In this document: piece by piece, positions 1-64,000 of the stretch
How the letters are laid out: each line of letters starts with the position of its first letter
Position numbering within the stretch: position 1 is the stretch's first letter
Virus record (IMG/VR): IMGVR_UViG_3300045988_177154
Location: 64,001 to 128,000 of that record
Source of the DNA: a virus
DNA: 64,000 bases
Reading direction: 5' to 3' (one strand)
Translations under genes and position numbers: made by a program
Notes under the pieces: generated by a model
The model's input: the letters and a program-made list of their open reading frames with translations, nothing else
Told to the model about the DNA's origin: nothing
Database searches by the model: none

Positions 1-43
1 TGAAGCTTTTCCAATTTCAAATGAATACATTAACCCTAAGGAA

Positions 44-259
44 ATGGACTCATTAACTATCAAAAAGAAACAAATAAATAAGTTGAGGAGCTTATATCCA
101 TTAGCTAAAATTGTTTCCATTGATGATGATTTAAAGAAAACTGAAGTTAGTTCAGATTTTCATTTACAGCCTAAATCTGAATTAGGCTTAACACATGAAG
201 ATTTAGTTATTTTAACTAATAAAATTAAAAAATACTTAGAACATAGAAAGGTATATTAA
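44..259 (+). CDS. hypothetical protein (may be the 3' part of an ORF entering from upstream)
   Basis: ORF-track ORF. The same frame stays open back to nt 2, so the true start may lie outside the window. The next gene starts 3 nt after its stop. Confidence 0.4.
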   Translation: MDSLTIKKKQINKLRSLYPLAKIVSIDDDLKKTEVSSDFHLQPKSELGLTHEDLVILTNKIKKYLEHRKVY

Positions 260-261
260 AA

Positions 262-1278
262 ATGAATAATGAAGATGTACGGAAATTAGTAAGTTTCAAA
301 ACTGTAGAAAAGATTAAACCAATTGAAAATGCAGATGCTATTGAATTAGTTTGTTTCGGTGGTTGGCAAGTTGTAGTTAAAAAAGATGAATTTAAAGTAG
401 GAGATAAAGTTATTTATTTTGAAATTGATTCATTCTTGCCAAAAGGAGTAAAACAATTTTCTTTCTTAGTGGAAAAGAGCTCTAAAAAAGCATTAGACAC
501 AAAAGGTAATGAAGTAGTTGGTCATGTTTTGAAAACTATTCGACTTCGTGGAGCTATCTCACAAGGATTAGTTTTAAGCCCTAAAGATTTTGATAAAGAA
601 TTGAACACTCAAAAAGATTTAGAAGATTATTTTTACAATGAATTAGGAGTATTTAAATATGAAAAACCACTTCCATTAGACTCAGAAATTATCGGCAACT
701 ATCCTAATTTTACAACAAAAACTGACTCTGAACGAGTACAAAATCTTTCAGATGAAATCTTGCAAAAATTAGGAGAAAAATGTACTTGGATTGCAACAGA
801 AAAAGTTGATGGTACTTCTTCTACTTGGTGGAAAGATGAAAAGGGAATCATTCATGCGGCTTCTCGTAATTATGAAATTGCAATTGTTAAAGGAGCTGTT
901 CATTATGAATTGATTAAAAAATACAAATTAGATGAAATCTTAAAACCAAATGAAATCATTAAAGGTGAAATTGTTGGGGAAGGTATTCAAAAGAACCCAC
1001 TAAAAATTCAAGGTAAAAAATTGCTTATTTTTGAGTGGGAAAGTCCTAATCGTGATTTACCAAAAGAATTGGAAGATTTAAAGGTTAAGGAATATGACTT
1101 ACCATTTCCTAAAACAGTTGAAGAAGCTGTTGCTCAAGTATACGGTTTGAAATCTCTAGTTAATCCAAATGTACAAGCAGAGGGTATTGTTTGGTGGAAC
1201 AAAGAACATGAGCTTTTTGAAGAATTAGACTTCCGTCCTAATTTCAAAGCTATTAACAACAAATATTTATTAAAATAA
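262..1278 (+). CDS. ATP-dependent RNA ligase, DraRnl/DRB0094-like (Rnl5-type)
   Basis: 338 aa. Nucleotidyltransferase motif I ATEKVDGTS (KxDG). N-terminal OB-like segment KIKPIENADAIELV..GWQVVVKK, typical of this family as I recall it. Confidence 0.75.
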   Translation: MNNEDVRKLVSFKTVEKIKPIENADAIELVCFGGWQVVVKKDEFKVGDKVIYFEIDSFLPKGVKQFSFLVEKSSKKALDTKGNEVVGHVLKTIRLRGAISQGLVLSPKDFDKELNTQKDLEDYFYNELGVFKYEKPLPLDSEIIGNYPNFTTKTDSERVQNLSDEILQKLGEKCTWIATEKVDGTSSTWWKDEKGIIHAASRNYEIAIVKGAVHYELIKKYKLDEILKPNEIIKGEIVGEGIQKNPLKIQGKKLLIFEWESPNRDLPKELEDLKVKEYDLPFPKTVEEAVAQVYGLKSLVNPNVQAEGIVWWNKEHELFEELDFRPNFKAINNKYLLK

Positions 1279-1282
1279 ATAA

Positions 1283-1310
1283 GGGCTCTATTCAGAGCTC
1301 TTATTTTTTT
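1283..1310 (+). terminator. rho-independent terminator
   Basis: Hairpin GGGCTCT-ATTC-AGAGCTC followed by TTATTTTTTT. Confidence 0.6.
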
Positions 1311-1328
1311 ATTTTTTTGCTAAAAATG

Positions 1329-1357
1329 TTGACAAAATAAAATTTTTGTTGTATCAT
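1329..1357 (+). promoter_or_regulatory. sigma70-like promoter
   Basis: TTGACA 1329-1334, 17-nt spacer, TATCAT 1352-1357. Confidence 0.5.
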
Positions 1358-1387
1358 ATAAATATAGAAATGAAAGAGGAAAAACTC

Positions 1388-1492
1388 ATGAAAAAATTTA
1401 TTAAAATTGCAGCTGTTACTATTGCAGTTATTGCTTGGATTACTTTATCAATTTTTGTATTTTTTGCTTTGATTGAAAATGGCTTAATTTAA
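1388..1492 (+). CDS. small hydrophobic protein (34 aa)
   Basis: ATG 1388 preceded by GAGGAAAA; translates MKKFIKIAAVTIAVIAWITLSIFVFFALIENGLI (one TM helix). Below the ORF-track cutoff. Confidence 0.4.
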   Translation: MKKFIKIAAVTIAVIAWITLSIFVFFALIENGLI

Positions 1493-1511
1493 AAGAATAG
1501 GAGAATTAACA

Positions 1512-1892
1512 ATGACAATTTTAACTGAGTTAAATGAATTAAAACAACAAGTACAAGCACAAGAAGAAAAACTTCAAGAACTTTATTCTAGTATTGATTA
1601 TGCTGATGATGAAGTTCAAGACTTTGTAATTTCTATGGTTGACAACATTTCACAAATAGAATGTTTCAAAGCTTTAGTTACTTTGGAAATCTTTACTTCA
1701 AGAAATGGCTTCCAACTCAAAGATTTAAAAGTTGGAACAAAAGTGAAAGATACTGAATCATCTAAAATTGAAGCAACTTATCTTTGTACAAATTGGATTT
1801 ATGAAAACAAAGAACGAAAAGACCGATTATGGATTGACATTTCAGAACAAGAAGTAGTTGGTATTTATTACGATTGTAAATATACTGATTAA
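1512..1892 (+). CDS. hypothetical protein
   Basis: 126-aa ORF with AGGAG RBS 7 nt upstream. Confidence 0.6.
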   Translation: MTILTELNELKQQVQAQEEKLQELYSSIDYADDEVQDFVISMVDNISQIECFKALVTLEIFTSRNGFQLKDLKVGTKVKDTESSKIEATYLCTNWIYENKERKDRLWIDISEQEVVGIYYDCKYTD

Positions 1893-1906
1893 AAAGGAGA
1901 ATTAAA

Positions 1907-2305
1907 ATGAGTTATATTGGTGAAAATTATGACAGCTGGGAATTAGCAAATCTAATGCAAAAGGAATTAGTAGGGCATAGAATTGTTGCTATGACTGAAG
2001 AAGTTATTAAACTAGATAATGGTGTTACTCTCAACATTCAACTTAACGAGGGCTGCGGAGGTTGCTCTTCAGGTTGGTCAGAACTTGATGTTGTAAATTT
2101 CGATAAGAAATATAGTGAAGCTGCCGTCATGAATGTAGTTTATGAAAGCTATTACACTGACAAAGAAAAGAATAAGAATTATAGTCAAGATGAATTTAAA
2201 ATCTTTATTTACTTGGTAAACAAAGAAGTAATCGAAATTGACGGTGATGAAGGTGTGGGTAATGGTTATTACGGCTCAGGTTTCTGGGTGTCAGTCACAC
2301 GATAA
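1907..2305 (+). CDS. hypothetical protein
   Basis: 132-aa ORF, AAGGAG RBS; contains a GCGGCSSGW motif. Confidence 0.6.
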   Translation: MSYIGENYDSWELANLMQKELVGHRIVAMTEEVIKLDNGVTLNIQLNEGCGGCSSGWSELDVVNFDKKYSEAAVMNVVYESYYTDKEKNKNYSQDEFKIFIYLVNKEVIEIDGDEGVGNGYYGSGFWVSVTR

Positions 2306-2332
2306 AAAGAACTTTTAAATAAGTTCTTTTTT
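2306..2332 (+). terminator. rho-independent terminator
   Basis: AAAGAACTT-TTAAAT-AAGTTCTTT followed by a T-run. Confidence 0.65.
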
Positions 2333-2431
2333 CTTAGCTTTAATTTGACTTCTCACTTATTTTTGTTATAATAGTTAAAAAGACTAGTAAAGAAATAAAA
2401 CGATATAGAAAAATAAAAAGGAGTTTTCCGA

Positions 2432-3571
2432 ATGCCAAAATTTCATATTGGAAAAAGGGGTAACACGGCTGCTTGCCACGCTAAAGGAAAATGCCCTCTT
2501 GGTGGTGACGAATCTCATGGAAAAACAAGAGAAGAAGTTCAAACTATCATAGATAGCTACTACGAAACAGAAGCAGCACTTAGACGACATCAAGAATTAC
2601 CCGAATCAACAAACGCTTTTGAAACTGCTGGAAGATTAAAAGCATATAAAGAAAAACAAGAATATCTAGCTCAACTAATCAATGGTATTGAAGAACGAAA
2701 TAGAAGTATTTTCTATTCTTCTTATGGAACTGCTGAACAAATTGAAGCTGCTATTGCAAGCAATCATGAAAGAATCGCTAATGAAAAAGCTTATCTAGCT
2801 AATAGAGAGATGGTTTTAGCTGATAGAGATGCTTACAAAGAAAAAGCATTAGCAGAAATTCAACAAAACAATCCTTTTGGTGAAAGATTAACTATTTCTC
2901 CAGCAGGTAAGCTATTTGTTAAAGACATTCAAAAAGACGAATGGTCAGCTTATAATAAGATTAAAGACAAACTAAAAGAGATTAAAGAAGAAGAACAAAA
3001 ATATATTGACGCTAGTTATGCTTATGCTCCAAAAGACAGACCATTCACTGATAATGAAATCAAAGAAATGCAAGAAGATTTAGAGAAGCTTAAACAACAA
3101 CCAGAGCGTTTTGACACTACTAAAGATAGAGAAGAATATGAAAAAGTAAGTACTGAAATTAAAAAATACGAACAGCTTCATAAAGAGCAATTATTTGAAG
3201 AACGTACTGGTCATAAACTTTCAGAATTAAACGCCATTCCTCGTACTGAAACTTCTGATAAAGTTAGAATTGATGAAAAAGGACATTTTACTAATGTTTA
3301 TGCAAAATCTGATGGTGAAGTTTACAAAGTATTAAAAACTGGCCATGAAGAAGGTGCATATGGTGGAATTGGAAGAAGTTACTTGGAAGTAGAAACACTT
3401 AATGGGGATAAAAAAGAATTAAGTATGACTACTACATGGAATTGGCGTATGACAAGAACTCATGACGCTTACAATTCATTACCACACATTTATACTGTTG
3501 ATGATAATAAAGGAACATTAACAAATGAACCAGTTCATTTCAGTAAAATTATGATTGATAGCTCAGATTAA
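2432..3571 (+). CDS. hypothetical protein (N-terminal Cys/His-rich KGKCPLGG segment)
   Basis: 379-aa ORF, AAGGAG RBS. The antisense ORF 2384-2593 is rejected. Confidence 0.65.
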   Translation: MPKFHIGKRGNTAACHAKGKCPLGGDESHGKTREEVQTIIDSYYETEAALRRHQELPESTNAFETAGRLKAYKEKQEYLAQLINGIEERNRSIFYSSYGTAEQIEAAIASNHERIANEKAYLANREMVLADRDAYKEKALAEIQQNNPFGERLTISPAGKLFVKDIQKDEWSAYNKIKDKLKEIKEEEQKYIDASYAYAPKDRPFTDNEIKEMQEDLEKLKQQPERFDTTKDREEYEKVSTEIKKYEQLHKEQLFEERTGHKLSELNAIPRTETSDKVRIDEKGHFTNVYAKSDGEVYKVLKTGHEEGAYGGIGRSYLEVETLNGDKKELSMTTTWNWRMTRTHDAYNSLPHIYTVDDNKGTLTNEPVHFSKIMIDSSD

Positions 3572-3596
3572 CAAAACAAAGAATGAGGTGTGATAT

Positions 3597-4364
3597 ATGC
3601 CATTTACTAAAAAAGCAAAAGAACAACTAAAAGAATTATCTTTAACTTCCGCTACTAAAAATCGTGTCAATCGTTATGAACGTAAAAAGAAAGGTAAGAT
3701 TAGAGATGTAAAGAAAGCTTTAGCTAATGGAAAATTGTGGCAAAGAGATAAAGTTCGCCAAGTAATAGGTAAAACTTATCCAATCCTATACAATTACCAT
3801 GAAAAAGAAAAACGCTTATTAGGTTATGTTGATAGCTTTGCTTCTAAAAAAGAATTGGAAGAAATCTTTGGTAAAGGTGTTTACACCGCTGAACGTTATA
3901 ATTGGGATGCTCATAATTGTGATTGGTTTTTAAGTGGAAAGCCATATGTTTCTGAATTAGATGACCGCTATATGGTTTATCAAGTATTGTATGTTTATAG
4001 ATGTAATGGTCGAAACTATTATGCTACCAAAGATTTAGATTTTGATTCTTTAGTGTTGACTGAAGAAAATATTGAAAAATACTCTAAACACTTCTTAAAT
4101 CCATTACCAACTAAAAAGAATAAAATTAGACAATGGGTTGATAATGAATCGCCATTTGATGAGTTACAAGAAATTGTTTCTAAAGAATATGATTTGTATG
4201 GTGGTATGTGGAAAGAAACAGAGGGTAGAGCTCATGTTCGTGATGAATTAAGAGAAATTGTTAGGGAAGCTAATTCTCATTTAGACGAAAACAAACTTGC
4301 TGAAAATACTCTCTTAGCTAATCCAAAAGATTATGATTATAGAAAATATACTTATATATGGTAA
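3597..4364 (+). CDS. hypothetical protein
   Basis: 255-aa ORF, GAGG RBS. Confidence 0.65.
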   Translation: MPFTKKAKEQLKELSLTSATKNRVNRYERKKKGKIRDVKKALANGKLWQRDKVRQVIGKTYPILYNYHEKEKRLLGYVDSFASKKELEEIFGKGVYTAERYNWDAHNCDWFLSGKPYVSELDDRYMVYQVLYVYRCNGRNYYATKDLDFDSLVLTEENIEKYSKHFLNPLPTKKNKIRQWVDNESPFDELQEIVSKEYDLYGGMWKETEGRAHVRDELREIVREANSHLDENKLAENTLLANPKDYDYRKYTYIW

Positions 4365-4370
4365 AAAATA

Positions 4371-4402
4371 AAAGAATTGCTTGAAAATAGCAATTCTTTT
4401 TT
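4371..4402 (+). terminator. rho-independent terminator
   Basis: AAAGAATTGC-loop-GCAATTCTTT followed by TTT. Confidence 0.65.
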
Positions 4403-4525
4403 AGCGTTAAAATAAGCGATTGTGAGCTGTTTTTATTAAAAGTCGATACATTTATCGAAAATCAGTTTTGACTGTTTTAGCATTAACTATATGACGATAT
4501 AGCGATGTTCAAAATCAGTTTTAGG
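4403..4525 (+). repeat. R element copy 1 (~110-bp intergenic repeat)
   Basis: Core TCGATACATTTATCGAAAATCAGTTTTGACTGTTTTAG...TATATGACGATATAGCGA...TTCAAAATCAGT. Aligns with the copies at 18782, 27154, 41281 and, reverse-complemented, 49416 and 54841. Confidence 0.8.
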
Positions 4526-4564
4526 TATTGGAATGAGTTGTATTTTTGCTTTTCTTCTTTGATA

Positions 4565-4593
4565 TTGACAAACTTTAAAATTTTTTATATAAT
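4565..4593 (+). promoter_or_regulatory. sigma70-like promoter
   Basis: TTGACA 4565-4570, 17 nt, TATAAT 4588-4593, inside a TATATAATATAA motif. Confidence 0.6.
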
Positions 4594-4629
4594 ATAAATA
4601 ACTAAACAAGTAAGAAAGAGAGAAACAAA

Positions 4630-5622
4630 GTGATTATTGAGGGGTATTTGTTTTCTGAAAAAGCAAGAATGATAAACAATATTTATTATGGTATTGTTGA
4701 ATATGATAACAGTAATTGCATTTATTACAATATTACTGATTATGATTTTGCTCTACTGAAATTAAACACTTTTGTGTATAAAGTAGAAGTTGATTCAAAT
4801 GATGTTTATTCTTTAACACCAAGCCATGTTTCGGCCATTAAATACCGAGTAAAAGAAGAAATAAATTTTAATGAATGGATTAAAGCTGCTCAATTTACTG
4901 AAGATGAATTTGGTCAAGATAAAATTGAATGGGATTCAATTATTGATGGTTCTATGGTAAGTGATGAAGTTTTAAGTATCTATAATAAAATTATGCGCTG
5001 TCAACCATGGTCGTTATCATTTGCTCAAATCATAAAACTTCATGCAATCTTAAATCAAAAGACATATGAGCTTCCAATCTTAAAACTACTAATGTGGAAT
5101 AAGGAATATGCTAGAGTTTATGAATTTTATCATAGAAAATATGAAATAGATTATAATGTGTATATTGTTGTAAGAGAGGAGTTTGTAGAACGTGAAGCTC
5201 TATATGGGTCAAAAATTTTTGAAAGTATAAACAGTAAAGATAATAGTATTCAATTTCCAAATATTTTTTACTTGATAGAAACAAGGAAATTTACTCAAAA
5301 TGAATTTGAAGTATGTTGGCTGAAAAATATCTGTCGCCTAAGTGATGAAAATAAAAGAACCTATATTAGAGCTGCTTTGATAGCAAATTACAACATAACA
5401 CCTTTACATAGAGATATATATCCAGTTGCTCTTATGCTTAAATATCCGGAATTAGCAACAAAATTAACTCGTAACAATATTGGTGACCCTAGTTGCATTT
5501 CAAGACTACTTATGCTTGGATATAAAATAAAAGGAAAAGATTATAAAGGAAAATATATTTCTATTTTAAATGCTAGAAAAATCATGAAAAATGATGAATA
5601 TAAATTTATAGAAATTGATTGA
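4630..5622 (+). CDS. paralog family A protein (A1)
   Basis: 330 aa, GTG start. Shares FVYKVEVDSNDVY, KLHAILNQKTYELP, YGSKIFE, RKFTQNEFEVC, GYKIKGKDY and YKFIE with the ORFs at 12789, 14748, 15760, 16758 and 17798. Confidence 0.7.
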   Translation: MIIEGYLFSEKARMINNIYYGIVEYDNSNCIYYNITDYDFALLKLNTFVYKVEVDSNDVYSLTPSHVSAIKYRVKEEINFNEWIKAAQFTEDEFGQDKIEWDSIIDGSMVSDEVLSIYNKIMRCQPWSLSFAQIIKLHAILNQKTYELPILKLLMWNKEYARVYEFYHRKYEIDYNVYIVVREEFVEREALYGSKIFESINSKDNSIQFPNIFYLIETRKFTQNEFEVCWLKNICRLSDENKRTYIRAALIANYNITPLHRDIYPVALMLKYPELATKLTRNNIGDPSCISRLLMLGYKIKGKDYKGKYISILNARKIMKNDEYKFIEID

Positions 5623-5625
5623 ATA

Positions 5626-5658
5626 AAAAGCTATCAAATATTCTTTGATAGCTTTTTT
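5626..5658. terminator. bidirectional terminator between convergent genes
   Basis: AAAAGCTATCAAA-TATTC-TTTGATAGCTTTT with A/T runs on both sides. Confidence 0.65.
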
Positions 5659-6187
5659 ATCTTAGTTCATCTGGGTGAATATGAATAATTTTCTTATTTT
5701 TGGATAAGCCATATTTTACAGCATTAGCAGTTCCACCAGTCTTATCACCATTATAAACAGCAATTAAAACTTCACATGGCTCAATCATGCCCCAGTTTCT
5801 AGCATTAAGAATATAACCAATACTCTTGCCTGGTTTTTTTTCCTCATAAGTAACTACTTCATCAGCATATTCCATAAGTTTGAGCCATATCTTTTTACTA
5901 TTGCTATTAGGCGGCCATTTTCTCCATTGTTCCATATTAGGAACATCAGCAATAAACTTAACTCTATCGGGAAATTGCTTTTTATTATCAACAATAACTT
6001 TGGCCCAAATCGTGTCAGCACCTAATGCCATACCAGAGTGCAATTCAAGACAATCATATCTAGTAAGAGCTTGTTTAACTATATTATCTAATTTTTTATA
6101 AAGTCTTTTATAAAAAATATTATTGTAATCATAACCGGCTAATTTAGGTGGTCTATGTCCTGTAAGTGCTATTGCAAGTTTTTTCAT
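5657..6187 (-). CDS. SLOG-superfamily protein (YpsA/DUF1273-like)
   Basis: Start moved to the internal ATG at 6187 (AAGGAG RBS). MKKLAIALTGHRPPKL...SGMALGADTIWAKV...GGTANAVKY resembles the GHRP / GxALGxD SLOG Rossmann motifs. Confidence 0.6.
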   Translation of the reverse strand: MKKLAIALTGHRPPKLAGYDYNNIFYKRLYKKLDNIVKQALTRYDCLELHSGMALGADTIWAKVIVDNKKQFPDRVKFIADVPNMEQWRKWPPNSNSKKIWLKLMEYADEVVTYEEKKPGKSIGYILNARNWGMIEPCEVLIAVYNGDKTGGTANAVKYGLSKNKKIIHIHPDELR

Positions 6188-6209
6188 TCTATACAATCTC
6201 CTTGAATTT

Positions 6210-6956
6210 CTATATAACTTCATTTTCTGAAATAGATAGAAGTTCAGCATATTCATCTGTAATCTTTATATTCATTTGAAATTGCTTTACGCCATACTTT
6301 TTAGCAATTTTTAAATCTTTTACAAAATCTTTATATATTGGATTGTTTACAGGCGGTTTAAATTTAGGAGCATTATATTGAAACACTGTTAAGACAATTG
6401 CTTTGGAATTGTGTGCTTTTACTTCATTAGTTAATTCTTTAATATGTTTTTGAAGTCTTTCAATTGATGGTTCTTGTTCTTTCATCAATTGTTTGAGTTG
6501 TTCAGACGCTTCAGCATAGTATTCTGCTACCATTGTTTTGACTTCTATATAACCATCACTTGATTTAAAATCAATTCTACTTTTTCCAAGTTTCTTTTCT
6601 CTCGTAATTGGGGCTTTAATGCCTAAAATATTTTGAATTGCTTCATCTTGTAAGAAATAATTAACAAATTTATTAGATTTAACTTGATTGATGCCAGCAT
6701 AAGTTAGACCATTATCCAAGCTTATTGCTTCAACAGTATATCTTGTTCGTCTATTTGGATTTTCTCCATTATCGCTCATCAAGCATGGAATATTTTTAAA
6801 TTCTTTTCTTGGTATTCCAGCTATAGTACCGCCTGATGGGCAATGTGCTTCTACTTTTGTTCCATTCAAATTTACTATAAAAATAAATCTATTTATTCGT
6901 GACTCAATTGTTGCTTTTATAAGCGGTTTGTCAAAATAAAATCTTATATTTTCCAT
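6210..6956 (-). CDS. sfsA: SfsA-like PD-(D/E)xK nuclease
   Basis: 248 aa. RINRFIFIV..AHCPSGG, KSRIDF, YIEVKT and ERLQKHIKEL..AIVLTVFQ line up with E. coli SfsA motifs RYKRFLADV..LHCPNTG, RSRIDF, YIEVKS and ERGQKHLREL. Confidence 0.75.
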   Translation of the reverse strand: MENIRFYFDKPLIKATIESRINRFIFIVNLNGTKVEAHCPSGGTIAGIPRKEFKNIPCLMSDNGENPNRRTRYTVEAISLDNGLTYAGINQVKSNKFVNYFLQDEAIQNILGIKAPITREKKLGKSRIDFKSSDGYIEVKTMVAEYYAEASEQLKQLMKEQEPSIERLQKHIKELTNEVKAHNSKAIVLTVFQYNAPKFKPPVNNPIYKDFVKDLKIAKKYGVKQFQMNIKITDEYAELLSISENEVI

Positions 6957-6959
6957 TCT

Positions 6960-7165
6960 TTACCTCATTTCTACTTCGCAAATGAGCACTTCTTCACCAT
7001 CATCAAAATTAAAATCATCTTTATAGGGCAAGAATAAATAAGAATCTGTACTCTTATCGTAGTAGAATTGTGCTTTCATATTGAATAGGATAGTTAGTAA
7101 ATCCGTAATTTTTTGTTTCGATTCTTTTGGATTTTAAGTTCTGAATGATTAGTAATACCAATATT
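6960..7165 (-). pseudogene. truncated, frameshifted 3' copy of the small gene at 8795-9145
   Basis: The reverse complement aligns nt-for-nt with 8795-9001 (stop codon through NIGVTN...). There is a 1-nt deletion relative to the intact copy near 7095-7115. It begins exactly at the right end of the TnpB element. Confidence 0.65.
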
Positions 7166-7308
7166 GTTGCTTACATCTGTAACTTATTGTAATAATGAAT
7201 AAGTGAGTTGTAAGGTAATACCTCATGTAGAGGACGAACTCCTAATTCAACTTGAACCGTTGAATCAAGTACATTCGTTAGAAATGACACAATTTGACCA
7301 TTTCCTTT
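7166..7308 (-). ncRNA. predicted omega-RNA (reRNA) scaffold of TnpB element 1
   Basis: Overlaps the last ~137 nt of tnpB plus 5 nt. This exact interval is the part conserved (~80% by eye) in the non-coding stand-alone copy at 20353-20488. Confidence 0.55.
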
Positions 7309-8667
7309 AAGCTTATTTACTTTTTCCTTAATTTCTTTTTTATTTGATTTTGGTTTAACTCTTTTAGTCTTTGCCTTTTTTGGTAAAGATTTTTTGAGCT
7401 TAATATTAGTAGAACGAATCGCAATATTGATAGCAGCTAATAAATCTCTATCAATTTTACCAGTCGTAAATTCAATAGTTCTATCATTAACTACTCCTAT
7501 TTCTTTCGTTATTGGGTGCTCCTTACTAGTATTAAATGCAGAAACCTTTTTTACCTCAATTCCATACATAGTGGCTTTCTCTATAATTTTAGAATGAATT
7601 TGAGAATGATTCCATTTACCACCTTGTGAATTTAACCAAGATAAATCTTCAATATGAATTGTTTTACACTTCTGCTCTAATGCTAAATTTACAATTTCGT
7701 TTGACAAAAGCTTTGCTTGATAATCTTTTGTGTTAATAATTTTATTAGAAATATTTGAATAAAGATTTTTCCAAATTTCATATTTAGATTGATTTGTTAA
7801 CCTTAAAGCTTCATAAGATTTAAGTTTATCATATAAGATTTGTTTATTTTCATAAAGTTTATTGATTTTATATTCTGTTTCTTGGCTTCGTTTTGTGTTG
7901 ACAAATTCATTACTGAAATTACCTTTTCTATCAACAACAACAGAACTAAATAATTTAATTTTACCTATATCCACACCTAAGATTTTATCTTCTAACACAT
8001 AATCCCCCACTTCATATTCATAAGAGCAAATACCTATATATTGATTATCTCTTTTACGTTTAATAAATCTAGGCTTCGCAATTCTGCCTGTAAATCTTTC
8101 ATCTATACTACTTGGAAAGATTATTTCATATTCAATCCAATCTTTTTTGCTCACTTTTATTTCACAAATATTACCTTGTTTCATTCTGAATATTTGCTTT
8201 TCTGAAATAGTATAATCAAGATTGAATACAGCGCTTCGTGCTAATTCGGGTATGGAATTATTACGTTTAATATTGGCAATTCTACTTCTTGTTGGGTAAA
8301 GTTTTAATTTGTGTAATGAATTAAATAAATCTTCATTTATGTTAAAATCATTTTTAACTAATTGATTCCAAATGATGATTGCTTCTTGTTTTGACTTTAT
8401 TTCTCGTCTGATGTTTTCAAACAAGATATACGAGTGCCAGGTTTTATTATGCAACGGCCAGTCTTTTATTCGGAATTTAAGACTATCCCTCATATCCCTC
8501 CAAACATCGCCTCTGAGTTTAGATAAATCAATTTTATCCAAGAGAGCTCTTGTTTCATCATTAGAGAGAATAAAATTTAACTCATTTTGTAAGAAATCAT
8601 AAATAGGTATAAGTTCTGATGGCATATTTATATTAAAACTTTTCCAATGAACTTTTTTCTTTTTCAT
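7171..8667 (-). CDS. tnpB: TnpB-like RNA-guided nuclease (IS200/IS605 OrfB family), 498 aa
   Basis: RuvC-like motifs ILGVDIGKIK (D), KTIHIEDLSW (E) and DRDLLAAINIA (D). No CxxC zinc-finger cysteines between motifs II and III. No tnpA nearby. Own promoter TTGAAA-17-TATAAT upstream on the minus strand (~8705-8735). Confidence 0.85.
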   Translation of the reverse strand: MKKKKVHWKSFNINMPSELIPIYDFLQNELNFILSNDETRALLDKIDLSKLRGDVWRDMRDSLKFRIKDWPLHNKTWHSYILFENIRREIKSKQEAIIIWNQLVKNDFNINEDLFNSLHKLKLYPTRSRIANIKRNNSIPELARSAVFNLDYTISEKQIFRMKQGNICEIKVSKKDWIEYEIIFPSSIDERFTGRIAKPRFIKRKRDNQYIGICSYEYEVGDYVLEDKILGVDIGKIKLFSSVVVDRKGNFSNEFVNTKRSQETEYKINKLYENKQILYDKLKSYEALRLTNQSKYEIWKNLYSNISNKIINTKDYQAKLLSNEIVNLALEQKCKTIHIEDLSWLNSQGGKWNHSQIHSKIIEKATMYGIEVKKVSAFNTSKEHPITKEIGVVNDRTIEFTTGKIDRDLLAAINIAIRSTNIKLKKSLPKKAKTKRVKPKSNKKEIKEKVNKLKGNGQIVSFLTNVLDSTVQVELGVRPLHEVLPYNSLIHYYNKLQM

Positions 8668-8794
8668 TTTACTCCTTTTATGTTATTTATTGTTACTATT
8701 ATAACAAATCATCAGTTTATTTTCAATTAAAGTTAATCATAAAGTTATAATAATTTACAAGAAATATCTATAAAAATTATCTGCTTCTATTATT

Positions 8795-9145
8795 TTACCT
8801 CATAACAACTTCACAAATAATAACTTCTTCGCCATTATCAAAGTCAAAATCATCTTTGTATGGTAAGAATAAGTAAGAATCAGTACTATTATCGTAGTAA
8901 TATTGAGACTTCATATTGAATAGAATAATTAAGAGTTCTGTAATTTTATTCTTTGATTCATTTTGAATTTCAAGTTTGGATTGGTTTGTAACACCAATAT
9001 TATCAAAAGAGTAATTATAGATAGTAAAGTTAGAATGATGATTAACTTTATTTTTTAAGTATTCATAATTATCTTTATTGAAGTCTTTAATTTTAGATAG
9101 CGGAAAATTCAAGACTAAGTTTAATGTTTCTTCTTTAATTTTCAT
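8795..9145 (-). CDS. hypothetical small protein (intact paralog of pseudogene 6960-7165)
   Basis: Start set at the internal ATG 9145 (AAGAGGA RBS); overlaps the upstream gene's stop by 11 nt. 116 aa. Confidence 0.6.
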   Translation of the reverse strand: MKIKEETLNLVLNFPLSKIKDFNKDNYEYLKNKVNHHSNFTIYNYSFDNIGVTNQSKLEIQNESKNKITELLIILFNMKSQYYYDNSTDSYLFLPYKDDFDFDNGEEVIICEVVMR

Positions 9146-9749
9146 TATACCAATCCTCTTTAAAGTTATTTTCACCTTCACTAAATCTTACAGATTCAAA
9201 ATGTCCTTGAACGAGTTTTCTTACATAAAAATCATATTTATCCATAGGGAAGCTATTAACAGGTCGAACTACAAAACCTTCAATATCTTCAGTCAGATTA
9301 GCAGTAGCTTCTTTTACTACTTCATCAAATGTTCCAACCTTTGATAATTCTTTTACAATTGGGATTCCAAGTTCTTTAGCTCTTTTCTTAGTTGTTTCCC
9401 AATCTAAGATTAAATCATCTTCTTTAATTCCAAATAGCATATAATCAGATGGTAAATCATTATAAGGAACAGATTTTCTCCAATGAAGAAATTCTCCAAG
9501 TACAACTTCATTATCTTTTAATTTATCTTTAATTGGATAGTACCAATTGTTGATTGGATAAGTCCATTCTTTATTGTAATTATTGCCAGCTCTTGTAAAC
9601 CAAGTTTCTTTTCCTAAAGAAATATTAGAACCGTCCATTTTTTCAGTAGCAATTACTAAACCGTCATATCTATAATGATTTTTAAAGACATCATCATCTG
9701 TACCCTTTGACCCTTTCATATGAGGAGTTCTAGGAAATTTAAAAGTCAT
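9135..9749 (-). CDS. RNA ligase family protein (minimal nucleotidyltransferase domain)
   Basis: 204 aa. N-terminal FPRTPHMKGS and motif I ATEKMDGSN (KxDG), as in PF09414-type RNA ligases (from memory). Confidence 0.7.
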   Translation of the reverse strand: MTFKFPRTPHMKGSKGTDDDVFKNHYRYDGLVIATEKMDGSNISLGKETWFTRAGNNYNKEWTYPINNWYYPIKDKLKDNEVVLGEFLHWRKSVPYNDLPSDYMLFGIKEDDLILDWETTKKRAKELGIPIVKELSKVGTFDEVVKEATANLTEDIEGFVVRPVNSFPMDKYDFYVRKLVQGHFESVRFSEGENNFKEDWYNEN

Positions 9750-9765
9750 ATTTGTTCTCCTTTCG

Positions 9766-10017
9766 TTAATCTATATATGCTAAAACTTCTTTTACACTTT
9801 CAAATGTTTGTTCATCTTCGTGAGTTACTCCATTTTCTTCTGAGTGATAATTTCTAATTACTACAAAATATTTATCTTTTTCTGTAATTTCATAAGTTAC
9901 AATTTCAGAAGCGTAAAGTTGAATTAGTTCTAATTCATCACCTAAATCATCTAATCTAGTATATGATATTGAACTATTTTCTATTGCATCTTTCAATTCT
10001 TTTATTTTGTTACTCAT
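9766..10017 (-). CDS. hypothetical protein, paralog family D
   Basis: 83 aa. IKELKDAIE...YEITEKDKYFVVIRNYHSEENGVT...VKEVLAYID parallels the neighbouring 87-aa ORF. Confidence 0.6.
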   Translation of the reverse strand: MSNKIKELKDAIENSSISYTRLDDLGDELELIQLYASEIVTYEITEKDKYFVVIRNYHSEENGVTHEDEQTFESVKEVLAYID

Positions 10018-10029
10018 TTTGGCTTCTCC

Positions 10030-10293
10030 TTAGTAAATAAAATCTAAAACTTCTTCTAATGTATTAAATTTACTATTTCCCTCGATAGTTACTCCAGTTA
10101 CTTCTGAGTAAAACTTCTCAATTACAATATAACAATCATCTTTAACTGTAATTTCATATGTAAACTCATCAAGAGCTACATGATAGATTAAAACTAGTGT
10201 ATCTCCACAAACAGTAACAAGCTCATCGTCAACTGAGTGTCTTTCTATTGCTTCTTCTAGTTCCTTAATTTTTTCTTTAATGTTTTCATTCAT
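10030..10293 (-). CDS. hypothetical protein, paralog family D
   Basis: 87 aa. IKELEEAIE...YEITVKDDCYIVIEKFYSEVTGVT...LEEVLDFIY. Confidence 0.6.
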   Translation of the reverse strand: MNENIKEKIKELEEAIERHSVDDELVTVCGDTLVLIYHVALDEFTYEITVKDDCYIVIEKFYSEVTGVTIEGNSKFNTLEEVLDFIY

Positions 10294-10409
10294 TTTTCAA
10301 TTTTCCTTGCTTTTTATTTTAATTTGGTTTAAGATATATTGTAATAAAAAAAATTAAAGTTGTCAAATGAAGTTCACAATAAGAATAATAAAAATAAAAA
10401 GGAGTTAAA

Positions 10410-11411
10410 ATGACTTTAGTAGAGTATAAGGGTCTAACTGCCGATGTGATGTGGTGGGAAGAAGTCTCTGATGAAAAGTTAGAAGAATTAAGAAAAGAAT
10501 ATTATCAAAAACCAAGCATAAACGAAGTCAAAAAAGAATTAAAAACTATCTCTCGTGGTGGGAGCCTTATTAGTAAAGTTAATAAATATTATTTCAGAGA
10601 TTTACAAGCAAGAGTAAAGAAATGGAATAGTAAATGGGCAGTTGCTGATGTTTTTGAGAGTAATGCTCTAATGGGTATTTTTCTAGCTCGAATACACAAT
10701 CAAAATGTTTATACAAAAGAAGATGGCCCAGACATTAAGAAAATCGAAACTGCATTAAGAATTGGAGCAAAAGGAATAGCTGCACCTATTACTAATTTTA
10801 ATATTAAAAATATTGATAACTTATTGCTTTCAAAATATAATGTAAATAATAATTATTATGATTATTCTTGTGGTTGGGGAGTTAGACTTCTTTCAGCTAT
10901 GAGAAATAATGTTAATTATTTTGGTACAGACCCAAATCATGAGCTATATGAAAGATTACTTGAATTAGAAAAAGATTACAAATCAGTAGCAATGTTTCAT
11001 AACTCAACTGTTGACATTAGAAACACTGGCTCTGAAGTGCTTCATGAAGATTGGAAAAATAAAATGGGATTAGCTTTTTCAAGTCCTCCTTATTTCCTTT
11101 TAGAAGATTATAAGACTGGAGAACAATCTGCACAACAAGATACAAGTTATGAAGATTGGCAAGAATTATATTTAAGACCTACTTTTAGGAATATTAAAGA
11201 GTATCTTATTGATGAAGGTTATTTTATGATAAATATTAAGGATTATTCAAAATTCACTCTCGAAGCAGACAGCAAAAGAATTGCTATTGAAGAAGGCTTT
11301 GAATTTATTGAAAACATTCCACTTTCACCTATCAATAGATACAGTCCAAAAGATGAAAAAGTAGTCCAAAAATCAGATGAATATATTATGGTATTTAGAA
11401 AGAAGTTATAA
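10410..11411 (+). CDS. DNA methyltransferase (N6-A or N4-C, SPPY type)
   Basis: 333 aa. AdoMet motif YDYSCGWG and catalytic motif FSSPPYF. Confidence 0.75.
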   Translation: MTLVEYKGLTADVMWWEEVSDEKLEELRKEYYQKPSINEVKKELKTISRGGSLISKVNKYYFRDLQARVKKWNSKWAVADVFESNALMGIFLARIHNQNVYTKEDGPDIKKIETALRIGAKGIAAPITNFNIKNIDNLLLSKYNVNNNYYDYSCGWGVRLLSAMRNNVNYFGTDPNHELYERLLELEKDYKSVAMFHNSTVDIRNTGSEVLHEDWKNKMGLAFSSPPYFLLEDYKTGEQSAQQDTSYEDWQELYLRPTFRNIKEYLIDEGYFMINIKDYSKFTLEADSKRIAIEEGFEFIENIPLSPINRYSPKDEKVVQKSDEYIMVFRKKL

Positions 11412-11412
11412 A

Positions 11413-11697
11413 ATGATTTTTTACCATGGAACAACTACTAATACTAAAATAAACAAAATCTTATTACCGCCAAATGAAACAGGTTTGCTTAGAGAAGATT
11501 TCAGAAAGAATTTACAAGATAAAGTTTTTATAACAATCTCTAAGCCATCTGCTATAAAATATGCTAAAAAAGCTGCTGAGCGATTTGGGGGAGAAGCAAT
11601 TGTTTATACAGTAAGACCGGAGTTTAGTTCTTTAATCAAAAAAGGAACAGAATATATTTGTAACAAAGCTTTCATAAAAAGTTTTGAGAAAATTTAA
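11413..11697 (+). CDS. Arr-like NAD-dependent ADP-ribosyltransferase (rifampin-ART family-like)
   Basis: Start moved to ATG 11413. MIFYHGTTTN..., VFITISKPSAIKYAKKAA and AIVYTVRPE parallel Arr motifs FYHGTKA, IYFS..AVWGAELA and YIYIVEP (from memory). Confidence 0.5.
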   Translation: MIFYHGTTTNTKINKILLPPNETGLLREDFRKNLQDKVFITISKPSAIKYAKKAAERFGGEAIVYTVRPEFSSLIKKGTEYICNKAFIKSFEKI

Positions 11698-11706
11698 TAT
11701 AATGTG

Positions 11707-11735
11707 TTGACAAGTTGTAATCTCTATGATACAAT
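11707..11735 (+). promoter_or_regulatory. sigma70-like promoter (extended -10)
   Basis: TTGACA 11707-11712, 17 nt, TGATACAAT ending at 11735. Confidence 0.6.
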
Positions 11736-11771
11736 AGCATTGTACTTAAGAAATGAAAAGAGGAATTTACA

Positions 11772-12731
11772 ATGACTAAAACAATTAAAGGATTTATTAA
11801 AACTTTCAACAAGCACGAATTAGGAAAAGAATACAGCAAAACAAATTCTTATTTAGCTGATGCTATTAGATTTGAATTAAAAGATGTTTACAATGCTGGT
11901 TCAGATTATTCTATCATCTATCCATACATTTATGAAGTAGAAGCTAATGTTGAAGATGTTTGGAACATTTCAAAAGGACAAACATGGTTGCCTGATTATT
12001 TCCAAACTACAAAAGCTGTTGCAGTTCGTGAAGTCTCATATTTAGAATTAGTACAAGCTATTGATTTAACTTCTTCAACAAAAGAAAAATTTGAAAAAAT
12101 CTATAATGGCGATTTAACTAAAGAAGAATTTGAAACTACTTGGGCTTCTTTAACTAAGAGAAGTTTTGAAGCATTGGGCCACAATCAACGTTTTCTATAT
12201 ATTGCTTGTTTATCTCAAGATAAATATGAATTAACAAAACCTGAAAAGGAATTGTCAGAAACAACTTTAATGCTTCATGCAAAATATGGTAAATTGTTTA
12301 ATAAAGATTTACGAGTAAGTTCAAAAGTCAAAATGAACATTGCAACAGAAAATGAAATCATTAACGCTCTTGAAACAGACTTATTTGATGTTCCAAACAT
12401 TCTTGAAAATTTAGTTGAAACAGAAAATTATGATTTTGATTTTGTTCTTAAGTTATTAAAAGAATCAAATTACTTAATTTTTAATAAATTAACAACAGCT
12501 TATGGATATAACACTGGTCGTTGGGAATTTGATAAAATTGATACTAACAGAGCTAAAGCAGAATCTTATTTAAATCCAATTAAAGCTTTCAATGATTACA
12601 AAGACCATGAAGAGTTAATCTTGAAAGGATTATTATTGAATAACTTTTTAATCAAAGGAGCAGATTATTCAGAATTTGAATCTATTCTAAAAATTAAAGA
12701 AGAATTAGAAGTGGAATTAAAAACTTTATAA
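11772..12731 (+). CDS. divergent member of paralog family A (A0)
   Basis: 319 aa. YPYIYEVEANVEDVW and LYIACLSQDKYEL correspond to the family A motifs PFVYEVEVDS.D and KFHAILSQKKYEL. Confidence 0.6.
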   Translation: MTKTIKGFIKTFNKHELGKEYSKTNSYLADAIRFELKDVYNAGSDYSIIYPYIYEVEANVEDVWNISKGQTWLPDYFQTTKAVAVREVSYLELVQAIDLTSSTKEKFEKIYNGDLTKEEFETTWASLTKRSFEALGHNQRFLYIACLSQDKYELTKPEKELSETTLMLHAKYGKLFNKDLRVSSKVKMNIATENEIINALETDLFDVPNILENLVETENYDFDFVLKLLKESNYLIFNKLTTAYGYNTGRWEFDKIDTNRAKAESYLNPIKAFNDYKDHEELILKGLLLNNFLIKGADYSEFESILKIKEELEVELKTL

Positions 12732-12788
12732 GAAAAGAACAACCTAATGGTTGTTTTTCTTATGTCAAAAAAGAAAGGAGTTATTAAA

Positions 12789-13784
12789 ATGATTATTGAT
12801 TGTTATGTGTTTTCAGATGTAGCACTCAAACTAAATCACACTTATTATAACATTGATGATTACAAATTACTATTATATAACTTAAAGGATTATCGAGTTG
12901 ATTCGTTTTCAATCTTTACTTTTATTTATAAAGTAAAAGTAAATTCAGATGATGTACATTATCTTGGTAAATATGGAGTATATTCACTTAAGTATCAAGT
13001 AGTAGAAGAAGTTCCTTTTGGAGATTTTGTAGCAAAACTTTCACTTGGGGGATTAGAAAAAGCTGGACTAATGTCTATTATCAAAGGTACTATGCCCGAA
13101 GATAAAGCTATTAAAAAATATGAAGATATTCTAACTCTAAATAAGTATGGGTATTCATTAACTTTTATTCAAGCCCTCAAATTTCATGCTATACTAAGCC
13201 AAAAGAAATATGAACTACCAATCCTTTATGTAGATGAACAAGGTTGGTATTTAGTTAGATTATTTGAATATTACAATAGAAAATATGAAGCAAAAAATAC
13301 TTTGTCAAATTCTACTAATCATTGTGTAGAACAAGAAAGGATATTAGGTTCAAAAAAATTTGAGGAACATTTTGACATTCAAAATGCTACACTTGCGAAT
13401 GAAAGAGAACTTCAGACTTTTTATGATTTAATAAAAGGAAGAAAGCTAACACAAGAGAAATTTGAGCAGTGTTGTGCTGAATTTATGAATTTATTAGACG
13501 ATGATTATAGAAAGGAATATTTAGCAAAAATAGTTGTATTTTCCAATTATGAAATACCTGAAAAGTATAAAGATATATTTTTACCAGAAGCTGTATTTAA
13601 ATACCCAGATTGGATAAAAGACTTAAAAGAAGAGCATATCTCTTGGCAATATGCTGATGTAACAAGATTCCTTATGATTGGATATAAAGTGAAAAATGGT
13701 AATTACAACCTAGAATGGGCAAATTCAATTATGAATGCTAGAAGCATTTTAAAGAACGACAATTACAAATATATAGAAATTTAA
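12789..13784 (+). CDS. paralog family A protein (A2)
   Basis: Start moved to ATG 12789 (AAAGGAG RBS), giving the family N-terminus MIIDCYVFS. Has the KFHAILSQKKYELP, RKLTQEKFEQCC, GYKVKNGNY and YKYIE motifs. Confidence 0.7.
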   Translation: MIIDCYVFSDVALKLNHTYYNIDDYKLLLYNLKDYRVDSFSIFTFIYKVKVNSDDVHYLGKYGVYSLKYQVVEEVPFGDFVAKLSLGGLEKAGLMSIIKGTMPEDKAIKKYEDILTLNKYGYSLTFIQALKFHAILSQKKYELPILYVDEQGWYLVRLFEYYNRKYEAKNTLSNSTNHCVEQERILGSKKFEEHFDIQNATLANERELQTFYDLIKGRKLTQEKFEQCCAEFMNLLDDDYRKEYLAKIVVFSNYEIPEKYKDIFLPEAVFKYPDWIKDLKEEHISWQYADVTRFLMIGYKVKNGNYNLEWANSIMNARSILKNDNYKYIEI

Positions 13785-13833
13785 TTTAAAAAAGCAACTA
13801 AAAAGTTGCTTTTTATTTTTTTACAAAAATGTG

Positions 13834-13862
13834 TTGACAAACTAAAAATCATATTATATAAT
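13834..13862 (+). promoter_or_regulatory. sigma70-like promoter
   Basis: TTGACA 13834-13839, 17 nt, TATAAT 13857-13862 (TATATAATATAA context). Confidence 0.6.
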
Positions 13863-13901
13863 ATAACTACAATAAAGAAATGAAATGAGAGATAAACAAA
13901 A

Positions 13902-14681
13902 ATGGAAATTGCAAAACAATACCACGCAAAAATCAATACAGCCGGAGTTGCTTCAGCTTATAATATTTCTACTGTAACTCGAACTCTTAGCCAGGCAGTA
14001 AAAGATGCTAATCTTGCACTTCATTCAGTAGAAGTACTAACAGAAGTTCCAACAGATAACAAATTAAAAGCAGAAGTACTTGCTGCTCATACTTATCGAG
14101 TAACATGGCAAGGAAAACTAGACATTGAAGTGATTCTCCTTGTTAAATTAGTAAATGGTGCTCAAGTACTAACTATTGATGATGATTTTGCTAATATTGA
14201 ATTGACTAATTCAATTACTATTGAACCACAAGGGCTTATCCGTATGGTTGAAAATGGTGAATTATTCCTTGAAGCTGAATACCAACGTGGATTTGTTTGG
14301 AGCCACGAACACAAAGAAGAATTTTTGCTGGATTGGATTAAAGGTGGAGTTATTATTACTCCTTACCTTGTAAGTTATTACAATGGTGATAACCACATTT
14401 ACGAAGTTCTTGATGGCAAACAACGTTTACAAACAGTTTATGAATTTCTAACAAACAAAATTGCTGTTAAAGGATTGTTGTTTGAAGAATTGCTAGACTA
14501 TGATAAACGCAAAATCCTTAATCGTAGAATTGTAGGCTTGACTATGACTCAAAAATATGGTGACAACGCATATGAGCGCCCAGACATGAAAACTCTTGTA
14601 AATGCTTTCGTGAATTTCAATAAAGGAATTACAGTTGATGAAGAAGTAATCGCCAAAGCAAAAGAATTGATTGAAGAATAA
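13902..14681 (+). CDS. DUF262 (ParB/Srx-fold, GmrSD N-terminal-like) domain protein
   Basis: 259 aa. YQRGFVWS ... LDGKQRLQT matches the QR..VW / DGQQR signature of DUF262. Confidence 0.65.
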   Translation: MEIAKQYHAKINTAGVASAYNISTVTRTLSQAVKDANLALHSVEVLTEVPTDNKLKAEVLAAHTYRVTWQGKLDIEVILLVKLVNGAQVLTIDDDFANIELTNSITIEPQGLIRMVENGELFLEAEYQRGFVWSHEHKEEFLLDWIKGGVIITPYLVSYYNGDNHIYEVLDGKQRLQTVYEFLTNKIAVKGLLFEELLDYDKRKILNRRIVGLTMTQKYGDNAYERPDMKTLVNAFVNFNKGITVDEEVIAKAKELIEE

Positions 14682-14705
14682 GCAACCCCACGGTTGCTTT
14701 TTTCT
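14681..14705 (+). terminator. rho-independent terminator
   Basis: AGCAACC-CCAC-GGTTGCT followed by TTTTTTC. Confidence 0.7.
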
Positions 14706-14747
14706 TTTAAAAGTTATATAATATAATAAAGAGCGAAAGAAAGAGGT

Positions 14748-15743
14748 ATGAAATTGTTTATTGATTGTTATTTCTTATCAAACATTGTTAGAAAACCTGA
14801 CCATATTTACTATACTAATTATGATTATATGTTTGGCGAATTTTTCTATTTTGATTTAAACCTTTGTAATTTAGACAATATACGTTTTAACACGTACCCT
14901 TATAAAGTTAGAGTTGACTCAAATGATGTGTTTTATATTGCTAATAATGGCTTAAGAGCACTCAAATTTCAAATAGTAGAAGAAGTTAATATTTTAGATT
15001 GGATTGAAGCTTCATCTTTGAAAGATAGAGCAAAGAGTCATTTGAAATCAATTTGTAATGGTTCTGTACTTCAAGATAAAGTGTTAGAATTTTATGATAA
15101 AACTATTATAACTCCAACTGCTTTATTGACTACAGCTCAAATTTTTAAATTGCATGCTATTTTGAGCCAGAAAAAATATGAATTGCCTACAAGAGTAATC
15201 ACTAATGGAAATAAAAGCTATTTGCGAGCTTATGAATTTTATGGCAGAGAATATGAATTTGATTCTAATCATAAACCTTTTTTCAAAGTGTTTGAAGCTG
15301 AAGCTGCCTTGGGGTCTAAAAGATTTGAATATATTGAAAATGAAGATAGTGAAATCCTTATGTCAGATGTGTCAAGTTTTTTAAAATTAGTAGCATCAAG
15401 AAAATTAACTCAAAATCAATTTGAGTATTGTTGTATGTACAGTCCTTTTTTAACTACAGCTGACAAAAAGAAATTTGTTAATACAGCATTACGAGCAAAT
15501 TATGAAATTCCTCATGAGGGCAGACACTTATTCTTTCCCGAAATCATATTTAAACACCCAAGTTGGGTAACAGAATTAAAGACGAAACATTTAGACAATG
15601 ATTATGCTAGAGCTAGATTACTCTTGTTAGGCTATAAATTGAAAGATTATAATTATCATCATTCTTATTGGGCTACTAATATTGAAAACACTAGACGAAT
15701 TTTTAAAAATGCCGTGTATCAATATATAGAACTTGATGATTAG
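14748..15743 (+). CDS. paralog family A protein (A3)
   Basis: 331 aa; family A motifs (YPYKVRVDSNDVF, KLHAILSQKKYELP, RKLTQNQFEYCC, GYKLKDYNY, YQYIE). Confidence 0.7.
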   Translation: MKLFIDCYFLSNIVRKPDHIYYTNYDYMFGEFFYFDLNLCNLDNIRFNTYPYKVRVDSNDVFYIANNGLRALKFQIVEEVNILDWIEASSLKDRAKSHLKSICNGSVLQDKVLEFYDKTIITPTALLTTAQIFKLHAILSQKKYELPTRVITNGNKSYLRAYEFYGREYEFDSNHKPFFKVFEAEAALGSKRFEYIENEDSEILMSDVSSFLKLVASRKLTQNQFEYCCMYSPFLTTADKKKFVNTALRANYEIPHEGRHLFFPEIIFKHPSWVTELKTKHLDNDYARARLLLLGYKLKDYNYHHSYWATNIENTRRIFKNAVYQYIELDD

Positions 15744-15759
15744 ATAGAAAGAGAAAACT

Positions 15760-16740
15760 ATGAAAATTAAATGCTATTTATTTACAGGTATAGCAAAACA
15801 AGAAAATCATACTTATTATTCATTAGGAGATAATCGAGGTTCAAGATTTTATTATAATTTGAGAGAGGGACTCAATAGAGAAGAAATTAAAATAGCTCCA
15901 TTTGTTTATGAAGTAGAGTTAGACTCAGAAGATATATGTACAATTACTTCTTATTATTTAGAAACAACAAAATTTAAATTAGTAAGAGCAGTTGAATTTA
16001 GAGAAGTTGTAGAAGTTTTAGATGTTTCAAGTAGAACTCGAAACGAATTGAATGCTATCCTTAGATGTGTGAGTGATAAAGCACAAATCATTCAACAATA
16101 TAAAAAATTGCTTTCAAAAGATTATAGTGATTTATCTAGGATAGAGTTTTATAAATTTATTGCTATTATAAGTCAAAAACATTATAAATTACCACTAATT
16201 GAATTTTCTTGCTTTAGAGCATTTAAATATGTTCGGCTATTGGAATTTTATAATCAGCCACATAGATATGCTCTTGCTGGAAGGGGTTATAGTTTTGTAG
16301 CTTATAATAAAGAAAAATTTTATGGAAGTAGAATATTTGAAAATCTGTCAGATTGTACTATAAATGATTTGCTTAGAGAACACGATATTAGGGTACTTTT
16401 ACAGACTAGGAAATTGTCGCAGAAAAAATTTGAAGAATATTGTGAATATAAGTTTAAAAATAAAGATAAGATTTATAATGCAGATGAATGTGTGGGGGCT
16501 GGATATGAAATTCTACCAAAATATAAAGAGCAATTCTACCCCTATATAATCTATTCTAATCCTGAGTTAGCATTAGATTTGGTAAAAAAAGGCTTGAGCA
16601 CCAATGATTATCAAACTTTATTACTTTTAAGAAAAGGATATAAAATCAGAGATTTTGATTATGATAATAATTATAGAGTCTTTGCTACAACACAAAAAGC
16701 CCAAAAGATTTTCATGAAAAATGATTATAAATATATTTAA
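15760..16740 (+). CDS. paralog family A protein (A4)
   Basis: 326 aa; PFVYEVELDSEDI, KFIAIISQKHYKLP, RKLSQKKFEEYCEY, GYKIRDFDY, YKYI. Confidence 0.7.
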   Translation: MKIKCYLFTGIAKQENHTYYSLGDNRGSRFYYNLREGLNREEIKIAPFVYEVELDSEDICTITSYYLETTKFKLVRAVEFREVVEVLDVSSRTRNELNAILRCVSDKAQIIQQYKKLLSKDYSDLSRIEFYKFIAIISQKHYKLPLIEFSCFRAFKYVRLLEFYNQPHRYALAGRGYSFVAYNKEKFYGSRIFENLSDCTINDLLREHDIRVLLQTRKLSQKKFEEYCEYKFKNKDKIYNADECVGAGYEILPKYKEQFYPYIIYSNPELALDLVKKGLSTNDYQTLLLLRKGYKIRDFDYDNNYRVFATTQKAQKIFMKNDYKYI

Positions 16741-16757
16741 GAGAAAGGATAAGAATT

Positions 16758-17741
16758 ATGGCTGTTAAATGCTATTTATTTACAAGTGTGGCTAGACAAT
16801 TAAATCATACTTATTACTCATTAGAATATAATAAATCTTTATACTTTTACCATAATTTAAATGATTATCATAAAGAAGTGAATAAAATTCTATTAAATCC
16901 CTTTGTTTATGAAGTAGAAGTTGAGCCTAAAACAGTGATTGCTTGTGATTCCTTAGGTTTAGTTGCAACGGAATTTAAACTTGTTAGAGAAGTAGAACTT
17001 ACAGAACTTATCAATGCTTATAAATTTTCAATAAAAACGAAAAATGAAATCAATTCTATTCTTAATGGGCTTGCTGATTCATCAGAAGTAATTTCTTTAT
17101 ATAAAAGATTTTTTAAAAAATCTAAATGGGACCTGTCTAAAATTGAAAAATTCAAATTCTTAGCTATATTGAGTCAAAATCACTATAAATTACCTGTTAT
17201 GAAGATTCGTGAAAATTCTGGTATGGAATATGTTAGGATATTGAAATTCTTTAACAAACCTTACATACCCGCCTTTAGAAGCAATGATAGTACGTTTGAT
17301 AGATTTATTGAAATAGAAGAACTTTATGGAAGCAAAGATTTTGAAACTGGTGTAGAATTACCTATGAAAGAACTGGTTTGCCATATTAACTTGAAACAAT
17401 ATATAGAAACAAGGAAATTATCCCAAGAACAATTTGAAGAGTATTGTGAATATATGTTTACTGAAGAAAGAACAATATATTACACTTCTCATGCTATAGC
17501 AGCTGGATATAAAATTTTACCAAAATACAAAAAACATTTTTATCCATATTTAATTTATTCTGACCCCGAAATGGCATTAGAATTGCTTAATAAAAGGAAT
17601 TTAACTCGTACTGCAGTTATTTATTTCTATGAAAAGAATTATAAAATAGGTGATTACAATTACTCTAATGATAAAGTTAGAGAAACAAAAGCAATCTTTG
17701 TAAAAGAAGATGATTATAAATGTATTGAAGTAGCAACTTGA
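16758..17741 (+). CDS. paralog family A protein (A5)
   Basis: 327 aa; PFVYEVEVEPK, KFLAILSQNHYKLP, RKLSQEQFEEYCEY, AAGYKILPKYK. Confidence 0.7.
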   Translation: MAVKCYLFTSVARQLNHTYYSLEYNKSLYFYHNLNDYHKEVNKILLNPFVYEVEVEPKTVIACDSLGLVATEFKLVREVELTELINAYKFSIKTKNEINSILNGLADSSEVISLYKRFFKKSKWDLSKIEKFKFLAILSQNHYKLPVMKIRENSGMEYVRILKFFNKPYIPAFRSNDSTFDRFIEIEELYGSKDFETGVELPMKELVCHINLKQYIETRKLSQEQFEEYCEYMFTEERTIYYTSHAIAAGYKILPKYKKHFYPYLIYSDPEMALELLNKRNLTRTAVIYFYEKNYKIGDYNYSNDKVRETKAIFVKEDDYKCIEVAT

Positions 17742-17797
17742 TAGTTGCTTTTTCTTTTTGTTTATTATATAATATAATAGAGCGAAAGGAGTTAATT

Positions 17798-18781
17798 ATG
17801 ATTATAAAATGCTATTTGTTTTCAGATAGAACTAGACAATTAGGTCATACTTATTATTCATTAGGAATGGGAGATTATTTGTATTTTGAGCTTAGCTCAT
17901 ACCAAGATTATTTTCACATTGGTGACCCATTTGTTTACGAAGTAGAAGTTGATACAGACAAAATATTGTATTGTGATAGTGAAAGTGTACACTCTATTGA
18001 GTACAAGATAAGTAGAGTAATCAAATTTGAAGAATATATTTTTACGTTTGAGTTTCCAAAAGATGATTTAAAAGAATTACTTAATATACTTGATGGAAAT
18101 ATTGACAAAAATGAAATGATAGAATTTTATACTGCAATCATTAGTAAAGATGTTTACAAAGTAAATAGGTTTGAGCAATTAAAACTTTTTGCAATATTAA
18201 ATCAAACAAAATATGAGCTGCCAGAAGTAACAATAGAAAAAGAATTTCAAATGGATTACTATGTTAAGCTTTTAATTTATTACAATAAACCTTATCAAGC
18301 TATTTGTAAACATTCCGCCAAAATTTCTGGGTTTAGAAAAGAACTTAATAAGCAGAGAATGCGGGGAACTACTACTTTTGAAACAATTTCAGATGAAATC
18401 ACCGAAAGATTAGCTTATAATTATTTTTTAGATGAATATATACTAAATAGACAACTTACTCAAGAACAATTTGAAAGTTTATGTGAGTACTTCAAGTGGA
18501 ATACACATATTTTTAAATTTAGAATAAAACTTAGTTCAATTGCAGCTGGTTACAAAATTCTACCAGAACATAGAAGTCTTTTTTATCCTTTTGTGCTTTA
18601 TCATGGAATAGAAGATAATTTGGATATAATTGACCGTGAGAAAAAGCCTGATGAATTATTAAAGATTTTATTTAACTGCGGTTATAAATTTAAAAATGTT
18701 GATTATAGCGACATGCCTTCACATGATAAAATTACTGAAGCAAAAATCATCTTTCAAAAAGGATTTAAATATATAGAATAA
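17798..18781 (+). CDS. paralog family A protein (A6)
   Basis: Start moved to ATG 17798 (AAAGGAG RBS), giving MIIKCYLFS. PFVYEVEVDTD, KLFAILNQTKYELP, RQLTQEQFESLCEY, AAGYKILPEH. Confidence 0.7.
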   Translation: MIIKCYLFSDRTRQLGHTYYSLGMGDYLYFELSSYQDYFHIGDPFVYEVEVDTDKILYCDSESVHSIEYKISRVIKFEEYIFTFEFPKDDLKELLNILDGNIDKNEMIEFYTAIISKDVYKVNRFEQLKLFAILNQTKYELPEVTIEKEFQMDYYVKLLIYYNKPYQAICKHSAKISGFRKELNKQRMRGTTTFETISDEITERLAYNYFLDEYILNRQLTQEQFESLCEYFKWNTHIFKFRIKLSSIAAGYKILPEHRSLFYPFVLYHGIEDNLDIIDREKKPDELLKILFNCGYKFKNVDYSDMPSHDKITEAKIIFQKGFKYIE

Positions 18782-18892
18782 GCAACTCTAAGCTGTTTTA
18801 TTTTAAAGCCGATACATTTATCGAAAATCAGTTTTAACTGTTTTACTGTTGATTATATGACGATATAACGACATTCAAAATCAGTCTAAGCA
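18782..18892 (+). repeat. R element copy 2
   Basis: CTAAGCTGTTTTATTTTAAAGCCGATACATTTATCGAAAATCAGTTTTAACTGTTTTAC...TATATGACGATATAACGACATTCAAAATCAGT. Confidence 0.8.
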
Positions 18893-18925
18893 ATATGAAA
18901 ATTATAAAAAGAACAATAAAAATAT

Positions 18926-18954
18926 TTGACAAATGAAATACTATATAATATAAT
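18926..18954 (+). promoter_or_regulatory. sigma70-like promoter
   Basis: TTGACA 18926-18931, 17 nt, TATAAT 18949-18954. Confidence 0.55.
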
Positions 18955-18983
18955 AGAATTATCAAAAGAAAGCGAGGATTAAA

Positions 18984-19409
18984 ATGGCTACTACTGAAGA
19001 ATTACTAACAGAAGCTAGAGAATATTTTGCTCAATTGGAAAAACCAAATGAAGAATTAAATGTTGACTATAATTCTGATTATGTGTTATTTGATGAAATA
19101 GATAAAGAAAATCTAAATAAAAATGGTAGACGAGTATTGCTACTTGACTTAAATAACGGAATGAAAGCTGCATTTTTACTAATACCAGATATGGAACAAA
19201 ATCGTTTTACTTTATCTAAGATTAAAGAAACTGCATCTGTACGATTACTTACAAAAGAAACAAAAAATACAGTAAAACAATTTACTTCTCATAAAGGATT
19301 TTTCCCTACTCTAACTTTAGAACAACAAGGGGATATTACTGGAGCTGTTGTTAAATTAAAAGATGGTTCTTATGCAACAATTACTGAACAATTGGAGGTA
19401 ATTAAATAA
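18984..19409 (+). CDS. hypothetical protein, first gene of the ThiF/JAB cassette
   Basis: 141 aa with no cysteine, so not an E2-like enzyme. Stop overlaps the ThiF start (ATAATG). Confidence 0.6.
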   Translation: MATTEELLTEAREYFAQLEKPNEELNVDYNSDYVLFDEIDKENLNKNGRRVLLLDLNNGMKAAFLLIPDMEQNRFTLSKIKETASVRLLTKETKNTVKQFTSHKGFFPTLTLEQQGDITGAVVKLKDGSYATITEQLEVIK

Positions 19410-20089
19410 TGCTGAAAATTAAAGAAGGCCGAAAATATTATATTGTACTAGGTGCTGGTGGAACTGGGTCTTGGCTTGCACAATTCCTATCTAAAATTGA
19501 AGTTCCAGTATACCTTATTGATGGTGATGTGGTGGAACCTAAAAATGTTCTCCGTCAAAACTTTGTCAATGAAGAAGTAAATATGAGCAAAGCAGAAATT
19601 GCTAAAAAATGGGATTTTGCTTATGTGCCTGAATTTTTGAGTGATACTTCTATTATTGATGAAATTATTGCTCAAGAAGAAGGCACACCAGTACTTGTAG
19701 GTTGCTTAGATAACAATGCTACTCGTAAAATTGCTCAAGATGTATTCTACAATCCTAATTACAAAGACATTTTGTGGTTAGACGGTGGAAATGCAGAGCG
19801 ACATGGTCAAGCTTATGTTGCGGCTAAATATGATAATGAAGTTCATTATGAAAGTCCTATTGCTCTTGACCCAGCATTCCAAAACTTTGAAGGTGATGAA
19901 CGTAGACCAGACCAGATTTCATGTGCTGAACAATCTGAGTCTGCGCCACAAAACGTAACTGCAAACGTTACTAGTGCTACATTGTTATTTAATCTAATTA
20001 ACTTGATTGAAGAAAATGCTATGTTGCTTGGAAATAAATTTATGTTCCACACAAAATTATGTAGTATGACAACAACAGAAATTGTTTGA
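19409..20089 (+). CDS. ThiF/MoeB-family E1-like adenylyltransferase (small, PRTRC-ThiF-like)
   Basis: 226 aa. Rossmann loop YIVLGAGGTGSW and DGDVVEPKNVLRQNF (ThiF D.D.V..SNL.RQ signature). Confidence 0.75.
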   Translation: MLKIKEGRKYYIVLGAGGTGSWLAQFLSKIEVPVYLIDGDVVEPKNVLRQNFVNEEVNMSKAEIAKKWDFAYVPEFLSDTSIIDEIIAQEEGTPVLVGCLDNNATRKIAQDVFYNPNYKDILWLDGGNAERHGQAYVAAKYDNEVHYESPIALDPAFQNFEGDERRPDQISCAEQSESAPQNVTANVTSATLLFNLINLIEENAMLLGNKFMFHTKLCSMTTTEIV

Positions 20090-20114
20090 CAAAGTTTGAT
20101 TAACCTGATAAAAT
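20086..20114 (+). promoter_or_regulatory. sigma70-like promoter (extended -10)
   Basis: TTGACA 20086-20091, 17 nt, TGATAAAAT ending at 20114. Confidence 0.5.
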
Positions 20115-20145
20115 AAATTTATAAATATGAAAGGAGTTCATTGTC

Positions 20146-20310
20146 ATGGCTTTTAATCCTAGTCAGATTAAATTTGTTCAGTACAAAGGAGAAAAATTTC
20201 CCTTGAATGGAGCAGATTATAATAAAGTTCTTGATTTGCTGAAAATTCCAAAATCAGCAACAGTAACAATTGTAGGTAATACAATTATTGTTACCACTCG
20301 AAAAAGTTGA
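20146..20310 (+). CDS. short PRTRC_C-like protein (54 aa), paralog of the N-terminus of 20537-21070
   Basis: AAAGGAG RBS. QIKFVQYKGEKFPLNGADYNKVLDLLKIPKSATVTIVGNTIIVTTRKS aligns with EIVFQNNRFPLNGASVDDVLALLNVPDNAELAVEGTALLITEKSG. Below the ORF-track cutoff. Confidence 0.6.
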   Translation: MAFNPSQIKFVQYKGEKFPLNGADYNKVLDLLKIPKSATVTIVGNTIIVTTRKS

Positions 20311-20319
20311 TAAAAATAG

Positions 20320-20348
20320 TTGACAAACGCTAAATCACTTGTTATAAT
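20320..20348 (+). promoter_or_regulatory. sigma70 consensus promoter driving the stand-alone omega-RNA-like unit
   Basis: TTGACA 20320-20325, 17 nt, TATAAT 20343-20348. Homology to the tnpB 3' region starts 5 nt downstream. Confidence 0.65.
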
Positions 20349-20352
20349 GAAA

Positions 20353-20488
20353 TTAAAGGAAATAATCAAATTGTGTTATTTCTAATAGATGTACCATATT
20401 TAATCATTAAATTTGGAGTCTATCCTCTATTTGAGGTATTACCTTGCAACTCACTTATTTATTACAATAAGTTACAGGTGTAAGCAAC
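20353..20488 (+). ncRNA. stand-alone omega-RNA-like scaffold (copy of the tnpB-1 3' end / right end)
   Basis: Aligns over ~136 nt with the reverse complement of 7166-7308, for example GAGGTATTACCTT(G/A)CAACTCACTTATT(T/C)ATTACAATAAGTTACAG(G/A)TGTAAGCAAC. The frame equivalent to tnpB hits a stop after ~11 codons, so conservation is not protein-level. Confidence 0.7.
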
Positions 20489-20536
20489 AATGTAAATATA
20501 AAATAAAAAATAAAATTTTGAAAGGAGCTATTTAAA

Positions 20537-21070
20537 ATGGCTACAAATATTTATGAAAACGTTACGGAGATTGTTTTCCAAAACAATCGCTTCCCACTGA
20601 ATGGTGCTTCTGTTGATGATGTACTTGCATTGCTAAACGTCCCAGACAATGCAGAATTGGCAGTAGAAGGTACTGCTCTTCTAATTACAGAAAAATCTGG
20701 TACAAAGGGTGCTGACCCTGACCCAGAATTGATTGCTAAGTTGGCTGCTACTTTTGGTGGCGAAGCAATCAAAGGTGCTAGTGTGAAACTCCACCGTGCT
20801 TCAAATGGTAAATGGGTACCAAAAATCCCTGGTTTCACTCTTGATGAAGTTGCTTACTTGCTTGAAAAAGATGTAGAACTTTCAGAAGAAATGACTGATG
20901 AACAAGTTGAAATTGCTCGTCAAGCTCTTGAACAACGTGATGCTGAAATTGAAGCACAACGTGTTGCAGAAAAACAAGCTTTAGTAACAGAAGCTCTTGA
21001 AGGCTCAGGTCTTAACTTCACTTATGACCAATTGGTCTGTTTGCAAAAAGCTCTTGATGCTATTCGCTAA
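20537..21070 (+). CDS. PRTRC_C-like domain protein with acidic helical C-terminal half
   Basis: 177 aa. The N-terminal ~55 aa end in GTKG, as I recall for PRTRC system protein C. Visibly higher GC and GCT/GGT/CGT-rich codons than its neighbours. Confidence 0.55.
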   Translation: MATNIYENVTEIVFQNNRFPLNGASVDDVLALLNVPDNAELAVEGTALLITEKSGTKGADPDPELIAKLAATFGGEAIKGASVKLHRASNGKWVPKIPGFTLDEVAYLLEKDVELSEEMTDEQVEIARQALEQRDAEIEAQRVAEKQALVTEALEGSGLNFTYDQLVCLQKALDAIR

Positions 21071-21098
21071 AAACAACACACTATTTAACAAAAAAAGA

Positions 21099-21127
21099 AA
21101 ATCACACTTCAGTGTGATTTTTTTATT
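21099..21127 (+). terminator. rho-independent terminator
   Basis: AAATCACAC-TTCA-GTGTGATTT followed by TTTTATTTTT. Confidence 0.7.
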
Positions 21128-21145
21128 TTTTAATACACTTTTCGG

Positions 21146-21174
21146 TTGACAAATTCATAATTGTTTGATAGAAT
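21146..21174 (+). promoter_or_regulatory. sigma70-like promoter (extended -10)
   Basis: TTGACA 21146-21151, 17 nt, TGATAGAAT ending at 21174. Confidence 0.55.
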
Positions 21175-21204
21175 ATATAATATAATAAGAAAGGGGAAAA
21201 TACA

Positions 21205-21942
21205 ATGCCTATTTTAGAACTAGACGCTAGTCAATATGTGAAGCAAGGTCGAATTTTTAAGAAATTTGATTCTAATTTGCTTGATTCATATATGGACGGT
21301 AGACAAAATAACTATAATATTAACTTAGCAGAATTAGATGACCAAATTTCTGATGGTATCGTTTATGCTGACCGAAATGGTAAAATGATTTACAAATTTG
21401 GAGCTAAGAAAATTATTCAAACAGCAATCACAAATGGATTGGAAATTAGTGGGTTGTCTAAGGATTTAGAAATGAAGCATTATTCATTTTGGGTACCTGA
21501 TTTATATTTTGTTTCATTTTACAGTTTTAATCCAAATGAAGATTTATATATTGCATACCGTAGCAAAGATGAAGAATTTATTTGCTTGACAAATATTTGG
21601 CCTGACGGTTCGAGCTATGCAGAGGATTATTTCCCTAATGGTGACCGATTAACTCTTAAAAGACTTTGTAAGGGTAGCATGATGTCAGATGTTAGTTCGA
21701 GCGATTATGACGCATGGAGAAATAATGCTGTCACTCGTGCTAGTCAATTTGTAAATAAATTTGTAAGTGCTCGAGGAAATTCTGACTTAGATTTTGTTGG
21801 TAGTGCATTGCGAAGCAAAGTACCGAGTCATAATATTAAAAAATGTGCAGTATTTCTTGGCACAATTACAAAAGAACAAGAAAATGTAAACACTTATGAA
21901 GAGTTCATGGAATGGACTAAAAATACAAAATGGTTTAAATAA
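21205..21942 (+). CDS. hypothetical protein (ThiF/JAB cassette)
   Basis: 245-aa ORF, GGGGAAAA RBS. Confidence 0.6.
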   Translation: MPILELDASQYVKQGRIFKKFDSNLLDSYMDGRQNNYNINLAELDDQISDGIVYADRNGKMIYKFGAKKIIQTAITNGLEISGLSKDLEMKHYSFWVPDLYFVSFYSFNPNEDLYIAYRSKDEEFICLTNIWPDGSSYAEDYFPNGDRLTLKRLCKGSMMSDVSSSDYDAWRNNAVTRASQFVNKFVSARGNSDLDFVGSALRSKVPSHNIKKCAVFLGTITKEQENVNTYEEFMEWTKNTKWFK

Positions 21943-21965
21943 AAAGAAAGTGAGAAATAAATAAA

Positions 21966-23144
21966 ATGAAATTAGTAGAACTTTACTCATCAGAACAATT
22001 TAAAAAAGAATCTGACCGTGGTATGATTAAAACAGTTATTGTCGGAAAAGACGGTACGTATGAAGAACAAAATTCTTGGTTAGGTACTTCTCTGAAAAAA
22101 GTACATGATTATGGAGTTATTACATTCCCCGAAGTTACTGAATTTGTAAAAGTAAAAAATGTAAATGTTACAAAAATTCCAGCAATTGCCATTAAAACAG
22201 TAATGAAATGGTACAAAGACATTACTGATAAGAATGGAGAAGAAGCACAAGTAAACTTTTATCTTAAAAGTCGTAAATTGGGCGGAACTCCACAAGATGG
22301 TATTTACAAATTAACTTATACTGAAGAAGATGAATTTGGAATTGAAACAGAAAAGACAGTTAAATTAGAAGATATTCCGGGGCTTAACTTTTGGAATGAT
22401 GATGTATTCTCATATACACCAAAACAAGAAAATTCACACGGCCAAACAAGTACAGATGACCCAATCTATACAGCTCTAAATCAACAATATGGAATGTTTT
22501 TGGAAACACATTCACATAACAGCATGCCAGCATTTTGCTCAAGTACTGACTATGCAAATTCTCAAAATGACGCTGTTCAATTAGTATTTGGGAAATTCAA
22601 AGGCTCTCATATTGAAATGTATAACTGGATTACAGTAAGTCAAAAGCTTAAGGAAGGTTTTGATGCTCATGTATTGGAAAAATTTGTAGAATTTCCAACT
22701 TATTCTGTAAATACAGCAGAAAAGAAATTGAACTTTGATTTTTCTGTACTTTCAGGTGTTGATGAAACAATTCTTGAAGAATGGGATAAACAAGTTATCA
22801 AACCTAAACCTATTGTACGTTCATTTGGATATGGTAGTTATGGTGGCGGATATGCTAACACAATTTGGTCTACTTCAGATACAACTCGTTCACCTTGGAC
22901 TCCAAAACATGGTTCTACTGTAACATCATACAAATCAACTCCAGCTAAGATTGAAGAAGGTTCTGAAAAAGCAATTATTGATTTACTAGAAATGTATGGC
23001 AATGATGCAATTAGTGTGATTGAAAATCTAGTAAGTATTTACAAATCAGCTATTTCAAATGCTACTTATGTAAGCAAGACTGAAACAGAAATTCAAGATG
23101 AAATTGTCACTCTTGTATCGGATGCAATTGATGAACTTTTCTAA
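21966..23144 (+). CDS. JAB/MPN+ (JAMM) metallopeptidase domain protein
   Basis: 392 aa. HSHNSMPAFCSSTD fits the JAMM motif HxH-x7-S-xx-D. Confidence 0.7.
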   Translation: MKLVELYSSEQFKKESDRGMIKTVIVGKDGTYEEQNSWLGTSLKKVHDYGVITFPEVTEFVKVKNVNVTKIPAIAIKTVMKWYKDITDKNGEEAQVNFYLKSRKLGGTPQDGIYKLTYTEEDEFGIETEKTVKLEDIPGLNFWNDDVFSYTPKQENSHGQTSTDDPIYTALNQQYGMFLETHSHNSMPAFCSSTDYANSQNDAVQLVFGKFKGSHIEMYNWITVSQKLKEGFDAHVLEKFVEFPTYSVNTAEKKLNFDFSVLSGVDETILEEWDKQVIKPKPIVRSFGYGSYGGGYANTIWSTSDTTRSPWTPKHGSTVTSYKSTPAKIEEGSEKAIIDLLEMYGNDAISVIENLVSIYKSAISNATYVSKTETEIQDEIVTLVSDAIDELF

Positions 23145-23246
23145 ACGCTAAATTTTGAGAAAAGTTATCCAAAATTGGATAACTTTTTCTTGATTTTTTA
23201 AGCATTATATTATATAATAGAATTACCGAAAGAAAGGTAGGACAAT

Positions 23247-23726
23247 ATGAAAAAAAGATTAGAAGTAAAAATCATTGATACTGCAAGACGATTAAATAGA
23301 AGAGTCAAATCAGAATATACTTTATTAAATCTAAATGAAATCTTTACAGGTACAGAAGAATTTGACTATGTTGCAGCTGCAAAATTAGGTGTTCTTGATA
23401 AATATAAAACTATTCTTGAAACTGGTGTAATTGCTGATGTTGATAAAAGTTGGAGTTCAAATAGTGTCTTAGGAAAGATTGTTGGTAATGATAAAATCGT
23501 TAAATTAGTAAATGCAGAACTTGCTGAATTATTTCCAGCGGACGTATTTGAACAAAGTGAAAATAGCACTTATTTAAAATTTAATCCAAAAAATGCTGAT
23601 AAGATTAGAAAGATTGACATTATCACATGGCTTCGTACTCAACCTAATTTTTATAGAGATGGTTCAACTTATGGATTGTCAACAAAAGTAAACGGAGCAA
23701 CTTATCATACGAAAATTCTATTTTAA
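23247..23726 (+). CDS. hypothetical protein
   Basis: 159-aa ORF, AAAGGTAGG RBS. Confidence 0.55.
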   Translation: MKKRLEVKIIDTARRLNRRVKSEYTLLNLNEIFTGTEEFDYVAAAKLGVLDKYKTILETGVIADVDKSWSSNSVLGKIVGNDKIVKLVNAELAELFPADVFEQSENSTYLKFNPKNADKIRKIDIITWLRTQPNFYRDGSTYGLSTKVNGATYHTKILF

Positions 23727-23738
23727 GGGGGAAGCAAA

Positions 23739-24221
23739 ATGAATGAATTTCAAAAACATTTATTCAAGTTAAATGAAGTTAAATTTTCTGATTATAACTT
23801 GAATTATATTGACAGTAATAATGAAGATGAAGAAGGTGTGATTGTTGTAATCACAAATGACTTCGAAAAAGCTTTTGCTTTCAAACCTTACAATCGTATT
23901 GCTAATAAAAATGCTTATCTTGTAATTGAAGAAGAAACTGACTTAGAAGCAATTGTAAAACAAATTTTAGGAGAAGATAACTTCTGTAATCTTCCAAATT
24001 TAAGACAATTCCATAATGGGCAACTTTGTCGCTATCTTAAAATTGTAGAATTTTCAAGTTACAATACTGATGCTTTTACTCATCTTAAAACGTATCTAAA
24101 ACATAATTTTGAAGAAACTGAAGATGATGTAAAACATTATGAACTCTTTGACAAGAATATTGTGATTGTTCCAAAAGAATTTTATGACTTAGCAAAAGAA
24201 AAAGTCATGCCAGCTGCATAG
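23739..24221 (+). CDS. hypothetical protein
   Basis: 160-aa ORF, GGGGGAAG RBS. Confidence 0.55.
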   Translation: MNEFQKHLFKLNEVKFSDYNLNYIDSNNEDEEGVIVVITNDFEKAFAFKPYNRIANKNAYLVIEEETDLEAIVKQILGEDNFCNLPNLRQFHNGQLCRYLKIVEFSSYNTDAFTHLKTYLKHNFEETEDDVKHYELFDKNIVIVPKEFYDLAKEKVMPAA

Positions 24222-24236
24222 AAAGGGGAGTTAAAT

Positions 24237-24428
24237 ATGTCTTTAAGTGTTTTTTTGATTTCCTTGAACAATGCTTGTCGGGAATTTAATCAACAAAATA
24301 ACATTCAATTAGAAGTTTCAGAAGTAAATATTGATTTTGACTCTGAACGCTTTAAACAATTAGACAGATTGTTTGATTGGAGTACAGAACGAGGAAAGGA
24401 AATGATTCAACGCTTGTATGTTGAATAA
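24237..24428 (+). CDS. hypothetical protein
   Basis: 63-aa ORF, AGGGGAG RBS. Confidence 0.5.
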   Translation: MSLSVFLISLNNACREFNQQNNIQLEVSEVNIDFDSERFKQLDRLFDWSTERGKEMIQRLYVE

Positions 24429-24436
24429 GGTTAAAT

Positions 24437-25417
24437 ATGGAAAACAAAACAGAATTAGTAAAACTACTTAATCAAATTTCAACGCTTTTAGAAGGTGAAG
24501 AAGAGCGCTTTAAACATTTGCTAGAACAATTGAAAACTGCTATCAATACAAAAAGTATTGCTCGAGAAGCAGAAACATTAGCAATGAACTTGATTGAAGA
24601 ACGTTATGGTAAATTACCAGAGATTACTAAAATTCAGATTGGTAATAATAAACCAAAAGAAATTAAAGGCTTGACTCACTCTTCTTTTAAATCCATTTTG
24701 ACTTTGCTTGCAAATGGAGAAAATGTTTTGCTTAATGGTCCGTCAGGTACTGGTAAAAACGTGCTTGGTAATCAAATTGCTGAAGCATTAGGATTGGAAT
24801 TTTACTGTACTCCAGCTATTCGACAAGAATATAAATTGAGTGGCTTTATTGATGCAAACGGAAACTTTGTTGAAACTCCATTCTACAAAGCTTGGACAAA
24901 TGGCGGTGTTTATCTATTTGATGAAATGGATGCTTCAGATGCTACCGTTATTCTTAATATTAACTCTGCTCTAGCAAATGGTTATTATGAATTTCCTATC
25001 GGATTGAAAAAGAAACATAAAGATTTCTATATTCTAGGTGCAGGCAATACTTTAGGAAATGGTGGCGACCGTATCTATACTGCTCGTGAAGAATTAGATG
25101 CTTCTACAATTGACCGATTTGCTGTAGTACCATTTGGATATGATGAAAAATTAGAGCGAGAACTTGCTGGAAATGAAAAGATTTATGAATTTATTATCGC
25201 AGTTCGAAAAGCAATTGAAGAAACTGGACTTCGCTATGTTGTATCTATGCGAGCGACAAAAAGTTTAGCACAATTGTATGGCAAAATGGATATTCAAGAA
25301 CTTGTTAAATATGTTGTATGTAGAAATATGCGAACAGCAGACATTAAAACAATTCTTTCACGTTGTAAATGCCCAGTAGATAATCCATTCTATATTGCTC
25401 TTAAAAATATTGATTAA
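24437..25417 (+). CDS. AAA+ ATPase (AAA_5 / MoxR-CobS-like)
   Basis: 326 aa. Walker A LLNGPSGTGKN, Walker B VYLFDEMDAS. Confidence 0.7.
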   Translation: MENKTELVKLLNQISTLLEGEEERFKHLLEQLKTAINTKSIAREAETLAMNLIEERYGKLPEITKIQIGNNKPKEIKGLTHSSFKSILTLLANGENVLLNGPSGTGKNVLGNQIAEALGLEFYCTPAIRQEYKLSGFIDANGNFVETPFYKAWTNGGVYLFDEMDASDATVILNINSALANGYYEFPIGLKKKHKDFYILGAGNTLGNGGDRIYTAREELDASTIDRFAVVPFGYDEKLERELAGNEKIYEFIIAVRKAIEETGLRYVVSMRATKSLAQLYGKMDIQELVKYVVCRNMRTADIKTILSRCKCPVDNPFYIALKNID

Positions 25418-25640
25418 CTAAAAAGAGATTTTTATAATCTCTTTTTCAGTTTAAGCAGCTTTAAGAAGAATTTCTAATAAGACATAGAAATTATCATTCA
25501 TCTATTAAAACTGTCTTAGCTGCTGAGTAACAGTCGCTAATTATCATTTAAATTATTAACTATTACTTAAAGATTATTCTATAACTCACTCTTCTTTTTT
25601 ATAGGCTTTATTCCAACGAGCTTTGAAAAAGCGAGGTGGG

Positions 25641-25692
25641 TTATCTATTTAGTTATTTATTTAGTTGTTTATTAGTTATTTATAGTTATTAG
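25641..25692. repeat. AT-rich ~11-nt tandem repeats (DUE-like)
   Basis: ATTTAGTTATTT / ATTTAGTTGTTT / ATTAGTTATTT / ATAGTTATT in tandem, followed by the hairpin AAAGCGCT-GTTTTGCA-AGCGCTTT (25692-25725). Confidence 0.55.
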
Positions 25693-25777
25693 CTAAAAAA
25701 GCGCTGTTTTGCAAAGCGCTTTAGCTGTTGTTACTCAACTGTTTAGAGCATCTGTAAAATGGCGTAATGATAAAAAA

Positions 25778-26030
25778 CAGTATTTTACCGGTGATTATCA
25801 GTATTTTACCGGTTTTTTTGAGTATTTTTGGTCATTTTTTGAGTATTTTACCGGTTTTTTTGAGTATTTTTGGGCCGATTTTAGTATTTCATTACTGAGT
25901 ATTTTACCGGATTTTTAATTGCTTTGTTTTAGTTTTGAATGATTTCACTGAGTATTTTTGGTCTGTTTTTGAATTTTATATATGAGTATTTTTAGGCTTT
26001 TTCAAAATGCTTGATGAGTATTTTACCCTT
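25778..26030. repeat. iteron-like array, ten copies of (G/C)AGTATTTT(ACCGG/TGG)
   Basis: Copies start at 25778, 25799, 25820, 25841 and 25862 (exact 21-bp phasing), then 25882, 25897, 25950, 25984 and 26016. ORF 25709-25918 is just the repeat translated (FTGFFEYF...). Confidence 0.75.
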
Positions 26031-26103
26031 GATTTATGATTTGACTTATGGGAAAGTTTATAATATAATAAAAATAAATAAAAAATGAAAGTAATGAGAA
26101 ACT

Positions 26104-32690: not shown

Positions 32691-33590
32691 ATGAATAAAA
32701 TTAAATTATTAAGTGTTTTAACTTTATCTACCGTAGTTTTGGGTGCCTGTTCTTTGTTACCTAAATCAACAGAAAATAAAACTGAAACAACTGAACAAGT
32801 AACAACTACTAGTAAAGAAGATTCAGTTAAAGAGAAAGTCACAAAGGATGCTACAGTTCTTTTAGATTCTGTCTTAACTACAGATAATGCTAAATTTAAG
32901 AAAGTTTATGGGGAAACCTATGACAAATGGACTGATGCAATTATTGCCGTTCAAACTAGTGAAAAAATTAAGGAAGATGGTCTTACTCCAGCTTCTGAAT
33001 ATTCTGTACAATGGGTAAAAGATTTTCCAATTGAAACACCAGAAGAAACAATTTCTAACTTCCTTAAAGTAAGACGAAATCTCTTTCAGAAAATTGTAAA
33101 TTACAATATTAAAGATGTTGTAATTGATGATTCGGGAAATACTGCAACTGTTACATTTACATCTAAGAAGTTACATTCTCTTGGTTTAGCCTCATCAGTA
33201 AGAACAGTTCTAACTGAACTAATTGGGGGAATTGATAACCTCGGTAAATATAACCAAGCAGGTTCTTCTGAAACCGTTAAACGTTATCAAAACTTACTTT
33301 CTTATTGGATTTTCCGTCACTTATACAAACATGACTTTGCCATTTACTCTAATGTTGATGCTAACTTATCTCATGTTCCATTTACAAAAGGTGAATTTGA
33401 CACTGAGATTAAACTCACAAAGGATAAAGATGGCAATTGGGTGATTTCTCAAGATGATTATAAGACTTTGCTATCAGAATTGGTAGATAGAACTGAAGGC
33501 TATGATACAATAGACCGTTCAGGACTTCCTAATAAGAAAGCAACTGACTCATCTGAAACATCTACAGACAAAGATAAATCAAAAATTTAA
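32691..33590 (+). CDS. lipoprotein
   Basis: 299 aa. Signal peptide with lipobox LSTVVLGAC; Ser/Thr/Lys-rich linker; AGGAG RBS. Confidence 0.75.
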   Translation: MNKIKLLSVLTLSTVVLGACSLLPKSTENKTETTEQVTTTSKEDSVKEKVTKDATVLLDSVLTTDNAKFKKVYGETYDKWTDAIIAVQTSEKIKEDGLTPASEYSVQWVKDFPIETPEETISNFLKVRRNLFQKIVNYNIKDVVIDDSGNTATVTFTSKKLHSLGLASSVRTVLTELIGGIDNLGKYNQAGSSETVKRYQNLLSYWIFRHLYKHDFAIYSNVDANLSHVPFTKGEFDTEIKLTKDKDGNWVISQDDYKTLLSELVDRTEGYDTIDRSGLPNKKATDSSETSTDKDKSKI

Positions 33591-33641
33591 TTTAAAAATT
33601 ATAGAGAGTAGAACATCTTAAAAGATGTTTCCTCTCACTTT

Positions 33642-33730
33642 GGAGCGGTACCCAAGTGGCTAAAAGGGGGCGGTCTTGAAAACCGTTAGGTCGTTAATTC
33701 GGCGCGTGGGTTCGAATCCCACCCGCTCCG
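33642..33730 (+). tRNA. tRNA-Ser (UGA)
   Basis: Acceptor GGAGCGG/CCGCTCC, loop CTTGAAA, long variable arm, T-loop TTCGAAT. Confidence 0.85.
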
Positions 33731-34577
33731 TTATATAGGAAGCTTGTAGTTGTCTGTGACCATCAAGCACAAACCGGCGTTACTCAAAAGGGAACGTTTG
33801 TAGTAATGTGAAAAGCATTACGATAGGTTTGGTACTATAATTAAATATAAATCCAAAAGTGCATTTTTCCGTTGGTTTGATGCCTGGCGTTATACAGTTC
33901 GCTTGCAGGTGTAAGAATGAACGAATGATTCAGAAAATAACTTGTTATTGGACGGAATCATCACGTTGGGAATTGAAAACTTAGTCGTGATGCTATAGTA
34001 ATATAGCTATAAAACGGATATGAATGGCTGGTTCGCTAAAGACTAGAATAGGAAATCTAAACAGTCCTTACGGTTGTGTGGTAACAGTCCACACCAATTC
34101 ATAAAGGTTATTGTCGGCCAACAATAATCGAATTGTCGCATAATAAATCTTGACTATATTAAGTTGTAGGTGGTGTCCTACTTTATGGCGGAATAAGTTC
34201 ATCGGCTTAACGCATGATAGCATGACATTCAAAAGATGTTCTGAGAGGCGATTGCTTCAAAGTGTTATCAGTACTTATATAGGTAGAGATTAGTGCAAGT
34301 CTAGGATTCTAATACAGAGAACGAATTGCATATGAGTGTAATTCCAAGCTCAAGTGTTGAATGAGGTTGATGTCATGAAAGTGACTATAAGAATTTGCTA
34401 GACAAACGCTGTAAGAAATCCTCACGCAGTAAAAGATATGGTATCTTTGATGATAAAGATATTAAATTTACTGACCAAGATGTGGTGAACCTTTGGGGTA
34501 TCAATCCTCACTTCGTGACTGAATATGGACGTTTAATTGTAGTTGTCAGTAAAAACTAAATCTGGCCCTATATTTTA
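33731..34577 (+). ncRNA. candidate giant structured ncRNA (~847 nt; GOLLD/ROOL-class candidate)
   Basis: 847 nt flanked by tRNA-Ser and tRNA-Thr with no ORF of 60 aa or more on either strand. Markedly higher GC than coding DNA. Many short complementary segments. Confidence 0.45.
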
Positions 34578-34650
34578 GCTGGAGTAGCTCAATTGGTAGA
34601 GCACCCGCCTTGTAAGCGGAAGGTTGCAGGTTCGAAGCCTGTCTCCAGCA
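34578..34650 (+). tRNA. tRNA-Thr (UGU)
   Basis: Acceptor GCTGGAG/CTCCAGC, loop CTTGTAA, T-loop TTCGAAG. Confidence 0.85.
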
Positions 34651-35040
34651 TACTCTATAATAGATGTAATTATAAGAGTTCCTGAAAAATCAATGACTCA
34701 TGTAGGTTGTCATGAATTTACATGAATAGATTTCAATGTTGGTTTATCTGTAATCCGAAGCATGAATAAAACAGATTGTGGTCTTTGCTTTACCATATTA
34801 TTGTAAAGGTCAAAGCTTATCAGAAGTAATTCTGTAAAAAGTTGTTTCGATTGGAATTAGTGACTCCAATCTTTATCCATGAAATAACAAAAAATCATAA
34901 CTATTAAAGTTATGTGGCAGTTACGTTAGAGTATTGCTTGAAGTGTTGAAAATTAGAAGTTAGTGCCGAATTTCTAATCGTACTTCATTGATAGGGTTTT
35001 CGGTGGACACCGCGGGGCATAAGAAAACCGGCCAGTGAAA
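34651..35040 (+). ncRNA. ORF-free structured spacer sharing a motif block with 34255-34330
   Basis: GCTTGAAGTGTTG..ATTAGAAGTTAGTGCCGAATTTCTAATCGTAC (34935-34990) resembles GCTTCAAAGTGTT..AGATTAGTGCAAGTCTAGGATTCTAATAC (34255-34315). Confidence 0.35.
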
Positions 35041-35125
35041 TAAATGGTGTAATTAAAGAAATTCTAAGATATGGCTTATAATTTCAAAAATTACTTAAAT
35101 TTTTTAAAAAATTTTAATTTTGATA

Positions 35126-35153
35126 TTGACAATAACTCAAATTTTGATATAAT
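35126..35153 (+). promoter_or_regulatory. internal promoter of the RNA island
   Basis: TTGACA 35126-35131, 16 nt, TGATATAAT ending at 35153; long A/T UP-like tract upstream. Confidence 0.6.
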
Positions 35154-35171
35154 AGATACATAAAAACTTAT

Positions 35172-35243
35172 AGGTTCTTAGTTTACCGAGAAAAATAAGG
35201 GTCTCCAAAACCTTAGAAATCAGTGCAAGTCTGATAGAGCCTG
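35172..35243 (+). tRNA. tRNA-Trp (CCA), non-canonical D and T loops
   Basis: Acceptor AGGTTCT/AGAGCCT, D stem GTTT/AAAT, anticodon stem-loop AGGGT-CTCCAAA-ACCTT, T arm ATCAG-TGCAAGT-CTGAT (the T-loop lacks the TTC consensus). Confidence 0.55.
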
Positions 35244-35287
35244 TTACAAATAAAAATTATTAAAAGAAAAAAGGAAGGTACGTAATC

Positions 35288-35410
35288 ATGACAACATTTA
35301 CAGTCGCACAAGATATTCATATGATTATTGATATGCAGCCGGCAGCCGGTACTGTAGTGCTTCGTCAAGCAAAAAATACCTTACAATCTAATAGTAGGAT
35401 TATAAGTTAG
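35288..35410 (+). CDS. possible 39-aa leader-type ORF
   Basis: AAGGAAGG RBS 8 nt upstream of the ATG. MTTFTVAQDIHMIIDMQPAAGTVVLRQAKNTLQSNSRIIS. Its 3' end overlaps the first copy of an 11-nt repeat that takes part in alternative hairpins. Confidence 0.3.
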   Translation: MTTFTVAQDIHMIIDMQPAAGTVVLRQAKNTLQSNSRIIS

Positions 35411-35439
35411 CATTCAGCTCAGCTTAATAAATCAAACTA

Positions 35440-35469
35440 AGATTGTAAGAAATTCCTTACAATCTTTTT
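35440..35469 (+). terminator. terminator hairpin with a competing upstream partner (attenuator-like)
   Basis: AGATTGTAAG (35440-35449) pairs with CTTACAATCT (within 35455-35465) followed by TTTTC. An identical CCTTACAATCT at 35379-35389 could pair with the same segment instead. Confidence 0.45.
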
Positions 35470-35479
35470 CTAGCTATAT

Positions 35480-35550
35480 GGGGCATTAGTTTAATGGGAA
35501 AACACTACCCTTGCAAGGTAACGTTAGGAGTTCGATTCTCCTATGCTCCA
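35480..35550 (+). tRNA. tRNA-Ala (UGC)
   Basis: Acceptor GGGGCAT/ATGCTCC with G3-U70, loop CTTGCAA, T arm AGGAG-TTCGATT-CTCCT. Confidence 0.8.
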
Positions 35551-35575
35551 TTTCCATTAAGGAAATCATCATTAA

Positions 35576-35646
35576 GTGGACATAGTATAAGGGTAGTATG
35601 ACGGGCTTCCAACCCGTTGGTGCGAGTTCGAATCTCGTTGTCCATA
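35576..35646 (+). tRNA. tRNA-Gly (UCC)
   Basis: Acceptor GTGGACA/TGTCCAT, anticodon stem-loop ACGGG-CTTCCAA-CCCGT, T-loop TTCGAAT. Confidence 0.8.
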
Positions 35647-35649
35647 TAA

Positions 35650-35720
35650 GGCGAGGTAGTGAAAAGGTATAACGTTGGGCTCATAACCCAAAATTGTCGG
35701 TTCGAATCCGACCTTCGCAA
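35650..35720 (+). tRNA. tRNA-Met (CAU), initiator-like features
   Basis: Loop CTCATAA. Three G-C pairs closing the anticodon stem (TTGGG/CCCAA). Position 1-72 unpaired (G x A). Poorly formed D stem. Confidence 0.7.
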
Positions 35721-35730
35721 TTTTAAATTA

Positions 35731-35804
35731 CTAGGTGTAGCGCAGTTTGGTAGCGCACGTGCTTTGGGAGCACGGGGCCGCAGGTTCGAATCCTGTCACC
35801 TAGA
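35731..35804 (+). tRNA. tRNA-Pro (UGG)
   Basis: Acceptor CTAGGTG/CACCTAG, anticodon stem-loop CGTGC-TTTGGGA-GCACG. Confidence 0.85.
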
Positions 35805-35845
35805 TAAAGCAATGATGAATTGCTTAAAGGAAAGGTTTTTATATT

Positions 35846-36025
35846 ATGACTAATTTGAAAAAATATATCTTATCTTTGATTATAGCATTTGTAATTACCA
35901 TTCCTATTGCAAGTGTTATTCTTACAATTATTTATGATACAGTAATCTTCTTGATTATCTCAACAATTATTTATTTTATTGTAATGACTTTAGTTATTAA
36001 AGGATTTAATTATGATAAAGATTAG
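35846..36025 (+). CDS. small membrane protein (59 aa, two hydrophobic segments) embedded in the tRNA array
   Basis: AAAGGAAAGG RBS. MTNLKKYILSLIIAFVITIPIASVILTIIYDTVIFLIISTIIYFIVMTLVIKGFNYDKD. The stop abuts tRNA-Ile. Confidence 0.5.
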   Translation: MTNLKKYILSLIIAFVITIPIASVILTIIYDTVIFLIISTIIYFIVMTLVIKGFNYDKD

Positions 36026-36096
36026 TGTCCGATGGTGAAATGGTATCACAAGCTGCTGATAACGGCTAGTTACAAGTTCAATTCTTGTTCGGACAA
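36026..36096 (+). tRNA. tRNA-Ile (GAU)
   Basis: Acceptor TGTCCGA/TCGGACA, anticodon stem-loop AGCTG-CTGATAA-CGGCT, T arm ACAAG-TTCAATT-CTTGT. Confidence 0.8.
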
Positions 36097-36107
36097 TACA
36101 ATATAAA

Positions 36108-36179
36108 TGCTTCTTAGTTTAATGGATATGACGCCGGACTACGAATCCGGAGATAAAGGTTCAATTCCTTTAGGAGCAA
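36108..36179 (+). tRNA. tRNA-Arg (ACG)
   Basis: Acceptor TGCTTCT/AGGAGCA, anticodon stem-loop CCGGA-CTACGAA-TCCGG. Confidence 0.8.
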
Positions 36180-36184
36180 TATAT

Positions 36185-36258
36185 TGGAGTATAGACAAAT
36201 TGGTAAAGTCACTGGACTTTGAATCCAGGTTTTGCTGGTTCGAATCCAGCTACTCCAG
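36185..36258 (+). tRNA. tRNA-Gln (UUG)
   Basis: Acceptor TGGAGTA/TACTCCA, anticodon stem-loop CTGGA-CTTTGAA-TCCAG. Confidence 0.85.
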
Positions 36259-36270
36259 TTAATAAAATAT

Positions 36271-36343
36271 GGCTTCGTAGCAAAGTGGTTATTGCGCTGG
36301 CTTGTCACGCCAGAGGTCGGGGGTTCGATTCCCCTCGGGGCCG
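36271..36343 (+). tRNA. tRNA-Asp (GUC)
   Basis: Acceptor GGCTTCG/CGGGGCC, anticodon stem-loop CTGGC-TTGTCAC-GCCAG. Confidence 0.85.
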
Positions 36344-36755
36344 TAACCCTGCCTAGGGGTAATACATAGTAGTAATACTATGAAAGGAAGTTTGACAAAC
36401 TTTCGCCTGTCTTATGATGGGTTAACTAGGCAATACATTTTCAAGTTGCTCAAAAGGCACATTATATAAGCATAATCAGTGAGAAACCTTGAGATAGTTT
36501 CAGGCATGGAATTGCTAACTTCTTGTGCTAGCTAATGGAAGTTAGATGTGCGAAATATAAGGAGAATGTAAGGATTAACAGTTAGAGTCTTAGCGGATAA
36601 TAGCGTAATCCATAACAATATTCATATGGTTGGCAAATCATTGTAAGTATTGTTGAATTTCAAAATCTTAGCGGATAGAGAAGTAATAAATTGGCGAGGA
36701 GCATTCCTTAGAACAAAATTTTATGGAACTCCGAGGCATAGCTCGTCAATGTCAA
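36344..36755 (+). ncRNA. ORF-free structured spacer (5' part of a possible ~836-nt RNA with a nested tRNA-like element)
   Basis: 412 nt with no ORF. Internal repeat ATCTTAGCGGATA at ~36585 and ~36665. Hairpins such as CTAACTTC...GAAGTTAG. Confidence 0.35.
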
Positions 36756-36829
36756 AGGTGATTAGCTCATTTGGTAGAGCATATATTTTGAGGAATATAG
36801 GGTAATGGGTTCGATTCCCATATTACTAA
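36756..36829 (+). tRNA. tRNA-like element with an 8-nt anticodon loop (identity undetermined)
   Basis: Canonical D arm GCTCATTTGGTAGAGC and T arm ATGGG-TTCGATT-CCCAT. Anticodon stem TATAT/ATATA encloses TTTGAGGA (8 nt). Acceptor AGGTGAT/ATTACTA is weak (1-72 mismatch, two G-U pairs). Confidence 0.5.
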
Positions 36830-37179
36830 CGAAGCGAAAGTCTATGTCAGACTTAGAAAAAAAGAGCATTAACTCCATACAGATTTATTCTGAATATGGA
36901 AACAATAGAAGCTCGCAAGCAACTATTGTTTTAATCCAATGATTTCCGCAAACTTGAGCCGTACAACTTAGGTCTAACGAAATCGGGTTGAGTATCGCTA
37001 AGTCTTAATGGTAAAAGTATCGCCAGCAGGTTTGTAACTGCGAAAGATGAATGCTTAAGAGATACGATTAGGAATAATCGTGGATAAACAACTAAACAAT
37101 AAGGTTGTTAAAGACTCTTATTTAACGCTATAATCTCAGGCCGTTAACTTCTTATAGGGGAAGAGAAATCCTATTTTAT
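36830..37179 (+). ncRNA. ORF-free structured spacer (3' part of the possible ~836-nt RNA)
   Basis: 350 nt with no ORF. GNRA-type hairpins (GCGAAAG, CTGCGAAAGATG) and several 6-9 bp complementary pairs. Confidence 0.35.
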
Positions 37180-37251
37180 GCTCTGTTAGCTCAGGGGGAG
37201 AGCACTAGTCTTACAAACTAGATGTCATTGGTTCAAATCCAATACAGAGCA
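37180..37251 (+). tRNA. tRNA-Val (UAC)
   Basis: Acceptor GCTCTGT/ACAGAGC, anticodon stem-loop CTAGT-CTTACAA-ACTAG. Confidence 0.85.
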
Positions 37252-37306
37252 TTTCCTACATAAAACGCAAAATCGTTTATTGTAGTGCTTACGATGTAAG
37301 CATCTA

Positions 37307-37389
37307 GCGCCCGTGGTGGAATGGCAGACACGCTAGGCTTAGACCCTAGTGTCCGAAAGGACGTGAGAGTTCGAGTCTCTCCGAGTGCA
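37307..37389 (+). tRNA. tRNA-Leu (UAG)
   Basis: Acceptor GCGCCCG/CGAGTGC (one C x A mismatch), anticodon stem-loop CTAGG-CTTAGAC-CCTAG, long variable arm. Confidence 0.75.
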
Positions 37390-37390
37390 T

Positions 37391-37464
37391 CTTGTCTTAG
37401 TGTTAATAGGTTAGCATATCTCACTGTGACTGAGAAGGTACGGGTTCGAGTCCCGTAGGCATGA
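37391..37464 (+). tRNA. tRNA-His (GUG)
   Basis: Acceptor CTTGTCT/AGGCATG (one U x U mismatch), anticodon stem-loop TCTCA-CTGTGAC-TGAGA, T arm ACGGG-TTCGAGT-CCCGT. No encoded G-1. Confidence 0.65.
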
Positions 37465-37515
37465 TTAGGAAAGGGAACAATAATTGTTCTCTTTATTTAT
37501 TTTTAGAGGTGTTTA

Positions 37516-37635
37516 ATGAATAAAGAACTTGATAGAATTGTTGCTAATTCACCTGATGGGTTAAAGAACAATCCAATCTTCAAAGAGTTAGTAAATGAAA
37601 TAACAAAAAATAAAGAAAAGGAGAATCAAAAGTGA
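37516..37635 (+). CDS. possible small protein (38 aa)
   Basis: AGAGG RBS. MNKELDRIVANSPDGLKNNPIFKELVNEITKNKEKENQK. The stop lies inside the following terminator. Confidence 0.35.
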   Translation: MNKELDRIVANSPDGLKNNPIFKELVNEITKNKEKENQK

Positions 37636-37647
37636 TTCTCTTTTTTT
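37621..37647 (+). terminator. rho-independent terminator ending the RNA island
   Basis: GAGAATC-AAAAGT-GATTCTC followed by TTTTTTT. Confidence 0.75.
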
Positions 37648-37651
37648 GCTA

Positions 37652-37680
37652 TTGACTAGTTATATTATTTGTTATATAAT
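37652..37680 (+). promoter_or_regulatory. sigma70-like promoter of the family B array
   Basis: TTGACT 37652-37657, 17 nt, TATAAT 37675-37680. Confidence 0.6.
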
Positions 37681-37714
37681 GGTAATAACATTTATTGAAA
37701 GGTAAAGTAATTAA

Positions 37715-38221
37715 ATGGAAAATTCAATCCTAGAAAAAGAAGATAAGTATATTAAAGATGGCTATAAACAAATCTATCCAAATGATAAAGATATTAAAGT
37801 TACTCTATTGAATGGGGTTTCAGATTGGATATGGATTTGTAGCTCTTTTCAAACCAGAAAATTATCATTAAGAGAAGCTTTCAAAAATAAGGGTAGCAAA
37901 TTTCTTGATGTTGAAGCTGATTATGAAGGCAATTCACATATTCAATTACGATTAACCAAAAACTCTCAAAAACAGATTTATAGTATTTCGGATATTTTTA
38001 TAACTAGTGATGATGAAAAGTTAATTCGCTTAACAGAAAAAACAGCTGAAGATTATGAGGGTTTTGTTCAAAAGATTGATAAAATATATTTCGATATAAA
38101 CGAAGGTCGATTACTTATTTTTCTTGATAAGAATTTTGTAAGTAAAAAAGGAGCGAAAGCTATTGCTAAGAAAGCAAAAGAAGATGAAGTCAAAAAATCA
38201 ATCTCTGAGTTATTTGAATAA
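37715..38221 (+). CDS. paralog family B protein (B1)
   Basis: 168 aa. DGYKQIYPN near the N-terminus, KIDKIYFDINEGRLLIFLDKNF, Lys-rich tail ending ELFE. Confidence 0.7.
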   Translation: MENSILEKEDKYIKDGYKQIYPNDKDIKVTLLNGVSDWIWICSSFQTRKLSLREAFKNKGSKFLDVEADYEGNSHIQLRLTKNSQKQIYSISDIFITSDDEKLIRLTEKTAEDYEGFVQKIDKIYFDINEGRLLIFLDKNFVSKKGAKAIAKKAKEDEVKKSISELFE

Positions 38222-38242
38222 AAATAGAAAGACAAATAAGAA

Positions 38243-38746
38243 ATGGAAAATGCAATACTTATAGAAGATAAACAAATAGAAAAGGGCTTTAAACAAATAT
38301 ACCCAAATAACAATGATGTGGAAATAAGTCTGAAATCGTGGCGTGATGGTTGGCCTTGGATTAGCAAAGGTTGGGAAACTAGAAGATTAACTATTTATGA
38401 AAACATTAAGGAATGGAATAAAAATTTTTTTAAAGTTGATGTTGATTATACAGATGATTACAGTGTCAAGTTGTATCTCACTAAATCTTTTCGAACTAAA
38501 ACTTATGGAGTAGATAAGATTTATATAAAAAATGGTGATGATGAGCCCCTGTGTTTAACTAAAGTAAATTCAAAAGATTACAAAATCATAGCAAAGAAAA
38601 TAGATAAAATATATTTCAATATAAATGAACATAGTTTACTTATTCTTACTGATAAGAATTTTATCAGCAAAAAAGAGAAAAAACTCTTAAAAGAAAAATC
38701 AATAACGGAAGCCGCTAACAATTCAATTGAAGAATTATTCAACTAA
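38243..38746 (+). CDS. paralog family B protein (B2)
   Basis: 167 aa. KGFKQIYPN, KIDKIYFNINEHSLLILTDKNF, tail ending ELFN. Confidence 0.7.
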   Translation: MENAILIEDKQIEKGFKQIYPNNNDVEISLKSWRDGWPWISKGWETRRLTIYENIKEWNKNFFKVDVDYTDDYSVKLYLTKSFRTKTYGVDKIYIKNGDDEPLCLTKVNSKDYKIIAKKIDKIYFNINEHSLLILTDKNFISKKEKKLLKEKSITEAANNSIEELFN

Positions 38747-38785
38747 AGAAAGCTTAAAACTTTCTTTTTTATTTTTATTTTGTTG

Positions 38786-38814
38786 TTGACAAAGGGTAAA
38801 ATCTATTGTATAAT
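38786..38814 (+). promoter_or_regulatory. sigma70-like promoter
   Basis: TTGACA 38786-38791, 17 nt, TATAAT 38809-38814. Confidence 0.6.
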
Positions 38815-38846
38815 AAATTTAGAAATTAAGGAAAAGGTGATAAACA

Positions 38847-39992
38847 ATGAAATTAACAATAAAAGAAACAAAGAAAGCAATCAAAAATAATCAAACTGTT
38901 AAATTTACTCTTGAGCTTAATAATGCAAGAGAACTTGCAACTAATAAGAAATATTACAAACGCTATGTAAAAGCAGTTGTGAAAAGAGTTAAATCTTTTT
39001 ATCCAACATTGGACTCATCTTATATTTTATCTGAATTAGAACGTTATGAAATCTTACCAAACGTTTCACGATTTGATGAAGAAGGTTACTTAATTCGCTA
39101 TGGTAAACAAAGATACGTTACAGCACAAACGTTTGAAGTGAATGATAATAAAATCTATTGGGTTGATTTTGATTACAATGCCAATTACTTCATCGTAGAC
39201 CAAGAATTAGGAATGAAATTAGATTCTGATGTTGCTGTATCTGATTCATTCTCAAATCACTTTGCAATATTAGTAAGCGACCCAAGCAGATTATTTCATG
39301 TTACAGATGAAGAATTACCATTATTCTTAAAATTATCAAAGACAGCACAAGGTTCTTTCAATATTGCAGTTGATGAAAATGTTTTTGCTGGAACAAAATC
39401 TAAACTTGTAAATCTTGATAAACAAAAAATTACTCGTAAAGCATATGAAGAAGAATTAAAAAATATTAGAACTAAAATTGTTGAAGTAAATAGAGTAATC
39501 TCCCCTATTTATGAAGAATTGACTACAAAATTCAATGATAAAGTAATCAAATCACAAAAAGTTGTTTCTAGTAAAATTGTTCGTGATTCATTCCGTGAAG
39601 TAAGTCAAAAATTCAATGAATTTATTGCTAAGAAATTAGGTTTACGTTGCGATTATAATTCTATTGCATTAAGTTCTGAAATTCGTTGGCCACAAGAAGG
39701 TGAATACGGTGGAGCATTATATCGTGAATATGATGGTACAATGTGTGTTCAACCAGATTTAGCAGACCGATACATTGAAAAGAATTACTCTAAAGAAATT
39801 AAAGCAATTAAAACTGAAATTGAAAAATTAAACAAGAAATTGGGCTCAAAATCACCAATTCAATTTGAAATTGGTTACGGTGTTTCTGTCGGTGATAAAA
39901 CTTCTAACATTTATGCAGCTATTTCATTAAAGAAATTGCCAGAAACAATTGTCGCTAAATACTTCAACAAAATGGAAAATCTATTTAAATAA
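38847..39992 (+). CDS. hypothetical protein (interrupts the family B array)
   Basis: 381-aa ORF, AAGGTGA RBS. Codon usage richer in GGT/CGT than its neighbours. Confidence 0.6.
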   Translation: MKLTIKETKKAIKNNQTVKFTLELNNARELATNKKYYKRYVKAVVKRVKSFYPTLDSSYILSELERYEILPNVSRFDEEGYLIRYGKQRYVTAQTFEVNDNKIYWVDFDYNANYFIVDQELGMKLDSDVAVSDSFSNHFAILVSDPSRLFHVTDEELPLFLKLSKTAQGSFNIAVDENVFAGTKSKLVNLDKQKITRKAYEEELKNIRTKIVEVNRVISPIYEELTTKFNDKVIKSQKVVSSKIVRDSFREVSQKFNEFIAKKLGLRCDYNSIALSSEIRWPQEGEYGGALYREYDGTMCVQPDLADRYIEKNYSKEIKAIKTEIEKLNKKLGSKSPIQFEIGYGVSVGDKTSNIYAAISLKKLPETIVAKYFNKMENLFK

Positions 39993-40002
39993 AATAAAGA
40001 TT

Positions 40003-40034
40003 AAGAAAGTCAATTTTTGACTTTCTTATTTTTG
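40003..40034 (+). terminator. rho-independent terminator
   Basis: AAGAAAGTC-loop-GACTTTCTT followed by ATTTTTG. Confidence 0.7.
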
Positions 40035-40093
40035 TTGATTTTTTGTGAATTTTATTATATAATATAACAAAACGATACTGAAAGGTTGAAACA

Positions 40094-40648
40094 ATGAACA
40101 CTATTGTAGAAAATAAAAGTAAATTAGATAAATTAGTACAAGATGGGTATAAAATTATTTATCCTAATTCTATTGATGGATTGGATTTTGAAGTTATTAC
40201 TGAAGAATGGTTTACAACAGCAGGTCTTATGGAAACTCATTATGTGATTGAAAAAAGTTTAAATTGTTCAGCATTAAGTTTATATGAAAAATTCTTCAAA
40301 TACAAAAATGATTTATTCCTTAATTTCAGCACTCTCATTACATCAAAATTTGGTGATTGTTCTGATAAGAAACATATATTAAGATTCGGAAAAAGTGATG
40401 CTAAAAAAGAGTTCAAAATACGAAAATTACTAATTGTTTCAGACAGTATGGAATTTAAACTTGGAGATTATCCAAAATTTCAAGAAAAGATTAACTTTAT
40501 TCTGTTCGACCCTAAAAATCTTTACTTAGTATTCTATATTGATGATAAATTCAAATCAAAGGAAGCTCAAAAAGAAGATTTAGAAAAGAATAAAAAACAA
40601 AATCTTGAAAATGAATTAGAAGAAGATTTGCAATCGCTATTTGATTAA
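40094..40648 (+). CDS. paralog family B protein (B3)
   Basis: 184 aa. MNTIVE..., DGYKIIYPN, KINFILFD...LVFYIDDKF, acidic/Lys-rich tail ending SLFD. Confidence 0.65.
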   Translation: MNTIVENKSKLDKLVQDGYKIIYPNSIDGLDFEVITEEWFTTAGLMETHYVIEKSLNCSALSLYEKFFKYKNDLFLNFSTLITSKFGDCSDKKHILRFGKSDAKKEFKIRKLLIVSDSMEFKLGDYPKFQEKINFILFDPKNLYLVFYIDDKFKSKEAQKEDLEKNKKQNLENELEEDLQSLFD

Positions 40649-40654
40649 CACTCC

Positions 40655-40745
40655 AGCTCTAAGCTGTTTTGTTAAATGAATGATAAATGCTATTAAAAAC
40701 GATGTGAACTGACTTAGAGTTGCTTAGACTGTAATGTAGTATCAC
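40655..40745 (+). repeat. R element copy 4 (degenerate, lacks the TCGATA core)
   Basis: GCTCTAAGCTGTTTTGTTAAATG...GACTTAGAGTTGCTTAGACTG retains the arm sequences of the R element only. Confidence 0.45.
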
Positions 40746-40771
40746 TTAAAATGAAAGGAACAAATAAAACT

Positions 40772-41278
40772 ATGAATCATATTGTAGAAGAAGAAAAGAA
40801 AGATATTTTAGCGCCTCATATTGAAGATGGATATAAAGTTATCTATCCTAATAAAAACGTAAAAATTGAATTAGTAAATATTTATAAAAAACGGGCTTCT
40901 CAGCATATTAAAATTGGGTTAATTTGTTCAGGCCTGAAGTTATGGGATAGACTTTCTACTTATAAAAAAGATTTATTCTTGAAGCCGGGTAACTTTGAAA
41001 AGGGGGAGAATAAATTAACAATTAGTAGAGATGGAGCAGAAGCTACATTTAATTTAGAAAGAAATATTTTTATTTATGATTTAAATAATAAATATTTTGG
41101 CTCAGAAGCAAAGTTCCCCGAAAAGATTGAATATATTTTACTTAAGCAAAATTTCAACACAACTCATTTGCGAATTATAATAGATGATAAGTTTAAAACA
41201 AAAGCTGCTCAAAAACATTACCGAATCCAAAATGAAAAGAGAAAACTTGAAGAAGAATTAGACTTGAACCTAAGTTAG
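40772..41278 (+). CDS. paralog family B protein (B4)
   Basis: Start moved to ATG 40772 to give the family N-terminus MNHIVEEE. DGYKVIYPN, KIEYILLK...LRIIIDDKF. Confidence 0.65.
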   Translation: MNHIVEEEKKDILAPHIEDGYKVIYPNKNVKIELVNIYKKRASQHIKIGLICSGLKLWDRLSTYKKDLFLKPGNFEKGENKLTISRDGAEATFNLERNIFIYDLNNKYFGSEAKFPEKIEYILLKQNFNTTHLRIIIDDKFKTKAAQKHYRIQNEKRKLEEELDLNLS

Positions 41279-41280
41279 TA

Positions 41281-41375
41281 TAAGCGTTTCTAAACTGTTT
41301 TTTCGTAAAGTCGATACATTTATCGAAAATCAGTTTTAACAGTTTTAGAATTGCTTATATGACGATATAATAACC
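41281..41375 (+). repeat. R element copy 5
   Basis: TAAGCGTTTCTAAACTGTTTTTTCGTAAAGTCGATACATTTATCGAAAATCAGTTTTAACAGTTTTAG...TATATGACGATATAATAAC. Confidence 0.8.
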
Positions 41376-41403
41376 CTTAAAATGAAAGTGAGTAATTGTA
41401 AAA

Positions 41404-41898
41404 ATGAATGAAATTGTTTCAGTGAAAGATGAAAATAATTTAGATGAAAATTATAAATTAGTTTATCCTAATAATAAAGGATTAGCAGTAAGACTGTATG
41501 AAAGCAACACATCTTTATTAACTCATTCATCTGACAGTTGTTTTTTGAGTTTTTTTGAAGTTTTGTTTAATATAAATGATTTGTTTATTGAAAAAACAAA
41601 GTATCAAAAAATCGTGTCTGAGTATAGGCCATGGTTTAGATTGGTATTTACATCTTTTAAAAATGACTCCTTTAAAGATGAGTACAATATTAAGAATGTA
41701 AAAGTTCTAAATGAACAACATAAATCAATAGAAATAAAATATCCCAAGAAAATTAAAGAGATTTATTTTAGTACAGAAAATAATACAGTTGCTATTGTTA
41801 TTGACTCTAATTTCTGTTCTAAGCATGAGAAAAAGCAGACAGCTGAATTGAAAGAAAAAGAAAATCTTTCAAATAGTGTTAAAGATTTATTGAATTAG
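41404..41898 (+). CDS. paralog family B protein (B5)
   Basis: 164 aa. MNEIVS, ENYKLVYPN, KIKEIYFSTENNTVAIVIDSNFC, ends DLLN. Confidence 0.7.
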   Translation: MNEIVSVKDENNLDENYKLVYPNNKGLAVRLYESNTSLLTHSSDSCFLSFFEVLFNINDLFIEKTKYQKIVSEYRPWFRLVFTSFKNDSFKDEYNIKNVKVLNEQHKSIEIKYPKKIKEIYFSTENNTVAIVIDSNFCSKHEKKQTAELKEKENLSNSVKDLLN

Positions 41899-41910
41899 AA
41901 AGGTACACAA

Positions 41911-42447
41911 ATGAATGAAATAGTTTCAATAAAAAATAAAAATTTTTTAGATGGGTATAAGCTCGTTTATCCCACCAACAACAAAGATTTAAAAGTTAAT
42001 ATTTTAGATGATAATGGTGATGGGCAACTTCATATCGGGATAAGTAATCTTGATTTAAACATGCTTGAAGAGGTGCTTTATTTCAACAAATTGTTTATTA
42101 GTAAATATAGCAAATTGATTTTGGAGAACCATATAGAAAATTTTAGCTCTGGAGTTACATTATTGTTTACTTCAAAAGAGGGTAAAGAAATAAAAGGCTT
42201 TGCAATAAAATCTTTGAAAATAACAGATTCTCACGGGGAGAAAGTTGATTTTACTCATCTTGAGTTAATTAAAGAAATTTATTTTAATGCAGATACTGGA
42301 GCTGTTATTATTGTTACAGATGAAAAATTCTGCTCTGCTAAAGAGAAGAAATACATCAAAGAGCAGAAAGTAAAAAATCATGAAAAAGCAATAAAAGAAC
42401 AGAAAGAGAAAGCATTATTAAATAGTGTTGAAAATTTATTGAATTAG
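41911..42447 (+). CDS. paralog family B protein (B6)
   Basis: 178 aa. MNEIVS, DGYKLVYPT, LIKEIYFNADTGAVIIVTDEKFC, ends NLLN. Confidence 0.7.
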   Translation: MNEIVSIKNKNFLDGYKLVYPTNNKDLKVNILDDNGDGQLHIGISNLDLNMLEEVLYFNKLFISKYSKLILENHIENFSSGVTLLFTSKEGKEIKGFAIKSLKITDSHGEKVDFTHLELIKEIYFNADTGAVIIVTDEKFCSAKEKKYIKEQKVKNHEKAIKEQKEKALLNSVENLLN

Positions 42448-42459
42448 AAAGGCTCAAAA

Positions 42460-42987
42460 ATGAATGAAATTGTTTCAACAAATAATGAATTACAAGATTA
42501 TAAGTTAATTTATCCTAATGATAAAAAGTTAAGAGTTAATCTTTCAGATGGATTAACAAGTGCTAGTCTTAAATTTGGAAGTGAAACTGATAAACTGAAC
42601 TTTTTTGAAAGATTTCTTAACTTTAACAATTTGTTCATTTCTAAATATGATTATCAAGCTTTTATGAAAGCTCCTGAGTTTAATACTAGGGCTTTGTCTT
42701 TGCGTTTCCTTTCAAATGAGGGCGAACTTGTGAGAATTTTCAGATTATCTCATATAAAAATAGTAAATTCTCAATATGAAGAAGTGCCAATTTCTCATAT
42801 TAAACAAATAAAAGAAATTTACTTTAGTGATGAGCTTGGCTCTGTTATTATTGTTATAGATGAAAATTTCTGCTCAATGCGTGAGAGAAAAGATTTAAGA
42901 GATGAAATGAAAGCAAAAAATGAATTACTTGCCAAAGAGACTAGACAAGAAACTCTATTAAAAGAAGTAAATGATTTGTTGAATTAG
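42460..42987 (+). CDS. paralog family B protein (B7)
   Basis: 175 aa. MNEIVS, QDYKLIYPN, QIKEIYFSDELGSVIIVIDENFC, ends DLLN. Confidence 0.7.
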   Translation: MNEIVSTNNELQDYKLIYPNDKKLRVNLSDGLTSASLKFGSETDKLNFFERFLNFNNLFISKYDYQAFMKAPEFNTRALSLRFLSNEGELVRIFRLSHIKIVNSQYEEVPISHIKQIKEIYFSDELGSVIIVIDENFCSMRERKDLRDEMKAKNELLAKETRQETLLKEVNDLLN

Positions 42988-43003
42988 AAAGGATTGAATC
43001 AAG

Positions 43004-43510
43004 ATGAATGAACTTGTTTCAAATGACTATAAAGAGGATTTGCTCAAAGACAATTACAAACTGATTTATCCAAATGATTTGGGCTTGATTGTAACTATGA
43101 ACAAAGGTGATACTAAAATTATTTTCAAAAGAGGATTTGACAAAAAGTTAGGACTGTTGGGCGCGTTTGAAAATAGTAATAAACTATTTGTTTCTTACCA
43201 CATTTTTGATACAGCTAGACGATTAAACTCAAATTCTCATGAAAAATTAACATTAGAGTTTAAAGAGCTTAACAAATCAGAAATTAAAGAAATTCCTATT
43301 GTAAATATTAAAATTCTTGATGAACAAGGTGAGGAGTATTTAAATAACACATGGAGTAGACGAATTAAGAAAATCTATTTGAATACTGAAAAAGCTGCTC
43401 TTATAATTGTAATTGATGAAAGTTTTCAATTCCCAGAGCAATTAAAAGAACTTAAATTAAAGCAAAAAGCAGAAAAATTAGAGAATAAAATCAACTCATT
43501 GTTAAAATAA
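43004..43510 (+). CDS. paralog family B protein (B8)
   Basis: 168 aa. MNELVS, DNYKLIYPN, RIKKIYLNTEKAALIIVIDESF, ends SLLK. Confidence 0.7.
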   Translation: MNELVSNDYKEDLLKDNYKLIYPNDLGLIVTMNKGDTKIIFKRGFDKKLGLLGAFENSNKLFVSYHIFDTARRLNSNSHEKLTLEFKELNKSEIKEIPIVNIKILDEQGEEYLNNTWSRRIKKIYLNTEKAALIIVIDESFQFPEQLKELKLKQKAEKLENKINSLLK

Positions 43511-43524
43511 AAGGAGAGAACTAT

Positions 43525-43827
43525 ATGCTATTCAAATTGAAAGATACAGAAGTAAATGAAATTACACCAATTTATAAAGATGAACACTATGAAGAAGGCT
43601 GGTGTGAAACTTGTGGTGGCGAATGGGTAGATGCTGAAATTGAAATCGAAATTGTTTTTGGTGATTCAACTTCATATATTTATAGAAACAATAACAATGC
43701 TGAAATTAAATCAATTACTACAGTTATTAACTATCTATTTACACATTTAAACGAATTTCCTAACATGACGAAAGATGAGTTTATTAGCCATCTTAAGCAC
43801 CAGCTTGATGAAGATTTCAAAGATTAG
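43525..43827 (+). CDS. hypothetical protein with CETCGG motif
   Basis: 100-aa ORF, AAGGAGAG RBS; sits between B8 and B9. Confidence 0.55.
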   Translation: MLFKLKDTEVNEITPIYKDEHYEEGWCETCGGEWVDAEIEIEIVFGDSTSYIYRNNNNAEIKSITTVINYLFTHLNEFPNMTKDEFISHLKHQLDEDFKD

Positions 43828-43839
43828 AAAGAGTAAAAA

Positions 43840-44331
43840 ATGAATAACATTACTCAAAATTTCAAAGAAAATTTATTAGCTAATAACTATAAATTGATTT
43901 ATCCTAACTCTAAAAAAATAGAGATTAGGATATTTGCTAAAAAACTCTTTAGCTTAACCAAAAAAGCACAAGATATAGAACAATTGACTCCAATTCAAAA
44001 AATTCTTTATTGGGGCCAATTGTTTTTGAATGAAGAAAGATACAAATTCATAAGAGAATTAAAGAAAGATGAGCTTTTGATTAAATTTTTTAATAAAACT
44101 GGTATTGAAGAAAAATTTATCTTTTCAACTGTTAAGATTTATGATGAAAATGGCTCTCCATATTACTCATTATATCCTAAGAAAATTAAAGAAATTTATT
44201 TGAATTTTAGCTCAAAAAGTGTTATAATTGTCATAGATGAAAGATTCAAGACTAAAAAAGAAAAAGCTTGGATTAAAAAAGAAAAAAAGAAAGGAAACTT
44301 TACAAAGAATTTAGAATCTTTGATAAGTTAA
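43840..44331 (+). CDS. paralog family B protein (B9)
   Basis: 163 aa. NNYKLIYPN, KIKEIYLNFSSKSVIIVIDERF, Lys-rich tail ending SLIS. Confidence 0.7.
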   Translation: MNNITQNFKENLLANNYKLIYPNSKKIEIRIFAKKLFSLTKKAQDIEQLTPIQKILYWGQLFLNEERYKFIRELKKDELLIKFFNKTGIEEKFIFSTVKIYDENGSPYYSLYPKKIKEIYLNFSSKSVIIVIDERFKTKKEKAWIKKEKKKGNFTKNLESLIS

Positions 44332-44352
44332 ACAGTGAAAGGAATGCCTCTA

Positions 44353-45081
44353 ATGAAACTAGATAATAACATTTATGATAACAATTCAGTATTTGATACG
44401 AATGAAAAAGAAATCTTTAATGGTAATTTTAAGGAACTTAAAGAGTTCATGTCAAATACTTTCAATTTTAAATTGACTGATAATGAAAATATGGAAGTTT
44501 ATGAGGATTTTAATGGTCGTGACTTTAAAATTCAAATGGGAATCCACATTGACCCAGAATTTCTAAAACAATTAGAAGCAACGGCTAGTGCAGAAGCAAA
44601 ACTTGAAGAAATCTATAACAAAGTTTTTGGCAAATTCTCAATTAAAGAAATGTTAGAAATGATTAAATCTAAAAAAATTCTAAATTTCATGGAACAATTT
44701 ATGAATGAAGTACCACTTGGTTTTGACAATCCTTATGAAGCAAATTACTTTATCTTTGAAACTGTAGAAGATTTTATTGAAGCAATGATTGCTCAACTTT
44801 ACTACAAATACAAAGAATCTGGTATTATGATTTCATTTTGTCCTAATACTAACATTACTACTGATGAATTTATGTTCACAACTGAATTATTTGCTACTCA
44901 AGAAAATGGTGAATATTATATTTTTGAACGAATTAGTGGCCAAGGCGAAACATTCTATCATATTTACAATATTAAAGATGGTAAATTATCAGCTAATGTT
45001 TGGAGAGAAACTATTGAATATAGCAGAGCTCTAAACGCATTGAATGAAGTATATAAGGAGAGAATCAATGAAGCAAATTAA
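44353..45081 (+). CDS. hypothetical protein
   Basis: ORF-track ORF 44335-45081. I prefer ATG 44353 (AAAGGA 10 nt upstream) over the GTG at 44335. Confidence 0.5.
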   Translation: MKLDNNIYDNNSVFDTNEKEIFNGNFKELKEFMSNTFNFKLTDNENMEVYEDFNGRDFKIQMGIHIDPEFLKQLEATASAEAKLEEIYNKVFGKFSIKEMLEMIKSKKILNFMEQFMNEVPLGFDNPYEANYFIFETVEDFIEAMIAQLYYKYKESGIMISFCPNTNITTDEFMFTTELFATQENGEYYIFERISGQGETFYHIYNIKDGKLSANVWRETIEYSRALNALNEVYKERINEAN

Positions 45082-45631
45082 AAGTTATGTTTTTGAAGCT
45101 GGAGATACTCTCTATTATGTAGATAAAGAAGGTGAAGTTTATTCTTTTGAAGTAACAGAAGATTTACTTAAACCTCAATCTGAAATGCCCACTTCATTCC
45201 TTGATAATTATGTTCTCAAACCATATACTCCAGTAACTGTTTATGACGATTTTGGACGATTGTGGTTATGGTCAGCTAAGGGGCAATGGACTGGTGCTGG
45301 TATGGCTTCAAGTTTTAATGTGGAATATTCAAGTAAAGTTGCTGATGTTTTTATTACTGAAGAGGAAGCATTTGAATTTAGTAAAGCTCGTAAGAAGCAC
45401 AATGAAGAAAATGAATTTTTTGATTCTTATGCAACAATTCATATTAAGCATGCAGTATCAAATAGAGTGTTAGAATCATTAGCATTTACAAAATATTCAT
45501 TAGTTGAGCTCATTAAATTAGTTAATATTTATAGAACAGAAAATACTCCAATTAAAATTTCTGTTTTGGATTATGAGGGGAATGAGTTCGCTTATTCTCA
45601 AATCGAAAAAGAACTAGAAAGATTTTATTAG
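45068..45631 (+). CDS. hypothetical protein
   Basis: Start moved to ATG 45068 (AAGGAGAG RBS); 187 aa. Confidence 0.55.
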   Translation: MKQIKSYVFEAGDTLYYVDKEGEVYSFEVTEDLLKPQSEMPTSFLDNYVLKPYTPVTVYDDFGRLWLWSAKGQWTGAGMASSFNVEYSSKVADVFITEEEAFEFSKARKKHNEENEFFDSYATIHIKHAVSNRVLESLAFTKYSLVELIKLVNIYRTENTPIKISVLDYEGNEFAYSQIEKELERFY

Positions 45632-45632
45632 A

Positions 45633-46382
45633 ATGAATTATTTAAGTATATGTCAAGAATTAGACAAAGTGAAGAATAGCATCAAGTATCATGAAAGAGA
45701 AATTGAAAAAGATAAATCTAAAGTTGAACAACTAGAAGAATACAAGAAGTTGCTTGAAAATGGTGCTAAACCAGTTTATGTTGAAGCTAAAGAGTTTGTT
45801 AAACCTGTAAATCCTATATTTATTCTCCTTAAAAGCAAATTGTACTTTGAAGAATTAAAGAACGTTTTGTTGTACGATTACAAATCATTAGAGAAAAATC
45901 CAGTAACACTTATCCAAGATGAATGGCATGCTTTCAAGCTTAAGTGGCATTCAACATATACTCGCTCTGATGAAAGTAAAGTTACTTTTCATAAGGATTT
46001 GACAGAGGATTATTACTCAGAATTACTTTTGGAACTAAATAAAATAGATGATTTAAATATTGAAAGAACAGCACAAAGTCTTTCTATAATTCAAAACGGT
46101 CAATTTCCAACTCGTAAACATTCTGGTCAATTTGATTATGGAGTATTAAAGGATATTGTTAGTTTTAAAGTGGAAAAATTTGAAAAAGTTTTACAACTAC
46201 TTAACTTCCCAAAAGAAATAGAAATTTCTCTAGGACGAGTGCTGTATGTTCTTAATGAAGATACTAAGGAATATGAATTACAATTTTTAAACTTGAAAGA
46301 TGAGTTGCCAATAAAGGGGGATTTATGTGGTGATAACAACATTAAAAAACAATGGCCAAATAAAATTTTTACTGAAGATTGA
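45633..46382 (+). CDS. paralog family C protein (C1)
   Basis: 249 aa. N-terminal coiled-coil then LLNFPKEIEISLGRVLYVLNED, paralleling 46867-47622. Confidence 0.6.
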   Translation: MNYLSICQELDKVKNSIKYHEREIEKDKSKVEQLEEYKKLLENGAKPVYVEAKEFVKPVNPIFILLKSKLYFEELKNVLLYDYKSLEKNPVTLIQDEWHAFKLKWHSTYTRSDESKVTFHKDLTEDYYSELLLELNKIDDLNIERTAQSLSIIQNGQFPTRKHSGQFDYGVLKDIVSFKVEKFEKVLQLLNFPKEIEISLGRVLYVLNEDTKEYELQFLNLKDELPIKGDLCGDNNIKKQWPNKIFTED

Positions 46383-46788
46383 TGAAGAAAATGACTTGCT
46401 TACAAATAGTTGGGTTGATGAAAGTTTTGAATATCTAGCTAGGGCCGCAAACAAAAAAGATACAGATAGAGATTTAATCTTAACTATCCGAAAAGGATTA
46501 GGACAATTAGAGTACAATATTAAAAAATTAACTTATGAATATAAGGGTCAAGGCAAAAATATTAAAGTTAAGGAATTAGAATTAAGTGATAACTCTAATA
46601 GCGAAACTGAATTAAAAGTCATTTTTGAAAGAAGCTTCGCTATACAAGAAAAGATTTATAACTATCTAAAAGCTCAAATAAACCATGCTCTAAAATCCTA
46701 TAAAGATAAGAGAGCAGAGCTAAAACGTTTTAATCAGCAAGAACTTGAAAATTTAATTAAAAATAACACAAAAGAAAAGAAAGATTAG
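46327..46788 (+). CDS. hypothetical protein
   Basis: 153 aa, GTG start after AAGGGGG; overlaps C1 by 56 nt. The start is uncertain. Confidence 0.45.
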   Translation: MVITTLKNNGQIKFLLKIDEENDLLTNSWVDESFEYLARAANKKDTDRDLILTIRKGLGQLEYNIKKLTYEYKGQGKNIKVKELELSDNSNSETELKVIFERSFAIQEKIYNYLKAQINHALKSYKDKRAELKRFNQQELENLIKNNTKEKKD

Positions 46789-46808
46789 TTAAAATCTTTC
46801 TTTTTTAT

Positions 46809-46837
46809 TTGACACTTTAATACTTTTATAATACAAT
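46809..46837 (+). promoter_or_regulatory. sigma70-like promoter
   Basis: TTGACA 46809-46814, 17 nt, TACAAT 46832-46837. Confidence 0.5.
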
Positions 46838-46866
46838 AGAAATATAAAGAAAAGAGGGATAAAACA

Positions 46867-47622
46867 ATGAAAAACTATATGGATATTGTAAATTTAGAAA
46901 ATGAGTTGCTTAATAAAAAAGCTAAACTACAAGAAGAATATGAAAAAGAAATGAATGCTATCAATAAAAGATTAGCTGAATATGAAGATTATAAAAATGA
47001 TTTCAAGAATGGAAATGCTGAATTAGTTTTAGCTAAGGAATATGTTGAGCAATATAGACGATTTAACATTTTACTTTACTTTGCTCTTTATATGAATGAC
47101 TTGAAGAAAGTGCTAAAAGAAGATTGGAAAGTACTTCTTGAAAAGAATTTACAATTGCAAGATAATGCTTATGGTGGAGATTGGACTAAATATACTCTAC
47201 TTGTTCAAAAAGGTTATGGAACAAATTATCACCCTAATTTAGGTTCAATTGAATTTTCAAAAAATACACCGTCTGAATATTTTGATACTCTTTATATGGA
47301 GCTAGAAGATAAAGTGATTAAAAATTTAGAAACTGTTAAAGGTAGTGAATATAATTACGCCAATCGGTTCCCTAACAATGACCCGTTCACTTATTTCAAA
47401 TGGTTAGATTATAAATTTGCTTTTAAACTTAAAACAGATGATTATGACTATACTAAATTATTTAAATTGCTTAACTTTCCAGAGCAAATTGTTATCCAAA
47501 ATGATGGACGTAAAGCTATGTATAAGCTAATTGATGATGTTTACGCTTTCCACACTTGGAATTGTGCTACTGAAGAATGGGTAAATGAATATGAAGAATA
47601 TTTGAAAATGAAAGGTAAATAA
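46867..47622 (+). CDS. paralog family C protein (C2)
   Basis: 251 aa. Coiled-coil N-terminus and LLNFPEQIVIQNDGRKAMYKLIDD. Confidence 0.6.
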   Translation: MKNYMDIVNLENELLNKKAKLQEEYEKEMNAINKRLAEYEDYKNDFKNGNAELVLAKEYVEQYRRFNILLYFALYMNDLKKVLKEDWKVLLEKNLQLQDNAYGGDWTKYTLLVQKGYGTNYHPNLGSIEFSKNTPSEYFDTLYMELEDKVIKNLETVKGSEYNYANRFPNNDPFTYFKWLDYKFAFKLKTDDYDYTKLFKLLNFPEQIVIQNDGRKAMYKLIDDVYAFHTWNCATEEWVNEYEEYLKMKGK

Positions 47623-47623
47623 A

Positions 47624-47950
47624 ATGATTGAATCATACTTAACAAAAGATGAACAAAATGAGCTAAGACTTGAAGAAATTCCAATTTTAGACAGACCTGA
47701 AACTATAAAATTTGAATTTACTAAAGATAGTACAATCTTTTTACCAGATGAAACAGAATTAAAGATTGAAAAAGTTAATGGTAAATATAAGCCAATTGAT
47801 TTTGATTGGTACTTATCACCAGAAGAAATTACTAATAAAAATATTATGGAACCAAAATATGGTGGAACTTGGATTGATAACAAATTTATTGAAAATAAAG
47901 AATATAAATACTTTATTACTGAACTTGCAGCTCTAGTTGATAGTCTATAA
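47624..47950 (+). CDS. hypothetical protein
   Basis: 108-aa ORF. The antisense 199-aa ORF 47527-48126 is rejected. Confidence 0.55.
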   Translation: MIESYLTKDEQNELRLEEIPILDRPETIKFEFTKDSTIFLPDETELKIEKVNGKYKPIDFDWYLSPEEITNKNIMEPKYGGTWIDNKFIENKEYKYFITELAALVDSL

Positions 47951-47967
47951 AGAAAGAGAAGTGGAAT

Positions 47968-48909
47968 ATGAAATATAGCAACATGGAAGAATTGAAAGAC
48001 ATTCTTACTCAAAATAAATTCATTAAAGAACCTTATAAAGTAAATTTTAATTTTGATGAAGAGTTTGAAGAAGTAACAATCAAAATCAGTAATAATGATA
48101 AAATGGTTTATGATAAATCTTGTCATATTACTGGTATGTCTGCTCTTCTTAAAAATATTGAAGAAGAAGGCTACCCTATCCTTATTAAAAAATTAAAAGG
48201 CTATGATTCAACATTACCATTAGAAAACATTGGTAAAATCAAATTGAAAGAAGAAGTTATCTTTACCGACCCTTGCTATACGCCAAATGAAGCAAAAGAT
48301 AATAAAGTAAAGATTAAACCAGGTACTTGGAATGTTGCTTATGCACAACTTGGTATTTTCTCAAGTCGGCCTGAATATTTAATTTTATTCCATGAATCAT
48401 TTAACGAAACTCCCAAACGACTAACAAAATTACCTTTTACAATTGGAGTTGATTCTGGGCAACTTGGAATTACTAATGTTTCTGAATATGAGGATATTTA
48501 TAGCCGTAACGCAGAAAGATGGTATGACTACATCTGTGAAAAAACATATAGACACGTTGAAAAGGAACTTCCCCCAGGTTATAAAAAATTAACAAGAAAA
48601 TACAAAGCTACAGATGTATTGTTTTCACGACTTATTGCTATGCAAGATAAAGAATTACTTAGTTCAATTGATAAACTACGTAAGCAAATAAAGGAAATGG
48701 AATTAGAATTGAGAGACTTCTATCCAAATATTCCATACTACACTCATTTGTTTAATGATAACAACAATTATCTCGATTTATCCTTTGAACCTTATGTAAC
48801 TCATAATGCTGTTTGGTCTAGCACAGCATATGGAGATGGTGTTTACCCAGTAAAAGTAGCAAGAAATAAAGATAAAGAAATTATTTATATTAAAGTAGAC
48901 ATGAAATAA
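47968..48909 (+). CDS. hypothetical protein (C-terminal region DUF4241-like?)
   Basis: 313 aa. GVDSGQLGI and SSTAYGDGVYPV resemble the D.G / GDG.YP motifs I associate with DUF4241. Low certainty. Confidence 0.5.
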   Translation: MKYSNMEELKDILTQNKFIKEPYKVNFNFDEEFEEVTIKISNNDKMVYDKSCHITGMSALLKNIEEEGYPILIKKLKGYDSTLPLENIGKIKLKEEVIFTDPCYTPNEAKDNKVKIKPGTWNVAYAQLGIFSSRPEYLILFHESFNETPKRLTKLPFTIGVDSGQLGITNVSEYEDIYSRNAERWYDYICEKTYRHVEKELPPGYKKLTRKYKATDVLFSRLIAMQDKELLSSIDKLRKQIKEMELELRDFYPNIPYYTHLFNDNNNYLDLSFEPYVTHNAVWSSTAYGDGVYPVKVARNKDKEIIYIKVDMK

Positions 48910-48927
48910 AATAGGAGATTATAGAAT

Positions 48928-49416
48928 ATGACAAAAAATTTACAAATGACTCAAGCAGAGTATCATTCATTAGAAGAAAAACTTGAAGAACTAAAATTAG
49001 TTAAACGACCTGAAATTATCGAGCGTATCAAAATTGCTCGTAGTTACGGTGACTTATCTGAAAACTCTGAATATGAATCAGCTAAAGATGAGCAAGCATT
49101 CCTTGATACAGAAATTGCTAAATTAGAAGAACGACTACGCTCTGCCCAAATTATTAACATTACTGACACTCAAGAAAATATTGTAAGTATTGGACGAACA
49201 GTAAGAGTATTAGAATCAGATACCAATAAGGAAGTAACTTACAAAATCGTGGGTATTTCTCATGCTGATGCTTTTGAAATGAAGATTACTCAAGAGTCAC
49301 CAATCGGGAAGGCTTTGTTCGGACATACTATTGGAGATACAGTTCATGTATATACTCCAGTACCACAAGAAAGCTATGATTTAACTATTCTTGATGTAAC
49401 TTACTCAAAAGACTAA
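48928..49416 (+). CDS. greA: transcription elongation factor GreA
   Basis: 162 aa. LEEL...RPEIIERIKIARSYGDLSENSEYESAKDEQAFLDTEIAKLEERLRSAQII is the GreA coiled-coil signature with the acidic tip DLSEN.EY. Confidence 0.85.
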   Translation: MTKNLQMTQAEYHSLEEKLEELKLVKRPEIIERIKIARSYGDLSENSEYESAKDEQAFLDTEIAKLEERLRSAQIINITDTQENIVSIGRTVRVLESDTNKEVTYKIVGISHADAFEMKITQESPIGKALFGHTIGDTVHVYTPVPQESYDLTILDVTYSKD

Positions 49417-49525
49417 AACTGATTTTGAACGTTGTTATATCGTCATATAAGCAACGCTAAGACTGTAAAAACTGGATTTCGATAAATGTATCGACTTTAC
49501 GAAAAAACAGCTTAGAGTTGCTTAT
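49416..49525 (-). repeat. R element copy 6 (inverted orientation)
   Basis: The reverse complement reads AAGCAACTCTAAGCTGTTTTTTCGTAAAGTCGATACATTTATCGAAATCCAGTTTTTACAGTCTTAGCGTTGCTTATATGACGATATAACAACGTTCAAAATCAGTTTT. Confidence 0.8.
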
Positions 49526-49553
49526 TTTTCCATATAGAAAAGGAGTTTAAAAA

Positions 49554-50645
49554 TTGGAAAAAAGCAGAAAAGAAAAAACGACAGATAAAAAATTGCTTCT
49601 AAAGCGATTTCTCATAGTACTTTTAATCATTCTATCGTGTGGAATGGCTTATTCTTATTACTTAGTAAAAAATGCTGAATCTAAATTGGAAGTAACTTAT
49701 AAACCAATAGAAAATCATGAAGAAAATAAAGTTATCGAAGCTACTAAATCAATGTCTATTCTTTTAATGGGAGTAGATACTGGAAATAGTGAAAGAACAG
49801 AAACATGGGCTGGTAATAGTGATAGCATGCTTGTTATGACTATCAATCCTAAAACAAAGAAAACAACAATTACAAGCTTAGAACGAGATATACTTACAGA
49901 AATTGAACATGATGGAGAAACAATTCAAGCTAAATTAAATGCAGCTTATCAAATGGGTGGAGTTGATTTAGCAATTCCTACTATTGAAAAAATGCTAAAT
50001 ATGAAGTTTGACCATTACTTGTTAATCAATATGAATGGCTTAGCTAAATTAGTCGATGCTGTTGGTGGAGTTGATGTTGAAAATAAATTAGGATTTCCTA
50101 TTACTATCCAAGACCAAGAAGTAGATAATCAAATTGTAATTGGAACAGGTAAACAACACTTAAATGGCGAGGAAGCATTAGTTTATTCAAGAATGAGATA
50201 CCAAGACCCAGAGGGTGATTATGGACGACAAAAACGCCAACGTGAAGTTATCCAAGCTATTATTTCTAAAATGATTTCATTTGATAGCTTAGGTAATTAT
50301 TCTGAAATTCTTGAAGCAATAAGTACTAATATTCAAACAGATATTCCGTTAAATTCAAGCAATGTGATGAATTTATTAGGCTATAAGAGTAGCTTGAACA
50401 ATATTGAACAATTCCAACTTGAAGGTGATGATGCTACTATTGCAGGCATTAGTTATCAAATCGCTAAAGCAGATAGTTTATTAGAAATTCAAAATAGAAT
50501 TAGAGAAGAACTTGGCGAAGATAAAGTAACTAAATTAAAGACAAATGCAGTTATAAATGGAAGTACAAGTCATAAAGATTCAGATGAACCTAAAAGTGTA
50601 AATAATGATGATGATTCATATTTTACTTACAAGAAAGAAGAATAA
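49554..50645 (+). CDS. LytR-CpsA-Psr (LCP) family protein
   Basis: 363 aa, TTG start after AAAGGAG. N-terminal TM. SILLMGVDTG...NSDSMLVMTINPKTKKTTITSLERD...RMRYQDPEGDYGRQKRQREV are LCP motifs. Confidence 0.8.
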   Translation: MEKSRKEKTTDKKLLLKRFLIVLLIILSCGMAYSYYLVKNAESKLEVTYKPIENHEENKVIEATKSMSILLMGVDTGNSERTETWAGNSDSMLVMTINPKTKKTTITSLERDILTEIEHDGETIQAKLNAAYQMGGVDLAIPTIEKMLNMKFDHYLLINMNGLAKLVDAVGGVDVENKLGFPITIQDQEVDNQIVIGTGKQHLNGEEALVYSRMRYQDPEGDYGRQKRQREVIQAIISKMISFDSLGNYSEILEAISTNIQTDIPLNSSNVMNLLGYKSSLNNIEQFQLEGDDATIAGISYQIAKADSLLEIQNRIREELGEDKVTKLKTNAVINGSTSHKDSDEPKSVNNDDDSYFTYKKEE

Positions 50646-50647
50646 GA

Positions 50648-51055
50648 ATGATTTTACGATTTCAAGTACTTGAACATGAAAAAAGACCAAAAGTTATAGA
50701 TTTTGAATTTGATAGCATTAGCAAAGCACTTGATTTTCTTATGAAAGGGCGACCATTATCTGATTTTAATTTTGATGTAAGTCAATACTTGCTTTACACA
50801 AGAGGCAATATTGATAGTATTGTTTATCAAGTAACTCTATTAGATAAAGAGAGTGGAAAGAATATTGCTTTAGAAGATTTGACTTTCGAAGTGATTACTA
50901 GATATATTGATATGCAAGAATTTATTGAAAAGGTTTGTTTAGAAGATGAGTTGGAAGCTTATGCAGAAGAAGCCAAAGAATTATATCCGGGCTCAGCTTC
51001 ACTACTTATGCCAATTCATACTTACAATGGATTACCAACAGAAAGAGTGGTTTAG
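50648..51055 (+). CDS. hypothetical protein
   Basis: 135-aa ORF immediately after the LCP gene. Confidence 0.55.
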   Translation: MILRFQVLEHEKRPKVIDFEFDSISKALDFLMKGRPLSDFNFDVSQYLLYTRGNIDSIVYQVTLLDKESGKNIALEDLTFEVITRYIDMQEFIEKVCLEDELEAYAEEAKELYPGSASLLMPIHTYNGLPTERVV

Positions 51056-51076
51056 ACCACTCTTATTTTGTTATGG

Positions 51077-51105
51077 TTGACTTTTCATAAATCTTGTTAT
51101 ATAAT
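51077..51105 (+). promoter_or_regulatory. sigma70-like promoter
   Basis: TTGACT 51077-51082, 17 nt, TATAAT 51100-51105. Confidence 0.55.
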
Positions 51106-51139
51106 ACAATAGAAATGAAAGAATAAAGGAGTTTTTAAT

Positions 51140-52102
51140 TTGAAGAAATATTTTATTTTAGGCGCTATGTTATTTAACTTTACTCATACAACAGTTCATG
51201 CAGATTCACCAACTATTCAAGATTCTGCTAAAGGAGAACTATTGTCTGATACTTCTGTTTCAACATTAACAGAATACAAAGAAAAAATTGCTAAACTATC
51301 AGAACTTACAACAAAAGAAAAAGAAGATTTCTTTAAGGAGCTTTATGCAGCTTCATCTAAAAATGATTTTGAAAAAGTTCTAAAAAAAGCTAATTCAAAA
51401 AACAATCAACACGTTATCGAAAGACAACAAAAAGAAAAAATTGCCAAAGAAAAAGTAAAATCAGAAAATGATAAAAAACCTATGCAAGTATTTGAATTGA
51501 CTGCTATTTATGAATCTGGCAATCGTAACCCTGGAGCTATTTTAGGAACACTTGAAGATGGTGCTGGAATGAATTATGGCACATATTCATTAACTCAAAA
51601 ATATACAATGAAACCATATTTAGAATTTTTAAGTAAAAATTATCCTGAGCTACGCTCTCAATTAACAGGTGAAATTAACTCTGATGAATTTAATGCTTCA
51701 TGGAAAGCTTTGGGAGAAACAGAAACAGAAAAATTTAAAGCTTCTCAAGCACAATATATTTTTGAAACTAATATTATGCCCGTATTAGAAAAACTTAAAA
51801 AAGAGACTGGAGTAGATTTCCTAGACGGAACTCACTCAATTGGTTCTATTGGAATGATTTCAGGTATGATTCATAATGCTGGTCACGCATGGTACTCAAT
51901 TATTAAAGAAGCTGCTATTACAACTAAAAATGAATCATCACAATTTAATGATAAAGCATTTGTTGAACGTATTGGCGGTTGGGTAAGAGATAACTACTCT
52001 GGAGTATACTCACAATCAATCCGTAACCGATACTCTAAACAAACACCTCAAGAAAAAGAACGTACAGAACTATTCACTTACACTAAGAAAGAAAATCTAT
52101 AA
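51140..52102 (+). CDS. secreted protein (possible cell-wall glycosidase)
   Basis: 320 aa, TTG start after AAAGGAG. Signal peptide MKKYFILGAMLFNFTHTTVHA. The C-terminal domain with IYESGN...DGAGMNYGTYS vaguely recalls chitosanase/lysozyme-like folds; the functional call is weak. Confidence 0.45.
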   Translation: MKKYFILGAMLFNFTHTTVHADSPTIQDSAKGELLSDTSVSTLTEYKEKIAKLSELTTKEKEDFFKELYAASSKNDFEKVLKKANSKNNQHVIERQQKEKIAKEKVKSENDKKPMQVFELTAIYESGNRNPGAILGTLEDGAGMNYGTYSLTQKYTMKPYLEFLSKNYPELRSQLTGEINSDEFNASWKALGETETEKFKASQAQYIFETNIMPVLEKLKKETGVDFLDGTHSIGSIGMISGMIHNAGHAWYSIIKEAAITTKNESSQFNDKAFVERIGGWVRDNYSGVYSQSIRNRYSKQTPQEKERTELFTYTKKENL

Positions 52103-52116
52103 AAGGAGCTTTAATT

Positions 52117-53103
52117 ATGCTAAAACAAAAAGATAATAAATTTTACATTGGAAAAGAAGAAGTAACACTATTTGCTATTTATTTACCAGATTTATTTACA
52201 GATGTTCCAAGTGATTACTATTTCTATTTTAATCCAAAGAACAATAAATTTGAAATGGCTAGCGATAATAGTTTTGCTTATTGGGCTTCTCAAGTCTTTT
52301 ATGATAGTAGTTTTATTGTTCTTGCTCAATATAAAAAATCAGAACGAATTGATTTAATTAACGATAAAACATTCTTATTTAAGTATTTTTCTGACACAAT
52401 GGATAATGACGAAGACCGCCAAATCTTTTTGGAACATGGTAAAGAAGAAATTGATAAGATTCATGCTTCATATGAAAATATGAAAAGACTTCTTGCTGGA
52501 GTAGGTGCTGGATTATTTGACTCAGAAAAATATATTGTCCAATGGCTGCAGAAAGAATACGGGGAAAATTTAATCTTTAGTATTACTCCAAATGACTATG
52601 GCTATCTATTAAAAATTCATGAATATAATAAAGTTGCACAATATTTACATAAATCTAATTTCAATAAAGACTGGGGAAAGAAAAGAGTCAAAACCGAGTT
52701 AAACAATTTAAAATATGAATTAGCTTTTCAAAGAGCAATTACTCGTTCACTTGAAAGTGTAAAGGAATACGAAAAAGAAATAATCAAAGAAAAAGCTAAA
52801 AATATTTTATCAGATTGCAATATTGGTAAAATCGATAGCATTACAAGTAGAATTGAGAACAACGAAATTATTATGATGGCAAGACTTATCTTATTTAGTG
52901 GTGATTATCTTACTATTCACTTTGCTAAGGATTTTACTATAACACGAATTGCAAAATCAATTAAAGACAAAGGCCAGGAAGAAATTATTGATGGTATTAC
53001 TTATATAAAACCAGGCTCTTTTACAGAAACATTTGCTAATATTAGTACAAAAATCAACTTGGAAGAAACTGATAAATGGTTACCAATTTTGGATAACTTA
53101 TAA
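52117..53103 (+). CDS. hypothetical protein
   Basis: 328-aa ORF, AAGGAG RBS. Confidence 0.6.
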   Translation: MLKQKDNKFYIGKEEVTLFAIYLPDLFTDVPSDYYFYFNPKNNKFEMASDNSFAYWASQVFYDSSFIVLAQYKKSERIDLINDKTFLFKYFSDTMDNDEDRQIFLEHGKEEIDKIHASYENMKRLLAGVGAGLFDSEKYIVQWLQKEYGENLIFSITPNDYGYLLKIHEYNKVAQYLHKSNFNKDWGKKRVKTELNNLKYELAFQRAITRSLESVKEYEKEIIKEKAKNILSDCNIGKIDSITSRIENNEIIMMARLILFSGDYLTIHFAKDFTITRIAKSIKDKGQEEIIDGITYIKPGSFTETFANISTKINLEETDKWLPILDNL

Positions 53104-53122
53104 AAACTTATCTCATTCCTTG

Positions 53123-53151
53123 TTGACAAATCAGTTACTTTATTATATAAT
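53123..53151 (+). promoter_or_regulatory. sigma70-like promoter
   Basis: TTGACA 53123-53128, 17 nt, TATAAT 53146-53151 (TATATAATATAA context). Confidence 0.6.
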
Positions 53152-53172
53152 ATAACTACAAATCACAAAGGA

Positions 53173-54351
53173 ATGAAAACTATGAACTTATTAGAACAAT
53201 ACAAACAGTTACAGAAAACAAACTTATCAAAAGATGGCGATATGCAGCTAGGTATCGCTTACAAAAAAGAAAATGGATTGACTACAGTAAAATACCTTCA
53301 TGGTGGAGTAGATTTTAATAATCCTTTATATAGACAAGCTCGTGGATTAACACTAGACTTGAATGGAAAAGTAATTTTACGAGGATTTGAAAAATTCTTT
53401 AACTGGAAACAATTAACAGAATATGAAAATTATTCAAAGGAATTTAAAAAAGTATACTCAGAAGTAGAATATATCCCTAATCATAAATATAATTTCTATG
53501 AAAAGTTGGATGGTTCACTAATTCTCTTAGCAGAGTATAAGAATCGTTTTGTAGCTGCAACTACTTCATCATCTTATAATCCATATACTCAAACTGCTCT
53601 TAAATGGTTCCACCAAAAAGAAAACCATAGAGAATTGCTTAACTATCTAAGAGCTAAAAATATTACATTAGCATTTGAATACATTTCAATCAAAAACCCA
53701 ATCGTAATTCATTATACTCATACTGATTACGTTTTAATTGGAGCTCATGAAAACAAAACAGGTAAACGCTACTCACAAGAACAATTAAACAAAATTGCTA
53801 AACGTTTTGGATTTAACCAACCTAAAGTTTTCCAATATACTTTTGAAGAAATTCAAGAAGTTATGAGCAATGCTAAAGATATTGAAGGCTTCGTGCTAGA
53901 AAATACTTATGGAAAACTTATTAAATTTAAAACTGACGAATGGTTCCGCTTGAAAGATTACTACGGTATCTTCTTCGGACCACTAACAAATTCAAAAATT
54001 TCTACAATTATTGAAAGCTATCTTGCTGATGAAATTGATGACCTAATCGCTGTTGAACAACAACACGAACATTACAAACATTTAGGATTGCTTGACACTA
54101 CTCTAACTCATGCTAAATATTTTGAAGATGAAGTTCTAAAAGCTTATAAAGTTACAAAACATTTATCAGACAAAGAACTTGGCTTGAATTGGAAAGATTA
54201 TATGGAATCATATGCTTTGCCATGTGTATTTAATATAAGAAAAGGTGTTGATTGGAGAATACAAAGAAAAGGTGAAGGCCCAGTTACATTAGCATTATTA
54301 GTTCAAACAAAAGTAAAACAAGAAAGAGAGGAAGAATTATTAAATGGATAA
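53173..54351 (+). CDS. T4 RnlA-like RNA ligase 1
   Basis: 392 aa. ARGLTLDLNGKVILRGFEKFFNW parallels T4 Rnl1 CRGIMFEMDG...RPMEKFFNL. Motif I YEKLDGSL (KxDG). Confidence 0.75.
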   Translation: MKTMNLLEQYKQLQKTNLSKDGDMQLGIAYKKENGLTTVKYLHGGVDFNNPLYRQARGLTLDLNGKVILRGFEKFFNWKQLTEYENYSKEFKKVYSEVEYIPNHKYNFYEKLDGSLILLAEYKNRFVAATTSSSYNPYTQTALKWFHQKENHRELLNYLRAKNITLAFEYISIKNPIVIHYTHTDYVLIGAHENKTGKRYSQEQLNKIAKRFGFNQPKVFQYTFEEIQEVMSNAKDIEGFVLENTYGKLIKFKTDEWFRLKDYYGIFFGPLTNSKISTIIESYLADEIDDLIAVEQQHEHYKHLGLLDTTLTHAKYFEDEVLKAYKVTKHLSDKELGLNWKDYMESYALPCVFNIRKGVDWRIQRKGEGPVTLALLVQTKVKQEREEELLNG

Positions 54352-54841
54352 GATTATTAACAATATGAGATACACTGACACTCATGTTTATTTCTTTACG
54401 GACCAAGCTCCGTTTTCAAACTTTTATAAAACAAGATTTTATTATAAGGGATATAACTTGCAATTTTCTGAGCAAGGATTTATGATTGAGAAAGCATTGT
54501 TATTTGATAATAGCAAAGCGAGTTTAATCGCTTATGAAAAACACCCTTATCAAGTTAAAATGCTTGGCCGTAAAGTGAGAAATTACAATGAAGCAAAATG
54601 GAATGAAGTACGTTATGATAAAATGGTAGAAGTGCTTCGTGCTAAATTTTCTCAAAATGAAGATTTGAAACAAATCTTACTTGAAACAGGTGACCGTATT
54701 CTAGTCGAAGGCTCTCCTTATGATAAGATTTGGGGCGTAAAAATCGACTGGAAAGATGATAAAATTCTTGACGAAAAGAATTATAAAGGAATGAACTTGT
54801 TAGGTAAGGCACTTATGCAAGTCAGAAGCGAGCTTAAATAG
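54344..54841 (+). CDS. NADAR (YbiA/DUF1768) domain protein
   Basis: 165 aa. FSNFY, FSEQGFMIEKALLF, MLGRKVRNYNEAKWNEVRYDKMVEVLRAKFSQNEDLKQILLETGDRILVEGSPYDKIWG matches the YbiA/NADAR pattern closely. Confidence 0.8.
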   Translation: MDKIINNMRYTDTHVYFFTDQAPFSNFYKTRFYYKGYNLQFSEQGFMIEKALLFDNSKASLIAYEKHPYQVKMLGRKVRNYNEAKWNEVRYDKMVEVLRAKFSQNEDLKQILLETGDRILVEGSPYDKIWGVKIDWKDDKILDEKNYKGMNLLGKALMQVRSELK

Positions 54842-54950
54842 ATTTTGAGGGTCGATATATCGTCACTAGCGAAACGCTAAGATAGTTAAAACTGAATTTC
54901 GATAAATGTATCGACTTAACGAAAAAACAGCTCAGAAACAGTTTTAAAGA
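54841..54950 (-). repeat. R element copy 7 (inverted orientation)
   Basis: The reverse complement reads AAAACTGTTTCTGAGCTGTTTTTTCGTTAAGTCGATACATTTATCGAAATTCAGTTTTAACTATCTTAGCGTTTCGCTAGTGACGATATATCGACCCTCAAAATC. Confidence 0.8.
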
Positions 54951-55048
54951 GAGTTACTAAATAGAGCAACTCTCTTTTTCATTTGACTTTTTAGGTAAGA
55001 TATTGTAAAATAAAGATTACAATAAAAATAAAATAGTAAGGGATAAAT

Positions 55049-56263
55049 ATGAAAGATAATAAAACTGAAATTGAACAACTATCTCGGAGAGAAGTTTTTA
55101 AAATGACTCAAGAAACAAAACGAAAAAAACGTAGTAAAAGAACAAGACTTCTAATTACACTTATTACTGTTGGAATTATTGGTGGAATTGCTATTGAGGG
55201 TGTAAATCTTTTATCAATCTATAATAGTAGTAAGGCTTGGCAAAAACAATCTAAAACGCCTATTGCTTCATTAGAACCTTATATGCTCTATCTAAGCCAA
55301 GAGGATATGGATAATCTTTCAGAATATACTTCAAGATTAAGTGTTATCTATGATAGTAATAAAGGTGTATTTGCTGAGGGAGTTACTCAAAAGGATTTAG
55401 ATGAGTTACAAAAAGAATTTGAAAAATTAGCGCCCTCACTCAAAGAAAAAGAAGAAGCTAAATATAAATTAGTAAGTAATATGTGGAGTATGAAATCTGA
55501 CTATGATGCAATGTGGAATAAAGAACATACTGCATTATTAGACTCTACTACACCTAAAACAGTAAGTGATTATGTGGATAAACACTGGAAAATCATGGAT
55601 TCATATTTAGAAGATGATTCTATTCAAAAAGAATGGCTGATTAACACTTATAATGAATTAAATAAATTAAAAGATGATACTGCTACAATCTCTGCTTTGT
55701 TCAATATGTTTAATTCAACTTTTGATGTATCTGACAAAAAGATTATTGTTAAGAAAGATGTAAGTTCATCATCTATTGCAGAATGGAGTAAAGTTAAAGC
55801 AAATCTTAACTTCAGTTGGCCTATCGTTTCTAATTACATGACTGAAATTATTAACAACTCAACTAAGATTTTAGAAAAACATGATAAAGCTATCAATCTT
55901 TATACAGAATATAGTGGAGCTGCAGAAAGTAAAAATGCTTTTGACACTTGGAGTAAAACATATTCACAATATAATAACAGTATGATTAACTTGCCGAACT
56001 TTGTTGGAAAAGACATTGAAACTGTAAAATCTTGGGCTAAAGAAAATGGAATTACACTCATTATCAATAAAGTAGAAGATTCTGCTAAGAAAGATACAGT
56101 AATTTCACAAAATCCAACTAATTCTGATTATGCTAAAATTCTAAAAGGTAGTGCATTTACTGTTAATATTGCTAAAGAAAAAACAACTACTACTGAAACA
56201 AAAGATAAAGACAAAGAAAATAAAAAAGAAACAACAGAAGCAACAACTAAGGAGAATAACTAA
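55049..56263 (+). CDS. membrane-anchored protein with C-terminal PASTA domain
   Basis: 404 aa. Basic stretch plus TM LLITLITVGIIGGIAI. C-terminal NFVGKDIETVKSWAKENGITLIINKVEDSAKKDTVISQNP...FTVNIAK looks like a PASTA repeat. Confidence 0.6.
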   Translation: MKDNKTEIEQLSRREVFKMTQETKRKKRSKRTRLLITLITVGIIGGIAIEGVNLLSIYNSSKAWQKQSKTPIASLEPYMLYLSQEDMDNLSEYTSRLSVIYDSNKGVFAEGVTQKDLDELQKEFEKLAPSLKEKEEAKYKLVSNMWSMKSDYDAMWNKEHTALLDSTTPKTVSDYVDKHWKIMDSYLEDDSIQKEWLINTYNELNKLKDDTATISALFNMFNSTFDVSDKKIIVKKDVSSSSIAEWSKVKANLNFSWPIVSNYMTEIINNSTKILEKHDKAINLYTEYSGAAESKNAFDTWSKTYSQYNNSMINLPNFVGKDIETVKSWAKENGITLIINKVEDSAKKDTVISQNPTNSDYAKILKGSAFTVNIAKEKTTTTETKDKDKENKKETTEATTKENN

Positions 56264-58497
56264 TGAAGATTTTAAAAAAGATTATGAAATTTATTTTAAA
56301 GCTCTTTAAATGGAGTTTAATATTAGGATTTATCCTTGCTCTTGTTGGTTTCTTAGCTGGAACAATTTATAGTGCAGGTGTAATCAAACAAACTCCTAAA
56401 ATTACTGAAGAAATGATTACAAAAGCAACAGGTGGAACTACAAATATGTACGATTCAACTGGCCAAGTAATCTATTCTGATACTGAGCATAGACGAGATT
56501 ATATTCGTTATGATGAAATTCCAAATAAATATATTGAGCTATTACTTGCAACTGAAAATAAGAATTATTGGAATGAAAAAGGTTGGTCATTTGAAGCTAT
56601 CCTAGCTGCAATTAAAAGCAAAGGTGCTCGTGGTGGTTCTACTATTGAACAACAACTTATTAAAAATCTTGTTTTCTCAAGTGACATTAAAGACAGAACG
56701 ATTGACCGTAAGATTAAAGAAATCTGGCTCGCTTCACAAATGGATTTAAACTTTGACAAGAAACAAATCTTGGAATGGTATATTAACTTAATCAATATGG
56801 GTGAGGGCTCTTATGGAGCAAATACTATTGCTATTACTTATTACGGTCAAAGTTTGAAAGATTTAACTGGTGATGATGCAGTAACATTATCTAAATTAGC
56901 TACAATCGCTGGATTAGGACAAGCTCCATCAGCTTACAATCTATATGATAACCCCGAATTAGTAGAAGAACGAAGAAATATTGTTTTACTAAGTGCTCTT
57001 AATAATAATAAGATTACTGAAGAACAATATGAAGAAGCTAAAAAAGTTCCAATTCAAGAGGGCTTGAAAGAGCGTTATTGGAGAAATGGAACAGTGTTAG
57101 CACAAACAAAAGAACATAATGCTTATGTAACTTCTGCTCTTAAACAAGTTCAAGAATTGGGCTATGATTTAGAAAAAACACCAATGCAAATCTATACTGC
57201 TTTAGACCCAAATGTTAACTCACAAGTAAAATCTACCTTTGATAATTTTTCTGGTTATAAAGATGATGAAGAACAAATGGCAGCTACTGTTATTGACCCT
57301 AATACAGGTTATGTATTAGCACAATATGGGGGAAGAAATACAGAAGCATTTGGTTTGAATAGAGCAACACAACAAACACGTAGTTCAGGTTCGTCTATTA
57401 AACCATTTGAAGATTATGGTCCCGCTATTGAATATAATGGACTAGGAACAAATTATATTTTAGATTCAAGTAATTATCTTTACCCAGGTACAAATGTAGT
57501 AGCACATAACTTTGGTGGCGCAACTTATGGAAATGTAACTATGGCATTCGCTCTTAAAATGTCATTAAACACTCCAGCTATTCGTATCTTGAATAATGTT
57601 GTTGGTTCAAACAATGCTAAGAAATTCCTAGCTGGAATGAACTTAGATACAGAAGAAACCTATGGAGATTCAACAGCTTTAGGATTGAATGTTTCAACTG
57701 AACAAATGGCAGCTGCTTCTGCTACTCTTGCTAATAAAGGAATGTATAAGAAACCACAATATATTACTAAATTGGTATTTAATGATGGTTCAGAAAAAGA
57801 AATTAAATTTAATCCAACAAGAGCTATGAAAGAAAGTACTGCATATATCTTATTGAAGATGATGGCAGAAGTCCCTAAACCTACTGGTACAGCTACTGAT
57901 GCTATTATCAATCACTATAAGAGTTATTCTGTTAAAACAGGTACTGTAGGATACGGTCCCGAAGTTGGTTGGGCAACAAGTAATGATGCTTCTGATACTT
58001 GGGTAGTTGGAACAACTAAGAATGTTTCTATTGCTATTTGGAATGGCTATGATTCCCCTAATGAATACGGACATAGTGTTGATGTTTATGCTCACTCACA
58101 ACAACGAGTATTTAAACAATTGATGTTAGCAATGAATGAAGGCAAAGATGTTAGCGATTGGGAAAAACCAGATACTGTAACAAGTTCTGACCCTAACAAC
58201 ATGAAACCAACTGATGTTGATGTTAACTCATCTTATATTGATAAATTCCCAGAGCCATATTTCACATTATCAGACACTAGTGTTAATAATAGTATCAATG
58301 CTTATTACAAAAAAGATAAATTATTAAAAGTGGAAGATGCTGGAGTAGAAAAATACAAAGTTCCAAGTGATTATAAAGAAGTTATTGATTGGCAATCAAA
58401 AGCAAATGCAGATATGCTAAGATTATTCAATGCTTATCCAAACAATCCTTTATACCCAGCACTTATCAACAATAATGCTTATTATCAAGAACCATAA
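56263..58497 (+). CDS. class A penicillin-binding protein (glycosyltransferase GT51 + transpeptidase)
   Basis: 744 aa. GT51 motifs ATENKNYWNEKG, GGSTIEQQLIKN, RKIKEIWLA. Transpeptidase motifs SSIKP (SxxK), SLN (SxN), KTGT. Confidence 0.85.
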   Translation: MKILKKIMKFILKLFKWSLILGFILALVGFLAGTIYSAGVIKQTPKITEEMITKATGGTTNMYDSTGQVIYSDTEHRRDYIRYDEIPNKYIELLLATENKNYWNEKGWSFEAILAAIKSKGARGGSTIEQQLIKNLVFSSDIKDRTIDRKIKEIWLASQMDLNFDKKQILEWYINLINMGEGSYGANTIAITYYGQSLKDLTGDDAVTLSKLATIAGLGQAPSAYNLYDNPELVEERRNIVLLSALNNNKITEEQYEEAKKVPIQEGLKERYWRNGTVLAQTKEHNAYVTSALKQVQELGYDLEKTPMQIYTALDPNVNSQVKSTFDNFSGYKDDEEQMAATVIDPNTGYVLAQYGGRNTEAFGLNRATQQTRSSGSSIKPFEDYGPAIEYNGLGTNYILDSSNYLYPGTNVVAHNFGGATYGNVTMAFALKMSLNTPAIRILNNVVGSNNAKKFLAGMNLDTEETYGDSTALGLNVSTEQMAAASATLANKGMYKKPQYITKLVFNDGSEKEIKFNPTRAMKESTAYILLKMMAEVPKPTGTATDAIINHYKSYSVKTGTVGYGPEVGWATSNDASDTWVVGTTKNVSIAIWNGYDSPNEYGHSVDVYAHSQQRVFKQLMLAMNEGKDVSDWEKPDTVTSSDPNNMKPTDVDVNSSYIDKFPEPYFTLSDTSVNNSINAYYKKDKLLKVEDAGVEKYKVPSDYKEVIDWQSKANADMLRLFNAYPNNPLYPALINNNAYYQEP

Positions 58498-58502
58498 AAA
58501 AT

Positions 58503-58531
58503 AAAGGTAGCAATCAAATTGCTACCTTTTT
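58503..58531. terminator. bidirectional terminator
   Basis: AAAGGTAGCAAT-CAA-ATTGCTACCTTT flanked by A and T runs, between convergent genes. Confidence 0.7.
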
Positions 58532-59522
58532 ATAAGTTATCTCCTAATATAATTTCTTTTTTCTTTACTTCTATATTCTCACCAATATTATCATTCATTA
58601 AGAAGAAACAACTGGAACTAGGAAGCATGCCCTCTGTTGTGAATATATAATATTGATTATCATATTCATAAAATGATTTAATTTCACTTATTCTATTTTT
58701 ATAAACTACAAATAAGTTATAACATTCTAACTCTTGATTATATTGTAATCTTTCAAATGGCAAATTATCAATATTAACAAAATAATAATAAGATTGATTA
58801 GGTATTTTAGTTATAATTTTAAGCTCTAATCTTTTTAGTAACCTTTCTAATTCAATCTTTTTCAAATGTAATTTAACAATTTTCTTTTTCTCTTTATATA
58901 TACTTCTTGATTCACTGTCAAATTTTCTTAATATTTCTTTATAATTATTAAGTGCTTCATTTTCCTTTTTGGAAAATTCTATTAAATCATTAGTATATTC
59001 ATGAGTAAATCTTTCTATATGTTTTGATTTTAGATATGCCGGCACTTGATTGTATTTTCCATTCAATATGCTATCAATAGTCAAGCTGCCTGCTGTAATT
59101 TTCAAATTTGAAATTTTTCTAATATGACTAGCTAATTTTGCTTTGTGAGCTATGATAAGCACTCTCTTTTCATTCAATACATTTTCATATAATTTAGCAG
59201 CTTCTTGTCTAGCAAGCCATTCCTTTGAATGAAAATAACCCTTGACATAATTTTCATGTTTTTTTATAATAGTATCAATGGTAATTATTTTTTGCTCTAA
59301 ATCATTTATTTTATTTTTGAGTGATGTATATTCTTTTAAATCTTCATCATAACAATTAGTATAACCTAATTTCTCAAAAATAGTATCTTTGAAATATAGC
59401 AAATAAAATTTAGCTTCGGAATAAGAAGAAAAAAGAATATTATTAAAGACTAAATCATTATCAACTGAGTCTTTATAGATTTTAATGAGATTAGATTGTT
59501 TTTCTATGTAGTATTTATTCAT
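58530..59522 (-). CDS. hypothetical coiled-coil protein (lone minus-strand gene next to TnpB element 2)
   Basis: 330-aa ORF, AGGAGAAG RBS. Very AT-rich, Lys/Glu/Ile/Asn-rich. No recognisable motif. Confidence 0.55.
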   Translation of the reverse strand: MNKYYIEKQSNLIKIYKDSVDNDLVFNNILFSSYSEAKFYLLYFKDTIFEKLGYTNCYDEDLKEYTSLKNKINDLEQKIITIDTIIKKHENYVKGYFHSKEWLARQEAAKLYENVLNEKRVLIIAHKAKLASHIRKISNLKITAGSLTIDSILNGKYNQVPAYLKSKHIERFTHEYTNDLIEFSKKENEALNNYKEILRKFDSESRSIYKEKKKIVKLHLKKIELERLLKRLELKIITKIPNQSYYYFVNIDNLPFERLQYNQELECYNLFVVYKNRISEIKSFYEYDNQYYIFTTEGMLPSSSCFFLMNDNIGENIEVKKKEIILGDNL

Positions 59523-59563
59523 TCTATATTCTTCTCCTATAAAAAATGTTCATTAAGTTTGAT

Positions 59564-60949
59564 ATAATGTGTGATAACTGTAACAAAAAATCATAAAATC
59601 CAATAAAAAAGGAGGTGAAATTATGTACTTAACTGAAAAAGAGATTATCTATTCAACTGATGAAAGATTTAACTTGATTAAAGATTTGTGCCATTTAAGC
59701 AAAAATCTTTATAATGCAAGTCTTTATGATGTTAGACAATATTACTTTGAAACTAAATCATACAGAACTTGGCAATCACAAGTGCCAATTTTTACTAAAA
59801 CTAAAAATACTGATTATTATGCACTTCAATCTCATGTTGCTAGTGAAGTGATAAAGCAAGTTGGTAGACAATTTATTAGTTTTTTCAATAATAAATCTAA
59901 CAAAAAGAAACGAATCCCTAAATACAAAGATAAAAATGGTTATAACGTTGTTACTTTCAATAATCGTGCAATTTCTAGGAAGATTGAGTTTGATGAGGAT
60001 AAACAACTTTATACTCATACTCTATGTAAGAAAAGTTATAATCTTAAAATTCAATCAACTAAATCAAATATTAAAATGGTAAAATTTGTTTATGATGAAG
60101 TTAATGACTTAATCAAGTGTTACAAGATTTATGAAGTTGAACAACCTAAGTTGAAAAATGATAATTCACGGTATTTCTCAATTGACCCAGGGTTAAATAA
60201 TATTGTTGCTATTTACAATAACATTGGAATCAGACCGTTATTATACAATGGCAGACCAATCAAAAGTATTAACCAATATTACAATAAAACAACTGCTAAA
60301 TTGAGGTCAGAATTGCCCACTAATATTAAATCATCTAAAAGATTAAAACAACTATCTTTAAAGAGAAATAACAAAATTGATTATGAGATGCACAAAATTT
60401 CAACTCATATTATCAATGAAGCCGTAAAAAACAACATTTCAAAAATCTTTATTGGCAATAACATTGGTTGGAAAAATGAAATTAACATTGGCAGAAGAAA
60501 TAACCAAAATTTTGTTAATATTCCTCATACAAAACTATTCAATCAATTGCTATATAAAGGGTCATTAAATGACATTGAAGTTATCTTTACAGAAGAGAGT
60601 TACACTTCAAGAGCAAGTTTCTTTGATAAAGATGAATTACCTATTTATGATGAAACTAGCAAGTATAAATTCTCTGGTAGAAGAATAAAACGTGGCTTAT
60701 ATAAAGATAGTAAAGGCAATATATGGAATGCTGATTTAAATGGAGCAGCCAATATTATGAGAAAATGTTCAGACAAAGCCTATAAAGGTATAAGAAAAAC
60801 CAAAGAAATGATGCGACAGCCAATTCTTATAACATTATAAGTAGCACTCAATTTAATATAATGAGAGTGTAGAGGCATTTGTAGGTATGCCATTATGAGA
60901 AGTTAAATCTTAATTTAACGAGTCTATAAAAATCAAATCATATTTGATT
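59564..60949 (+). mobile_element. TnpB-only IS1341-type element 2 (tentative ends)
   Basis: TTGAT at 59559-59563 precedes a 59-nt leader to tnpB. Downstream similarity to the solo remnant at 32616-32652 ends at TTTGATT (60943-60949). No tnpA. Confidence 0.4.
59623..60840 (+). CDS. tnpB: TnpB (IS200/IS605 OrfB, IS1341 group), 405 aa
   Basis: FSIDPGLNNIVAI (RuvC I), IFIGNNIGWKNEINIGRRNNQNFVNIPH, EESYTSRASF (RuvC II region), NADLNGAANIMRK (RuvC III). AAGGAGG RBS. Confidence 0.85.
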   Translation: MYLTEKEIIYSTDERFNLIKDLCHLSKNLYNASLYDVRQYYFETKSYRTWQSQVPIFTKTKNTDYYALQSHVASEVIKQVGRQFISFFNNKSNKKKRIPKYKDKNGYNVVTFNNRAISRKIEFDEDKQLYTHTLCKKSYNLKIQSTKSNIKMVKFVYDEVNDLIKCYKIYEVEQPKLKNDNSRYFSIDPGLNNIVAIYNNIGIRPLLYNGRPIKSINQYYNKTTAKLRSELPTNIKSSKRLKQLSLKRNNKIDYEMHKISTHIINEAVKNNISKIFIGNNIGWKNEINIGRRNNQNFVNIPHTKLFNQLLYKGSLNDIEVIFTEESYTSRASFFDKDELPIYDETSKYKFSGRRIKRGLYKDSKGNIWNADLNGAANIMRKCSDKAYKGIRKTKEMMRQPILITL

Positions 60950-60986
60950 AACCTATAAAGAATATCTAAAAAAGCGAGGAAAATAA

Positions 60987-61748
60987 ATGAAAAATAAGAA
61001 AAAAGCTGATTGGCTGGACTGGCTATTAAGAATTGCAATTGTACTAGGAATTATTGGAACAATTTATTTTAGCTATAGTCCAGCAAAAAATTATTTAACT
61101 GCTAAGCAAGAAGAAGCAAAGATTGAAGAAGTTGCTAAGAAAGTAGTAGAAAACACACACGATTACCCAGATGTAAAAGAAATTAAGAAATCAACAAATG
61201 AAGATGTAGTTGGTTGGATTAGAGTACCTGGTACTAATATTGATGAACCAATTTTACAAACTACTGACAATGAATTTTACTTAAATCACTCTTTAACTAA
61301 GGAAGAGTTAGATGTTGGAAGTATTTTCCTAGATGCTAAAGCAAATTCTAATTACGATAACAACTTGAATTTCGTATTCGGCCACAATACTTACATTGAT
61401 AATAAATTTACTCAATTAAGAAAATTCTCTGACCCAGAATTTAATAAAGCTAATAAAACTTTCTATATCTTTACTGATAAGAATGAAAAGATTACTTACA
61501 GAATTATCGGACAAGGTTTAATTCCACCAGTATTTCCTCTTTATACCGAAGATAATGTGAAATTAACCGTAGATAATTTAACCGAATACCAAAAACACCT
61601 GAAAGAATTTACAGATATTACTCAAGAAGATATTGAGGATATTCATGTTGACTCTAAACTTGCAATCTTAACTACTTGTTTATCTTACAACAATTCTGAC
61701 GGGCGACAAATTGTAGTAGGATTAGAAGTAAGTCGTGAAAAATATTAA
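60987..61748 (+). CDS. srtB: class B sortase
   Basis: 253 aa. TM anchor. DVVGWIRVPGTNIDEPILQ, GSIFLD, VFGHN and LAILTTC parallel S. aureus SrtB DIVGWIKLSGTSLNYPVLQ, GSIFMD, LYGHH and IMTLSTC. Confidence 0.8.
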   Translation: MKNKKKADWLDWLLRIAIVLGIIGTIYFSYSPAKNYLTAKQEEAKIEEVAKKVVENTHDYPDVKEIKKSTNEDVVGWIRVPGTNIDEPILQTTDNEFYLNHSLTKEELDVGSIFLDAKANSNYDNNLNFVFGHNTYIDNKFTQLRKFSDPEFNKANKTFYIFTDKNEKITYRIIGQGLIPPVFPLYTEDNVKLTVDNLTEYQKHLKEFTDITQEDIEDIHVDSKLAILTTCLSYNNSDGRQIVVGLEVSREKY

Positions 61749-61804
61749 ATAAAACAAGAAAAATAAAAAGAAGTAAAATTCTTTTTATTTTTTTTATTTT
61801 TGTG

Positions 61805-61833
61805 TTGACAAACCAAAAATTTTCTTGTATAAT
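61805..61833 (+). promoter_or_regulatory. sigma70-like promoter
   Basis: TTGACA 61805-61810, 17 nt, TGTATAAT ending at 61833. Confidence 0.55.
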
Positions 61834-61871
61834 ATGACTATAAAATAAAAAATAAAAATTAAATTTATGTG

Positions 61872-61900
61872 TTGACAAAACGAAATAAATGGTATATCAT
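61872..61900 (+). promoter_or_regulatory. sigma70-like promoter (second, tandem)
   Basis: TTGACA 61872-61877, 17 nt, TATCAT 61895-61900. Confidence 0.5.
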
Positions 61901-61930
61901 ATACTTAGAAAAAGAAATGAGGAATTAAAC

Positions 61931-62158
61931 ATGACAGAAAACACAAAGAAAGTAACAGAATTACTAGAAGAATTGGAGAAAGAAGGCTATGTAATTGAAG
62001 AAATCGGAGATAAATTTAGCCCTGGCTATTTTATCTATGACGGAAATCTAATTGTAGCTGAAATTTATAATAGCGGTACATATATTGTTTCTGATAAAGC
62101 TGCAGACGGATTACTAGACTTTATCGCTAAGAAATTTAAAAAAGTAGTAGACAAATAA
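61931..62158 (+). CDS. hypothetical protein
   Basis: Start moved to ATG 61931 (GAGGAA RBS). The ORF-track start 61889 lies inside the promoter. Confidence 0.5.
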   Translation: MTENTKKVTELLEELEKEGYVIEEIGDKFSPGYFIYDGNLIVAEIYNSGTYIVSDKAADGLLDFIAKKFKKVVDK

Positions 62159-62181
62159 AAAGAAAAACAGAAAAAGAAAGA

Positions 62182-62850
62182 GTGAATAAAATTATGAAAA
62201 TGAAAATTAACGTAAAAGCAGTAAAAGATACATTTAACAAATATTCATTGAATGAATTAGCAGAAGTATTGGGCATTCATCGCTCAACAATCAGTTATTA
62301 CCGTAGTGGTCGTGACTTTACGAAAAATCTTACATTGAAGCAATTGTCTATCTTGACTTCAATGAGTAATATTGAAGATGAAGAAACTATTGAAATTGAT
62401 TCAGATATGGTTAAACTATTCCATATTAACTTCAAAAATCATAGTGACTTCTATCGTAGTCGTAATCTAACAGGTTATCAAGTAACAGCTAAGGAATACA
62501 AATTACTTGTTGAAGCTTCTAATCTATCAATTGAAGATTTTACTTTGCCAATGTATCATGAAGTTATTAAGGCTGCTGAATTTTATCAATTCATTTTAAG
62601 TCTTGACCAAGATAAGATTTTGGAAAATCTAGTTCATCTTGCTTCATTGACTGGAAAAACGTACGGTGACTTGGCTGAAGAATACAATAAATCTAAAAAT
62701 TACTTGCCAGGTATCATGACTCGTCACAATCAAGGCCGTTACATTACTACAATCACTCCAAAAACTATGGAATTGCTTTCTAAAATGCTTGGATTTTCTG
62801 ATGTTGAAGATTTCAAACATGAGCTTTTCAAACAAGAAGATGTTGCTTAG
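62182..62850 (+). CDS. helix-turn-helix DNA-binding protein
   Basis: 222 aa. LNELAEVLGIHRSTISYYRSG is an XRE/Cro-type HTH. The start (GTG 62182 versus ATG 62194) is uncertain. Confidence 0.6.
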   Translation: MNKIMKMKINVKAVKDTFNKYSLNELAEVLGIHRSTISYYRSGRDFTKNLTLKQLSILTSMSNIEDEETIEIDSDMVKLFHINFKNHSDFYRSRNLTGYQVTAKEYKLLVEASNLSIEDFTLPMYHEVIKAAEFYQFILSLDQDKILENLVHLASLTGKTYGDLAEEYNKSKNYLPGIMTRHNQGRYITTITPKTMELLSKMLGFSDVEDFKHELFKQEDVA

Positions 62851-62853
62851 TTA

Positions 62854-62882
62854 TTGACTTTAAAATTTAAAGTTGATATAAT
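62854..62882 (+). promoter_or_regulatory. sigma70-like promoter (extended -10)
   Basis: TTGACT 62854-62859, 17 nt, TGATATAAT ending at 62882. Confidence 0.55.
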
Positions 62883-62909
62883 AGTCTTACCAATAGAAAG
62901 AGGTAAATT

Positions 62910-63122
62910 ATGAAGAAATATCCTATGCCTGAAGATAAGAAGGTTGACCCTACTAACGTTTCGGTTGCTTGCATTTTCTGTAACGACCGTTTCGAGGTGG
63001 AAGTTAATGCTTCTGATTTGATGAAGTGGAAGATGGGCGAATACATTCAAAATGCTATTCCTTATCAGAGTGCTGATGCACGGGAACTTCTGATTTCTCG
63101 TATTTGTCCTAAATGTTTCTAA
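62910..63122 (+). CDS. small zinc-ribbon protein
   Basis: 70 aa. CIFCN ... CPKC cysteine pairs. AGAGG RBS. Confidence 0.55.
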   Translation: MKKYPMPEDKKVDPTNVSVACIFCNDRFEVEVNASDLMKWKMGEYIQNAIPYQSADARELLISRICPKCF

Positions 63123-63142
63123 GGGTTTATAAAAACCCTTTT
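63121..63142 (+). terminator. hairpin/terminator
   Basis: AAGGGTTT-ATAA-AAACCCTT followed by TT. Confidence 0.5.
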
Positions 63143-63144
63143 AA

Positions 63145-63218
63145 GGCCCCATAGCCAAGTTGGTTTAAGGCATTGGACTGCAAATCCAAGAACGTGGGTT
63201 CGAATCCCATTGGGGTCT
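63145..63218 (+). tRNA. tRNA-Cys (GCA)
   Basis: Acceptor GGCCCCA/TGGGGTC, anticodon stem-loop TTGGA-CTGCAAA-TCCAA, T arm GTGGG-TTCGAAT-CCCAT. Confidence 0.8.
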
Positions 63219-63247
63219 TTTTATTTAAAAAAGAAAGTTGGTTAATT

Positions 63248-63778
63248 ATGGATTTTGAAAAACAAAAATCAAAGAACTTTGATAAATTGATGAAAGACTC
63301 AAAGAGTTTTATTGTCGCTCATACCGAATATTATAAACCTGAATATGGTGTCGGTGGCGTATCTGCAGCTCTTATCATTCCCGAAGATTATTTTAAAGTT
63401 GAAAATCCTATTACTGAATTAGATTTTTATGAGATTGAGGGAAAACATTCATGTGTTACTCTTGATGTCTATACTAAGCGTGGCCTCTCATTTGAAAAAG
63501 CACTTGAATTATATAAAGGTTTTTCTGATACAGAATTTAATGACTCTTTGTGGGATTATTATTTAGAAAAAGCTGAAGTAATAGCTGCTGAATATGATGA
63601 GCGCTCTATGTGGGATTCTCTTTATGAATTTCAAAAAGAAATTGATAAAATGCCCACAAAAGAAGTTTCAATTGTAGAAGAAGCAATTGTGCGTCTTAAA
63701 GCTGAAAATCTAGCTGACGACACTCAACACAATAAAGATGTTCTTACTTTGATTAAATATATTACTGAACAACTTTAA
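63248..63778 (+). CDS. hypothetical protein
   Basis: The ORF-track ORF 63173-63778 starts inside tRNA-Cys. Start moved to ATG 63248; 176 aa. Confidence 0.55.
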   Translation: MDFEKQKSKNFDKLMKDSKSFIVAHTEYYKPEYGVGGVSAALIIPEDYFKVENPITELDFYEIEGKHSCVTLDVYTKRGLSFEKALELYKGFSDTEFNDSLWDYYLEKAEVIAAEYDERSMWDSLYEFQKEIDKMPTKEVSIVEEAIVRLKAENLADDTQHNKDVLTLIKYITEQL

Positions 63779-63794
63779 AAAGAAGATTAACGAA

Positions 63795-63824
63795 AAAGAG
63801 CTATTCTTATAGCTCTTTTATTTT
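63795..63824 (+). terminator. rho-independent terminator
   Basis: AAAGAGCTAT-TCTT-ATAGCTCTTT followed by TATTTT. Confidence 0.65.
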
Positions 63825-63834
63825 GGAGTAAACT

Positions 63835-64000
63835 ATGAATGAAATATTAACAATACCAAATTTAATTATTATTGTAACAACTATCATTATCTATCTAGTT
63901 GTAGATAATATATTCCAAAAAATTATAATTAAACACAATAATATAACAAATACTTTTTTAGCTAACACTTCTAAGATTATAGTAATTCTCATAGGTATTT
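63835..64000 (+). CDS. hydrophobic protein, 5' partial (runs off the window)
   Basis: ATG 63835 after GGAG. MNEILTIPNLIIIVTTIIIYLVVDNIF... is open to the window end. Confidence 0.4.
   Translation, partial: MNEILTIPNLIIIVTTIIIYLVVDNIFQKIIIKHNNITNTFLANTSKIIVILIGI

Follow-up and report, generated by a model that had tools for sequence, protein, structure and literature searches.

A strongly diverged, putative ubiquitin-like/E1/JAB cassette related to PRTRC systems on a giant plasmid-like element

We find a conserved cassette of six genes in a 64,000-nt stretch of IMG/VR record IMGVR_UViG_3300045988_177154 (positions 64,001 to 128,000, hereafter the window). On balance we favor reading it as a strongly diverged member of the cassettes that combine a ubiquitin-like protein (Ubl), an E1, an E2-like protein and a JAB peptidase (Iyer type 6d, equivalent to PRTRC), carried by a giant plasmid-like element. 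JAB would cut the p177 protein after Gly58, ThiF would activate the freed Ubl, and p245 may be an E2-like carrier. Judged by sequence, the cassette is a diverged relative of PRTRC and not a member by curated definitions. To our knowledge, computational work has described the family since 2006, and no laboratory study of it exists. If our reading is right, a very diverged cassette makes a small tag as a fusion precursor, as eukaryotic ubiquitin is made. The features, all on the + strand, are as follows.

18926..18954, +, promoter-like site TTGACA-17-TATAAT, 12/12, ahead of p141-ThiF (consensus match only)
18984..19409, +, p141, cysteine-free protein of 141 aa (from translation)
19409..20089, +, ThiF226, ThiF-type E1-like adenylyltransferase of 226 aa (Pfam ThiF)
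20086..20114, +, promoter-like site, 11/12, extended -10, ahead of p54
20146..20310, +, p54, stand-alone Ubl-like domain without Gly tail
20320..20348, +, promoter-like site, 12/12, extended -10, ahead of the p177 leader
20353..20495, +, p177 leader, non-coding copy of the 3' end of a TnpB-like gene (omega-RNA-like)
20537..20710, +, p177 residues 1-58, mini ubiquitin-like domain ending EKSGTKG
20711..21070, +, p177 residues 59-177, variable acidic linker, then hairpin-plus-helices C-terminal domain
21095..21124, +, intrinsic-terminator-like hairpin after p177, 13-pair stem and T run
21146..21174, +, promoter-like site, 11/12, ahead of p245-JAB
21205..21942, +, p245, candidate E2-like carrier with invariant Cys155-x-Gly157
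21966..23144, +, JAB392, JAMM/MPN+ metallopeptidase of 392 aa with N-terminal extension and low-complexity helical tail
23159..23188, +, intrinsic-terminator-like hairpin after JAB

Enzymes and layout of the cassette

The six open reading frames called in the earlier note are all present, and the clustering it remarked on is that of a conserved cassette, with a gene set that is syntenic down to 37-77% protein identity among relatives. ThiF226 and the Ubl domain of p177 are by far the best conserved of its proteins. Close relatives have ThiF226 at 92-96% identity. Identity is still 77% in the more distant L012, where most neighbors of ThiF reach 27-58% (AAA_5 67%).

The ThiF-family assignment holds. 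ThiF226, which contains GAGGTGS and DGDVVEPKNVLRQNF, matches Pfam ThiF with an E of 2e-13 and 50 bits against a cut-off of 28, and it retains the nucleotide-binding residues (GxGGxG, Asp40, Arg49 and Asp101-Asn102). Cys172, in the motif SCAE, is invariant among homologues. The top NCBIfam match is PRTRC_ThiF, at 49 bits and under the cut-off of 145, and the PADLOC E1-E2 models cover the nucleotide-binding stretch only. The JAMM peptidase was likewise correctly recognized from its HSH-x7-S-xx-D motif; all catalytic residues of JAB392 (Glu93, His182, His184, Ser192 and Asp195) are present and invariant in eight relatives. Its only NCBIfam match at E <= 0.1 is a weak one to PRTRC_A (E 0.0026), and PRTRC_A-domain proteins of Bacillus phages match it by tblastn with E of 2e-12 and 2e-9.

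The earlier note saw no E2-like protein, which is probably wrong, as p245 lies directly upstream of JAB, the position held by Prok-E2_D in relatives, and carries an invariant Cys-x-Gly. The invariant residues are kept in 11 homologues, down to 25% identity; p245 may be an E2-like carrier. Homology with Prok-E2_D is hinted at by an hhalign comparison with 64 B-like proteins, which aligns across the Cys motif with an E of 0.0012 and a probability of 20%, a link that is not significant. The AF2 model has a pLDDT of 61, and Foldseek and PDB searches with p245 gave no match.

Translation confirms that p141 is free of cysteine. Its stop codon and the start codon of ThiF share the letters ATGA, which makes translational coupling of the two genes probable; p141 is kept in this group of elements only (37% identity in L012), and family and PDB searches with it gave no match. 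Although p177 is flanked by its own consensus promoter-like site and terminator-like hairpin, the total count of promoter-like sites in the region is not above that in shuffles. Over ~150 nt, the p177 leader matches 7150-7320, read on the opposite strand, with ~86% identity. The GC content of p177 is indeed the highest of the block (0.40, others 0.26-0.35), but the highly-expressed-type codon usage that had been proposed is not borne out: GC1 is 0.64 and GC3 0.22, the latter resembling the neighbors, which gives no hint of unusual codon choice, and the high GC stems from codon positions 1 and 2, that is, from amino-acid composition.

The Ubl-like domain and its junction

The two small proteins p54 and p177 had been described as resembling PRTRC_C. 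They are paralogous, with 33% identity (E 5e-10) between p54 and the p177 N-terminus, and share a domain of roughly 50 residues predicted as beta-beta-alpha-beta-beta. Neither matches the PRTRC_C model, which finds nothing at E <= 10 in the six frames of the whole 325-kb element, and the resemblance comes instead from the common C-terminal motif and from relatives. The AF2 model of the p177 domain gives this topology at low confidence (pLDDT about 65-66), and Foldseek found no beta-grasp or UBC fold with the AF2 models. In p54, close relatives are 52-62% identical and end in ...IVS; the protein is missing from the L012 group.

The GTKG ending noted earlier in one of the proteins is the conserved end of the Ubl unit. 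Residues 1-58 of p177 are nearly invariant among homologues, EKSGTKGA is invariant in 14 of them, and a disordered linker follows directly after SGTKG in the AF2 model. Only 17 matches to the p177 Ubl were found among 1.84 billion representative proteins; across these, identical Ubls are joined to three different C-terminal domains, the same Ubl thus carrying different domains in other elements. All distant relatives have an SG(T/G)KG end; one of them is a tandem duplicate, with SGTKG closing each of its two units.

Where relatives have homologues of ThiF and JAB, they also encode Prok-E2_D (PRTRC_B-like) proteins and Prok_Ub or PRTRC_C-like ones, which, together with the PRTRC_ThiF and PRTRC_A matches, upholds the core of the earlier note, an E1/JAB/ubiquitin-like cassette related to PRTRC. 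The profile searches themselves stop short: no cassette protein, nor anything in the 325-kb element, reaches threshold with the curated Ubl, E2 and PRTRC models (PRTRC, Prok_Ub, Prok-E2_D), and PRTRC_parB is absent. In the polyUbl proteins of relatives, 4-6 repeats stand head to tail, each with (A)G(T/V)KG at its end, and these proteins match Prok_Ub at 103 bits and also PRTRC_C. The window Ubl resembles Prok_Ub repeats in its last ~22-34 residues. Each repeat scores 5-9 bits, and summing over six near-identical repeats yields the E of 7e-13 for this comparison; hhalign gives an E of 0.0017 and a probability of 15%.

Prok-E2_D occurs in 23/25 ThiF clusters. JAB is found in none of the 12 clusters with a Gly-ended Ubl directly upstream of ThiF and in 11 of the 13 others (Fisher p = 2e-5), and in the JAB-bearing clusters every identified Ubl is a precursor (polyUbl, Ubl-CTD or Ubl-JAB fusion). 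JAB thus goes with precursor Ubls, a pattern to which common descent of the clusters may have contributed. Co-occurrence is incomplete in a third group of elements, where ThiF adjoins Ubl fusions and no JAB or p245 lies within 10 kb.

We suggest that p177 is a precursor in which a 58-residue mini ubiquitin-like domain is fused to a 119-residue extension. JAB392 would cleave it after Gly58 (SGTKG/A), the exposed Gly58 would be adenylated by ThiF226 and probably moved onto Cys172, and the Ubl would then reach a protein target, directly or via Cys155 of p245. JAB may also undo the modification. Without a Gly tail p54 could not be activated, and it may serve as a regulator or decoy. A C-terminal Gly-Gly is absent, as the earlier note said, but the chemistry need not be non-canonical as it supposed, and is likely canonical once cleavage exposes Gly58. 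In Bub operons a fused Ubl is matured by a peptidase (PMC11601596), which sets a precedent, and an internal Gly is likewise conserved in the Ubls of Type II Bil systems (PMC10557695).

Carrier element and alternative explanations

PRTRC systems are usually located on plasmids and ICEs. The phage context assumed for the cassette is doubtful, as the carrier element has no match to capsid or portal, a terminase match of 14 bits only, a VirB4-like AAA_10 ATPase (158 bits), a sortase and a bifunctional PBP. This combination fits an Inocle-type plasmid; by its gene content the element looks like a conjugative giant plasmid and not a phage, and we take it as plasmid-like, probably of mouth streptococci. 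The DUF262 gene reported upstream (now GmrSD_N) is present at 13902-14681, at 56.9 bits against a cut-off of 33.2; it sits inside an unrelated paralogue array and shows no sign of membership in the cassette. Genes near the cassette (orphan methylase, DUF262, PARG/macro) resemble establishment or anti-defence functions.

These neighbors are among the points that would fit an alternative with neither cleavage nor self-tagging, in which the N-terminal domain is a permanent adaptor docking p177 or other cargo onto ThiF or another partner, adenylation is MccB- or TcdA-like, and JAB deconjugates host Bil or CBASS Cap2 defences as an anti-defence module. Identical N-domains on different C-terminal domains would suit a docking tag too, the PDB matches of ThiF226 include TcdA and MccB besides E1 enzymes, and in one group ThiF and Ubl fusions persist without a nearby JAB. 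We nevertheless consider it unlikely, as the invariant SGTKG junction is the motif separating polyUbl repeats, where only cleavage makes sense, and the presence of JAB with precursor Ubls and its absence where the Ubl ends in Gly are unexpected for a host-directed deconjugase.

Quite unlikely, in our judgment, is a sulfur-carrier system, where a ThiS/MoaD/CysO-like domain, its Gly exposed by the JAMM enzyme (cf. QbsD/QbsE, Mec+/CysO) and adenylated by ThiF, would be thiocarboxylated and pass sulfur to a cofactor, tRNA or DNA modification, with no protein tagging. The domain ends in TKG and not GG, a rhodanese domain and CxxC zinc motifs are absent from ThiF226 as read from its sequence, profile searches found no sulfurtransferase, desulfurase or PP-loop enzyme in the cassette, and the prevalence of Prok-E2_D and some polyUbl arrays are conjugation-type features. 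These points weigh against a layout that is otherwise classic for sulfur carriers, namely an E1, a JAMM and a small Gly-ended carrier without recognizable E2 (PMC1779556), with a ThiF226 that also scores against the NCBIfam ThiS and MoaD adenylyltransferase models and a p245 for which no E2 fold is demonstrable. An accidental neighborhood of unrelated genes, with a chance similarity of the small domain, was already disfavored and is very improbable: the curated models do fail and the per-repeat similarity is weak, but the gene set is syntenic, unrelated phages and plasmids also have ThiF next to JAB, and ThiF-Ubl adjacency recurs in the third group.

Comparison with known systems

The closest framework for the conjugation cassette that we favor is operon type 6d of Iyer, Burroughs and Aravind, the PRTRC cassette of TIGRFAMs, with Prok_Ub/PRTRC_C, Prok-E2_D/PRTRC_B, JAB-N+JAB/PRTRC_A, PRTRC_ThiF, a helical protein and ParB (PMC1779556). 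Shared with it are a small ThiF-type E1 with a conserved Cys, whose top match is PRTRC_ThiF, a JAB with an N-terminal extension, whose sole, weak match is PRTRC_A, a small Ubl with a conserved Gly, a Cys-bearing protein of ~240 aa directly upstream of JAB, and a mobile element as carrier. Unlike type 6d, the window cassette is below every curated cut-off and has no PRTRC ParB, its genes are reordered so that ThiF precedes the Ubl genes, it has an extra paralogue without Gly tail, and the E2-like assignment of p245 is putative. Its Ubl, at about 50 aa, is shorter than that of type 6d, with an SGTKG end and a 119-aa extension fused to it.

The cassettes of Bacillus jumbo phages (vB_BceM_WH1 gp211-gp216, Edson, vB_BauM_KLEB27-3 gp199-gp194) and of IMG/VR contigs L038-L041 have a homologous ThiF (30-34% identity) and JAB, and a Ubl unit that ends (A/S)G(T/V)KG and is made as a precursor needing a peptidase. 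That precursor, in contrast to p177, has 4-6 tandem repeats with direct Prok_Ub and PRTRC_C matches, Prok-E2_D is recognizable, the order is polyUbl-X-Y-E2-JAB-ThiF, and true phages host these cassettes. Bub (6E), Bil (Type I; Type II = 6C) and CBASS Cap2/Cap3 (PMC11601596, PMC10557695, PMC10097602) follow the same logic of E1, peptidase and Ubl, with the Ubl maturing through loss of what follows a conserved Gly, whether residues or a fused protein; their E1s are larger, multidomain or E2-fused, and they belong to chromosomal defence islands with a demonstrated anti-phage role, whereas here a mobile element is the carrier. Finally, eukaryotic ubiquitin precursors (polyubiquitin; Ub-L40, Ub-S27a) likewise consist of ubiquitin units arrayed head-to-tail, or of ubiquitin at the N-terminus of a fusion with an unrelated protein, and the junction carries the activating Gly. 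This is an analogy only, with no detectable sequence relationship, and the window Ubl ends in a single Gly after Lys where ubiquitin has Gly-Gly.

A proposed ubiquitin-like precursor in a six-gene cassette

We read the cassette as a new, far-diverged form of the 6d/PRTRC ubiquitin-like (Ubl) system, which is uncharacterised; of most interest in it is a putative mini-Ubl encoded as part of a fusion precursor whose SGTKG junction is invariant. What the earlier note observed is for the most part right: the six + strand ORFs that it had described between 18984 and 23144 are all present, and are accompanied by promoter-like sites and terminator-like hairpins.

Genes and predicted transcription signals of the cassette
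18926, + strand, promoter-like site ahead of p141-ThiF, 12/12 consensus match
18984-19409, + strand, p141, ORF overlapping the ThiF start codon
19409-20089, + strand, ThiF226 (E1-like), ORF
20086, + strand, promoter-like site ahead of p54, 11/12 consensus match
20146-20310, + strand, p54, ORF
20320, + strand, promoter-like site ahead of p177, 12/12 consensus match
20537-21070, + strand, p177 (putative Ubl precursor), ORF
21095-21124, + strand, terminator-like hairpin after p177, pattern match
21146, + strand, promoter-like site ahead of p245-JAB, 11/12 consensus match
21205-21942, + strand, p245, ORF
21966-23144, + strand, JAB392 (JAMM peptidase), ORF
23159-23188, + strand, terminator-like hairpin after JAB392, pattern match

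The consensus-type promoters and the terminators suggest, as pattern matches only, that the cassette could be expressed as four transcription units; over the region as a whole, promoter-like sites are not more numerous than in shuffled sequence. The leader of p177 spans about 190 nt between the promoter at 20320 and the start codon, and part of it (20353-20495) matches, at approximately 86% identity, the reverse-complemented 3′-end of a TnpB-like gene located 13 kb away (7171-8667, - strand), which is why we regard it as an omega-RNA-like copy. A complete OrfB_IS605 gene (L007:4547-5536) lies between ThiF and p54 in the relative locus L007.

The N-terminus of p177 and the protein p54 are paralogues (33% identity, E 5e-10). 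Among 14 homologues of p177, residues 9-59 are near-invariant, including EKSGTKGA, so that the conserved Gly58 of SGTKG lies inside p177; the acidic linker behind them varies, and after it comes another conserved domain. The earlier note had proposed structure prediction for the 20537 product, and AF2 does place a beta-beta-alpha-beta-beta arrangement at residues 11-50, followed by disorder at 53-83 and then a hairpin and helices, at low confidence (pLDDT 66, and about 65 over the domain), but Foldseek searches of the PDB with the p177 and p245 models returned nothing below E 0.6. In line with the higher GC pointed out in that note, p177 is the most GC-rich gene of the block (0.40), but the highly-expressed-type codon usage that the note saw in it is rejected: GC3 is ordinary (0.22, like the neighbours) and the excess sits at codon positions 1 and 2 (GC1 0.64), so that it reflects a composition rich in Ala, Glu, Gly, Val and Asp and not codon choice.

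When a profile of the Ubl domain was run against 1.84 billion representative proteins, only 17 proteins were found. One of them has two tandem Ubl copies, each ending QKSGTKG, ahead of a p177-like C-terminal domain, and three others join a Ubl domain ending KSGTKG to three different C-terminal domains. A third group, on contigs of 260-317 kb, encodes a ThiF 54% identical to that of the window, followed by two genes with a common Ubl domain of 56 identical residues ending SGTKG and with differing C-terminal domains, one of which is Pfam KTSC.

ThiF and Ubl-fusion genes of the third group
L104:5771-7456
L109 and L110:10001-11686

Because tandem copies and varied C-terminal domains join there, SG(T/G)KG marks a module boundary.

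ThiF226 is matched above cut-off by the Pfam ThiF model (E 2e-13), as the assignment in the earlier note would have it. An alignment with 6-7 relatives (29-77% identity) has GxGGxG, Asp40, Asp101-Asn102, Arg106 and Cys172 (SCAE) invariant, and the PDB matches of its profile are E1s, TcdA and MccB. JAB392 carries the JAMM motif HSH-x7-S-xx-D, with Glu93, His182, His184, Ser192 and Asp195 invariant in 8 relatives. By tblastn it aligns with the PRTRC_A-domain proteins that Bacillus jumbo phages encode (E 2e-12 and 2e-9), and Pfam Prok-JAB, which does not match JAB392, gives 25.3 bits for its aligned relative from contig L039. The protein p141 is found solely in the window's group of elements, and has no detectable relation to the small upstream "X" proteins or to the "Y" proteins of the relatives; the C-terminal domain of p177 was likewise unrelated to the "Y" proteins by profile-profile comparison. 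No meaningful match to p141, p54, p177 or p245 was obtained from Pfam, NCBIfam, PHROGs or PADLOC, and sequence-profile searches of the PDB with p245, p141 and p177 returned nothing below E 0.04.

Identity of cassette proteins to those of the window
ThiF: close relatives 92-96%; L012 group 77%
p141: close relatives 59-71%; L012 group 37%
p245: close relatives 58-71%; L012 group 38%
JAB: close relatives 73-75%; L012 group 47%
p177, whole protein: L012 group 42%
p177, Ubl domain (residues 1-59): close relatives 85-89%; L012 group 63%

By these identities to the close relatives and to the group around the relative locus L012, the putative activating enzyme and tag are the most constrained parts of the cassette.

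Relatives and the link to PRTRC

The PRTRC cassette is defined by TIGR03734-03742, and none of the components tested reaches its cut-off here. The best NCBIfam match of ThiF226 is PRTRC_ThiF (TIGR03736), with 49.3 bits against a cut-off of 144.75, and the sole NCBIfam match of JAB392 at E <= 0.1 is PRTRC_A, with 17.4 bits against a cut-off of 101.8 (E 0.0026) over the JAMM motif region alone. Neither PRTRC_E nor PRTRC_F was found at E <= 0.1 when ten cassette and neighbouring proteins were scanned with NCBIfam, and the PRTRC ParB model (TIGR03734) matches nothing in the whole element. The PRTRC_C model, which the earlier note had likened to the N-terminal domains of p54 and p177, matches neither protein, and a six-frame search of the entire element gives it no match at E <= 10 either; the likeness comes from a shared C-terminal motif and from relatives. 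With ThiF and PRTRC_A below cut-off and PRTRC_B, C, E and F unmatched, the reading of the cassette as PRTRC is right in kind, in view of its related enzymes and relatives, but too specific as a statement of membership. The tie to known families comes through the relatives and not through matches of curated models in the element.

Homologues of ThiF226 with 28-40% identity are found in Bacillus jumbo phages, Firmicute megaplasmids and 80 IMG/VR contigs. The upstream protein in these loci is Prok-E2_D/PRTRC_B, and when 88 ThiF loci were grouped into 25 clusters at 70% identity, 23 of the clusters had Prok-E2_D. The cassette itself had no match to phage genomes by blastn, nor did scans of viral contigs with the profiles P0058 and P0049 give any. 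In Bacillus phage vB_BceM_WH1 (L001), KLEB27-3 and contigs L038-41, the cassette opens with a gene for a polyUbl, in which a 57-residue unit ending (A)G(T/V)KG is repeated head to tail 4-6 times and followed by a short cap.

Repeat (polyUbl) genes of relatives
L001:781-1680, gp211 of vB_BceM_WH1
L002:718-1425
L039:3253-4332

The polyUbl of L039 scores 103 bits against Prok_Ub across six stretches, and the repeats of WH1 and KLEB27-3 match PRTRC_C with E of about 4e-4 each. These genes head Ubl / E2 / JAB / E1 cassettes in jumbo phages. The WH1 gene product gp211 is annotated as a virion structural protein, which hints that Ubl or Ubl conjugates may be present in virions; no paper on vB_BceM_WH1 or on PDB 9EGB-9EGD was found in the literature searched.

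The Ubl domain of the window and the polyUbl repeats are alike in size and predicted secondary structure, have the terminal motif in common, are built as tandem copies or fusions, and lie beside homologous enzymes. The direct sequence tie to Prok_Ub-type repeats is weak. The Prok_Ub model has no match anywhere in the element, a comparison of the window Ubl with the repeats by hhalign gives E 0.0017 at a probability of 15%, and the full-sequence E of 6.7e-13 obtained for L039 with the window Ubl-type profile is the sum of six near-identical matches of 5-9 bits each, over the last 22 residues.

The protein p245 holds the place occupied by Prok-E2_D in the relatives, and we consider it a candidate E2-like carrier. 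It has a single invariant Cys (Cys155-x-Gly157) in 11 homologues down to 25% identity, and its AF2 model (pLDDT 61, pTM 0.60) has a beta-meander, then Cys155 and then helices; Foldseek returned no UBC fold. PF14460 (Prok-E2_D) has no match in the element and PRTRC_B matches none of the 11 homologues at E <= 1, while the relatives L009, L010 and L002 do match PRTRC_B. In profile-profile comparison with four PRTRC_B-like proteins, p245 reached E 0.12, and 0.021 once the query had been made deeper; hhalign against 64 such proteins gave E 0.0012 at a probability of 20%, in an alignment that takes in the Cys motif and, further downstream, a F-I-S-x3-N-x-D-L block. As a sign of shared origin for p245 and PRTRC_B, this similarity is suggestive only.

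Peptidase presence and the form of the tag

Immediately upstream of ThiF, 12 of the 25 clusters encode a protein of 105-188 aa ending ...KG-stop, and in none of these 12 is a JAB found within 9 kb. A JAB is present in 11 of the 13 remaining clusters (Fisher p = 2e-5, for clusters that are not phylogenetically independent). In these 11, the identifiable Ubls have an internal Gly, and occur as polyUbl (L001, L002, L038-41), as fusions to a C-terminal domain (the window and L012) or fused to JAB, where the internal motif is QKKG, KTKG or AKKNG (L025, L027, L010). The exception is L030, which has a JAB and also a Gly-ended Ubl (ATKG), encoded some 2.8 kb upstream of ThiF. The Gly-ended proteins end (Q/K)(H/F)(K/R/T)KG-stop directly upstream of ThiF (L009:6576-6950 and most of L028-L102), and are carried by most of the smaller IMG/VR contigs and a Thermoanaerobacterium plasmid, with no JAB nearby; they are presumably a large family of ready-made Ubls.

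That JAB occurs with precursor Ubls and is absent with Gly-ended ones argues that it would mature the precursors, and this pattern is our strongest argument for that role. A counter-case is provided by the third group, which has Ubl fusions yet neither JAB nor p245 within 10 kb. Stated as a genomic rule (JAB if the Ubl is a precursor, none if it is Gly-ended), the pattern predicts the job of JAB.

The carrier element and comparison with known systems

The record, of which the window covers bases 64001-128000, is classified as a virus in IMG/VR, and has 324,925 bp with direct terminal repeats and a GC of approximately 29%. We reject the phage context assumed in the earlier note, with the reserve that divergent structural genes may have escaped the models used: of three structural models tried in all, those for capsid and portal (PF05065, PF04860) have no match in the element and terminase (PF03237) stays below cut-off at 14 bits, and a VirB4-like AAA_10 ATPase is present with 158 bits (genome 288429-289460). 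A PASTA protein, a bifunctional transglycosylase-transpeptidase (PBP) and a sortase are encoded in the window (55049-58497 and 60987-61748). The VirD4 model has no match. Together with the VirB4-like gene and the lack of a capsid or portal match, these genes suggest that the record represents a giant plasmid, conjugative and Inocle-like, and a plasmid carrier fits the known PRTRC distribution. Inocles of oral Streptococcus are circular, 245-395 kb, with about 24-32% GC, VirB4/VirD4, sortase A and a bifunctional transglycosylase; they are reported in most people's saliva, and no function is assigned to the majority of their genes (PMC12340149). By its size, GC and VirB4-like, sortase and PBP genes, the element fits them. 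Neither ThiF nor ubiquitin is mentioned in the Inocle paper (PMC12340149).

Upstream of the cassette, seven tandem paralogues of about 320-347 aa (11772-18781; two were scanned against Pfam, with no family match) form an array that is kept in close relatives and is broken by a DUF262/GmrSD_N gene (13902-14681). This gene, named in the earlier note, is real, but as the ParB of the cassette it is rejected, since it belongs to another ParB-fold family, sits within the paralogue array, and the PRTRC ParB model has no match. Downstream, a CobS-like AAA_5 ATPase (phrog_249; 24437-25417) and a DUF7192 protein (26104-27147), with a gap of 686 nt between them, keep their synteny with the cassette as far as the L012 group, in which they are 67% and 58% identical. 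A microbial PARG and macro-domain protein (29298-30083) and an orphan N6/N4 DNA methylase (10410-11411) may have establishment or anti-defence functions. The stretch 30083-37715 has raised GC (0.32-0.38) and a single ORF of at least 100 aa (32691-33590).

It is possible, though less likely than not, that oral-streptococcal giant plasmids and related jumbo phages run their own Ubl tagging, in which a tag of about 58 residues would always be produced in precursor form (polyUbl or Ubl-cargo), released at SGTKG by the JAMM peptidase and activated by a minimal E1. If true, this would be a prokaryotic, mobile-element counterpart to polyubiquitin and ubiquitin-fusion genes, with interchangeable cargo domains on the Ubl and a tag that modifies host or element proteins during establishment or counters defence. 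The carriers of these cassettes are plasmids and phages themselves, the opposite of the usual view of ubiquitin-like systems as host defence. For an Inocle gene block, the cassette gives a first hypothesis on function, and it offers a compact test case, with an E1 of 226 aa, a Ubl of 58 aa and a precursor with one defined, predicted cleavage site.

Protein conjugation has recently been demonstrated for the Bil, Bub and CBASS relatives (PMC11601596, PMC10557695, PMC10097602). The Bil, Bub and CBASS Cap2-Cap3 systems have a multidomain or E2-fused E1, whereas ThiF226 has no full-length match to such models, the PADLOC E1-E2 models covering only residues ~10-67. The E1s of ThiS/MoaD sulfur carriers have a rhodanese domain, Zn-binding CxxC pairs or a partner sulfurtransferase and their carriers end Gly-Gly, whereas ThiF226 has no CxxC or extra domain and the window Ubl ends TKG. 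Among the major bacterial Ubl/E1/E2/JAB operon types, 6d/PRTRC is the one for which no experimental work was found in the literature searched. Operon type 6d combines E1-like, E2-like and helical proteins with a JAB that bears an N-terminal domain and a Ubl whose C-terminal Gly is conserved (Iyer et al., 2006; PMC1779556), and the taxa listed for it by Iyer et al. (2006) fit the PRTRC carriers. Its layout corresponds to that of the relatives of the window, and in the window itself ThiF226 has the E1-like adenylation domain with an intact nucleotide site and a conserved Cys, and JAB392 the complete JAMM motif with an N-terminal extension.

What the first reader, a model, noticed from the sequence alone, without database searches (positions are those of the whole stretch)
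20320..20511. Stand-alone, promoter-driven omega-RNA-like gene 13 kb from its tnpB, aimed into the 5' UTR of a PRTRC_C-like gene
**What the sequence shows**
- 20353-20488 aligns over ~136 nt (about 80% identical by eye) with the reverse complement of 7166-7308. That interval is the last ~137 nt of tnpB-1 plus its right end, where IS605-family omega/reRNA scaffolds are encoded.
- The copy is not coding: the tnpB-equivalent frame stops after ~11 codons.
- A perfect TTGACA-17-TATAAT promoter sits so that transcription would start within a few nt of where homology begins.
- Upstream of that point the two loci are unrelated.
- Homology ends at the same ...GTAAGCAAC right end. It is followed by a different 20-mer (AATGTAAATATAAAATAAAA, 20489-20508) lying ~30 nt upstream of the RBS of the gene at 20537.

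**Interpretation**
- This is what a trans-encoded second guide RNA for the 498-aa TnpB would look like: a natural two-guide arrangement, or an exapted regulator in the manner of TldR-type TnpB derivatives.
- The unit also sits between two paralogous copies of the same gene start (20146 and 20537), echoing the paralog-flanked architecture at the tnpB locus.
Basis: partly seen in the sequence, partly recalled or inferred. Interest (0 to 1): 0.88.

Follow-up and report, generated by a model that had tools for sequence, protein, structure and literature searches.

The report
Guide-RNA-only mini transposon in phage promoter
The flagged sequence is a 143-base mobile fragment carrying only the guide-RNA scaffold of a phage TnpB transposon; it has landed right after the TATAAT box of a gene's own promoter, so it is a known kind of element (a protein-less IS605 derivative) in an unusual, well-documented setting.

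Summary
The homology is real: window 20355-20491 (+) matches the 3' end and right end of tnpB (7163-7308, -) at 81% (E 9e-35). Both copies fold into the same four-helix RNA.

It is not a purpose-built gene with its own promoter. Of related ~300-kb phage contigs, 20 carry the same TTGACA-17-TATAAT promoter joined directly to GTAAATATAAAATAAAA. Only 4, including this window, have 143 nt (20349-20491) inserted exactly after TATAAT, with no target duplication.

The same scaffold-only unit sits at three other loci in relatives, always after ATAAT. Two of those copies keep the transposon left end, whose own promoter is fused to the scaffold. All nine junctions examined show ATAAT, not TTGAT, next to the element, so ATAAT is the inferred TAM. 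The "guide" is simply the flanking 5' UTR, and it matches the empty allele.

Scaffold helices are kept by compensatory changes: 9 pairs overall and 4 among the minis. TnpB keeps its RuvC D-E-D residues.

Best reading: a non-autonomous, omega-RNA-only IS200/IS605 derivative. It is read from the captured promoter and probably used in trans by TnpB to cut empty alleles (homing or retention).

A TldR-like regulator is not supported. Expression and TnpB binding are untested.

The parts
20320..20348 (+). Native sigma-70-type promoter of the 177-aa gene: TTGACA, 17 nt, TG-extended TATAAT. Its last 5 nt (ATAAT, 20344-20348) are the inferred TAM after which the element inserted.
   Evidence: 12/12 consensus match. 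The same promoter is present and conserved in 20 relatives without the insertion.
20349..20491 (+). Inserted 143-nt mini-element ('Form B', with no left end). It has a 6-nt leader GAAATT and a 137-nt omega-RNA scaffold (20355-20491) ending GTAAGCAACAAT. The junction is ambiguous by 3 nt because the TAM and the element both end in AAT.
   Evidence: Filled versus empty alleles. CM hit of 159.8 bits. 81% identity to the tnpB right end. Four-helix fold, z -2.6. Covariation.
20492..20511 (+). Guide-equivalent flank GTAAATATAAAATAAAAAAT. This is the native 5' UTR of the 177-aa gene and matches empty alleles, where TATAAT precedes it.
   Evidence: Every copy of the element diverges exactly after ...CAACAAT. 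Empty alleles read TATAAT|GTAAATATAAAATAAAA.
20537..21070 (+). 177-aa gene of unknown function whose leader now contains the element. RBS AGGAG at about 20524-20528. The only terminator follows the gene, at 21095-21124.
   Evidence: ORF list. No terminator between scaffold and gene. No family hit.
20146..20310 (+). 54-aa paralog of the N-terminus of the 177-aa protein, with its own promoter at 20086-20114. It is present in filled and empty genomes alike, so it is not part of the element.
7171..8667 (-). tnpB, 498 aa. RuvC D233, E340 and D408 are present. All four zinc-finger cysteines of the TNB domain are absent. Presumed protein partner.
   Evidence: Pfam Cas12f1-like_TNB 35.6 bits (cut-off 26.3). 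NCBIfam guided_TnpB E 2.9e-14 but below its cut-off. PDB Cas12f/TnpB alignments. Residue positions.
7163..7308 (-). Cognate omega-RNA scaffold (146 nt). It overlaps the last 46 codons of tnpB and ends at the right end ...GTAAGCAACAAT.
   Evidence: CM 152.9 bits. Fold z -3.3 with the same architecture as the mini copy.
8668..8788 (-). Left end of the full element (AGAAGCAG...), with its own promoter TTGAAA-17-TATAAT and the tnpB 5' UTR. It is preceded by the ATAAT motif at 8789-8793.
   Evidence: Homology to L001-L004, which have different flanks, begins here.
7143..7162 (-). Guide-equivalent flank of the full element, ATTGGTATTACTAATCATTC. It matches the empty allele of the upstream 116/128-aa gene (GATAAT|ATTGGTATTACTAATCAATC in L050).

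Best explanation
**What it is**
- Window 20349-20491 is a non-autonomous, protein-less derivative of the phage's IS200/IS605-type tnpB element.
- It retains only the omega-RNA scaffold, i.e. the right end.
- It lies immediately 3' of ATAAT, the motif found next to the element at every junction (the inferred TAM). Here that motif is the -10 hexamer of the native promoter of the 177-aa gene.

**How it most likely works**
- Shown: the insertion is precise, has no target duplication, and is polymorphic among near-identical phages.
- Shown: the same unit occurs at other loci, and its RNA helices are maintained by compensatory substitutions.
- Inferred: RNA polymerase starting about 7 nt after TATAAT makes a transcript that begins at the scaffold's 5' edge and runs through the scaffold into the 5' UTR and gene.
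- Inferred: the resident TnpB, whose RuvC triad is intact, binds this scaffold in trans and uses the adjacent 16-20 nt (GUAAAUAUAAAAUAAA...) as guide.
- Inferred: in the carrier genome that sequence is preceded by ACAAT rather than ATAAT and would be spared. In an empty allele (TATAAT+GTAAATATAAAATAAA, as in L006 and L008-L017) it would be cut. Recombinational repair from the filled genome would then copy the insert, giving homing or retention during co-infection or after excision.

**Likely origin**
- The parent is probably a 'Form A' mini-element: about 103 nt of left end with its own promoter, fused to the scaffold, as seen in L032 and L033.
- The left end may have been lost by deletion between the 10-nt direct repeat TTGTTATAAT, which occurs in both the native -10 region and the left end's internal -10 region.

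**Confidence by step**
- Mobile scaffold-only insertion at an ATAAT motif: about 0.9.
- Acts as a trans guide for TnpB: about 0.5.
For: **Homology and structure**
- Homology is real and unique in the window.
- The two window copies fold independently into the same four-helix architecture.
- On 12 distinct scaffolds the consensus has 43 pairs, 98.8% of cells paired and 9 pairs with changes on both sides. Slid controls give about 40% paired and 0-2 such pairs.
- Among the 7 mini copies alone, 4 pairs have double changes and 97.7% of cells are paired.

**Exact filled and empty pairs**
- Locus 2: window, L010, L015 and L030 are filled; L006-L009, L011-L014, L016-L018, L034, L036-L042 and L044 are empty.
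- L033 is filled versus L003 empty (TGTTATAAT|GAACTC). L031 is filled versus this window empty at 34661|34662.
- There is no target-site duplication at any of these.

**ATAAT at all nine junctions**
- Four sites carry full elements, two carry Form A, two carry Form B, and one is the internal site of gene A.

**Relation to the full element**
- Form A copies carry a left end homologous to that of the full element, with the promoter abutting the scaffold.
- The full element is also polymorphic: L047, L048, L050 and L051 are empty at its locus.

**Protein partner and transcription**
- TnpB RuvC D-E-D residues are present.
- No terminator lies between scaffold and gene.

**Precedent**
- PATE-like elements that encode omega-RNAs needing TnpB in trans are noted by Meers et al. 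(PMC10055086).
Against: - There are no expression, processing or binding data of any kind.
- The mini scaffold is only about 81% identical to the resident TnpB's own scaffold and lacks 9 nt of it, so cross-recognition is assumed, not shown.
- The filled allele is in the minority (4 of 24 places sampled, and the sample is not random), which a strong drive would not predict.
- The window copy lacks a left end, so it probably cannot be excised or transposed by a Y1 transposase.
- No TnpA was found in the window or fetched loci. The probes were weak (sequences recalled from memory), and only 64 kb of a genome of about 320 kb was seen.
- With three mini sub-lineages, covariation within the minis is suggestive only: 134 of 500 shuffles reach the observed number of double-change pairs.
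- Some compensatory changes could date from when the scaffold was still part of a full tnpB gene. The indels are multiples of 3 and the old frame is still open.
- TnpB has lost its zinc-finger cysteines, so its nuclease activity is not guaranteed.
Confidence: 0.6

Rival explanations
1. Inert relic. The fragment is a solo right end left by decay or deletion of a once complete tnpB element. It is tolerated in the 5' leader because transcription reads through it, and it has no present function as a guide RNA.
For: - There is no left end and no coding capacity.
- It occurs at low frequency among relatives.
- It is 19% diverged from the resident scaffold.
- A simple route by direct-repeat deletion exists.
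- The in-frame indels and the still-open old reading frame suggest that much of its divergence arose while it was coding.
Against: - All helices are still intact (97.7-98.8% of cells paired) despite about 20% sequence divergence among the mini sub-lineages, with compensatory pairs.
- The same scaffold-only unit, with the same 5' boundary, occurs at four loci and in three sub-lineages. This is not expected for independent random decay.
- In Form A copies the left-end promoter is fused exactly to the scaffold start.
Confidence: 0.25
2. Exapted cis or trans regulator, TldR-like or leader-RNA-like. The scaffold in the 5' leader, with or without bound TnpB, controls expression of the 177-aa gene. 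Alternatively the TnpB-guide complex represses the promoter of the same gene in related genomes.
For: - The scaffold is transcribed as part of the gene's leader and no terminator intervenes.
- The guide's cognate target (TATAAT plus the first transcribed bases) overlaps a promoter, as TldR targets do (PMC10705468).
- TnpB has lost its zinc-finger cysteines.
Against: - The RuvC D-E-D triad is intact, including in relatives.
- The insertion is polymorphic and absent from most close relatives and from all distant ones, so the gene functions without it.
- The same unit sits at unrelated loci with unrelated flanks.
- In the carrier genome the guide-matching DNA lacks the ATAAT motif: ACAAT precedes it.
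Confidence: 0.1
3. Chance similarity or a coincidental AT-rich repeat with no relation to the tnpB element.
For: The genome is very AT-rich and full of similar promoters.
Against: - blastn E 8.8e-35 and CM E 1.8e-35.
- The 3' boundary is identical in all copies.
- The presence/absence polymorphism is precise.
Confidence: 0.01

Closest known systems
PATE-like non-autonomous IS200/IS605 elements that encode omega-RNAs (Geobacillus stearothermophilus; Meers et al. 2023, PMC10055086)
   Same: - It has no protein gene and retains the right end with the omega-RNA scaffold.
- It depends on a TnpB encoded elsewhere.
- It inserts 3' of a TAM-like motif without duplication.
- It is multi-copy and polymorphic.
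   Different: - The window copy has no left end at all, whereas PATEs have both ends. Its relatives ('Form A') keep a left end whose promoter is fused directly to the scaffold.
- It lives in a ~300-kb phage lineage, not a bacterial chromosome.
- The inferred TAM (ATAAT) coincides with the -10 hexamer, so several copies sit right behind promoters.
- No TnpA was identified.
[quoted passage not shown]
   Same: - The scaffold overlaps the tnpB 3' end.
- The guide is the DNA flanking the right end.
- The guide's target is the TAM-plus-flank 'donor joint', i.e. the empty site.
- The RuvC D-E-D triad is present.
   Different: - The inferred TAM is ATAAT rather than TTGAT.
- TnpB is 498 aa and has no zinc-finger cysteines.
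- In this copy, guide and nuclease are encoded 13 kb apart.
TldR, nuclease-dead TnpB-like repressors (Wiegand et al., PMC10705468)
   Same: - Both occur in a phage or prophage context.
- The guide's cognate target overlaps a promoter -10 element next to a TAM-like motif.
   Different: - TldRs have deteriorated RuvC sites, fixed gene associations and conserved guide-target pairs.
- Here the triad is intact, the unit is mobile and polymorphic, and the guide is an accident of the insertion site.
Cas-less mini-CRISPR arrays and solitary repeat units in viruses, and homing-endonuclease marker exclusion in T-even phages (from my own knowledge, not checked here)
   Same: - A virus carries only the guide or targeting part of a system.
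- The natural targets are closely related competitor genomes that lack the insert.
   Different: - The chemistry is different (omega-RNA with TnpB).
- Here the guide is created by the insertion itself rather than being acquired.

Membership tests
IS200/IS605-family element (TnpB type) | Insertion immediately 3' of a short conserved motif (TAM), with no target-site duplication | tested here: met
   Three exact filled/empty pairs. ATAAT is found at all 9 junctions.
IS200/IS605-family element (TnpB type) | The right end encodes a structured omega-RNA scaffold that overlaps the tnpB 3' end and is followed by a variable flank, the guide | tested here: met
   Alignment of 12 distinct scaffolds gives 43 pairs, 9 of them with compensatory changes. 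All copies diverge right after CAACAAT. Expression was not tested.
IS200/IS605-family element (TnpB type) | Y1 (HUH) TnpA transposase available for mobilisation, with subterminal hairpins in the left and right ends | tested here: inconclusive
   tblastn with IS608 and IS200 TnpA sequences written from memory found nothing in the window or loci. Only 64 kb of the genome was seen. No convincing covarying hairpin was seen in the left end.
PATE / MITE-like non-autonomous IS605 derivative | No protein-coding gene | tested here: met
   143 nt in total. About 455 codons of tnpB are missing, and the residual frame has no RBS or start.
PATE / MITE-like non-autonomous IS605 derivative | Both transposon ends (left and right) retained | tested here: not met
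   In the window copy, DNA upstream of TATAAT is the native promoter shared with empty alleles, so no left end is present. The related copies L032 and L033 do keep a left end of about 103 nt.
PATE / MITE-like non-autonomous IS605 derivative | Several copies at different loci, with presence/absence polymorphism | tested here: met
   Four loci among relatives: locus 2, L031, L032 and L033. The window itself holds only one mini copy.
TnpB RNA-guided nuclease (the protein at 7171-8667) | RuvC catalytic triad D-E-D | tested here: met
   D233, E340 and D408 align to Cas12f/TnpB structures.
TnpB RNA-guided nuclease (the protein at 7171-8667) | Family profile match above the curated cut-off | tested here: inconclusive
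   Pfam Cas12f1-like_TNB scores 35.6 against a cut-off of 26.3. NCBIfam guided_TnpB scores 53.1 against a cut-off of 100.
TnpB RNA-guided nuclease (the protein at 7171-8667) | CCCC zinc finger in the TNB domain | tested here: not met
   The segment TSKEHPITKEIGVVNDRTIEFTTGK aligns to the Cas12f segment TSQRCSRCG...CCTKCG and contains no cysteine.
TldR (nuclease-dead TnpB-like repressor) system | Deteriorated RuvC active site | tested here: not met
   The triad is intact in the window protein and in P0001 and P0060.
TldR (nuclease-dead TnpB-like repressor) system | Fixed association with a non-transposon gene and a conserved guide-target pair | tested here: not met
   The insertion is absent from 20 of 24 related places. 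The same scaffold carries unrelated flanks elsewhere.
Any curated Rfam RNA family | Match at or near the gathering score | tested here: not met
   Nothing above noise at either locus.
   No Pfam or NCBIfam hit. Only the ThiF-like neighbour weakly matches PRTRC_ThiF: 49 bits against a cut-off of 145.

The most novel reading that the evidence does not exclude
The scaffold-only units may be guide-RNA-only selfish elements that run a gene drive within a population of ~300-kb phages.
- Their inferred TAM (ATAAT) mimics the -10 hexamer, so an insertion tends to capture a promoter, or the element brings its own.
- This would guarantee expression of an omega-RNA whose guide is, by construction, specific for competitor genomes that lack the insert.
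- The TnpB encoded elsewhere in the genome would then cut co-infecting relatives at each empty site, either converting them or excluding them.
- The arrangement would work as a multi-guide weapon between phages and as a drive.
- Single SNPs in the TAM-proximal bases of some empty alleles (L018, L044) would then be escape mutations.
Probability: 0.3. Interest if true: 0.7.

Novelty: new variant of a known kind. Interest (0 to 1): 0.5.

Why it matters
**What it could be used for**
- If the trans-guide reading holds, this phage lineage is a natural system in which TnpB works with several separately encoded omega-RNAs.
- The filled and empty alleles of each target site are already available in public metagenomes.
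- That would make RNA-guided homing between co-infecting viruses directly testable.
- It would also give a minimal natural design: promoter, 137-nt scaffold, guide.
- It would supply an AT-rich TAM (ATAAT) for a TnpB that lacks a zinc finger.

**A general caution for annotation**
- Because the inferred TAM looks like a -10 box, such insertions sit behind perfect promoters and can be mistaken for dedicated small-RNA genes.

**If the copy is inert**
- The finding is ordinary transposon debris.

Tried and rejected
- **TTGAT as TAM.** Rejected. TTGAT at 20308-20312 and at 9002-9006 is fortuitous; all nine junctions share ATAAT directly next to the element.
- **A promoter evolved for the RNA.** Rejected. 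The promoter is present and conserved in all empty alleles.
- **The paralog-flanked architecture as part of the unit.** Rejected for locus 2, because both paralogs are present in empty genomes. At the tnpB locus the partial copy downstream of the right end is the displaced 3' part of gene A. The flank begins exactly at an internal GATAAT| site of that gene and is of the L050 allele type. An insertion into gene A followed by unequal recombination with a copy inserted after the stop codon would explain it. This is inferred, not shown.
- **Phage reference records (INPHARED).** No DNA or protein match.
- **GTDB genomes.** No TnpB relative and no scaffold match, so there is no host clue.
- **Rfam.** No family matches.
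- **TnpA.** tblastn with remembered IS608 and IS200 sequences found nothing, but this is a weak test.
- **Further diverged scaffold copies in the window.** None found.
- **Extra IMG/VR pattern scans.** They added only full-length copies (L056) and chance hits.
- **Off-target sites for the guide in the window.** The best match has 1 mismatch at 32057-32072 (-) and lacks the ATAAT motif.
- **Co-occurrence of mini copies with tnpB on the same contigs.** Could not be tested, because only stretches of at most 10 kb can be fetched.

Full report
**1. The observation**

The similarity is real. MAFFT, the repeat finder and blastn all align window 20353-20491 (+) with the reverse complement of 7163-7310, at 81% over 148 columns and E 8.8e-35. 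A covariance model built later from 12 distinct relatives scores only these two places in the 64-kb window: 159.8 and 152.9 bits, against 16 bits for the next hit.

The promoter is a 12/12 consensus match: TTGACA at 20320, 17 nt, then TG-extended TATAAT ending at 20348. No terminator lies between the scaffold and the 177-aa gene; the only one is at 21095-21124.

Three details of the finding need correcting.
- The shared end is ...GTAAGCAACAAT. Every copy everywhere has the AAT and diverges after it.
- The tnpB-equivalent frame is open to the same stop codon. It does not stop after 11 codons.
- The 'PRTRC_C-like' label has no support from Pfam or NCBIfam.

The paralogy between the 54-aa ORF and the 177-aa protein is real.

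**2. The partner gene**

ORF 7171-8667 (-) encodes a 498-aa protein.
- It matches Pfam Cas12f1-like_TNB above the cut-off.
- It matches NCBIfam guided_TnpB below the cut-off.
- It matches Cas12f/TnpB structures.
- RuvC D233, E340 and D408 are present. The four zinc-finger cysteines are not.

It has 378 relatives with E at or below 0.001. The best 120 are 85-91% identical and are mostly on metagenome contigs of up to about 350 kb. None is in the reference phage collection or in GTDB genomes.

The window also carries 22 tRNAs and a GOLLD RNA. The source is therefore an uncultured, AT-rich, ~300-kb phage-like genome.

**3. The full element and its boundaries**

In four IMG/VR contigs the same tnpB unit sits in unrelated flanks. 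Homology to the window covers exactly 8796-7163.
- The left end begins AGAAGCAG... and is always preceded by ATAAT.
- It contains its own promoter (TTGAWA-17-TATAAT).
- The right end is ...GTAAGCAACAAT.

At the window's tnpB locus, relatives with the identical SfsA-like neighbour lack the element. In those relatives gene A (116 aa) abuts SfsA.

The DNA flanking the window's right end (ATTGGTATTACTAATC...) equals the part of gene A that follows an internal GATAAT in the L050-type allele. That is the classical TAM-plus-flank relation. The duplicated gene-A 3' part downstream of tnpB is thus a displaced fragment. I infer an unequal crossover between two nearby insertions.

**4. What locus 2 is**

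Relatives carrying the identical or a similar 177-aa protein were fetched.
- In 20 places the intergenic region reads ...TAGTTGACAAAC(N)TTGTTATAAT|GTAAATATAAAATAAAAAATAAAATTTTGAAAGGAG..., an 83-95-nt spacer between the two genes.
- This includes lineages with only 64-78% protein identity.
- Only the window, L010, L015 and L030 have an extra 143 nt exactly between TATAAT and GTAAAT.

The promoter is therefore ancestral and belongs to the gene. The scaffold is a later, precise insertion without target duplication, and the '20-mer' is the gene's ordinary 5' UTR.

**5. The unit is mobile**

A metagenome scan with a motif specific to the mini scaffold found the same scaffold-only unit at three other loci.
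- L031: downstream of a tRNA. The window holds the exact empty site at 34661|34662, TATAAT|AGATGTAATTATAAGAGTTC.
- L033: L003 holds the exact empty site, TGTTATAAT|GAACTC.
- L032: no empty counterpart was retrieved.

In L032 and L033 the unit is preceded by about 103 nt homologous to the left end of the full element. That left end's own TATAAT abuts the scaffold ('Form A', about 250 nt). At locus 2 and in L031 only the scaffold is present ('Form B').

Three sub-lineages occur: alpha (window, L010, L030, L032), beta (L015, L033) and gamma (L031). Alpha and beta each occur in both forms.

The native -10 region at locus 2 and the internal -10 region of the left end share the 10-mer TTGTTATAAT. 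A Form A insertion followed by deletion between these repeats would yield Form B. This is inferred. An independently mobile Form B, or gene conversion between copies, cannot be excluded.

All nine junctions examined have ATAAT 5' of the element, which argues for ATAAT as the TAM rather than TTGAT.

**6. Is the scaffold maintained?**

Both window copies fold on their own into the same four helices, with z-scores of -2.6 and -3.3.
- On 12 distinct scaffolds RNAalifold gives 43 pairs. 98.8% of cells are paired and 9 pairs have changes on both sides. Slid-partner controls give about 40% paired and 0-2 such pairs.
- Within the 7 minis alone, 4 pairs show double changes and 97.7% of cells are paired. 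With three sub-lineages this is only suggestive.

One caveat applies. The two indels that distinguish minis from full copies are 6 and 3 nt, and the old reading frame is still open. Part of the divergence may therefore predate loss of the gene.

No Rfam family matches.

**7. Mechanism**

By analogy with established IS605 biology, TnpB with its omega-RNA cuts the TAM-plus-flank donor joint and recombination restores the element (Karvelis 2021, PMC8612924; Meers 2023, PMC10055086). The most likely role is a trans-acting omega-RNA.
- Transcription from the captured promoter would start at the scaffold's 5' edge.
- TnpB, encoded 13 kb away, would bind the scaffold.
- The guide GUAAAUAUAAAAUAAA would direct cleavage of empty alleles (TATAAT+target).
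- The carrier's own copy, preceded by ACAAT, would be spared.

All steps after 'is inserted and structurally conserved' are inferred. Meers et al. already note that PATEs often encode omega-RNAs that must be used in trans by TnpB encoded in other elements, so the principle is known.

A TldR-like regulator is unlikely (PMC10705468), because the triad is intact and the unit is mobile and polymorphic. An inert relic remains a serious rival.

**8. Novelty and score**

The kind is known: a non-autonomous IS200/IS605 derivative carrying an omega-RNA. The variant features are these.
- A left-end-less copy in a gene leader.
- Sister copies in which the element's promoter is fused exactly to the scaffold.
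- An ATAAT motif (the inferred TAM) that coincides with the -10 hexamer.
- A phage population with several live filled/empty sites.
- A TnpB partner without a zinc finger.

I rate the finding as moderately interesting (0.5), and higher if trans-guided cutting between phages is demonstrated.

Noticed in passing
window 34657-34681: TATAAT|AGATGTAATTATAAGAGTTC, just 3' of the tRNA at 34578-34650, is the exact empty site of a scaffold-only mini-element that is present in the related contig L031 (gamma sub-lineage). The window is therefore 'filled' at one site and 'empty' at another.
   Followed up: yes
window 6959-7162 (-): A decayed partial copy (78% identical, frameshifted) of the 3' part of the 116/128-aa gene at 8795-9181. 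It starts exactly at the right end of the tnpB element. It matches the L050-type allele of that gene, while the intact upstream copy is L047-like. Relatives without tnpB have the gene abutting the SfsA-like gene.
   Followed up: partly
L019-L028 (relatives; TnpB P0060): A tnpB copy 88% identical to the window's has no left end. Its ATG overlaps the stop of an upstream gene with faint HTH/sigma-r4-like Pfam hits. Its scaffold ends GTGAGAAACAAT directly at the ATG of a signal-peptide-like ORF. The arrangement is the same in 10 places and D-E-D is intact. It could be a fixed or domesticated copy.
   Followed up: partly
L056 and L002 (same 315-kb IMG/VR contig): One phage genome carries at least two full tnpB copies. 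The right end of the L056 copy abuts the RBS (AAGGAGG) of the next gene.
   Followed up: no
L011 1-1024 and L034 1-345: A different OrfB_IS605-type TnpB (370 or 418 aa) lies upstream of the small paralog gene in some relatives, where other relatives have the ThiF-like gene. Its RNA does not match the scaffold model. The region may be an insertion hot spot.
   Followed up: no
L018 and L044, intergenic region upstream of the 177-aa gene: Two otherwise near-identical empty alleles carry single SNPs within the first 6 nt after TATAAT: GTATAT and GTAAAC instead of GTAAAT. This is where a TnpB seed would lie. They could be escape variants, but the sample is far too small to say.
   Followed up: no
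window 4408-4533, 18774-18899, 27156-27281, 41276-41401 (+); 49398-49528, 54833-54946 (-): A dispersed intergenic repeat family of about 110-130 nt (67-87% identity). Its invariant cores include AAGTCGATACATTTATCGAAAA and TGACGATATA. It is also present in L003. It is unrelated to the omega-RNA scaffold and its function is unknown.
   Followed up: partly
window 36689-37142 and 30479-37464: A GOLLD RNA (156 bits, above the gathering score) with a tRNA hit inside it, embedded in an array of about 21 tRNA genes. One more tRNA lies at 63145-63218.
   Followed up: no
window 25774-25980: Tandem 21-nt repeats (TTTTACCGGT/TTTTTGGTC...GAGTATTT units) upstream of the gene at 26104. They look like iterons or a binding-site array.
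   Followed up: no
window 7171-8667 (-), residues 379-408: The TnpB TNB segment has no cysteines where Cas12f and TnpB have the CCCC zinc finger, yet the RuvC triad is kept. Two relatives whose sequences were read (P0001, P0060) show the same.
   Followed up: partly

Follow-up and report, generated by a model that had tools for sequence, protein, structure and literature searches.

The very large RNAs of bacteria and phages include ROOL and GOLLD, which cryo-EM has shown to form hollow cages with variable linkers pointing inward, and the question they raise is what these cages hold or do. ROOL (RF03087) was described by Weinberg et al. (2017; PMC5737381), and its structures have been solved by cryo-EM (PMC12286853). 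ROOL forms hexamers or octamers in which the linker is disordered in the lumen, and the linkers of GOLLD sometimes hold tRNAs (PMC12286853; PMC12990946). Enclosing the linkers or other molecules was put forward by the authors of these structures as a possible role of the cages, and they drew a 50S subunit inside the ROOL cage (PMC12286853; PMC12990946). Here, we analyzed a region of about 847 nt in a phage tRNA operon, for which the best overall explanation is probably a non-coding RNA of the phage, distantly related to ROOL and much larger than it.

The region lies at 33731..34577 on the plus strand of the window, which is the 64,000-nt stretch of DNA analyzed here (positions 64,001 to 128,000 of IMG/VR record IMGVR_UViG_3300045988_177154), and fills the gap between the genes for tRNA-Ser(UGA) and tRNA-Thr(UGU) (Table 1). 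Region position p corresponds to window position 33731+p. The discriminator G33730 was the 3' end of tRNA-Ser(UGA) according to Rfam, and 33731 according to ARAGORN; CCA was not encoded. The region is part of an array or operon (30478-37465) in which 22 tRNA genes share the plus strand. In this operon, perfect sigma-70-type consensus promoters were found at 30284, 30423, and 35126, and a terminator-like hairpin at 37470, after the last tRNA of the array, while the scan of the operon revealed no promoter- or terminator-like sites flanking the RNA itself. Neighboring genes matched PHROGs; among them were TnpB-like ORFs and genes for a T4 Rnl1-type RNA ligase, a CobS-like ATPase, and several enzymes of the cell wall. 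The genome was phage-like, with a size of 260-325 kb; an identical segment was carried by a 324,989-bp ENA contig, and close relatives were IMG/VR genomes of 262, 281, and 315 kb. Among GenBank phages (n=50,697), neither the region (blastn, distant mode) nor its 10-kb context (megablast) had a match.

Table 1. Features of the 847-nt RNA and of the tRNA genes bordering it.
Feature	Window coordinates	Region positions	Strand	Remarks
tRNA-Ser(UGA)	33641..33730		+	ARAGORN 33641-33731; Rfam tRNA 33642-33730, 56.5 bits; sequence
P1, 5' strand (AUAUAGG)	33733..33739	2-8	+	Helix 1; pairs with 34567-34573; closes the entire RNA like ROOL P1
5' hairpin after AA	33742..33768	11-37	+	Helices 2 and 3; invariant, without covariation; approximately ROOL model 25-58 by position and shape (by eye)
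5' multi-helix domain	33770..33831	39-100	+	Helices 4-6; 6-bp stem CAAACC/GGUUUG around two hairpins
Long-range helix, 5' strand	33834..33860	103-129	+	Helices 7-9; pairs with 34518-34543 (787-812); 13 bp, AUAAA bulge, UCCA, AA, AGU
Domain A	33856..34025	131-295 (by helices)	+	Outer helix, inner helix with two hairpins, GUGAUG junction, GUAA hairpin, UAUAA
Linker-closing helix, 5' strand (GGUUCGCUA)	34030..34038	299-307	+	Helix 17; pairs with 34483-34491 (752-760)
Hypervariable tether 1	34039..34067	308-336	+	35% inter-clade divergence
Conserved 347-nt insert	34068..34414	337-683	+	Closed by a 7-bp helix, 34068-34074/34408-34414
Hypervariable tether 2	34415..34482	684-751	+	34% inter-clade divergence, indels; ends with ACUGACCAAG
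3' module	34470..34560		+	GGUGAAC-UU, hairpin 34494-34510 with loop UAUCAAU, GUG, ACU-GAAUA-UGGA, 3' strand of the long-range helix, start of the 3' hairpin
3' hairpin	34545..34566	814-835	+	Helix 39; directly precedes the P1 3' strand; in the place of the GGGcGAAGgCCC hairpin in ROOL
P1, 3' strand (CCUAUAU)	34567..34573	836-842	+	Consensus structure of alignment A2
tRNA-Thr(UGU)	34578..34650		+	ARAGORN; Rfam, 70.1 bits

The base composition and coding potential of the region agreed with a preliminary description of this DNA, which had placed the region at the correct coordinates, found it free of ORFs of 60 aa or more over 847 nt and less AT-rich than coding DNA, and pointed to GNRA-like loops. 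The longest ORFs were of 54 aa on either strand, and the GC content of 0.365 exceeded that of the whole window (0.296) and that of the neighboring ORF (0.319). GNRA loops were present at 33998-34001 (GUAA) and 34377-34380 (GAAA). The minimum free energy of the plus strand had a z-score of -2.7 to -3.6 against dinucleotide shuffles. Far stronger support for a structured RNA than from this single sequence came from its relatives.

For comparison among relatives, 16 distinct natural variants from metagenomes and IMG/VR (91-100% identical) were gathered by exact-protein look-up and motif scans and aligned (alignment A2). They fell into two clades, one with variants 97-100% identical and one with variants about 91% identical. 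RNAalifold predicted 258 pairs in 39 helices, in line with the many complementary segments mentioned in the preliminary description, and standard pairing was maintained in 99.8% of the 3870 pair cells (n=16). Compensatory double changes were found at 16 pairs, as against 0-2 when the 3' partners were slid by 1-3 columns, but all homologues found are at least 91% identical and belong to one phage lineage, so that this covariation derives from few events. The observed values of pairing and compensation were reached in none of 500 shuffles. The signal was strand-specific: 99.8% of the cells paired on the plus strand and 85.9% when read as the minus strand, 538 cells being G-U. An RNA-type pattern of substitution was already apparent within the 97-100% clade, in which nearly every substitution retained the predicted pair. 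Many helices never varied because all copies came from one lineage. The 847-nt region is a conserved, strand-specific (plus), heavily paired structured non-coding RNA; the preliminary description had called it a candidate giant structured non-coding RNA and had suggested a comparative alignment with related phages as a check, and the outcome of A2 upholds it.

Compensatory changes were distributed along the molecule. The 5' multi-helix domain had them at pairs 76/86 and 77/85, and domain A in helices 10, 12, 13, and 14. In the long-range helix, a compensatory change was present at 123/796, and the remaining changes in P1 and helices 7-9 were wobble-compatible. In the linker-closing helix 17, all four changes were one-sided and wobble-compatible, and none was compensatory. 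In the insert, five compensatory pairs were identified (377/396, 497/505, 518/523, 599/606, and 642/653).

In the Rfam scan at gathering thresholds, the region had no match to any family. In E-value mode, positions 34291-34527 gave a local match to ROOL (RF03087; model 185-523), which at 26.2 bits (E=0.0058) was far below the gathering score of 99.1; it contained the conserved strings UCAAUCC and GUGACUGAAUAU. No match to ROOL was obtained when the 5' 590 nt were scanned, and the sequence-only ROOL profile (nhmmer) yielded marginal matches, one of them at 33978-34015. To compare with genuine members, 22 true ROOLs of 558-651 nt were collected from IMG/VR, and the 12 that were scanned scored 275-337 Rfam bits. 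Covariance models of two parts of ROOL were built without using the 847-nt region: R1 for the central module (Rfam model approximately 186-345; 18 true ROOLs) and R2 for the 3' module (14 true ROOLs). R1 matched 33856-34025 over its full length with 38.2 bits (E=8.7e-8), whereas the next best match in the window had 15.1 bits, and no score above 14.5 bits was reached in 97 kb of unrelated phage DNA; true ROOLs scored 61-109 bits, and both clades of the present family 36-37 bits. R2 matched 34470-34560 with 25.1 bits (E=5.8e-6), whereas the next best match in the window had 12.1 bits; true ROOLs scored 86-107 bits. The E-values of these custom models are rough, and the gaps in bit score to the noise are clear. 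Both matches were on the plus strand and collinear with the order in ROOL, the central module lying in the 5' third of the RNA and the 3' module in its final 95 nt or so. An alternative placement, in which domain D (34299-34403) would be the ROOL central module and a 440-nt insertion would follow directly after the long-range helix, was rejected, as R1 gave domain D 8.7 bits and domain A 38. That placement is the one implied by the Rfam alignment, in which the domain D segment 34310-34407 is matched to the central module; given the R1 score of this segment (8.7 bits), the Rfam alignment is considered to be partly misplaced.

Further members of the family were searched for with motifs. The scan of IMG/VR with GGTA(N)TCAATCC..CTGAATAT found only three close relatives and chance matches without ROOL, the metagenome motif scan found the same lineage only (at least 91% identical), and a scan of genome contigs with the RNA motif gave no match. 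A scan of genome contigs with TnpB, run for clues to the host, likewise gave none. Relatives with a neighboring 299-aa protein of about 70% identity did not carry the RNA downstream, and the R1 search of L047 gave no match.

The order of helices followed the Rfam ROOL consensus structure from P1 to the last hairpin when compared by eye, the first 130 nt being mapped onto ROOL by shape alone; MAFFT could not align the 5' domain even among true ROOLs. As in ROOL, the RNA was located next to tRNA genes of a phage or prophage, was closed by a terminal P1, and had AA followed by a 5' hairpin. P1, which begins 2 nt after tRNA-Ser and ends 4 nt before tRNA-Thr, has 7 bp, in contrast to approximately 16 bp in ROOL. 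The 5' stem of ROOL (cacacc/ggugug) carries three hairpins and a GGAUAC loop, whereas the CAAACC/GGUUUG stem carries two (positions 45-67 and 68-94; loops AAAA and GAAAA) and no GGAUAC. The layout of the long-range helix was the same as at ROOL model 169-190, including the asymmetric loop in which AA on the 5' side is opposite GAAUA on the 3' side. The nested helix pair, the GNRA hairpin, and UAUAA of the ROOL central module were all shared by domain A, whereas the junctions ACAAUAGACG and AAUgCCAAUAA were absent from it.

On the 3' side, helix 17 resembled the ROOL helix around the linker (GCccaa/auggGU GAAA), and ACUGACCAAG at the end of tether 2 resembled UCUGAAUG of ROOL in the R2 alignment. 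ROOL continues with GUGAAA-UU and a hairpin with a GUAAUCAAUCC loop; the present RNA has GUGAA-UU and a hairpin (positions 763-779) with a UCAAUCC-type loop. This loop was complementary to the invariant UGAU of the domain A junction (positions 257-260), and the complementarity between UGAU and the UAUCAAU loop matches the UUGA/UCAA pseudoknot of ROOL. GUG-CUGAAUAU and the last hairpin before P1 were also shared. In contrast, the 71-nt two-hairpin 3' domain of ROOL (model approximately 440-510) was reduced to 3 nt in both the Rfam and the R2 alignments. Taken as a whole, the RNA is very probably homologous to ROOL, as a distant and expanded relative. It scored below the Rfam ROOL threshold and lacked three regular features of ROOL (a linker that is short and unstructured, the GGAUAC hairpin on the 5' side, and the two-hairpin domain on the 3' side), and therefore it was filed as a new ROOL variant rather than as an ordinary member.

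The difference in length from ROOL (about 847 nt as against 558-651 nt, n=22) was located between the two matched modules. The gap from R1 to R2 was 444 nt, as compared with 39-85 nt in 30 ordinary ROOLs, and the interval from AGUAGC to GUGAAA was 57-91 nt in 19 of 22 further ROOLs, namely those in which the motif search was unambiguous. Whereas the linker of ROOL is unstructured, not conserved, and 50-90 nt long, the 444 nt found here contained a conserved folded domain of 347 nt, and this insertion sits quite probably at ROOL's linker position. Between the two clades, the insert diverged by 8.7%, as compared with 34-35% for the tethers and 5-6% for the core (5-9% outside the tethers). The insert contained hairpins at positions 345-363 and 364-404, the latter with a GGCC loop, a multi-branch domain at 407-565, and domain D at 568-672. 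The GGCC loop (34116-34119) was palindromic and invariant. Rfam detected no family in the insert alone at E<=10, and nhmmer with the insert detected no match when the masked window and other phage loci totaling 512 kb were searched. An origin by internal duplication was not supported, as the 5' half and the insert, and likewise domains A and D, aligned no better than shuffles.

Several other explanations of the region were weighed against homology with ROOL. Its conservation might be due to a small protein gene, for which two 54-aa ORFs are available, or the region might be a non-functional spacer. A conserved small-protein ORF had been named in the preliminary description as the finding that would overturn an RNA, and it was looked for: in close relatives, stop codons or a frameshift disrupted nearly all the small ORFs checked, with the minus-strand 54-aa ORF interrupted in only one variant, and substitutions preserved base pairs rather than codons. 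The region is also more conserved than its neighbors (98% versus 93%), and this explanation is very improbable in either form. Even less credence can be given to membership in the GOLLD family (RF02032). A size of about 850 nt and a tRNA array would fit GOLLD, but no GOLLD match was obtained in 33500-34800 at E<=10, while the same scan did find a true GOLLD at 36689-37142, and GOLLD identity was refuted by these Rfam scans. The GOLLD/ROOL class proposed in the preliminary description is thus retained for its ROOL half, on the R1 and R2 scores and on the mapping of the covariation-supported helices onto the ROOL consensus, and dropped for GOLLD, and it does not extend to the Rfam ROOL threshold (26.2 versus 99.1 bits). 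Of the Infernal models the preliminary description had listed as a check, ROOL gave this sub-threshold score and GOLLD, HEARO, OLE, and raiA no match; group I and II introns gave nothing beyond noise, the group I intron reaching 13.7 bits (E=0.67-1.5). The preliminary description had also held that the region might equally be a new class of large RNA. In that case, the likeness to ROOL would come from convergence or chance in short motifs (the GNRA hairpin with UAUAA, the UCAAUCC loop, and the GAAUA bulge), and the wide margin by which the ROOL threshold was missed, the lack of a ROOL match in the 5' 590 nt, the marginal profile matches, and the several missing ROOL motifs would be accounted for. 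However, two independent ROOL sub-models gave outlier matches in the right order and strand, the helices, among them P1 and the long-range helix with its unusual AA/GAAUA loop, are collinear with those of ROOL, and both RNAs occupy one genomic niche. The about 250 nt by which the RNA exceeds an ordinary ROOL form a structured insertion at its linker and do not indicate a different class, and an unrelated class appears improbable.

A reading closer to the homology with ROOL is that the RNA is composite, a ROOL-like shell RNA hosting in the 347-nt insert a second, independent functional RNA that is excised or acts by itself, while the ROOL part would only carry it or act as a scaffold for processing. 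The insert has a closing helix of its own, lies between hypervariable tethers, is as conserved as the core, and has no similarity to parts of ROOL save a weak resemblance in domain D; moreover, the intervening sequences of rRNA and the tRNAs embedded in GOLLD provide parallels. On the other hand, no tRNA-like, ribozyme, or other Rfam signature was found in or beside the insert, the 512 kb of loci searched contained no standalone copy, and nothing points to cleavage sites, which makes a composite RNA unlikely, if less so than an unrelated class. The expansion segments and intervening sequences of rRNA are likewise cases in which a peripheral loop of a conserved core has taken up a large folded insertion specific to a lineage, but the analogy is one of architecture only, with no homology and no evidence of excision in the present RNA. 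A comparison with GOLLD has similar bounds: both are very large phage RNAs in tRNA arrays with a folded element in a linker that faces, or in the present RNA would face, the lumen, but the embedded element is a tRNA in some GOLLDs and a multi-helix domain of 347 nt here, and there is no match in sequence or structure.

If the region is a ROOL relative with an insertion at the linker, a pathway can be proposed by analogy with ROOL and GOLLD. The RNA would be co-transcribed with the tRNA operon from the upstream consensus promoters. RNase Z would cut 3' of tRNA-Ser, after G33730 since CCA is not encoded, to generate the 5' end, and RNase P would cut 5' of tRNA-Thr, before G34578, to generate the 3' end and release the RNA. 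The released RNA would adopt a ROOL-like fold and then self-assemble into a homo-oligomeric shell of the ROOL type. The inserted domain would be held inside the cage by its covalent tethers and serve as an RNA payload or scaffold, like the tRNAs in some GOLLD linkers; it is placed in the lumen because the linker of ROOL points there. That a cage does form with the inserted domain in its lumen is possible, with a chance somewhat short of even. It is more doubtful still that this is the first ROOL-type RNA whose lumen-facing linker has turned into a conserved 347-nt folded domain, so that each subunit of the cage would bring its own tethered RNA payload. By our estimate, eight copies would amount to about 3.5 kb of RNA with a mass of about 1.2 MDa, comparable to that of a 50S subunit. 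With the 71-nt 3' domain of ROOL lost, the cage may differ in stoichiometry or in how it closes, and if this domain carries contacts between subunits, a closed cage may not form. As a speculation, the GGCC loop of the insert might be a candidate for a new contact between subunits that replaces the lost 3' domain.

A linker that has turned into a conserved folded domain constitutes a natural experiment on cage content, and suggests that selection acts on what the interior of the cage contains. If the domain is indeed a tethered payload, what ROOL and GOLLD cages hold inside would be their functional part. Further, searches at the Rfam threshold miss diverged members of the ROOL family; Kretsch et al. 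gathered ROOLs by cmsearch at E<1e-5 (PMC12286853), so that an RNA with 26 bits would fall outside such a set.

The true GOLLD of the tRNA operon, which the preliminary description had missed, is located 2 kb downstream of the 847-nt region and scored 156.3 bits in Rfam (gathering score, 150), being the sole large RNA in the window at gathering thresholds. Its locus (36345-37178) contained an embedded tRNA-like gene. This GOLLD was dispensable in a sister strain, and the ROOL-like RNA was found in every relative seen. One phage tRNA operon can hold both a ROOL-type RNA and a GOLLD.

The spacer between tRNA-Asp and tRNA-Val of the 22-tRNA array was filled by a bona fide GOLLD RNA, whose Rfam match scored 156.3 bits against a gathering score of 150, and a tRNA-like gene was identified within it. 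The ROOL-type RNA and the GOLLD RNA therefore share one tRNA operon. The array is framed by three perfect promoters of the sigma-70 type, together with one hairpin resembling a terminator; this layout suggests two transcription units, the first containing the ROOL-like RNA and the second containing GOLLD.

GOLLD was variable at this locus, and the ROOL-like RNA was found in all relatives seen. In the sister strain L006, the ROOL-like RNA was retained (L006:2703-3544), and in the segment compared (L006:5501-5945; window counterpart, 36270-37252) the tRNA-Asp/tRNA-Val spacer comprised only approximately 300 nt with no match to GOLLD. A more distant relative, L047, encoded a version of the 299-aa protein with 67% identity and carried a tmRNA gene within its tRNA array; two spacers of approximately 1 kb in L047 (8018-9122 and 9197-10161) matched no Rfam family. 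In other phage contigs, versions of the 299-aa ORF were approximately 70% identical and adjoined different tRNAs. Further ORF-poor spacers of the array had MFE z-scores of -2.2 (31156-31661), -2.8 (34651-35170), and -4.5 (35245-35478), and none of the three matched Rfam at the gathering threshold.

Features in and around the tRNA array and elsewhere on the contig (window positions unless marked L047)
Feature	Position	Strand	Remarks
Sigma-70-type promoter	30284-30312		Motif match, 12/12
Sigma-70-type promoter	30423-30451		Motif match, 12/12
Sigma-70-type promoter	35126-35153		Motif match, 12/12
Terminator-like hairpin	37470-37494		
299-aa ORF	32691-33590		Mid-array, directly upstream of tRNA-Ser; lipoprotein-like N-terminus; weak DUF5105 match
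GOLLD-filled spacer	36345-37178		Rfam match 36689-37142
tRNA-like gene in GOLLD	36756-36830		ARAGORN, anticodon of four bases ('tgag'); 46.1 bits with Rfam tRNA
tmRNA gene	L047:7094-7469		
T4 Rnl1-type RNA ligase, LytR-CpsA-Psr protein, PASTA-domain protein, PBP1A-like transglycosylase/transpeptidase	53173-54351; 49554-50645; 55049-58497		Positions given jointly
TnpB/IS605-type ORF	7171-8667	-	Domains in the pair: OrfB_IS605, Cas12f1-like TNB
TnpB/IS605-type ORF	59623-60840	+	As above

Within the insert, the folded domain at the linker place of ROOL, a long hairpin (34095-34135) carried an invariant loop, CGGCCA (34115-34120). With the palindrome GGCC inside it, this loop is a candidate for self-complementary kissing contacts. 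The segment onto which the Rfam ROOL model had been aligned, domain D of the insert (34299-34403), resembled the ROOL central module in its junction (UUGAUG), its hairpin (GAAA), and the string UAUAAG. It scored only 8.7 bits with the ROOL sub-model, and its similarity to domain A, the homologue of that module, was not significant. The resemblance may reflect an old duplication or may be a coincidence.

The loop variant GGUAUCAAUCC of the target, shorter by one base than the GGUAAUCAAUCC of the Rfam consensus, was also present in at least 77 ordinary ROOLs on phage contigs of 30-60 kb from IMG/VR (L084-L162), and is therefore not peculiar to the expanded form.

Elsewhere on the contig, a scan of species-representative genomes yielded no relative of the two TnpB/IS605-type ORFs. 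T4 Rnl1-type RNA ligases constitute a family of tRNA-repair enzymes, and the set of LytR-CpsA-Psr, PASTA-domain, and PBP1A-like proteins also encoded on the contig is unusual in a phage.

Follow-up and report, generated by a model that had tools for sequence, protein, structure and literature searches.

The nanocage formed by the giant RNA GOLLD was resolved by cryo-EM as a 14-mer, with representatives from a Lactobacillus brevis prophage and from env-38 (PMC12286853). In env-38 the J13/15 linker faces the lumen of the cage (PMC12286853), and tRNAs within this linker have already been reported (PMC12286853, PMC12990946, PMC6582537). Mycobacterial GOLLDs with an embedded tRNA-Phe were described by Morgado 2020, as cited in PMC12990946. 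The M. aubagnense GOLLD contains a 'pseudo tRNA', and northern blotting did not detect release of this embedded element (PMC6582537).

We analysed a 64,000-nt stretch of viral DNA (the window), in which a first-pass annotation had pointed to an ORF-free block between two tRNA genes with a cloverleaf inside it. The block proved to be as described: it extends from 36345 to 37178, its mechanical ORFs are at most 51 aa long and none is credible. It is flanked by tRNA-Asp(GTC) on the 5′ side (36270..36344, + strand; ARAGORN, Rfam tRNA score 67.5 bits) and by tRNA-Val(TAC) on the 3′ side (37179..37252, + strand, with its start at 37179 or 37180; ARAGORN, Rfam 72.2 bits). The spacing given around the cloverleaf also held, with 834 nt between the two tRNAs, 411 nt before the cloverleaf and 349 nt after it. 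A scan of the block with large-ncRNA models, which had been proposed, was run with cmscan and identified Rfam family RF02032, GOLLD, at 36689–37142 (156.3 bits, E of 7e-42, model positions 1–416 of 416); the score exceeds the gathering score (GA, 150) by only 6 bits. Two relatives passed this threshold as well, L337 with 166.6 bits and L343 with 164.6 bits; L-numbers are labels of the loci compared, and WIN denotes the window's own GOLLD locus. The proposal that the block is a giant RNA of GOLLD type with a tRNA nested in it is thus borne out by the end-to-end match of a curated Rfam model above its gathering score.

The match corresponds to the conserved 3′ domain of GOLLD (36689..37142, + strand), a span that includes an insert in the linker. 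In the cmscan alignment all helices of this domain pair, with few non-canonical pairs, and alignment of WIN with L065 revealed compensatory changes in them. The first hairpin (36689..36751, + strand; model 1–63 in the cmscan alignment) is putatively P14 of the published numbering, an assignment made by position. The conserved J13/15 motif AAGCGAAAGTCT (36832..36843, + strand; cmscan alignment) lies directly 3′ of the tRNA-like module and served as the anchor of the census described below. The conserved 3′ core motifs, GTGGATAA ... AAAG ... TAATCTCAG, were located in the cmscan alignment at 37080..37139 (+ strand), and their pattern matched at least 120 viral loci. A 3′ tail read from the sequence (37143..37178, + strand) joins the end of the Rfam model to tRNA-Val. 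Pairing by eye suggests that TTAACG (37123–37128) and CGTTAA (37142–37147) lengthen the last helix, and in the alignment this extension is kept via G.U pairs despite differences between WIN and L065.

The preceding 344 nt (36345..36688, + strand; nhmmer, RNAalifold) constitute the 5′ domain, the variable half of GOLLD that lies outside the Rfam model. This domain was found by nhmmer in L065, L211, L337 and L343 with E values of 1e-92 to 8e-23, and RNAalifold predicted 115 pairs, 25 of which carry compensatory changes (5 relatives). The flanks of the cloverleaf had been called structured-looking, an impression confirmed by these covarying pairs and by a z-score of −3.8 for the 834-nt RNA relative to shuffles. 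From the sequence we conclude that 36345–37178 is one GOLLD RNA of ~834 nt within a phage tRNA array.

The array comprises 22 tRNAs around the GOLLD (ARAGORN) and resides in a jumbo-phage-like genome; PHROG matches are present in the window, and the closest relatives are IMG/VR contigs of 262 kb and 281 kb. The genome that carries this GOLLD is that of a large phage, roughly 260–280 kb, with the GOLLD inside a polycistronic tRNA array. The sole blastn match of the block to GenBank phages was 60 nt in Streptococcus phage Javan565, so that there is no cultured close relative in the GenBank phage collection. In the consensus scan no promoter-like site was found directly 5′ of the GOLLD, and a terminator-like hairpin was found 3′ of tRNA-His (37470..37494, + strand), which is likely the end of the GOLLD-containing array transcript. 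Because the 3′ end of tRNA-Asp abuts the 5′ end of the GOLLD, 3′ processing of tRNA-Asp would define the GOLLD 5′ end; the 3′ end would be set by RNase P cleavage at the 5′ end of tRNA-Val. In L065 a 141-nt insert lies between tRNA-Asp and the unchanged GOLLD start, TAACCCTGCC. An Rfam scan also gave a sub-threshold YrlA (RF02553) match within the window's tRNA array, and both ROOL and GOLLD are present in a related array, L244. The first-pass annotation had considered its readings unusual for a phage, which is wrong for GOLLD, as phage and prophage tRNA arrays are the typical home of this RNA. Since tRNAs in the J13/15 linker have also been published, the locus is ordinary for a phage: it adds one GOLLD with a linker tRNA in a jumbo-phage tRNA array, and both features have been described before.

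The cloverleaf was called at the position first reported, 36756..36829 (+ strand), by ARAGORN, as tRNA-???(tgag), and by the Rfam tRNA model (46.1 bits, GA 29). None of the window's 23 tRNAs scored lower; tRNA-Trp, at 46.4 bits, was about tied. The module occupies the variable J13/15 linker between the first hairpin of the 3′ domain and the AAGCGAAAGUCU junction, with spacers of 4 nt (5′) and 2 nt (3′); the linker of the RF02032 model that holds it is unpaired. The D arm is GCTC-ATTTGGTA-GAGC and the T arm ATGGG-TTCGATT-CCCAT. Full 7-bp pairing is absent from the acceptor stem (AGGTGAT/ATTACTA), which has an A1.A72 mismatch, two G.U pairs and four Watson-Crick pairs. The anticodon stem TATAT/ATATA (36782–86/36795–99) encloses the loop TTTGAGGA (36787..36794, + strand; sequence and ARAGORN). 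The 8-nt length that had been noted for this loop stands: ARAGORN gave the anticodon as tgag, and no register closes a 7-nt loop by at least 2 pairs. The module accordingly lacks the canonical 7-nt loop with U33 and a purine at position 37. In the thermodynamic fold the cloverleaf was kept, with the anticodon arm zipped to 7 bp and a UGAG tetraloop.

Comparison with homologous loci, another step that had been proposed, showed that TTTGAGGA is present in L065 and L211 and replaced in L337 and L343. Over the entire module WIN, L065 and L211 are 100% identical; elsewhere these genomes differ by 2–4%. Such identity is compatible with purifying selection on the module. A flank-anchored scan of viral contigs for further alleles of the WIN lineage recovered L065 and L211 only. 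In L337, a 95% identical relative, the GOLLD adjoining the module is identical to that of WIN (~100 nt upstream and 225 nt downstream) and the anticodon arm is different. Its 74-nt module has 18 differences from WIN, among them two stem swaps, both fully compensatory, and a new loop of 7 nt (ATGTTGA on stem TTTGT/ACAAA). The loop of L343 is CAGTAAA, also of 7 nt, and the anticodons of the orthologues are TGAG (WIN), GTT (L337) and GTA (L343). Among 16 orthologous free tRNAs, 1 of 112 loop positions differed and the anticodon was changed in none. The nearest relatives of the WIN loop are those of other GOLLD-embedded modules with CTTGAGA (L309 and L264), and the 8-nt loop is probably a 1-nt expansion of a UUGAG-type loop, one state of a rapidly changing loop. 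Gene conversion from the phage's own tRNAs was rejected, as the best identity was 50/75. DGR-like targeted mutagenesis was weakly excluded: in the window neither the module nor the GOLLD has a second copy or a template repeat, and by eye the loop changes are not adenine-specific.

We carried out a census of embedded tRNAs using a T-arm plus junction pattern and ARAGORN. The census is a sample from among the metagenome and genome matches listed, and it over-represents well-folded modules because of the way in which they were ascertained. The statistics compare 35 unique embedded tRNAs with 92 free tRNAs. All five members of clade D ('SeC(tca)' loops, Saprospiraceae-type contigs) were left out of the statistics; the two that were tested, L381 and L418, scored below the Rfam GOLLD threshold. 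Even in distant clades the insertion point did not vary, being the J13/15 linker throughout; the ARAGORN call ended within 6 nt of the J motif in 27/35 embedded tRNAs, and the other 8/35 ended 14–23 nt upstream. Loops of a length other than 7 nt occurred in 5/35 embedded versus 1/92 free tRNAs (p 0.006), and acceptor mismatches in 23/35 versus 19/92 (p 4e-6). Among the putative mycobacterial-type loci of the census the loops were ATTGGA (6 nt) and ATATGGA. The bodies of L125, L143 and L258 are identical and their loops differ at 3–6 of 7 positions, depending on the alignment; between L249 and L353 there are 0/67 differences in the body and 5/7 in the loop. Across the 35 embedded tRNAs, the anticodon loop is often non-canonical and differs even between near-identical sisters, whereas free tRNAs of the same arrays never change their anticodon. 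In the literature that could be searched we found no report of this turnover of embedded loops against constant anticodons of free tRNAs.

The explanation that we consider likely is that the array contains one GOLLD RNA whose module is a tethered tRNA mimic rather than a conventional decoder. By analogy with other published GOLLDs, trimming of the flanking tRNA-Asp and tRNA-Val by RNase P and RNase Z would free the GOLLD, and the freed RNA would assemble into a homo-oligomeric nanocage, as extrapolated from env-38. Because the J13/15 linker of env-38, which is without a tRNA, faces the cage lumen, by extrapolation the tRNA-like module would do so as well. Selection would keep the elements of the L-shape (D arm, T arm and paired anticodon stem) with an imperfect acceptor end, and the anticodon loop would be free to change, or would be driven to change, between close relatives. 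The most likely role of the module, although a speculative one, would be that of a handle or bait for a factor that reads tRNA shape and anticodon loop. We also suggest, tentatively and with less than even confidence, that GOLLD-embedded modules form a distinct class of tethered tRNA mimics, in which the interior of an RNA cage would display many copies of the anticodon loop as a hypervariable specificity element.

A narrower form of this explanation, which we regard as doubtful, is that the module is a decoy for a host factor (an anticodon nuclease or modifying toxin, for example) that recognises the anticodon loop of tRNAs, with many copies per cage and the loop under diversifying selection in an arms race. 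Hypervariable loops on conserved bodies are in keeping with a decoy, but a loop of 8 or 6 nt mimics no host tRNA. Three reports describe phage tRNAs that counter tRNA-targeting defences through changes in the anticodon loop (PMC10264068, PMC11464382, PMC11555353), and the window itself encodes two RNA ligases (one T4 Rnl1-like), a NADAR protein and a PARG/macro protein. No co-varying partner sequence was found within the GOLLD, which also argues against a decoy. Candidate pairing partners of the loop were CTCAAA in a hairpin of the WIN 5′ domain, a 7-nt complement at +52 in L343 and a 6-nt complement in the last stem of L249, and pairing is also possible between the UUGAG core and the invariant UCUCAG; as none co-varies between sisters, these candidates were taken as chance. 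Self-complementary (kissing) loops, looked for by eye, were not found as a general pattern.

It has been proposed that an embedded tRNA is an ordinary precursor in 'inhibited storage', shielded by the cage from RNase P and RNase Z and released as a usable tRNA on opening (PMC12990946). Several other GOLLDs do contain embedded tRNAs with perfect acceptors, canonical loops and high tRNA scores, among them L309 (68.6 bits) and L215 (69.7 bits), which look fully canonical, and the modules of clade E encode an NCCA that free tRNAs of the same loci lack. These canonical-looking tRNAs (L309, L215 and clade E with NCCA) might be released and used. However, the WIN loop is non-canonical and its acceptor end is mismatched. 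In addition, the anticodons of clade E change (GGT, TTT, GAA, TCT, GTG and CTC) on one acceptor with no change of discriminator, a poor fit to synthetase identity rules. Short-arm bodies with the anticodon of a Ser, Leu or Tyr tRNA made up 9/35 embedded versus 0/92 free tRNAs (p 4e-6), and L264 retains the three other arms (D, anticodon and T) with no more than 3 acceptor pairs, counted by eye. We consider storage improbable as an account of the embedded tRNA.

We give a similarly small probability to the cloverleaf being a decaying, functionless pseudo-tRNA, a relic of life in a tRNA array with an 8-nt loop that arose as an indel toward loss. The low tRNA score and mismatched acceptor of the module would suit decay, and one such element was named 'pseudo tRNA' in the literature (PMC6582537), yet the anticodon stem is maintained by double compensatory changes across WIN, L337 and L343, and turnover of the loop has left the D and T arms unchanged. 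In a sample not selected for tRNA, only ~1/96 GOLLDs had a linker tRNA, and the module is therefore dispensable for the family. Loop differences at 5/7 positions next to identical 67-nt bodies and hundreds of identical flanking bases, however, lie far above the local neutral rate, and insertion is always into the same linker across distant clades, mostly within 6 nt of the J motif.

Suppressors of +1 frameshifts with 8-nt anticodon loops are known as the suf class of Salmonella and E. coli; these tRNAs are single-base insertions in a normal, free and chargeable isoacceptor and were selected against a specific frameshift mutation. The first-pass annotation had raised the possibility that the cloverleaf is a stand-alone tRNA of this kind, released to decode a quadruplet. 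Its position within the GOLLD linker contradicts a stand-alone tRNA, and release would split the GOLLD in two. The 8-nt loop is real, without a 7-nt alternative, and is identical in WIN, L065 and L211, but in L337 and L343, which come next in relatedness, the loop is of 7 nt and the anticodon is a different one. L280, an unrelated GOLLD, likewise has an 8-nt loop with a UGAG core, which may indicate a function for that quadruplet; the WIN loop, on the other hand, can close into a UGAG tetraloop. Canonical D and T arms, and the tolerance of RNase P for 1–72 mismatches, would favour a released tRNA. Against it, the acceptor end is mismatched, the array contains no parent-like tRNA (best match 50/75), and the variable arm of the body is short, in contrast to the long arm of the Ser and Leu tRNAs to which UGA and GAG anticodons belong. 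The search for +1 frameshift sites that had been proposed was run over the 64-kb window of the ~260–280 kb genome: 0/9 ORF overlaps in the +1 frame contained CTCA, TCAA or CCTC, and the downstream ORFs all have their own start. A quadruplet-decoding suppressor is thus very improbable, and we do not read the 8-nt loop as a conserved device for quadruplet decoding and consider the evidence for a suppressor tRNA poor.

Odd 'tRNA-???' or rare-isoacceptor calls in tRNA arrays can therefore be GOLLD linker modules rather than novel decoders. The census includes embedded 'His(ATG)' and 'Ser(ACT)' calls, and both isoacceptors are listed among the rare ones of mycobacteria (PMC9569102). Embedded modules evolve unlike free tRNAs, with the body conserved and the anticodon loop rewritten. 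If this pattern does reflect diversifying selection, for example against host readers of the anticodon loop, it would be the first functional handle on GOLLD, and the 8-nt loop of WIN would be one allele of a hypervariable-loop system that includes 6-nt and 8-nt forms.

With respect to known systems, WIN resembles ROOL (RF03087), a cage-forming RNA of phage tRNA arrays, and YrlA (Y RNA-like, RF02553), which carries a tRNA mimic; the sequence and fold of both are unrelated to GOLLD. An embedded cloverleaf is, to our knowledge, unreported for ROOL. As in suf tRNAs, the WIN module has an 8-membered anticodon loop on a 5-bp stem; unlike suf tRNAs, it is embedded in another RNA, has no parent isoacceptor and a mismatched acceptor, and its loop is not kept by orthologues. 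Defence-evading tRNAs of T5 and related phages (PMC10264068, PMC11464382) are likewise tRNA-shaped with the anticodon loop as the evolving part, but they keep their anticodon and decode, whereas a WIN-type module is tethered and changes both anticodon and loop length. Mycobacterial GOLLDs with a tRNA-Phe or 'pseudo tRNA' resemble WIN in that J13/15 holds a tRNA-like element of defective look and the GOLLD lies within a tRNA cluster acquired horizontally; WIN differs from them in clade, in tRNA body and in its 8-nt loop. The env-38 linker is 42 nt long and disordered, whereas that of WIN is filled by a cloverleaf. Like GOLLD RF02032/env-38, however, WIN has a full-length match to the 3′ domain, a length of ~0.8 kb, a variable 5′ domain, a phage tRNA array around it and a variable linker in the same place.

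ARAGORN identified 23 tRNAs in the window, 22 of which are in a single plus-strand array (30478-37465). The block between tRNA-Asp (+, ending at 36344) and tRNA-Val (+, beginning at 37179) contains no ORF longer than 51 aa, consistent with the first-pass annotation, which had called it ORF-free. Within this block ARAGORN called a 'tRNA-???' (36756-36830, +) with a four-base anticodon (tgag), i.e. an 8-nt loop. Reading of the sequence agreed with the anatomy first described for this cloverleaf (36756-36829): both the D arm (GCTC-ATTTGGTA-GAGC) and the T arm (ATGGG-TTCGATT-CCCAT) have the canonical form; in the acceptor (AGGTGAT/ATTACTA), A1.A72 is mismatched and two pairs are G.U; and a 5-bp stem (TATAT/ATATA) closes the TTTGAGGA anticodon loop, for which no other register yields 7 nt. 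The module scored 46.1 bits with the Rfam tRNA model (gathering score 29), the lowest value in the window and practically level with tRNA-Trp (46.4 bits). RNAfold retained the cloverleaf but extended the anticodon stem to 7 bp, closing it with a UGAG tetraloop. The 22 free tRNAs (30478-37465 and 63144-63219) cover all 20 amino acids, and by eye none has an encoded CCA.

A covariance-model search of the block, as the first-pass annotation had proposed, matched the whole RF02032 (GOLLD) model at 36689-37142 (+; 156.3 bits, gathering score 150, E = 7e-42), showing that 36345-37178 is a GOLLD RNA. The RF02032 alignment placed the cloverleaf in an unpaired linker between the first 3'-domain hairpin (36689-36751, +; model positions 1-63) and the conserved junction AAGCGAAAGUCU (36832-36843, +), leaving a 5' spacer of 4 nt and a 3' spacer of 2 nt. 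The proposal of a GOLLD-like RNA with a nested tRNA was thus borne out. RF02032 covers only the conserved 3' half of GOLLD. With nhmmer, the 5' domain (36345-36688, 344 nt) proved to be conserved in four relatives (E = 1e-92 to 8e-23), with compensatory changes in 25 of the 115 pairs of its consensus fold, and the fold of the full 834-nt block has a z-score of -3.8 relative to shuffled sequences. In L065, a related viral contig, a 141-nt insert separates tRNA-Asp from an unchanged GOLLD start; therefore, the 5' boundary is 36345. This insert (about 3364-3505), absent from the window, contains a T-arm-like GAGGGTTCAACTCCCTC, carries the palindromic TAATATTA at each end and matches the tRNA model only weakly (19 bits, E = 0.19). 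Because no promoter-like site was found directly 5' of GOLLD and the sole terminator-like hairpin (37470-37494) follows tRNA-His, GOLLD is probably part of the tRNA-array transcript, from which processing of its tRNA neighbours would excise it.

The module was then compared among homologous loci. It is identical in L065 and L211, viral contigs of 262 and 281 kb that are 96-97% identical to the window. The anticodon arm is replaced, with a 7-nt loop, both in L337, which is 95% identical to the window and has the same Ile-Arg-Gln-Asp-[GOLLD]-Val order, and in the more distant L343. The 8-nt loop is therefore not conserved beyond L065 and L211. The window and L337 modules differ at 18 of 74 nt; the entire anticodon arm is altered, as are the acceptor end and variable loop. 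The L337 anticodon stem is TTTGT/ACAAA rather than TATAT/ATATA, with two pairs altered on both sides, and its loop is ATGTTGA rather than TTTGAGGA; L343 has a CAGTAAA loop in a GTTGA/TCGAT stem. The surrounding GOLLD is identical between the window and L337 for about 100 nt upstream and 225 nt downstream. These data show that the module keeps its arms while its loop turns over. Among 16 orthologous free tRNAs only 1 of 112 loop positions differs and no anticodon has changed. As the module loop was replaced while the free-tRNA anticodons were not, we conclude that the evolutionary regime of the module differs from that of decoding tRNAs.

Loops were also rewritten among other near-identical sister loci, with the flanking GOLLD nearly unchanged. 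L125, L143 and L258 have the loops CTCTTAA, ATTGAAG and TCTGAAT on tRNA bodies with 0/65 differences (0-1/67 in pairwise alignment); L125 and L143 differ at 6/624 and 11/258 flanking positions. L249 and L353 have the loops CTTCTAA and TTTAGGC, 0/67 body differences and an upstream background differing at 3/621 positions. Free-tRNA anticodons are unchanged in both groups. A UUGAG core recurs on four distinct stems, in the window (TTTGAGGA), L280 (ATTGAGAA), L309 (CTTGAGA) and L264 (CTTGAGA; three acceptor pairs by eye, no ARAGORN call), so that, judged by sequence, the window loop resembles a UUGAG-type loop expanded by one base.

At least 120 IMG/VR loci have the GOLLD 3' core motif, and ARAGORN found a linker tRNA in only 1 of the 96 listed loci with sufficient upstream sequence (L065, 261,670 bp). 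Viral, metagenome and genome collections were scanned for a T arm plus junction motif and the hits filtered with our own nhmmer profile, which yielded at least 35 unique tRNAs embedded in GOLLDs of confirmed or closely allied clades. In a spot check of 20 filtered loci, 16 reached the Rfam GOLLD gathering score and two of the other four were incomplete. This sample was ascertained by sequence pattern, and among the matches listed all 35 tRNAs occupy J13/15, the variable linker of the 3' domain, next to the junction motif on its 5' side; the 3' end of the ARAGORN call is no more than 6 nt from the motif in 27 and 14-23 nt upstream of it in eight. Compared with 92 unique free tRNAs from the same loci, the embedded tRNAs more often have a loop other than 7 nt (5/35 vs 1/92, p = 0.006), lack U33 among 7-nt loops (5/30 vs 3/91, p = 0.02), contain an acceptor mismatch (23/35 vs 19/92, p = 4e-6) or carry a Ser, Leu or Tyr anticodon on a body with a short variable arm (9/35 vs 0/92, p = 4e-6). 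In clade E, a group of GOLLD loci including L280, a single acceptor stem (GATTTTT/AAAAATC) occurs with anticodons GGT, TTT, GAA, TCT, GTG and CTC and on the module with the 8-nt ATTGAGAA loop, a range that does not fit normal synthetase identity rules.

Clade E loci (L215, L293, L244, L250, L308, L221, L253 and L280) encode NCCA after the embedded tRNA while their free tRNAs lack CCA; the pattern is opposite at L125 and L249. With CCA encoded internally, RNase Z would presumably be blocked and the module would stay attached. In L010, a short candidate GOLLD locus, a tRNA-Met 105-176 nt upstream of the 3' core motif appears to lie elsewhere in the candidate 3' domain, outside the J13/15 linker. 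Five GOLLD-like loci on Saprospiraceae-type contigs (L381, L433, L314, L476 and L418) embed UCA (opal-suppressor-type) or 6-nt CTTTAA loops; the two compared with the Rfam GOLLD model, L381 and L418, fall under its threshold. The L244 array contains both ROOL (4780-5450, 218 bits) and GOLLD (3126-3564), and a tmRNA gene adjoins GOLLD in two putatively mycobacterial-type arrays (L196, 6386-6734; L161, 2657-3013).

Elsewhere in the window array, a full-length but sub-threshold match to the Y RNA-like YrlA (31540-31654, +; 42.1 bits, gathering score 69, E = 7.5e-7) lies just 5' of tRNA-Phe, and a 20-nt D-arm stretch of its tRNA-like part (31611-31630) is 95% identical to the embedded module. Two further stretches, 33732-34577 (846 nt) and 34651-35170 (520 nt), contain no ORF longer than 54 aa and lack Rfam matches at E ≤ 0.1, and may therefore be sites of further non-coding RNAs. 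Two TnpB/IS605 OrfB-like proteins with a Cas12f1-like TNB domain (7171-8667, -; 59623-60840, +) are encoded within this phage-like genome. Genes for a PASTA-domain protein and then a class A penicillin-binding protein (transglycosylase and transpeptidase) occupy 55049-58497; the best tblastn matches (<36% identity) come from contigs that carry Listeria, Enterococcus or Staphylococcus phage labels, which hints at a Bacillota host.

By analogy with the family, GOLLD would be trimmed out by processing of the flanking tRNAs and may assemble into a cage with the module in its lumen. We propose that the module is a tethered tRNA mimic presenting the tRNA shape and a variable loop to some partner. 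That this partner is a factor reading anticodon loops, with the module serving as decoy or bait, seems to us an attractive but unlikely elaboration. Phage tRNAs are known to counter tRNA-targeting defences (PMC10264068, PMC11464382, PMC11555353), and the window encodes an RNA ligase containing the PHA02142 OB domain (262-1278), a PARG/macro protein close to the 5' end of the array (29298-30083), a T4 Rnl1-like RNA ligase (53173-54351) and, overlapping the latter gene, a NADAR protein (54344-54841), so that RNA-repair and ADP-ribose-removal genes lie on both sides of the array. However, 6-nt and 8-nt loops do not mimic host tRNAs, and no co-varying partner sequence was found within GOLLD. The first-pass annotation had also suggested a stand-alone quadruplet-decoding +1 frameshift suppressor; although the 8-nt form is identical across three genomes, this reading is unsupported and has a low probability, because the loop is replaced in L337 and L343, the array contains no tRNA that looks like a parent isoacceptor, and candidate +1 sites are missing from the window, which covers 64 kb of a ~260-280-kb genome. 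In nine same-strand ORF pairs there, the two ORFs overlap and the second is in the +1 frame; the second ORF always has its own start, and no overlap contains a zero-frame CTCA, TCAA or CCTC.

The locus belongs to a known class of RNA. GOLLD is an RNA of >800 nt from phages and prophages, frequently near tRNA islands, in which the 3' region is conserved and the 5' region variable (Kretsch et al. 2025, PMC12286853); it is typical of phages, not unusual for one as first thought. In the literature searched, none of the four papers mentioning both GOLLD and 'anticodon' takes loop variability as its subject; anticodon-loop turnover may be an unreported finding. In GOLLD env-38, which forms a 14-mer nanocage, the variable linker (nt 497-538) is directed into the lumen (PMC12286853). 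An embedded tRNA is itself an already known feature of GOLLD: the M. aubagnense RNA contains a 'pseudo tRNA', whose expression was not detectable (Behra et al. 2019, PMC6582537), and a Mycolicibacterium GOLLD carries tRNA-Phe in J13/15, for which 'inhibited storage' has been proposed (2026 review, PMC12990946).
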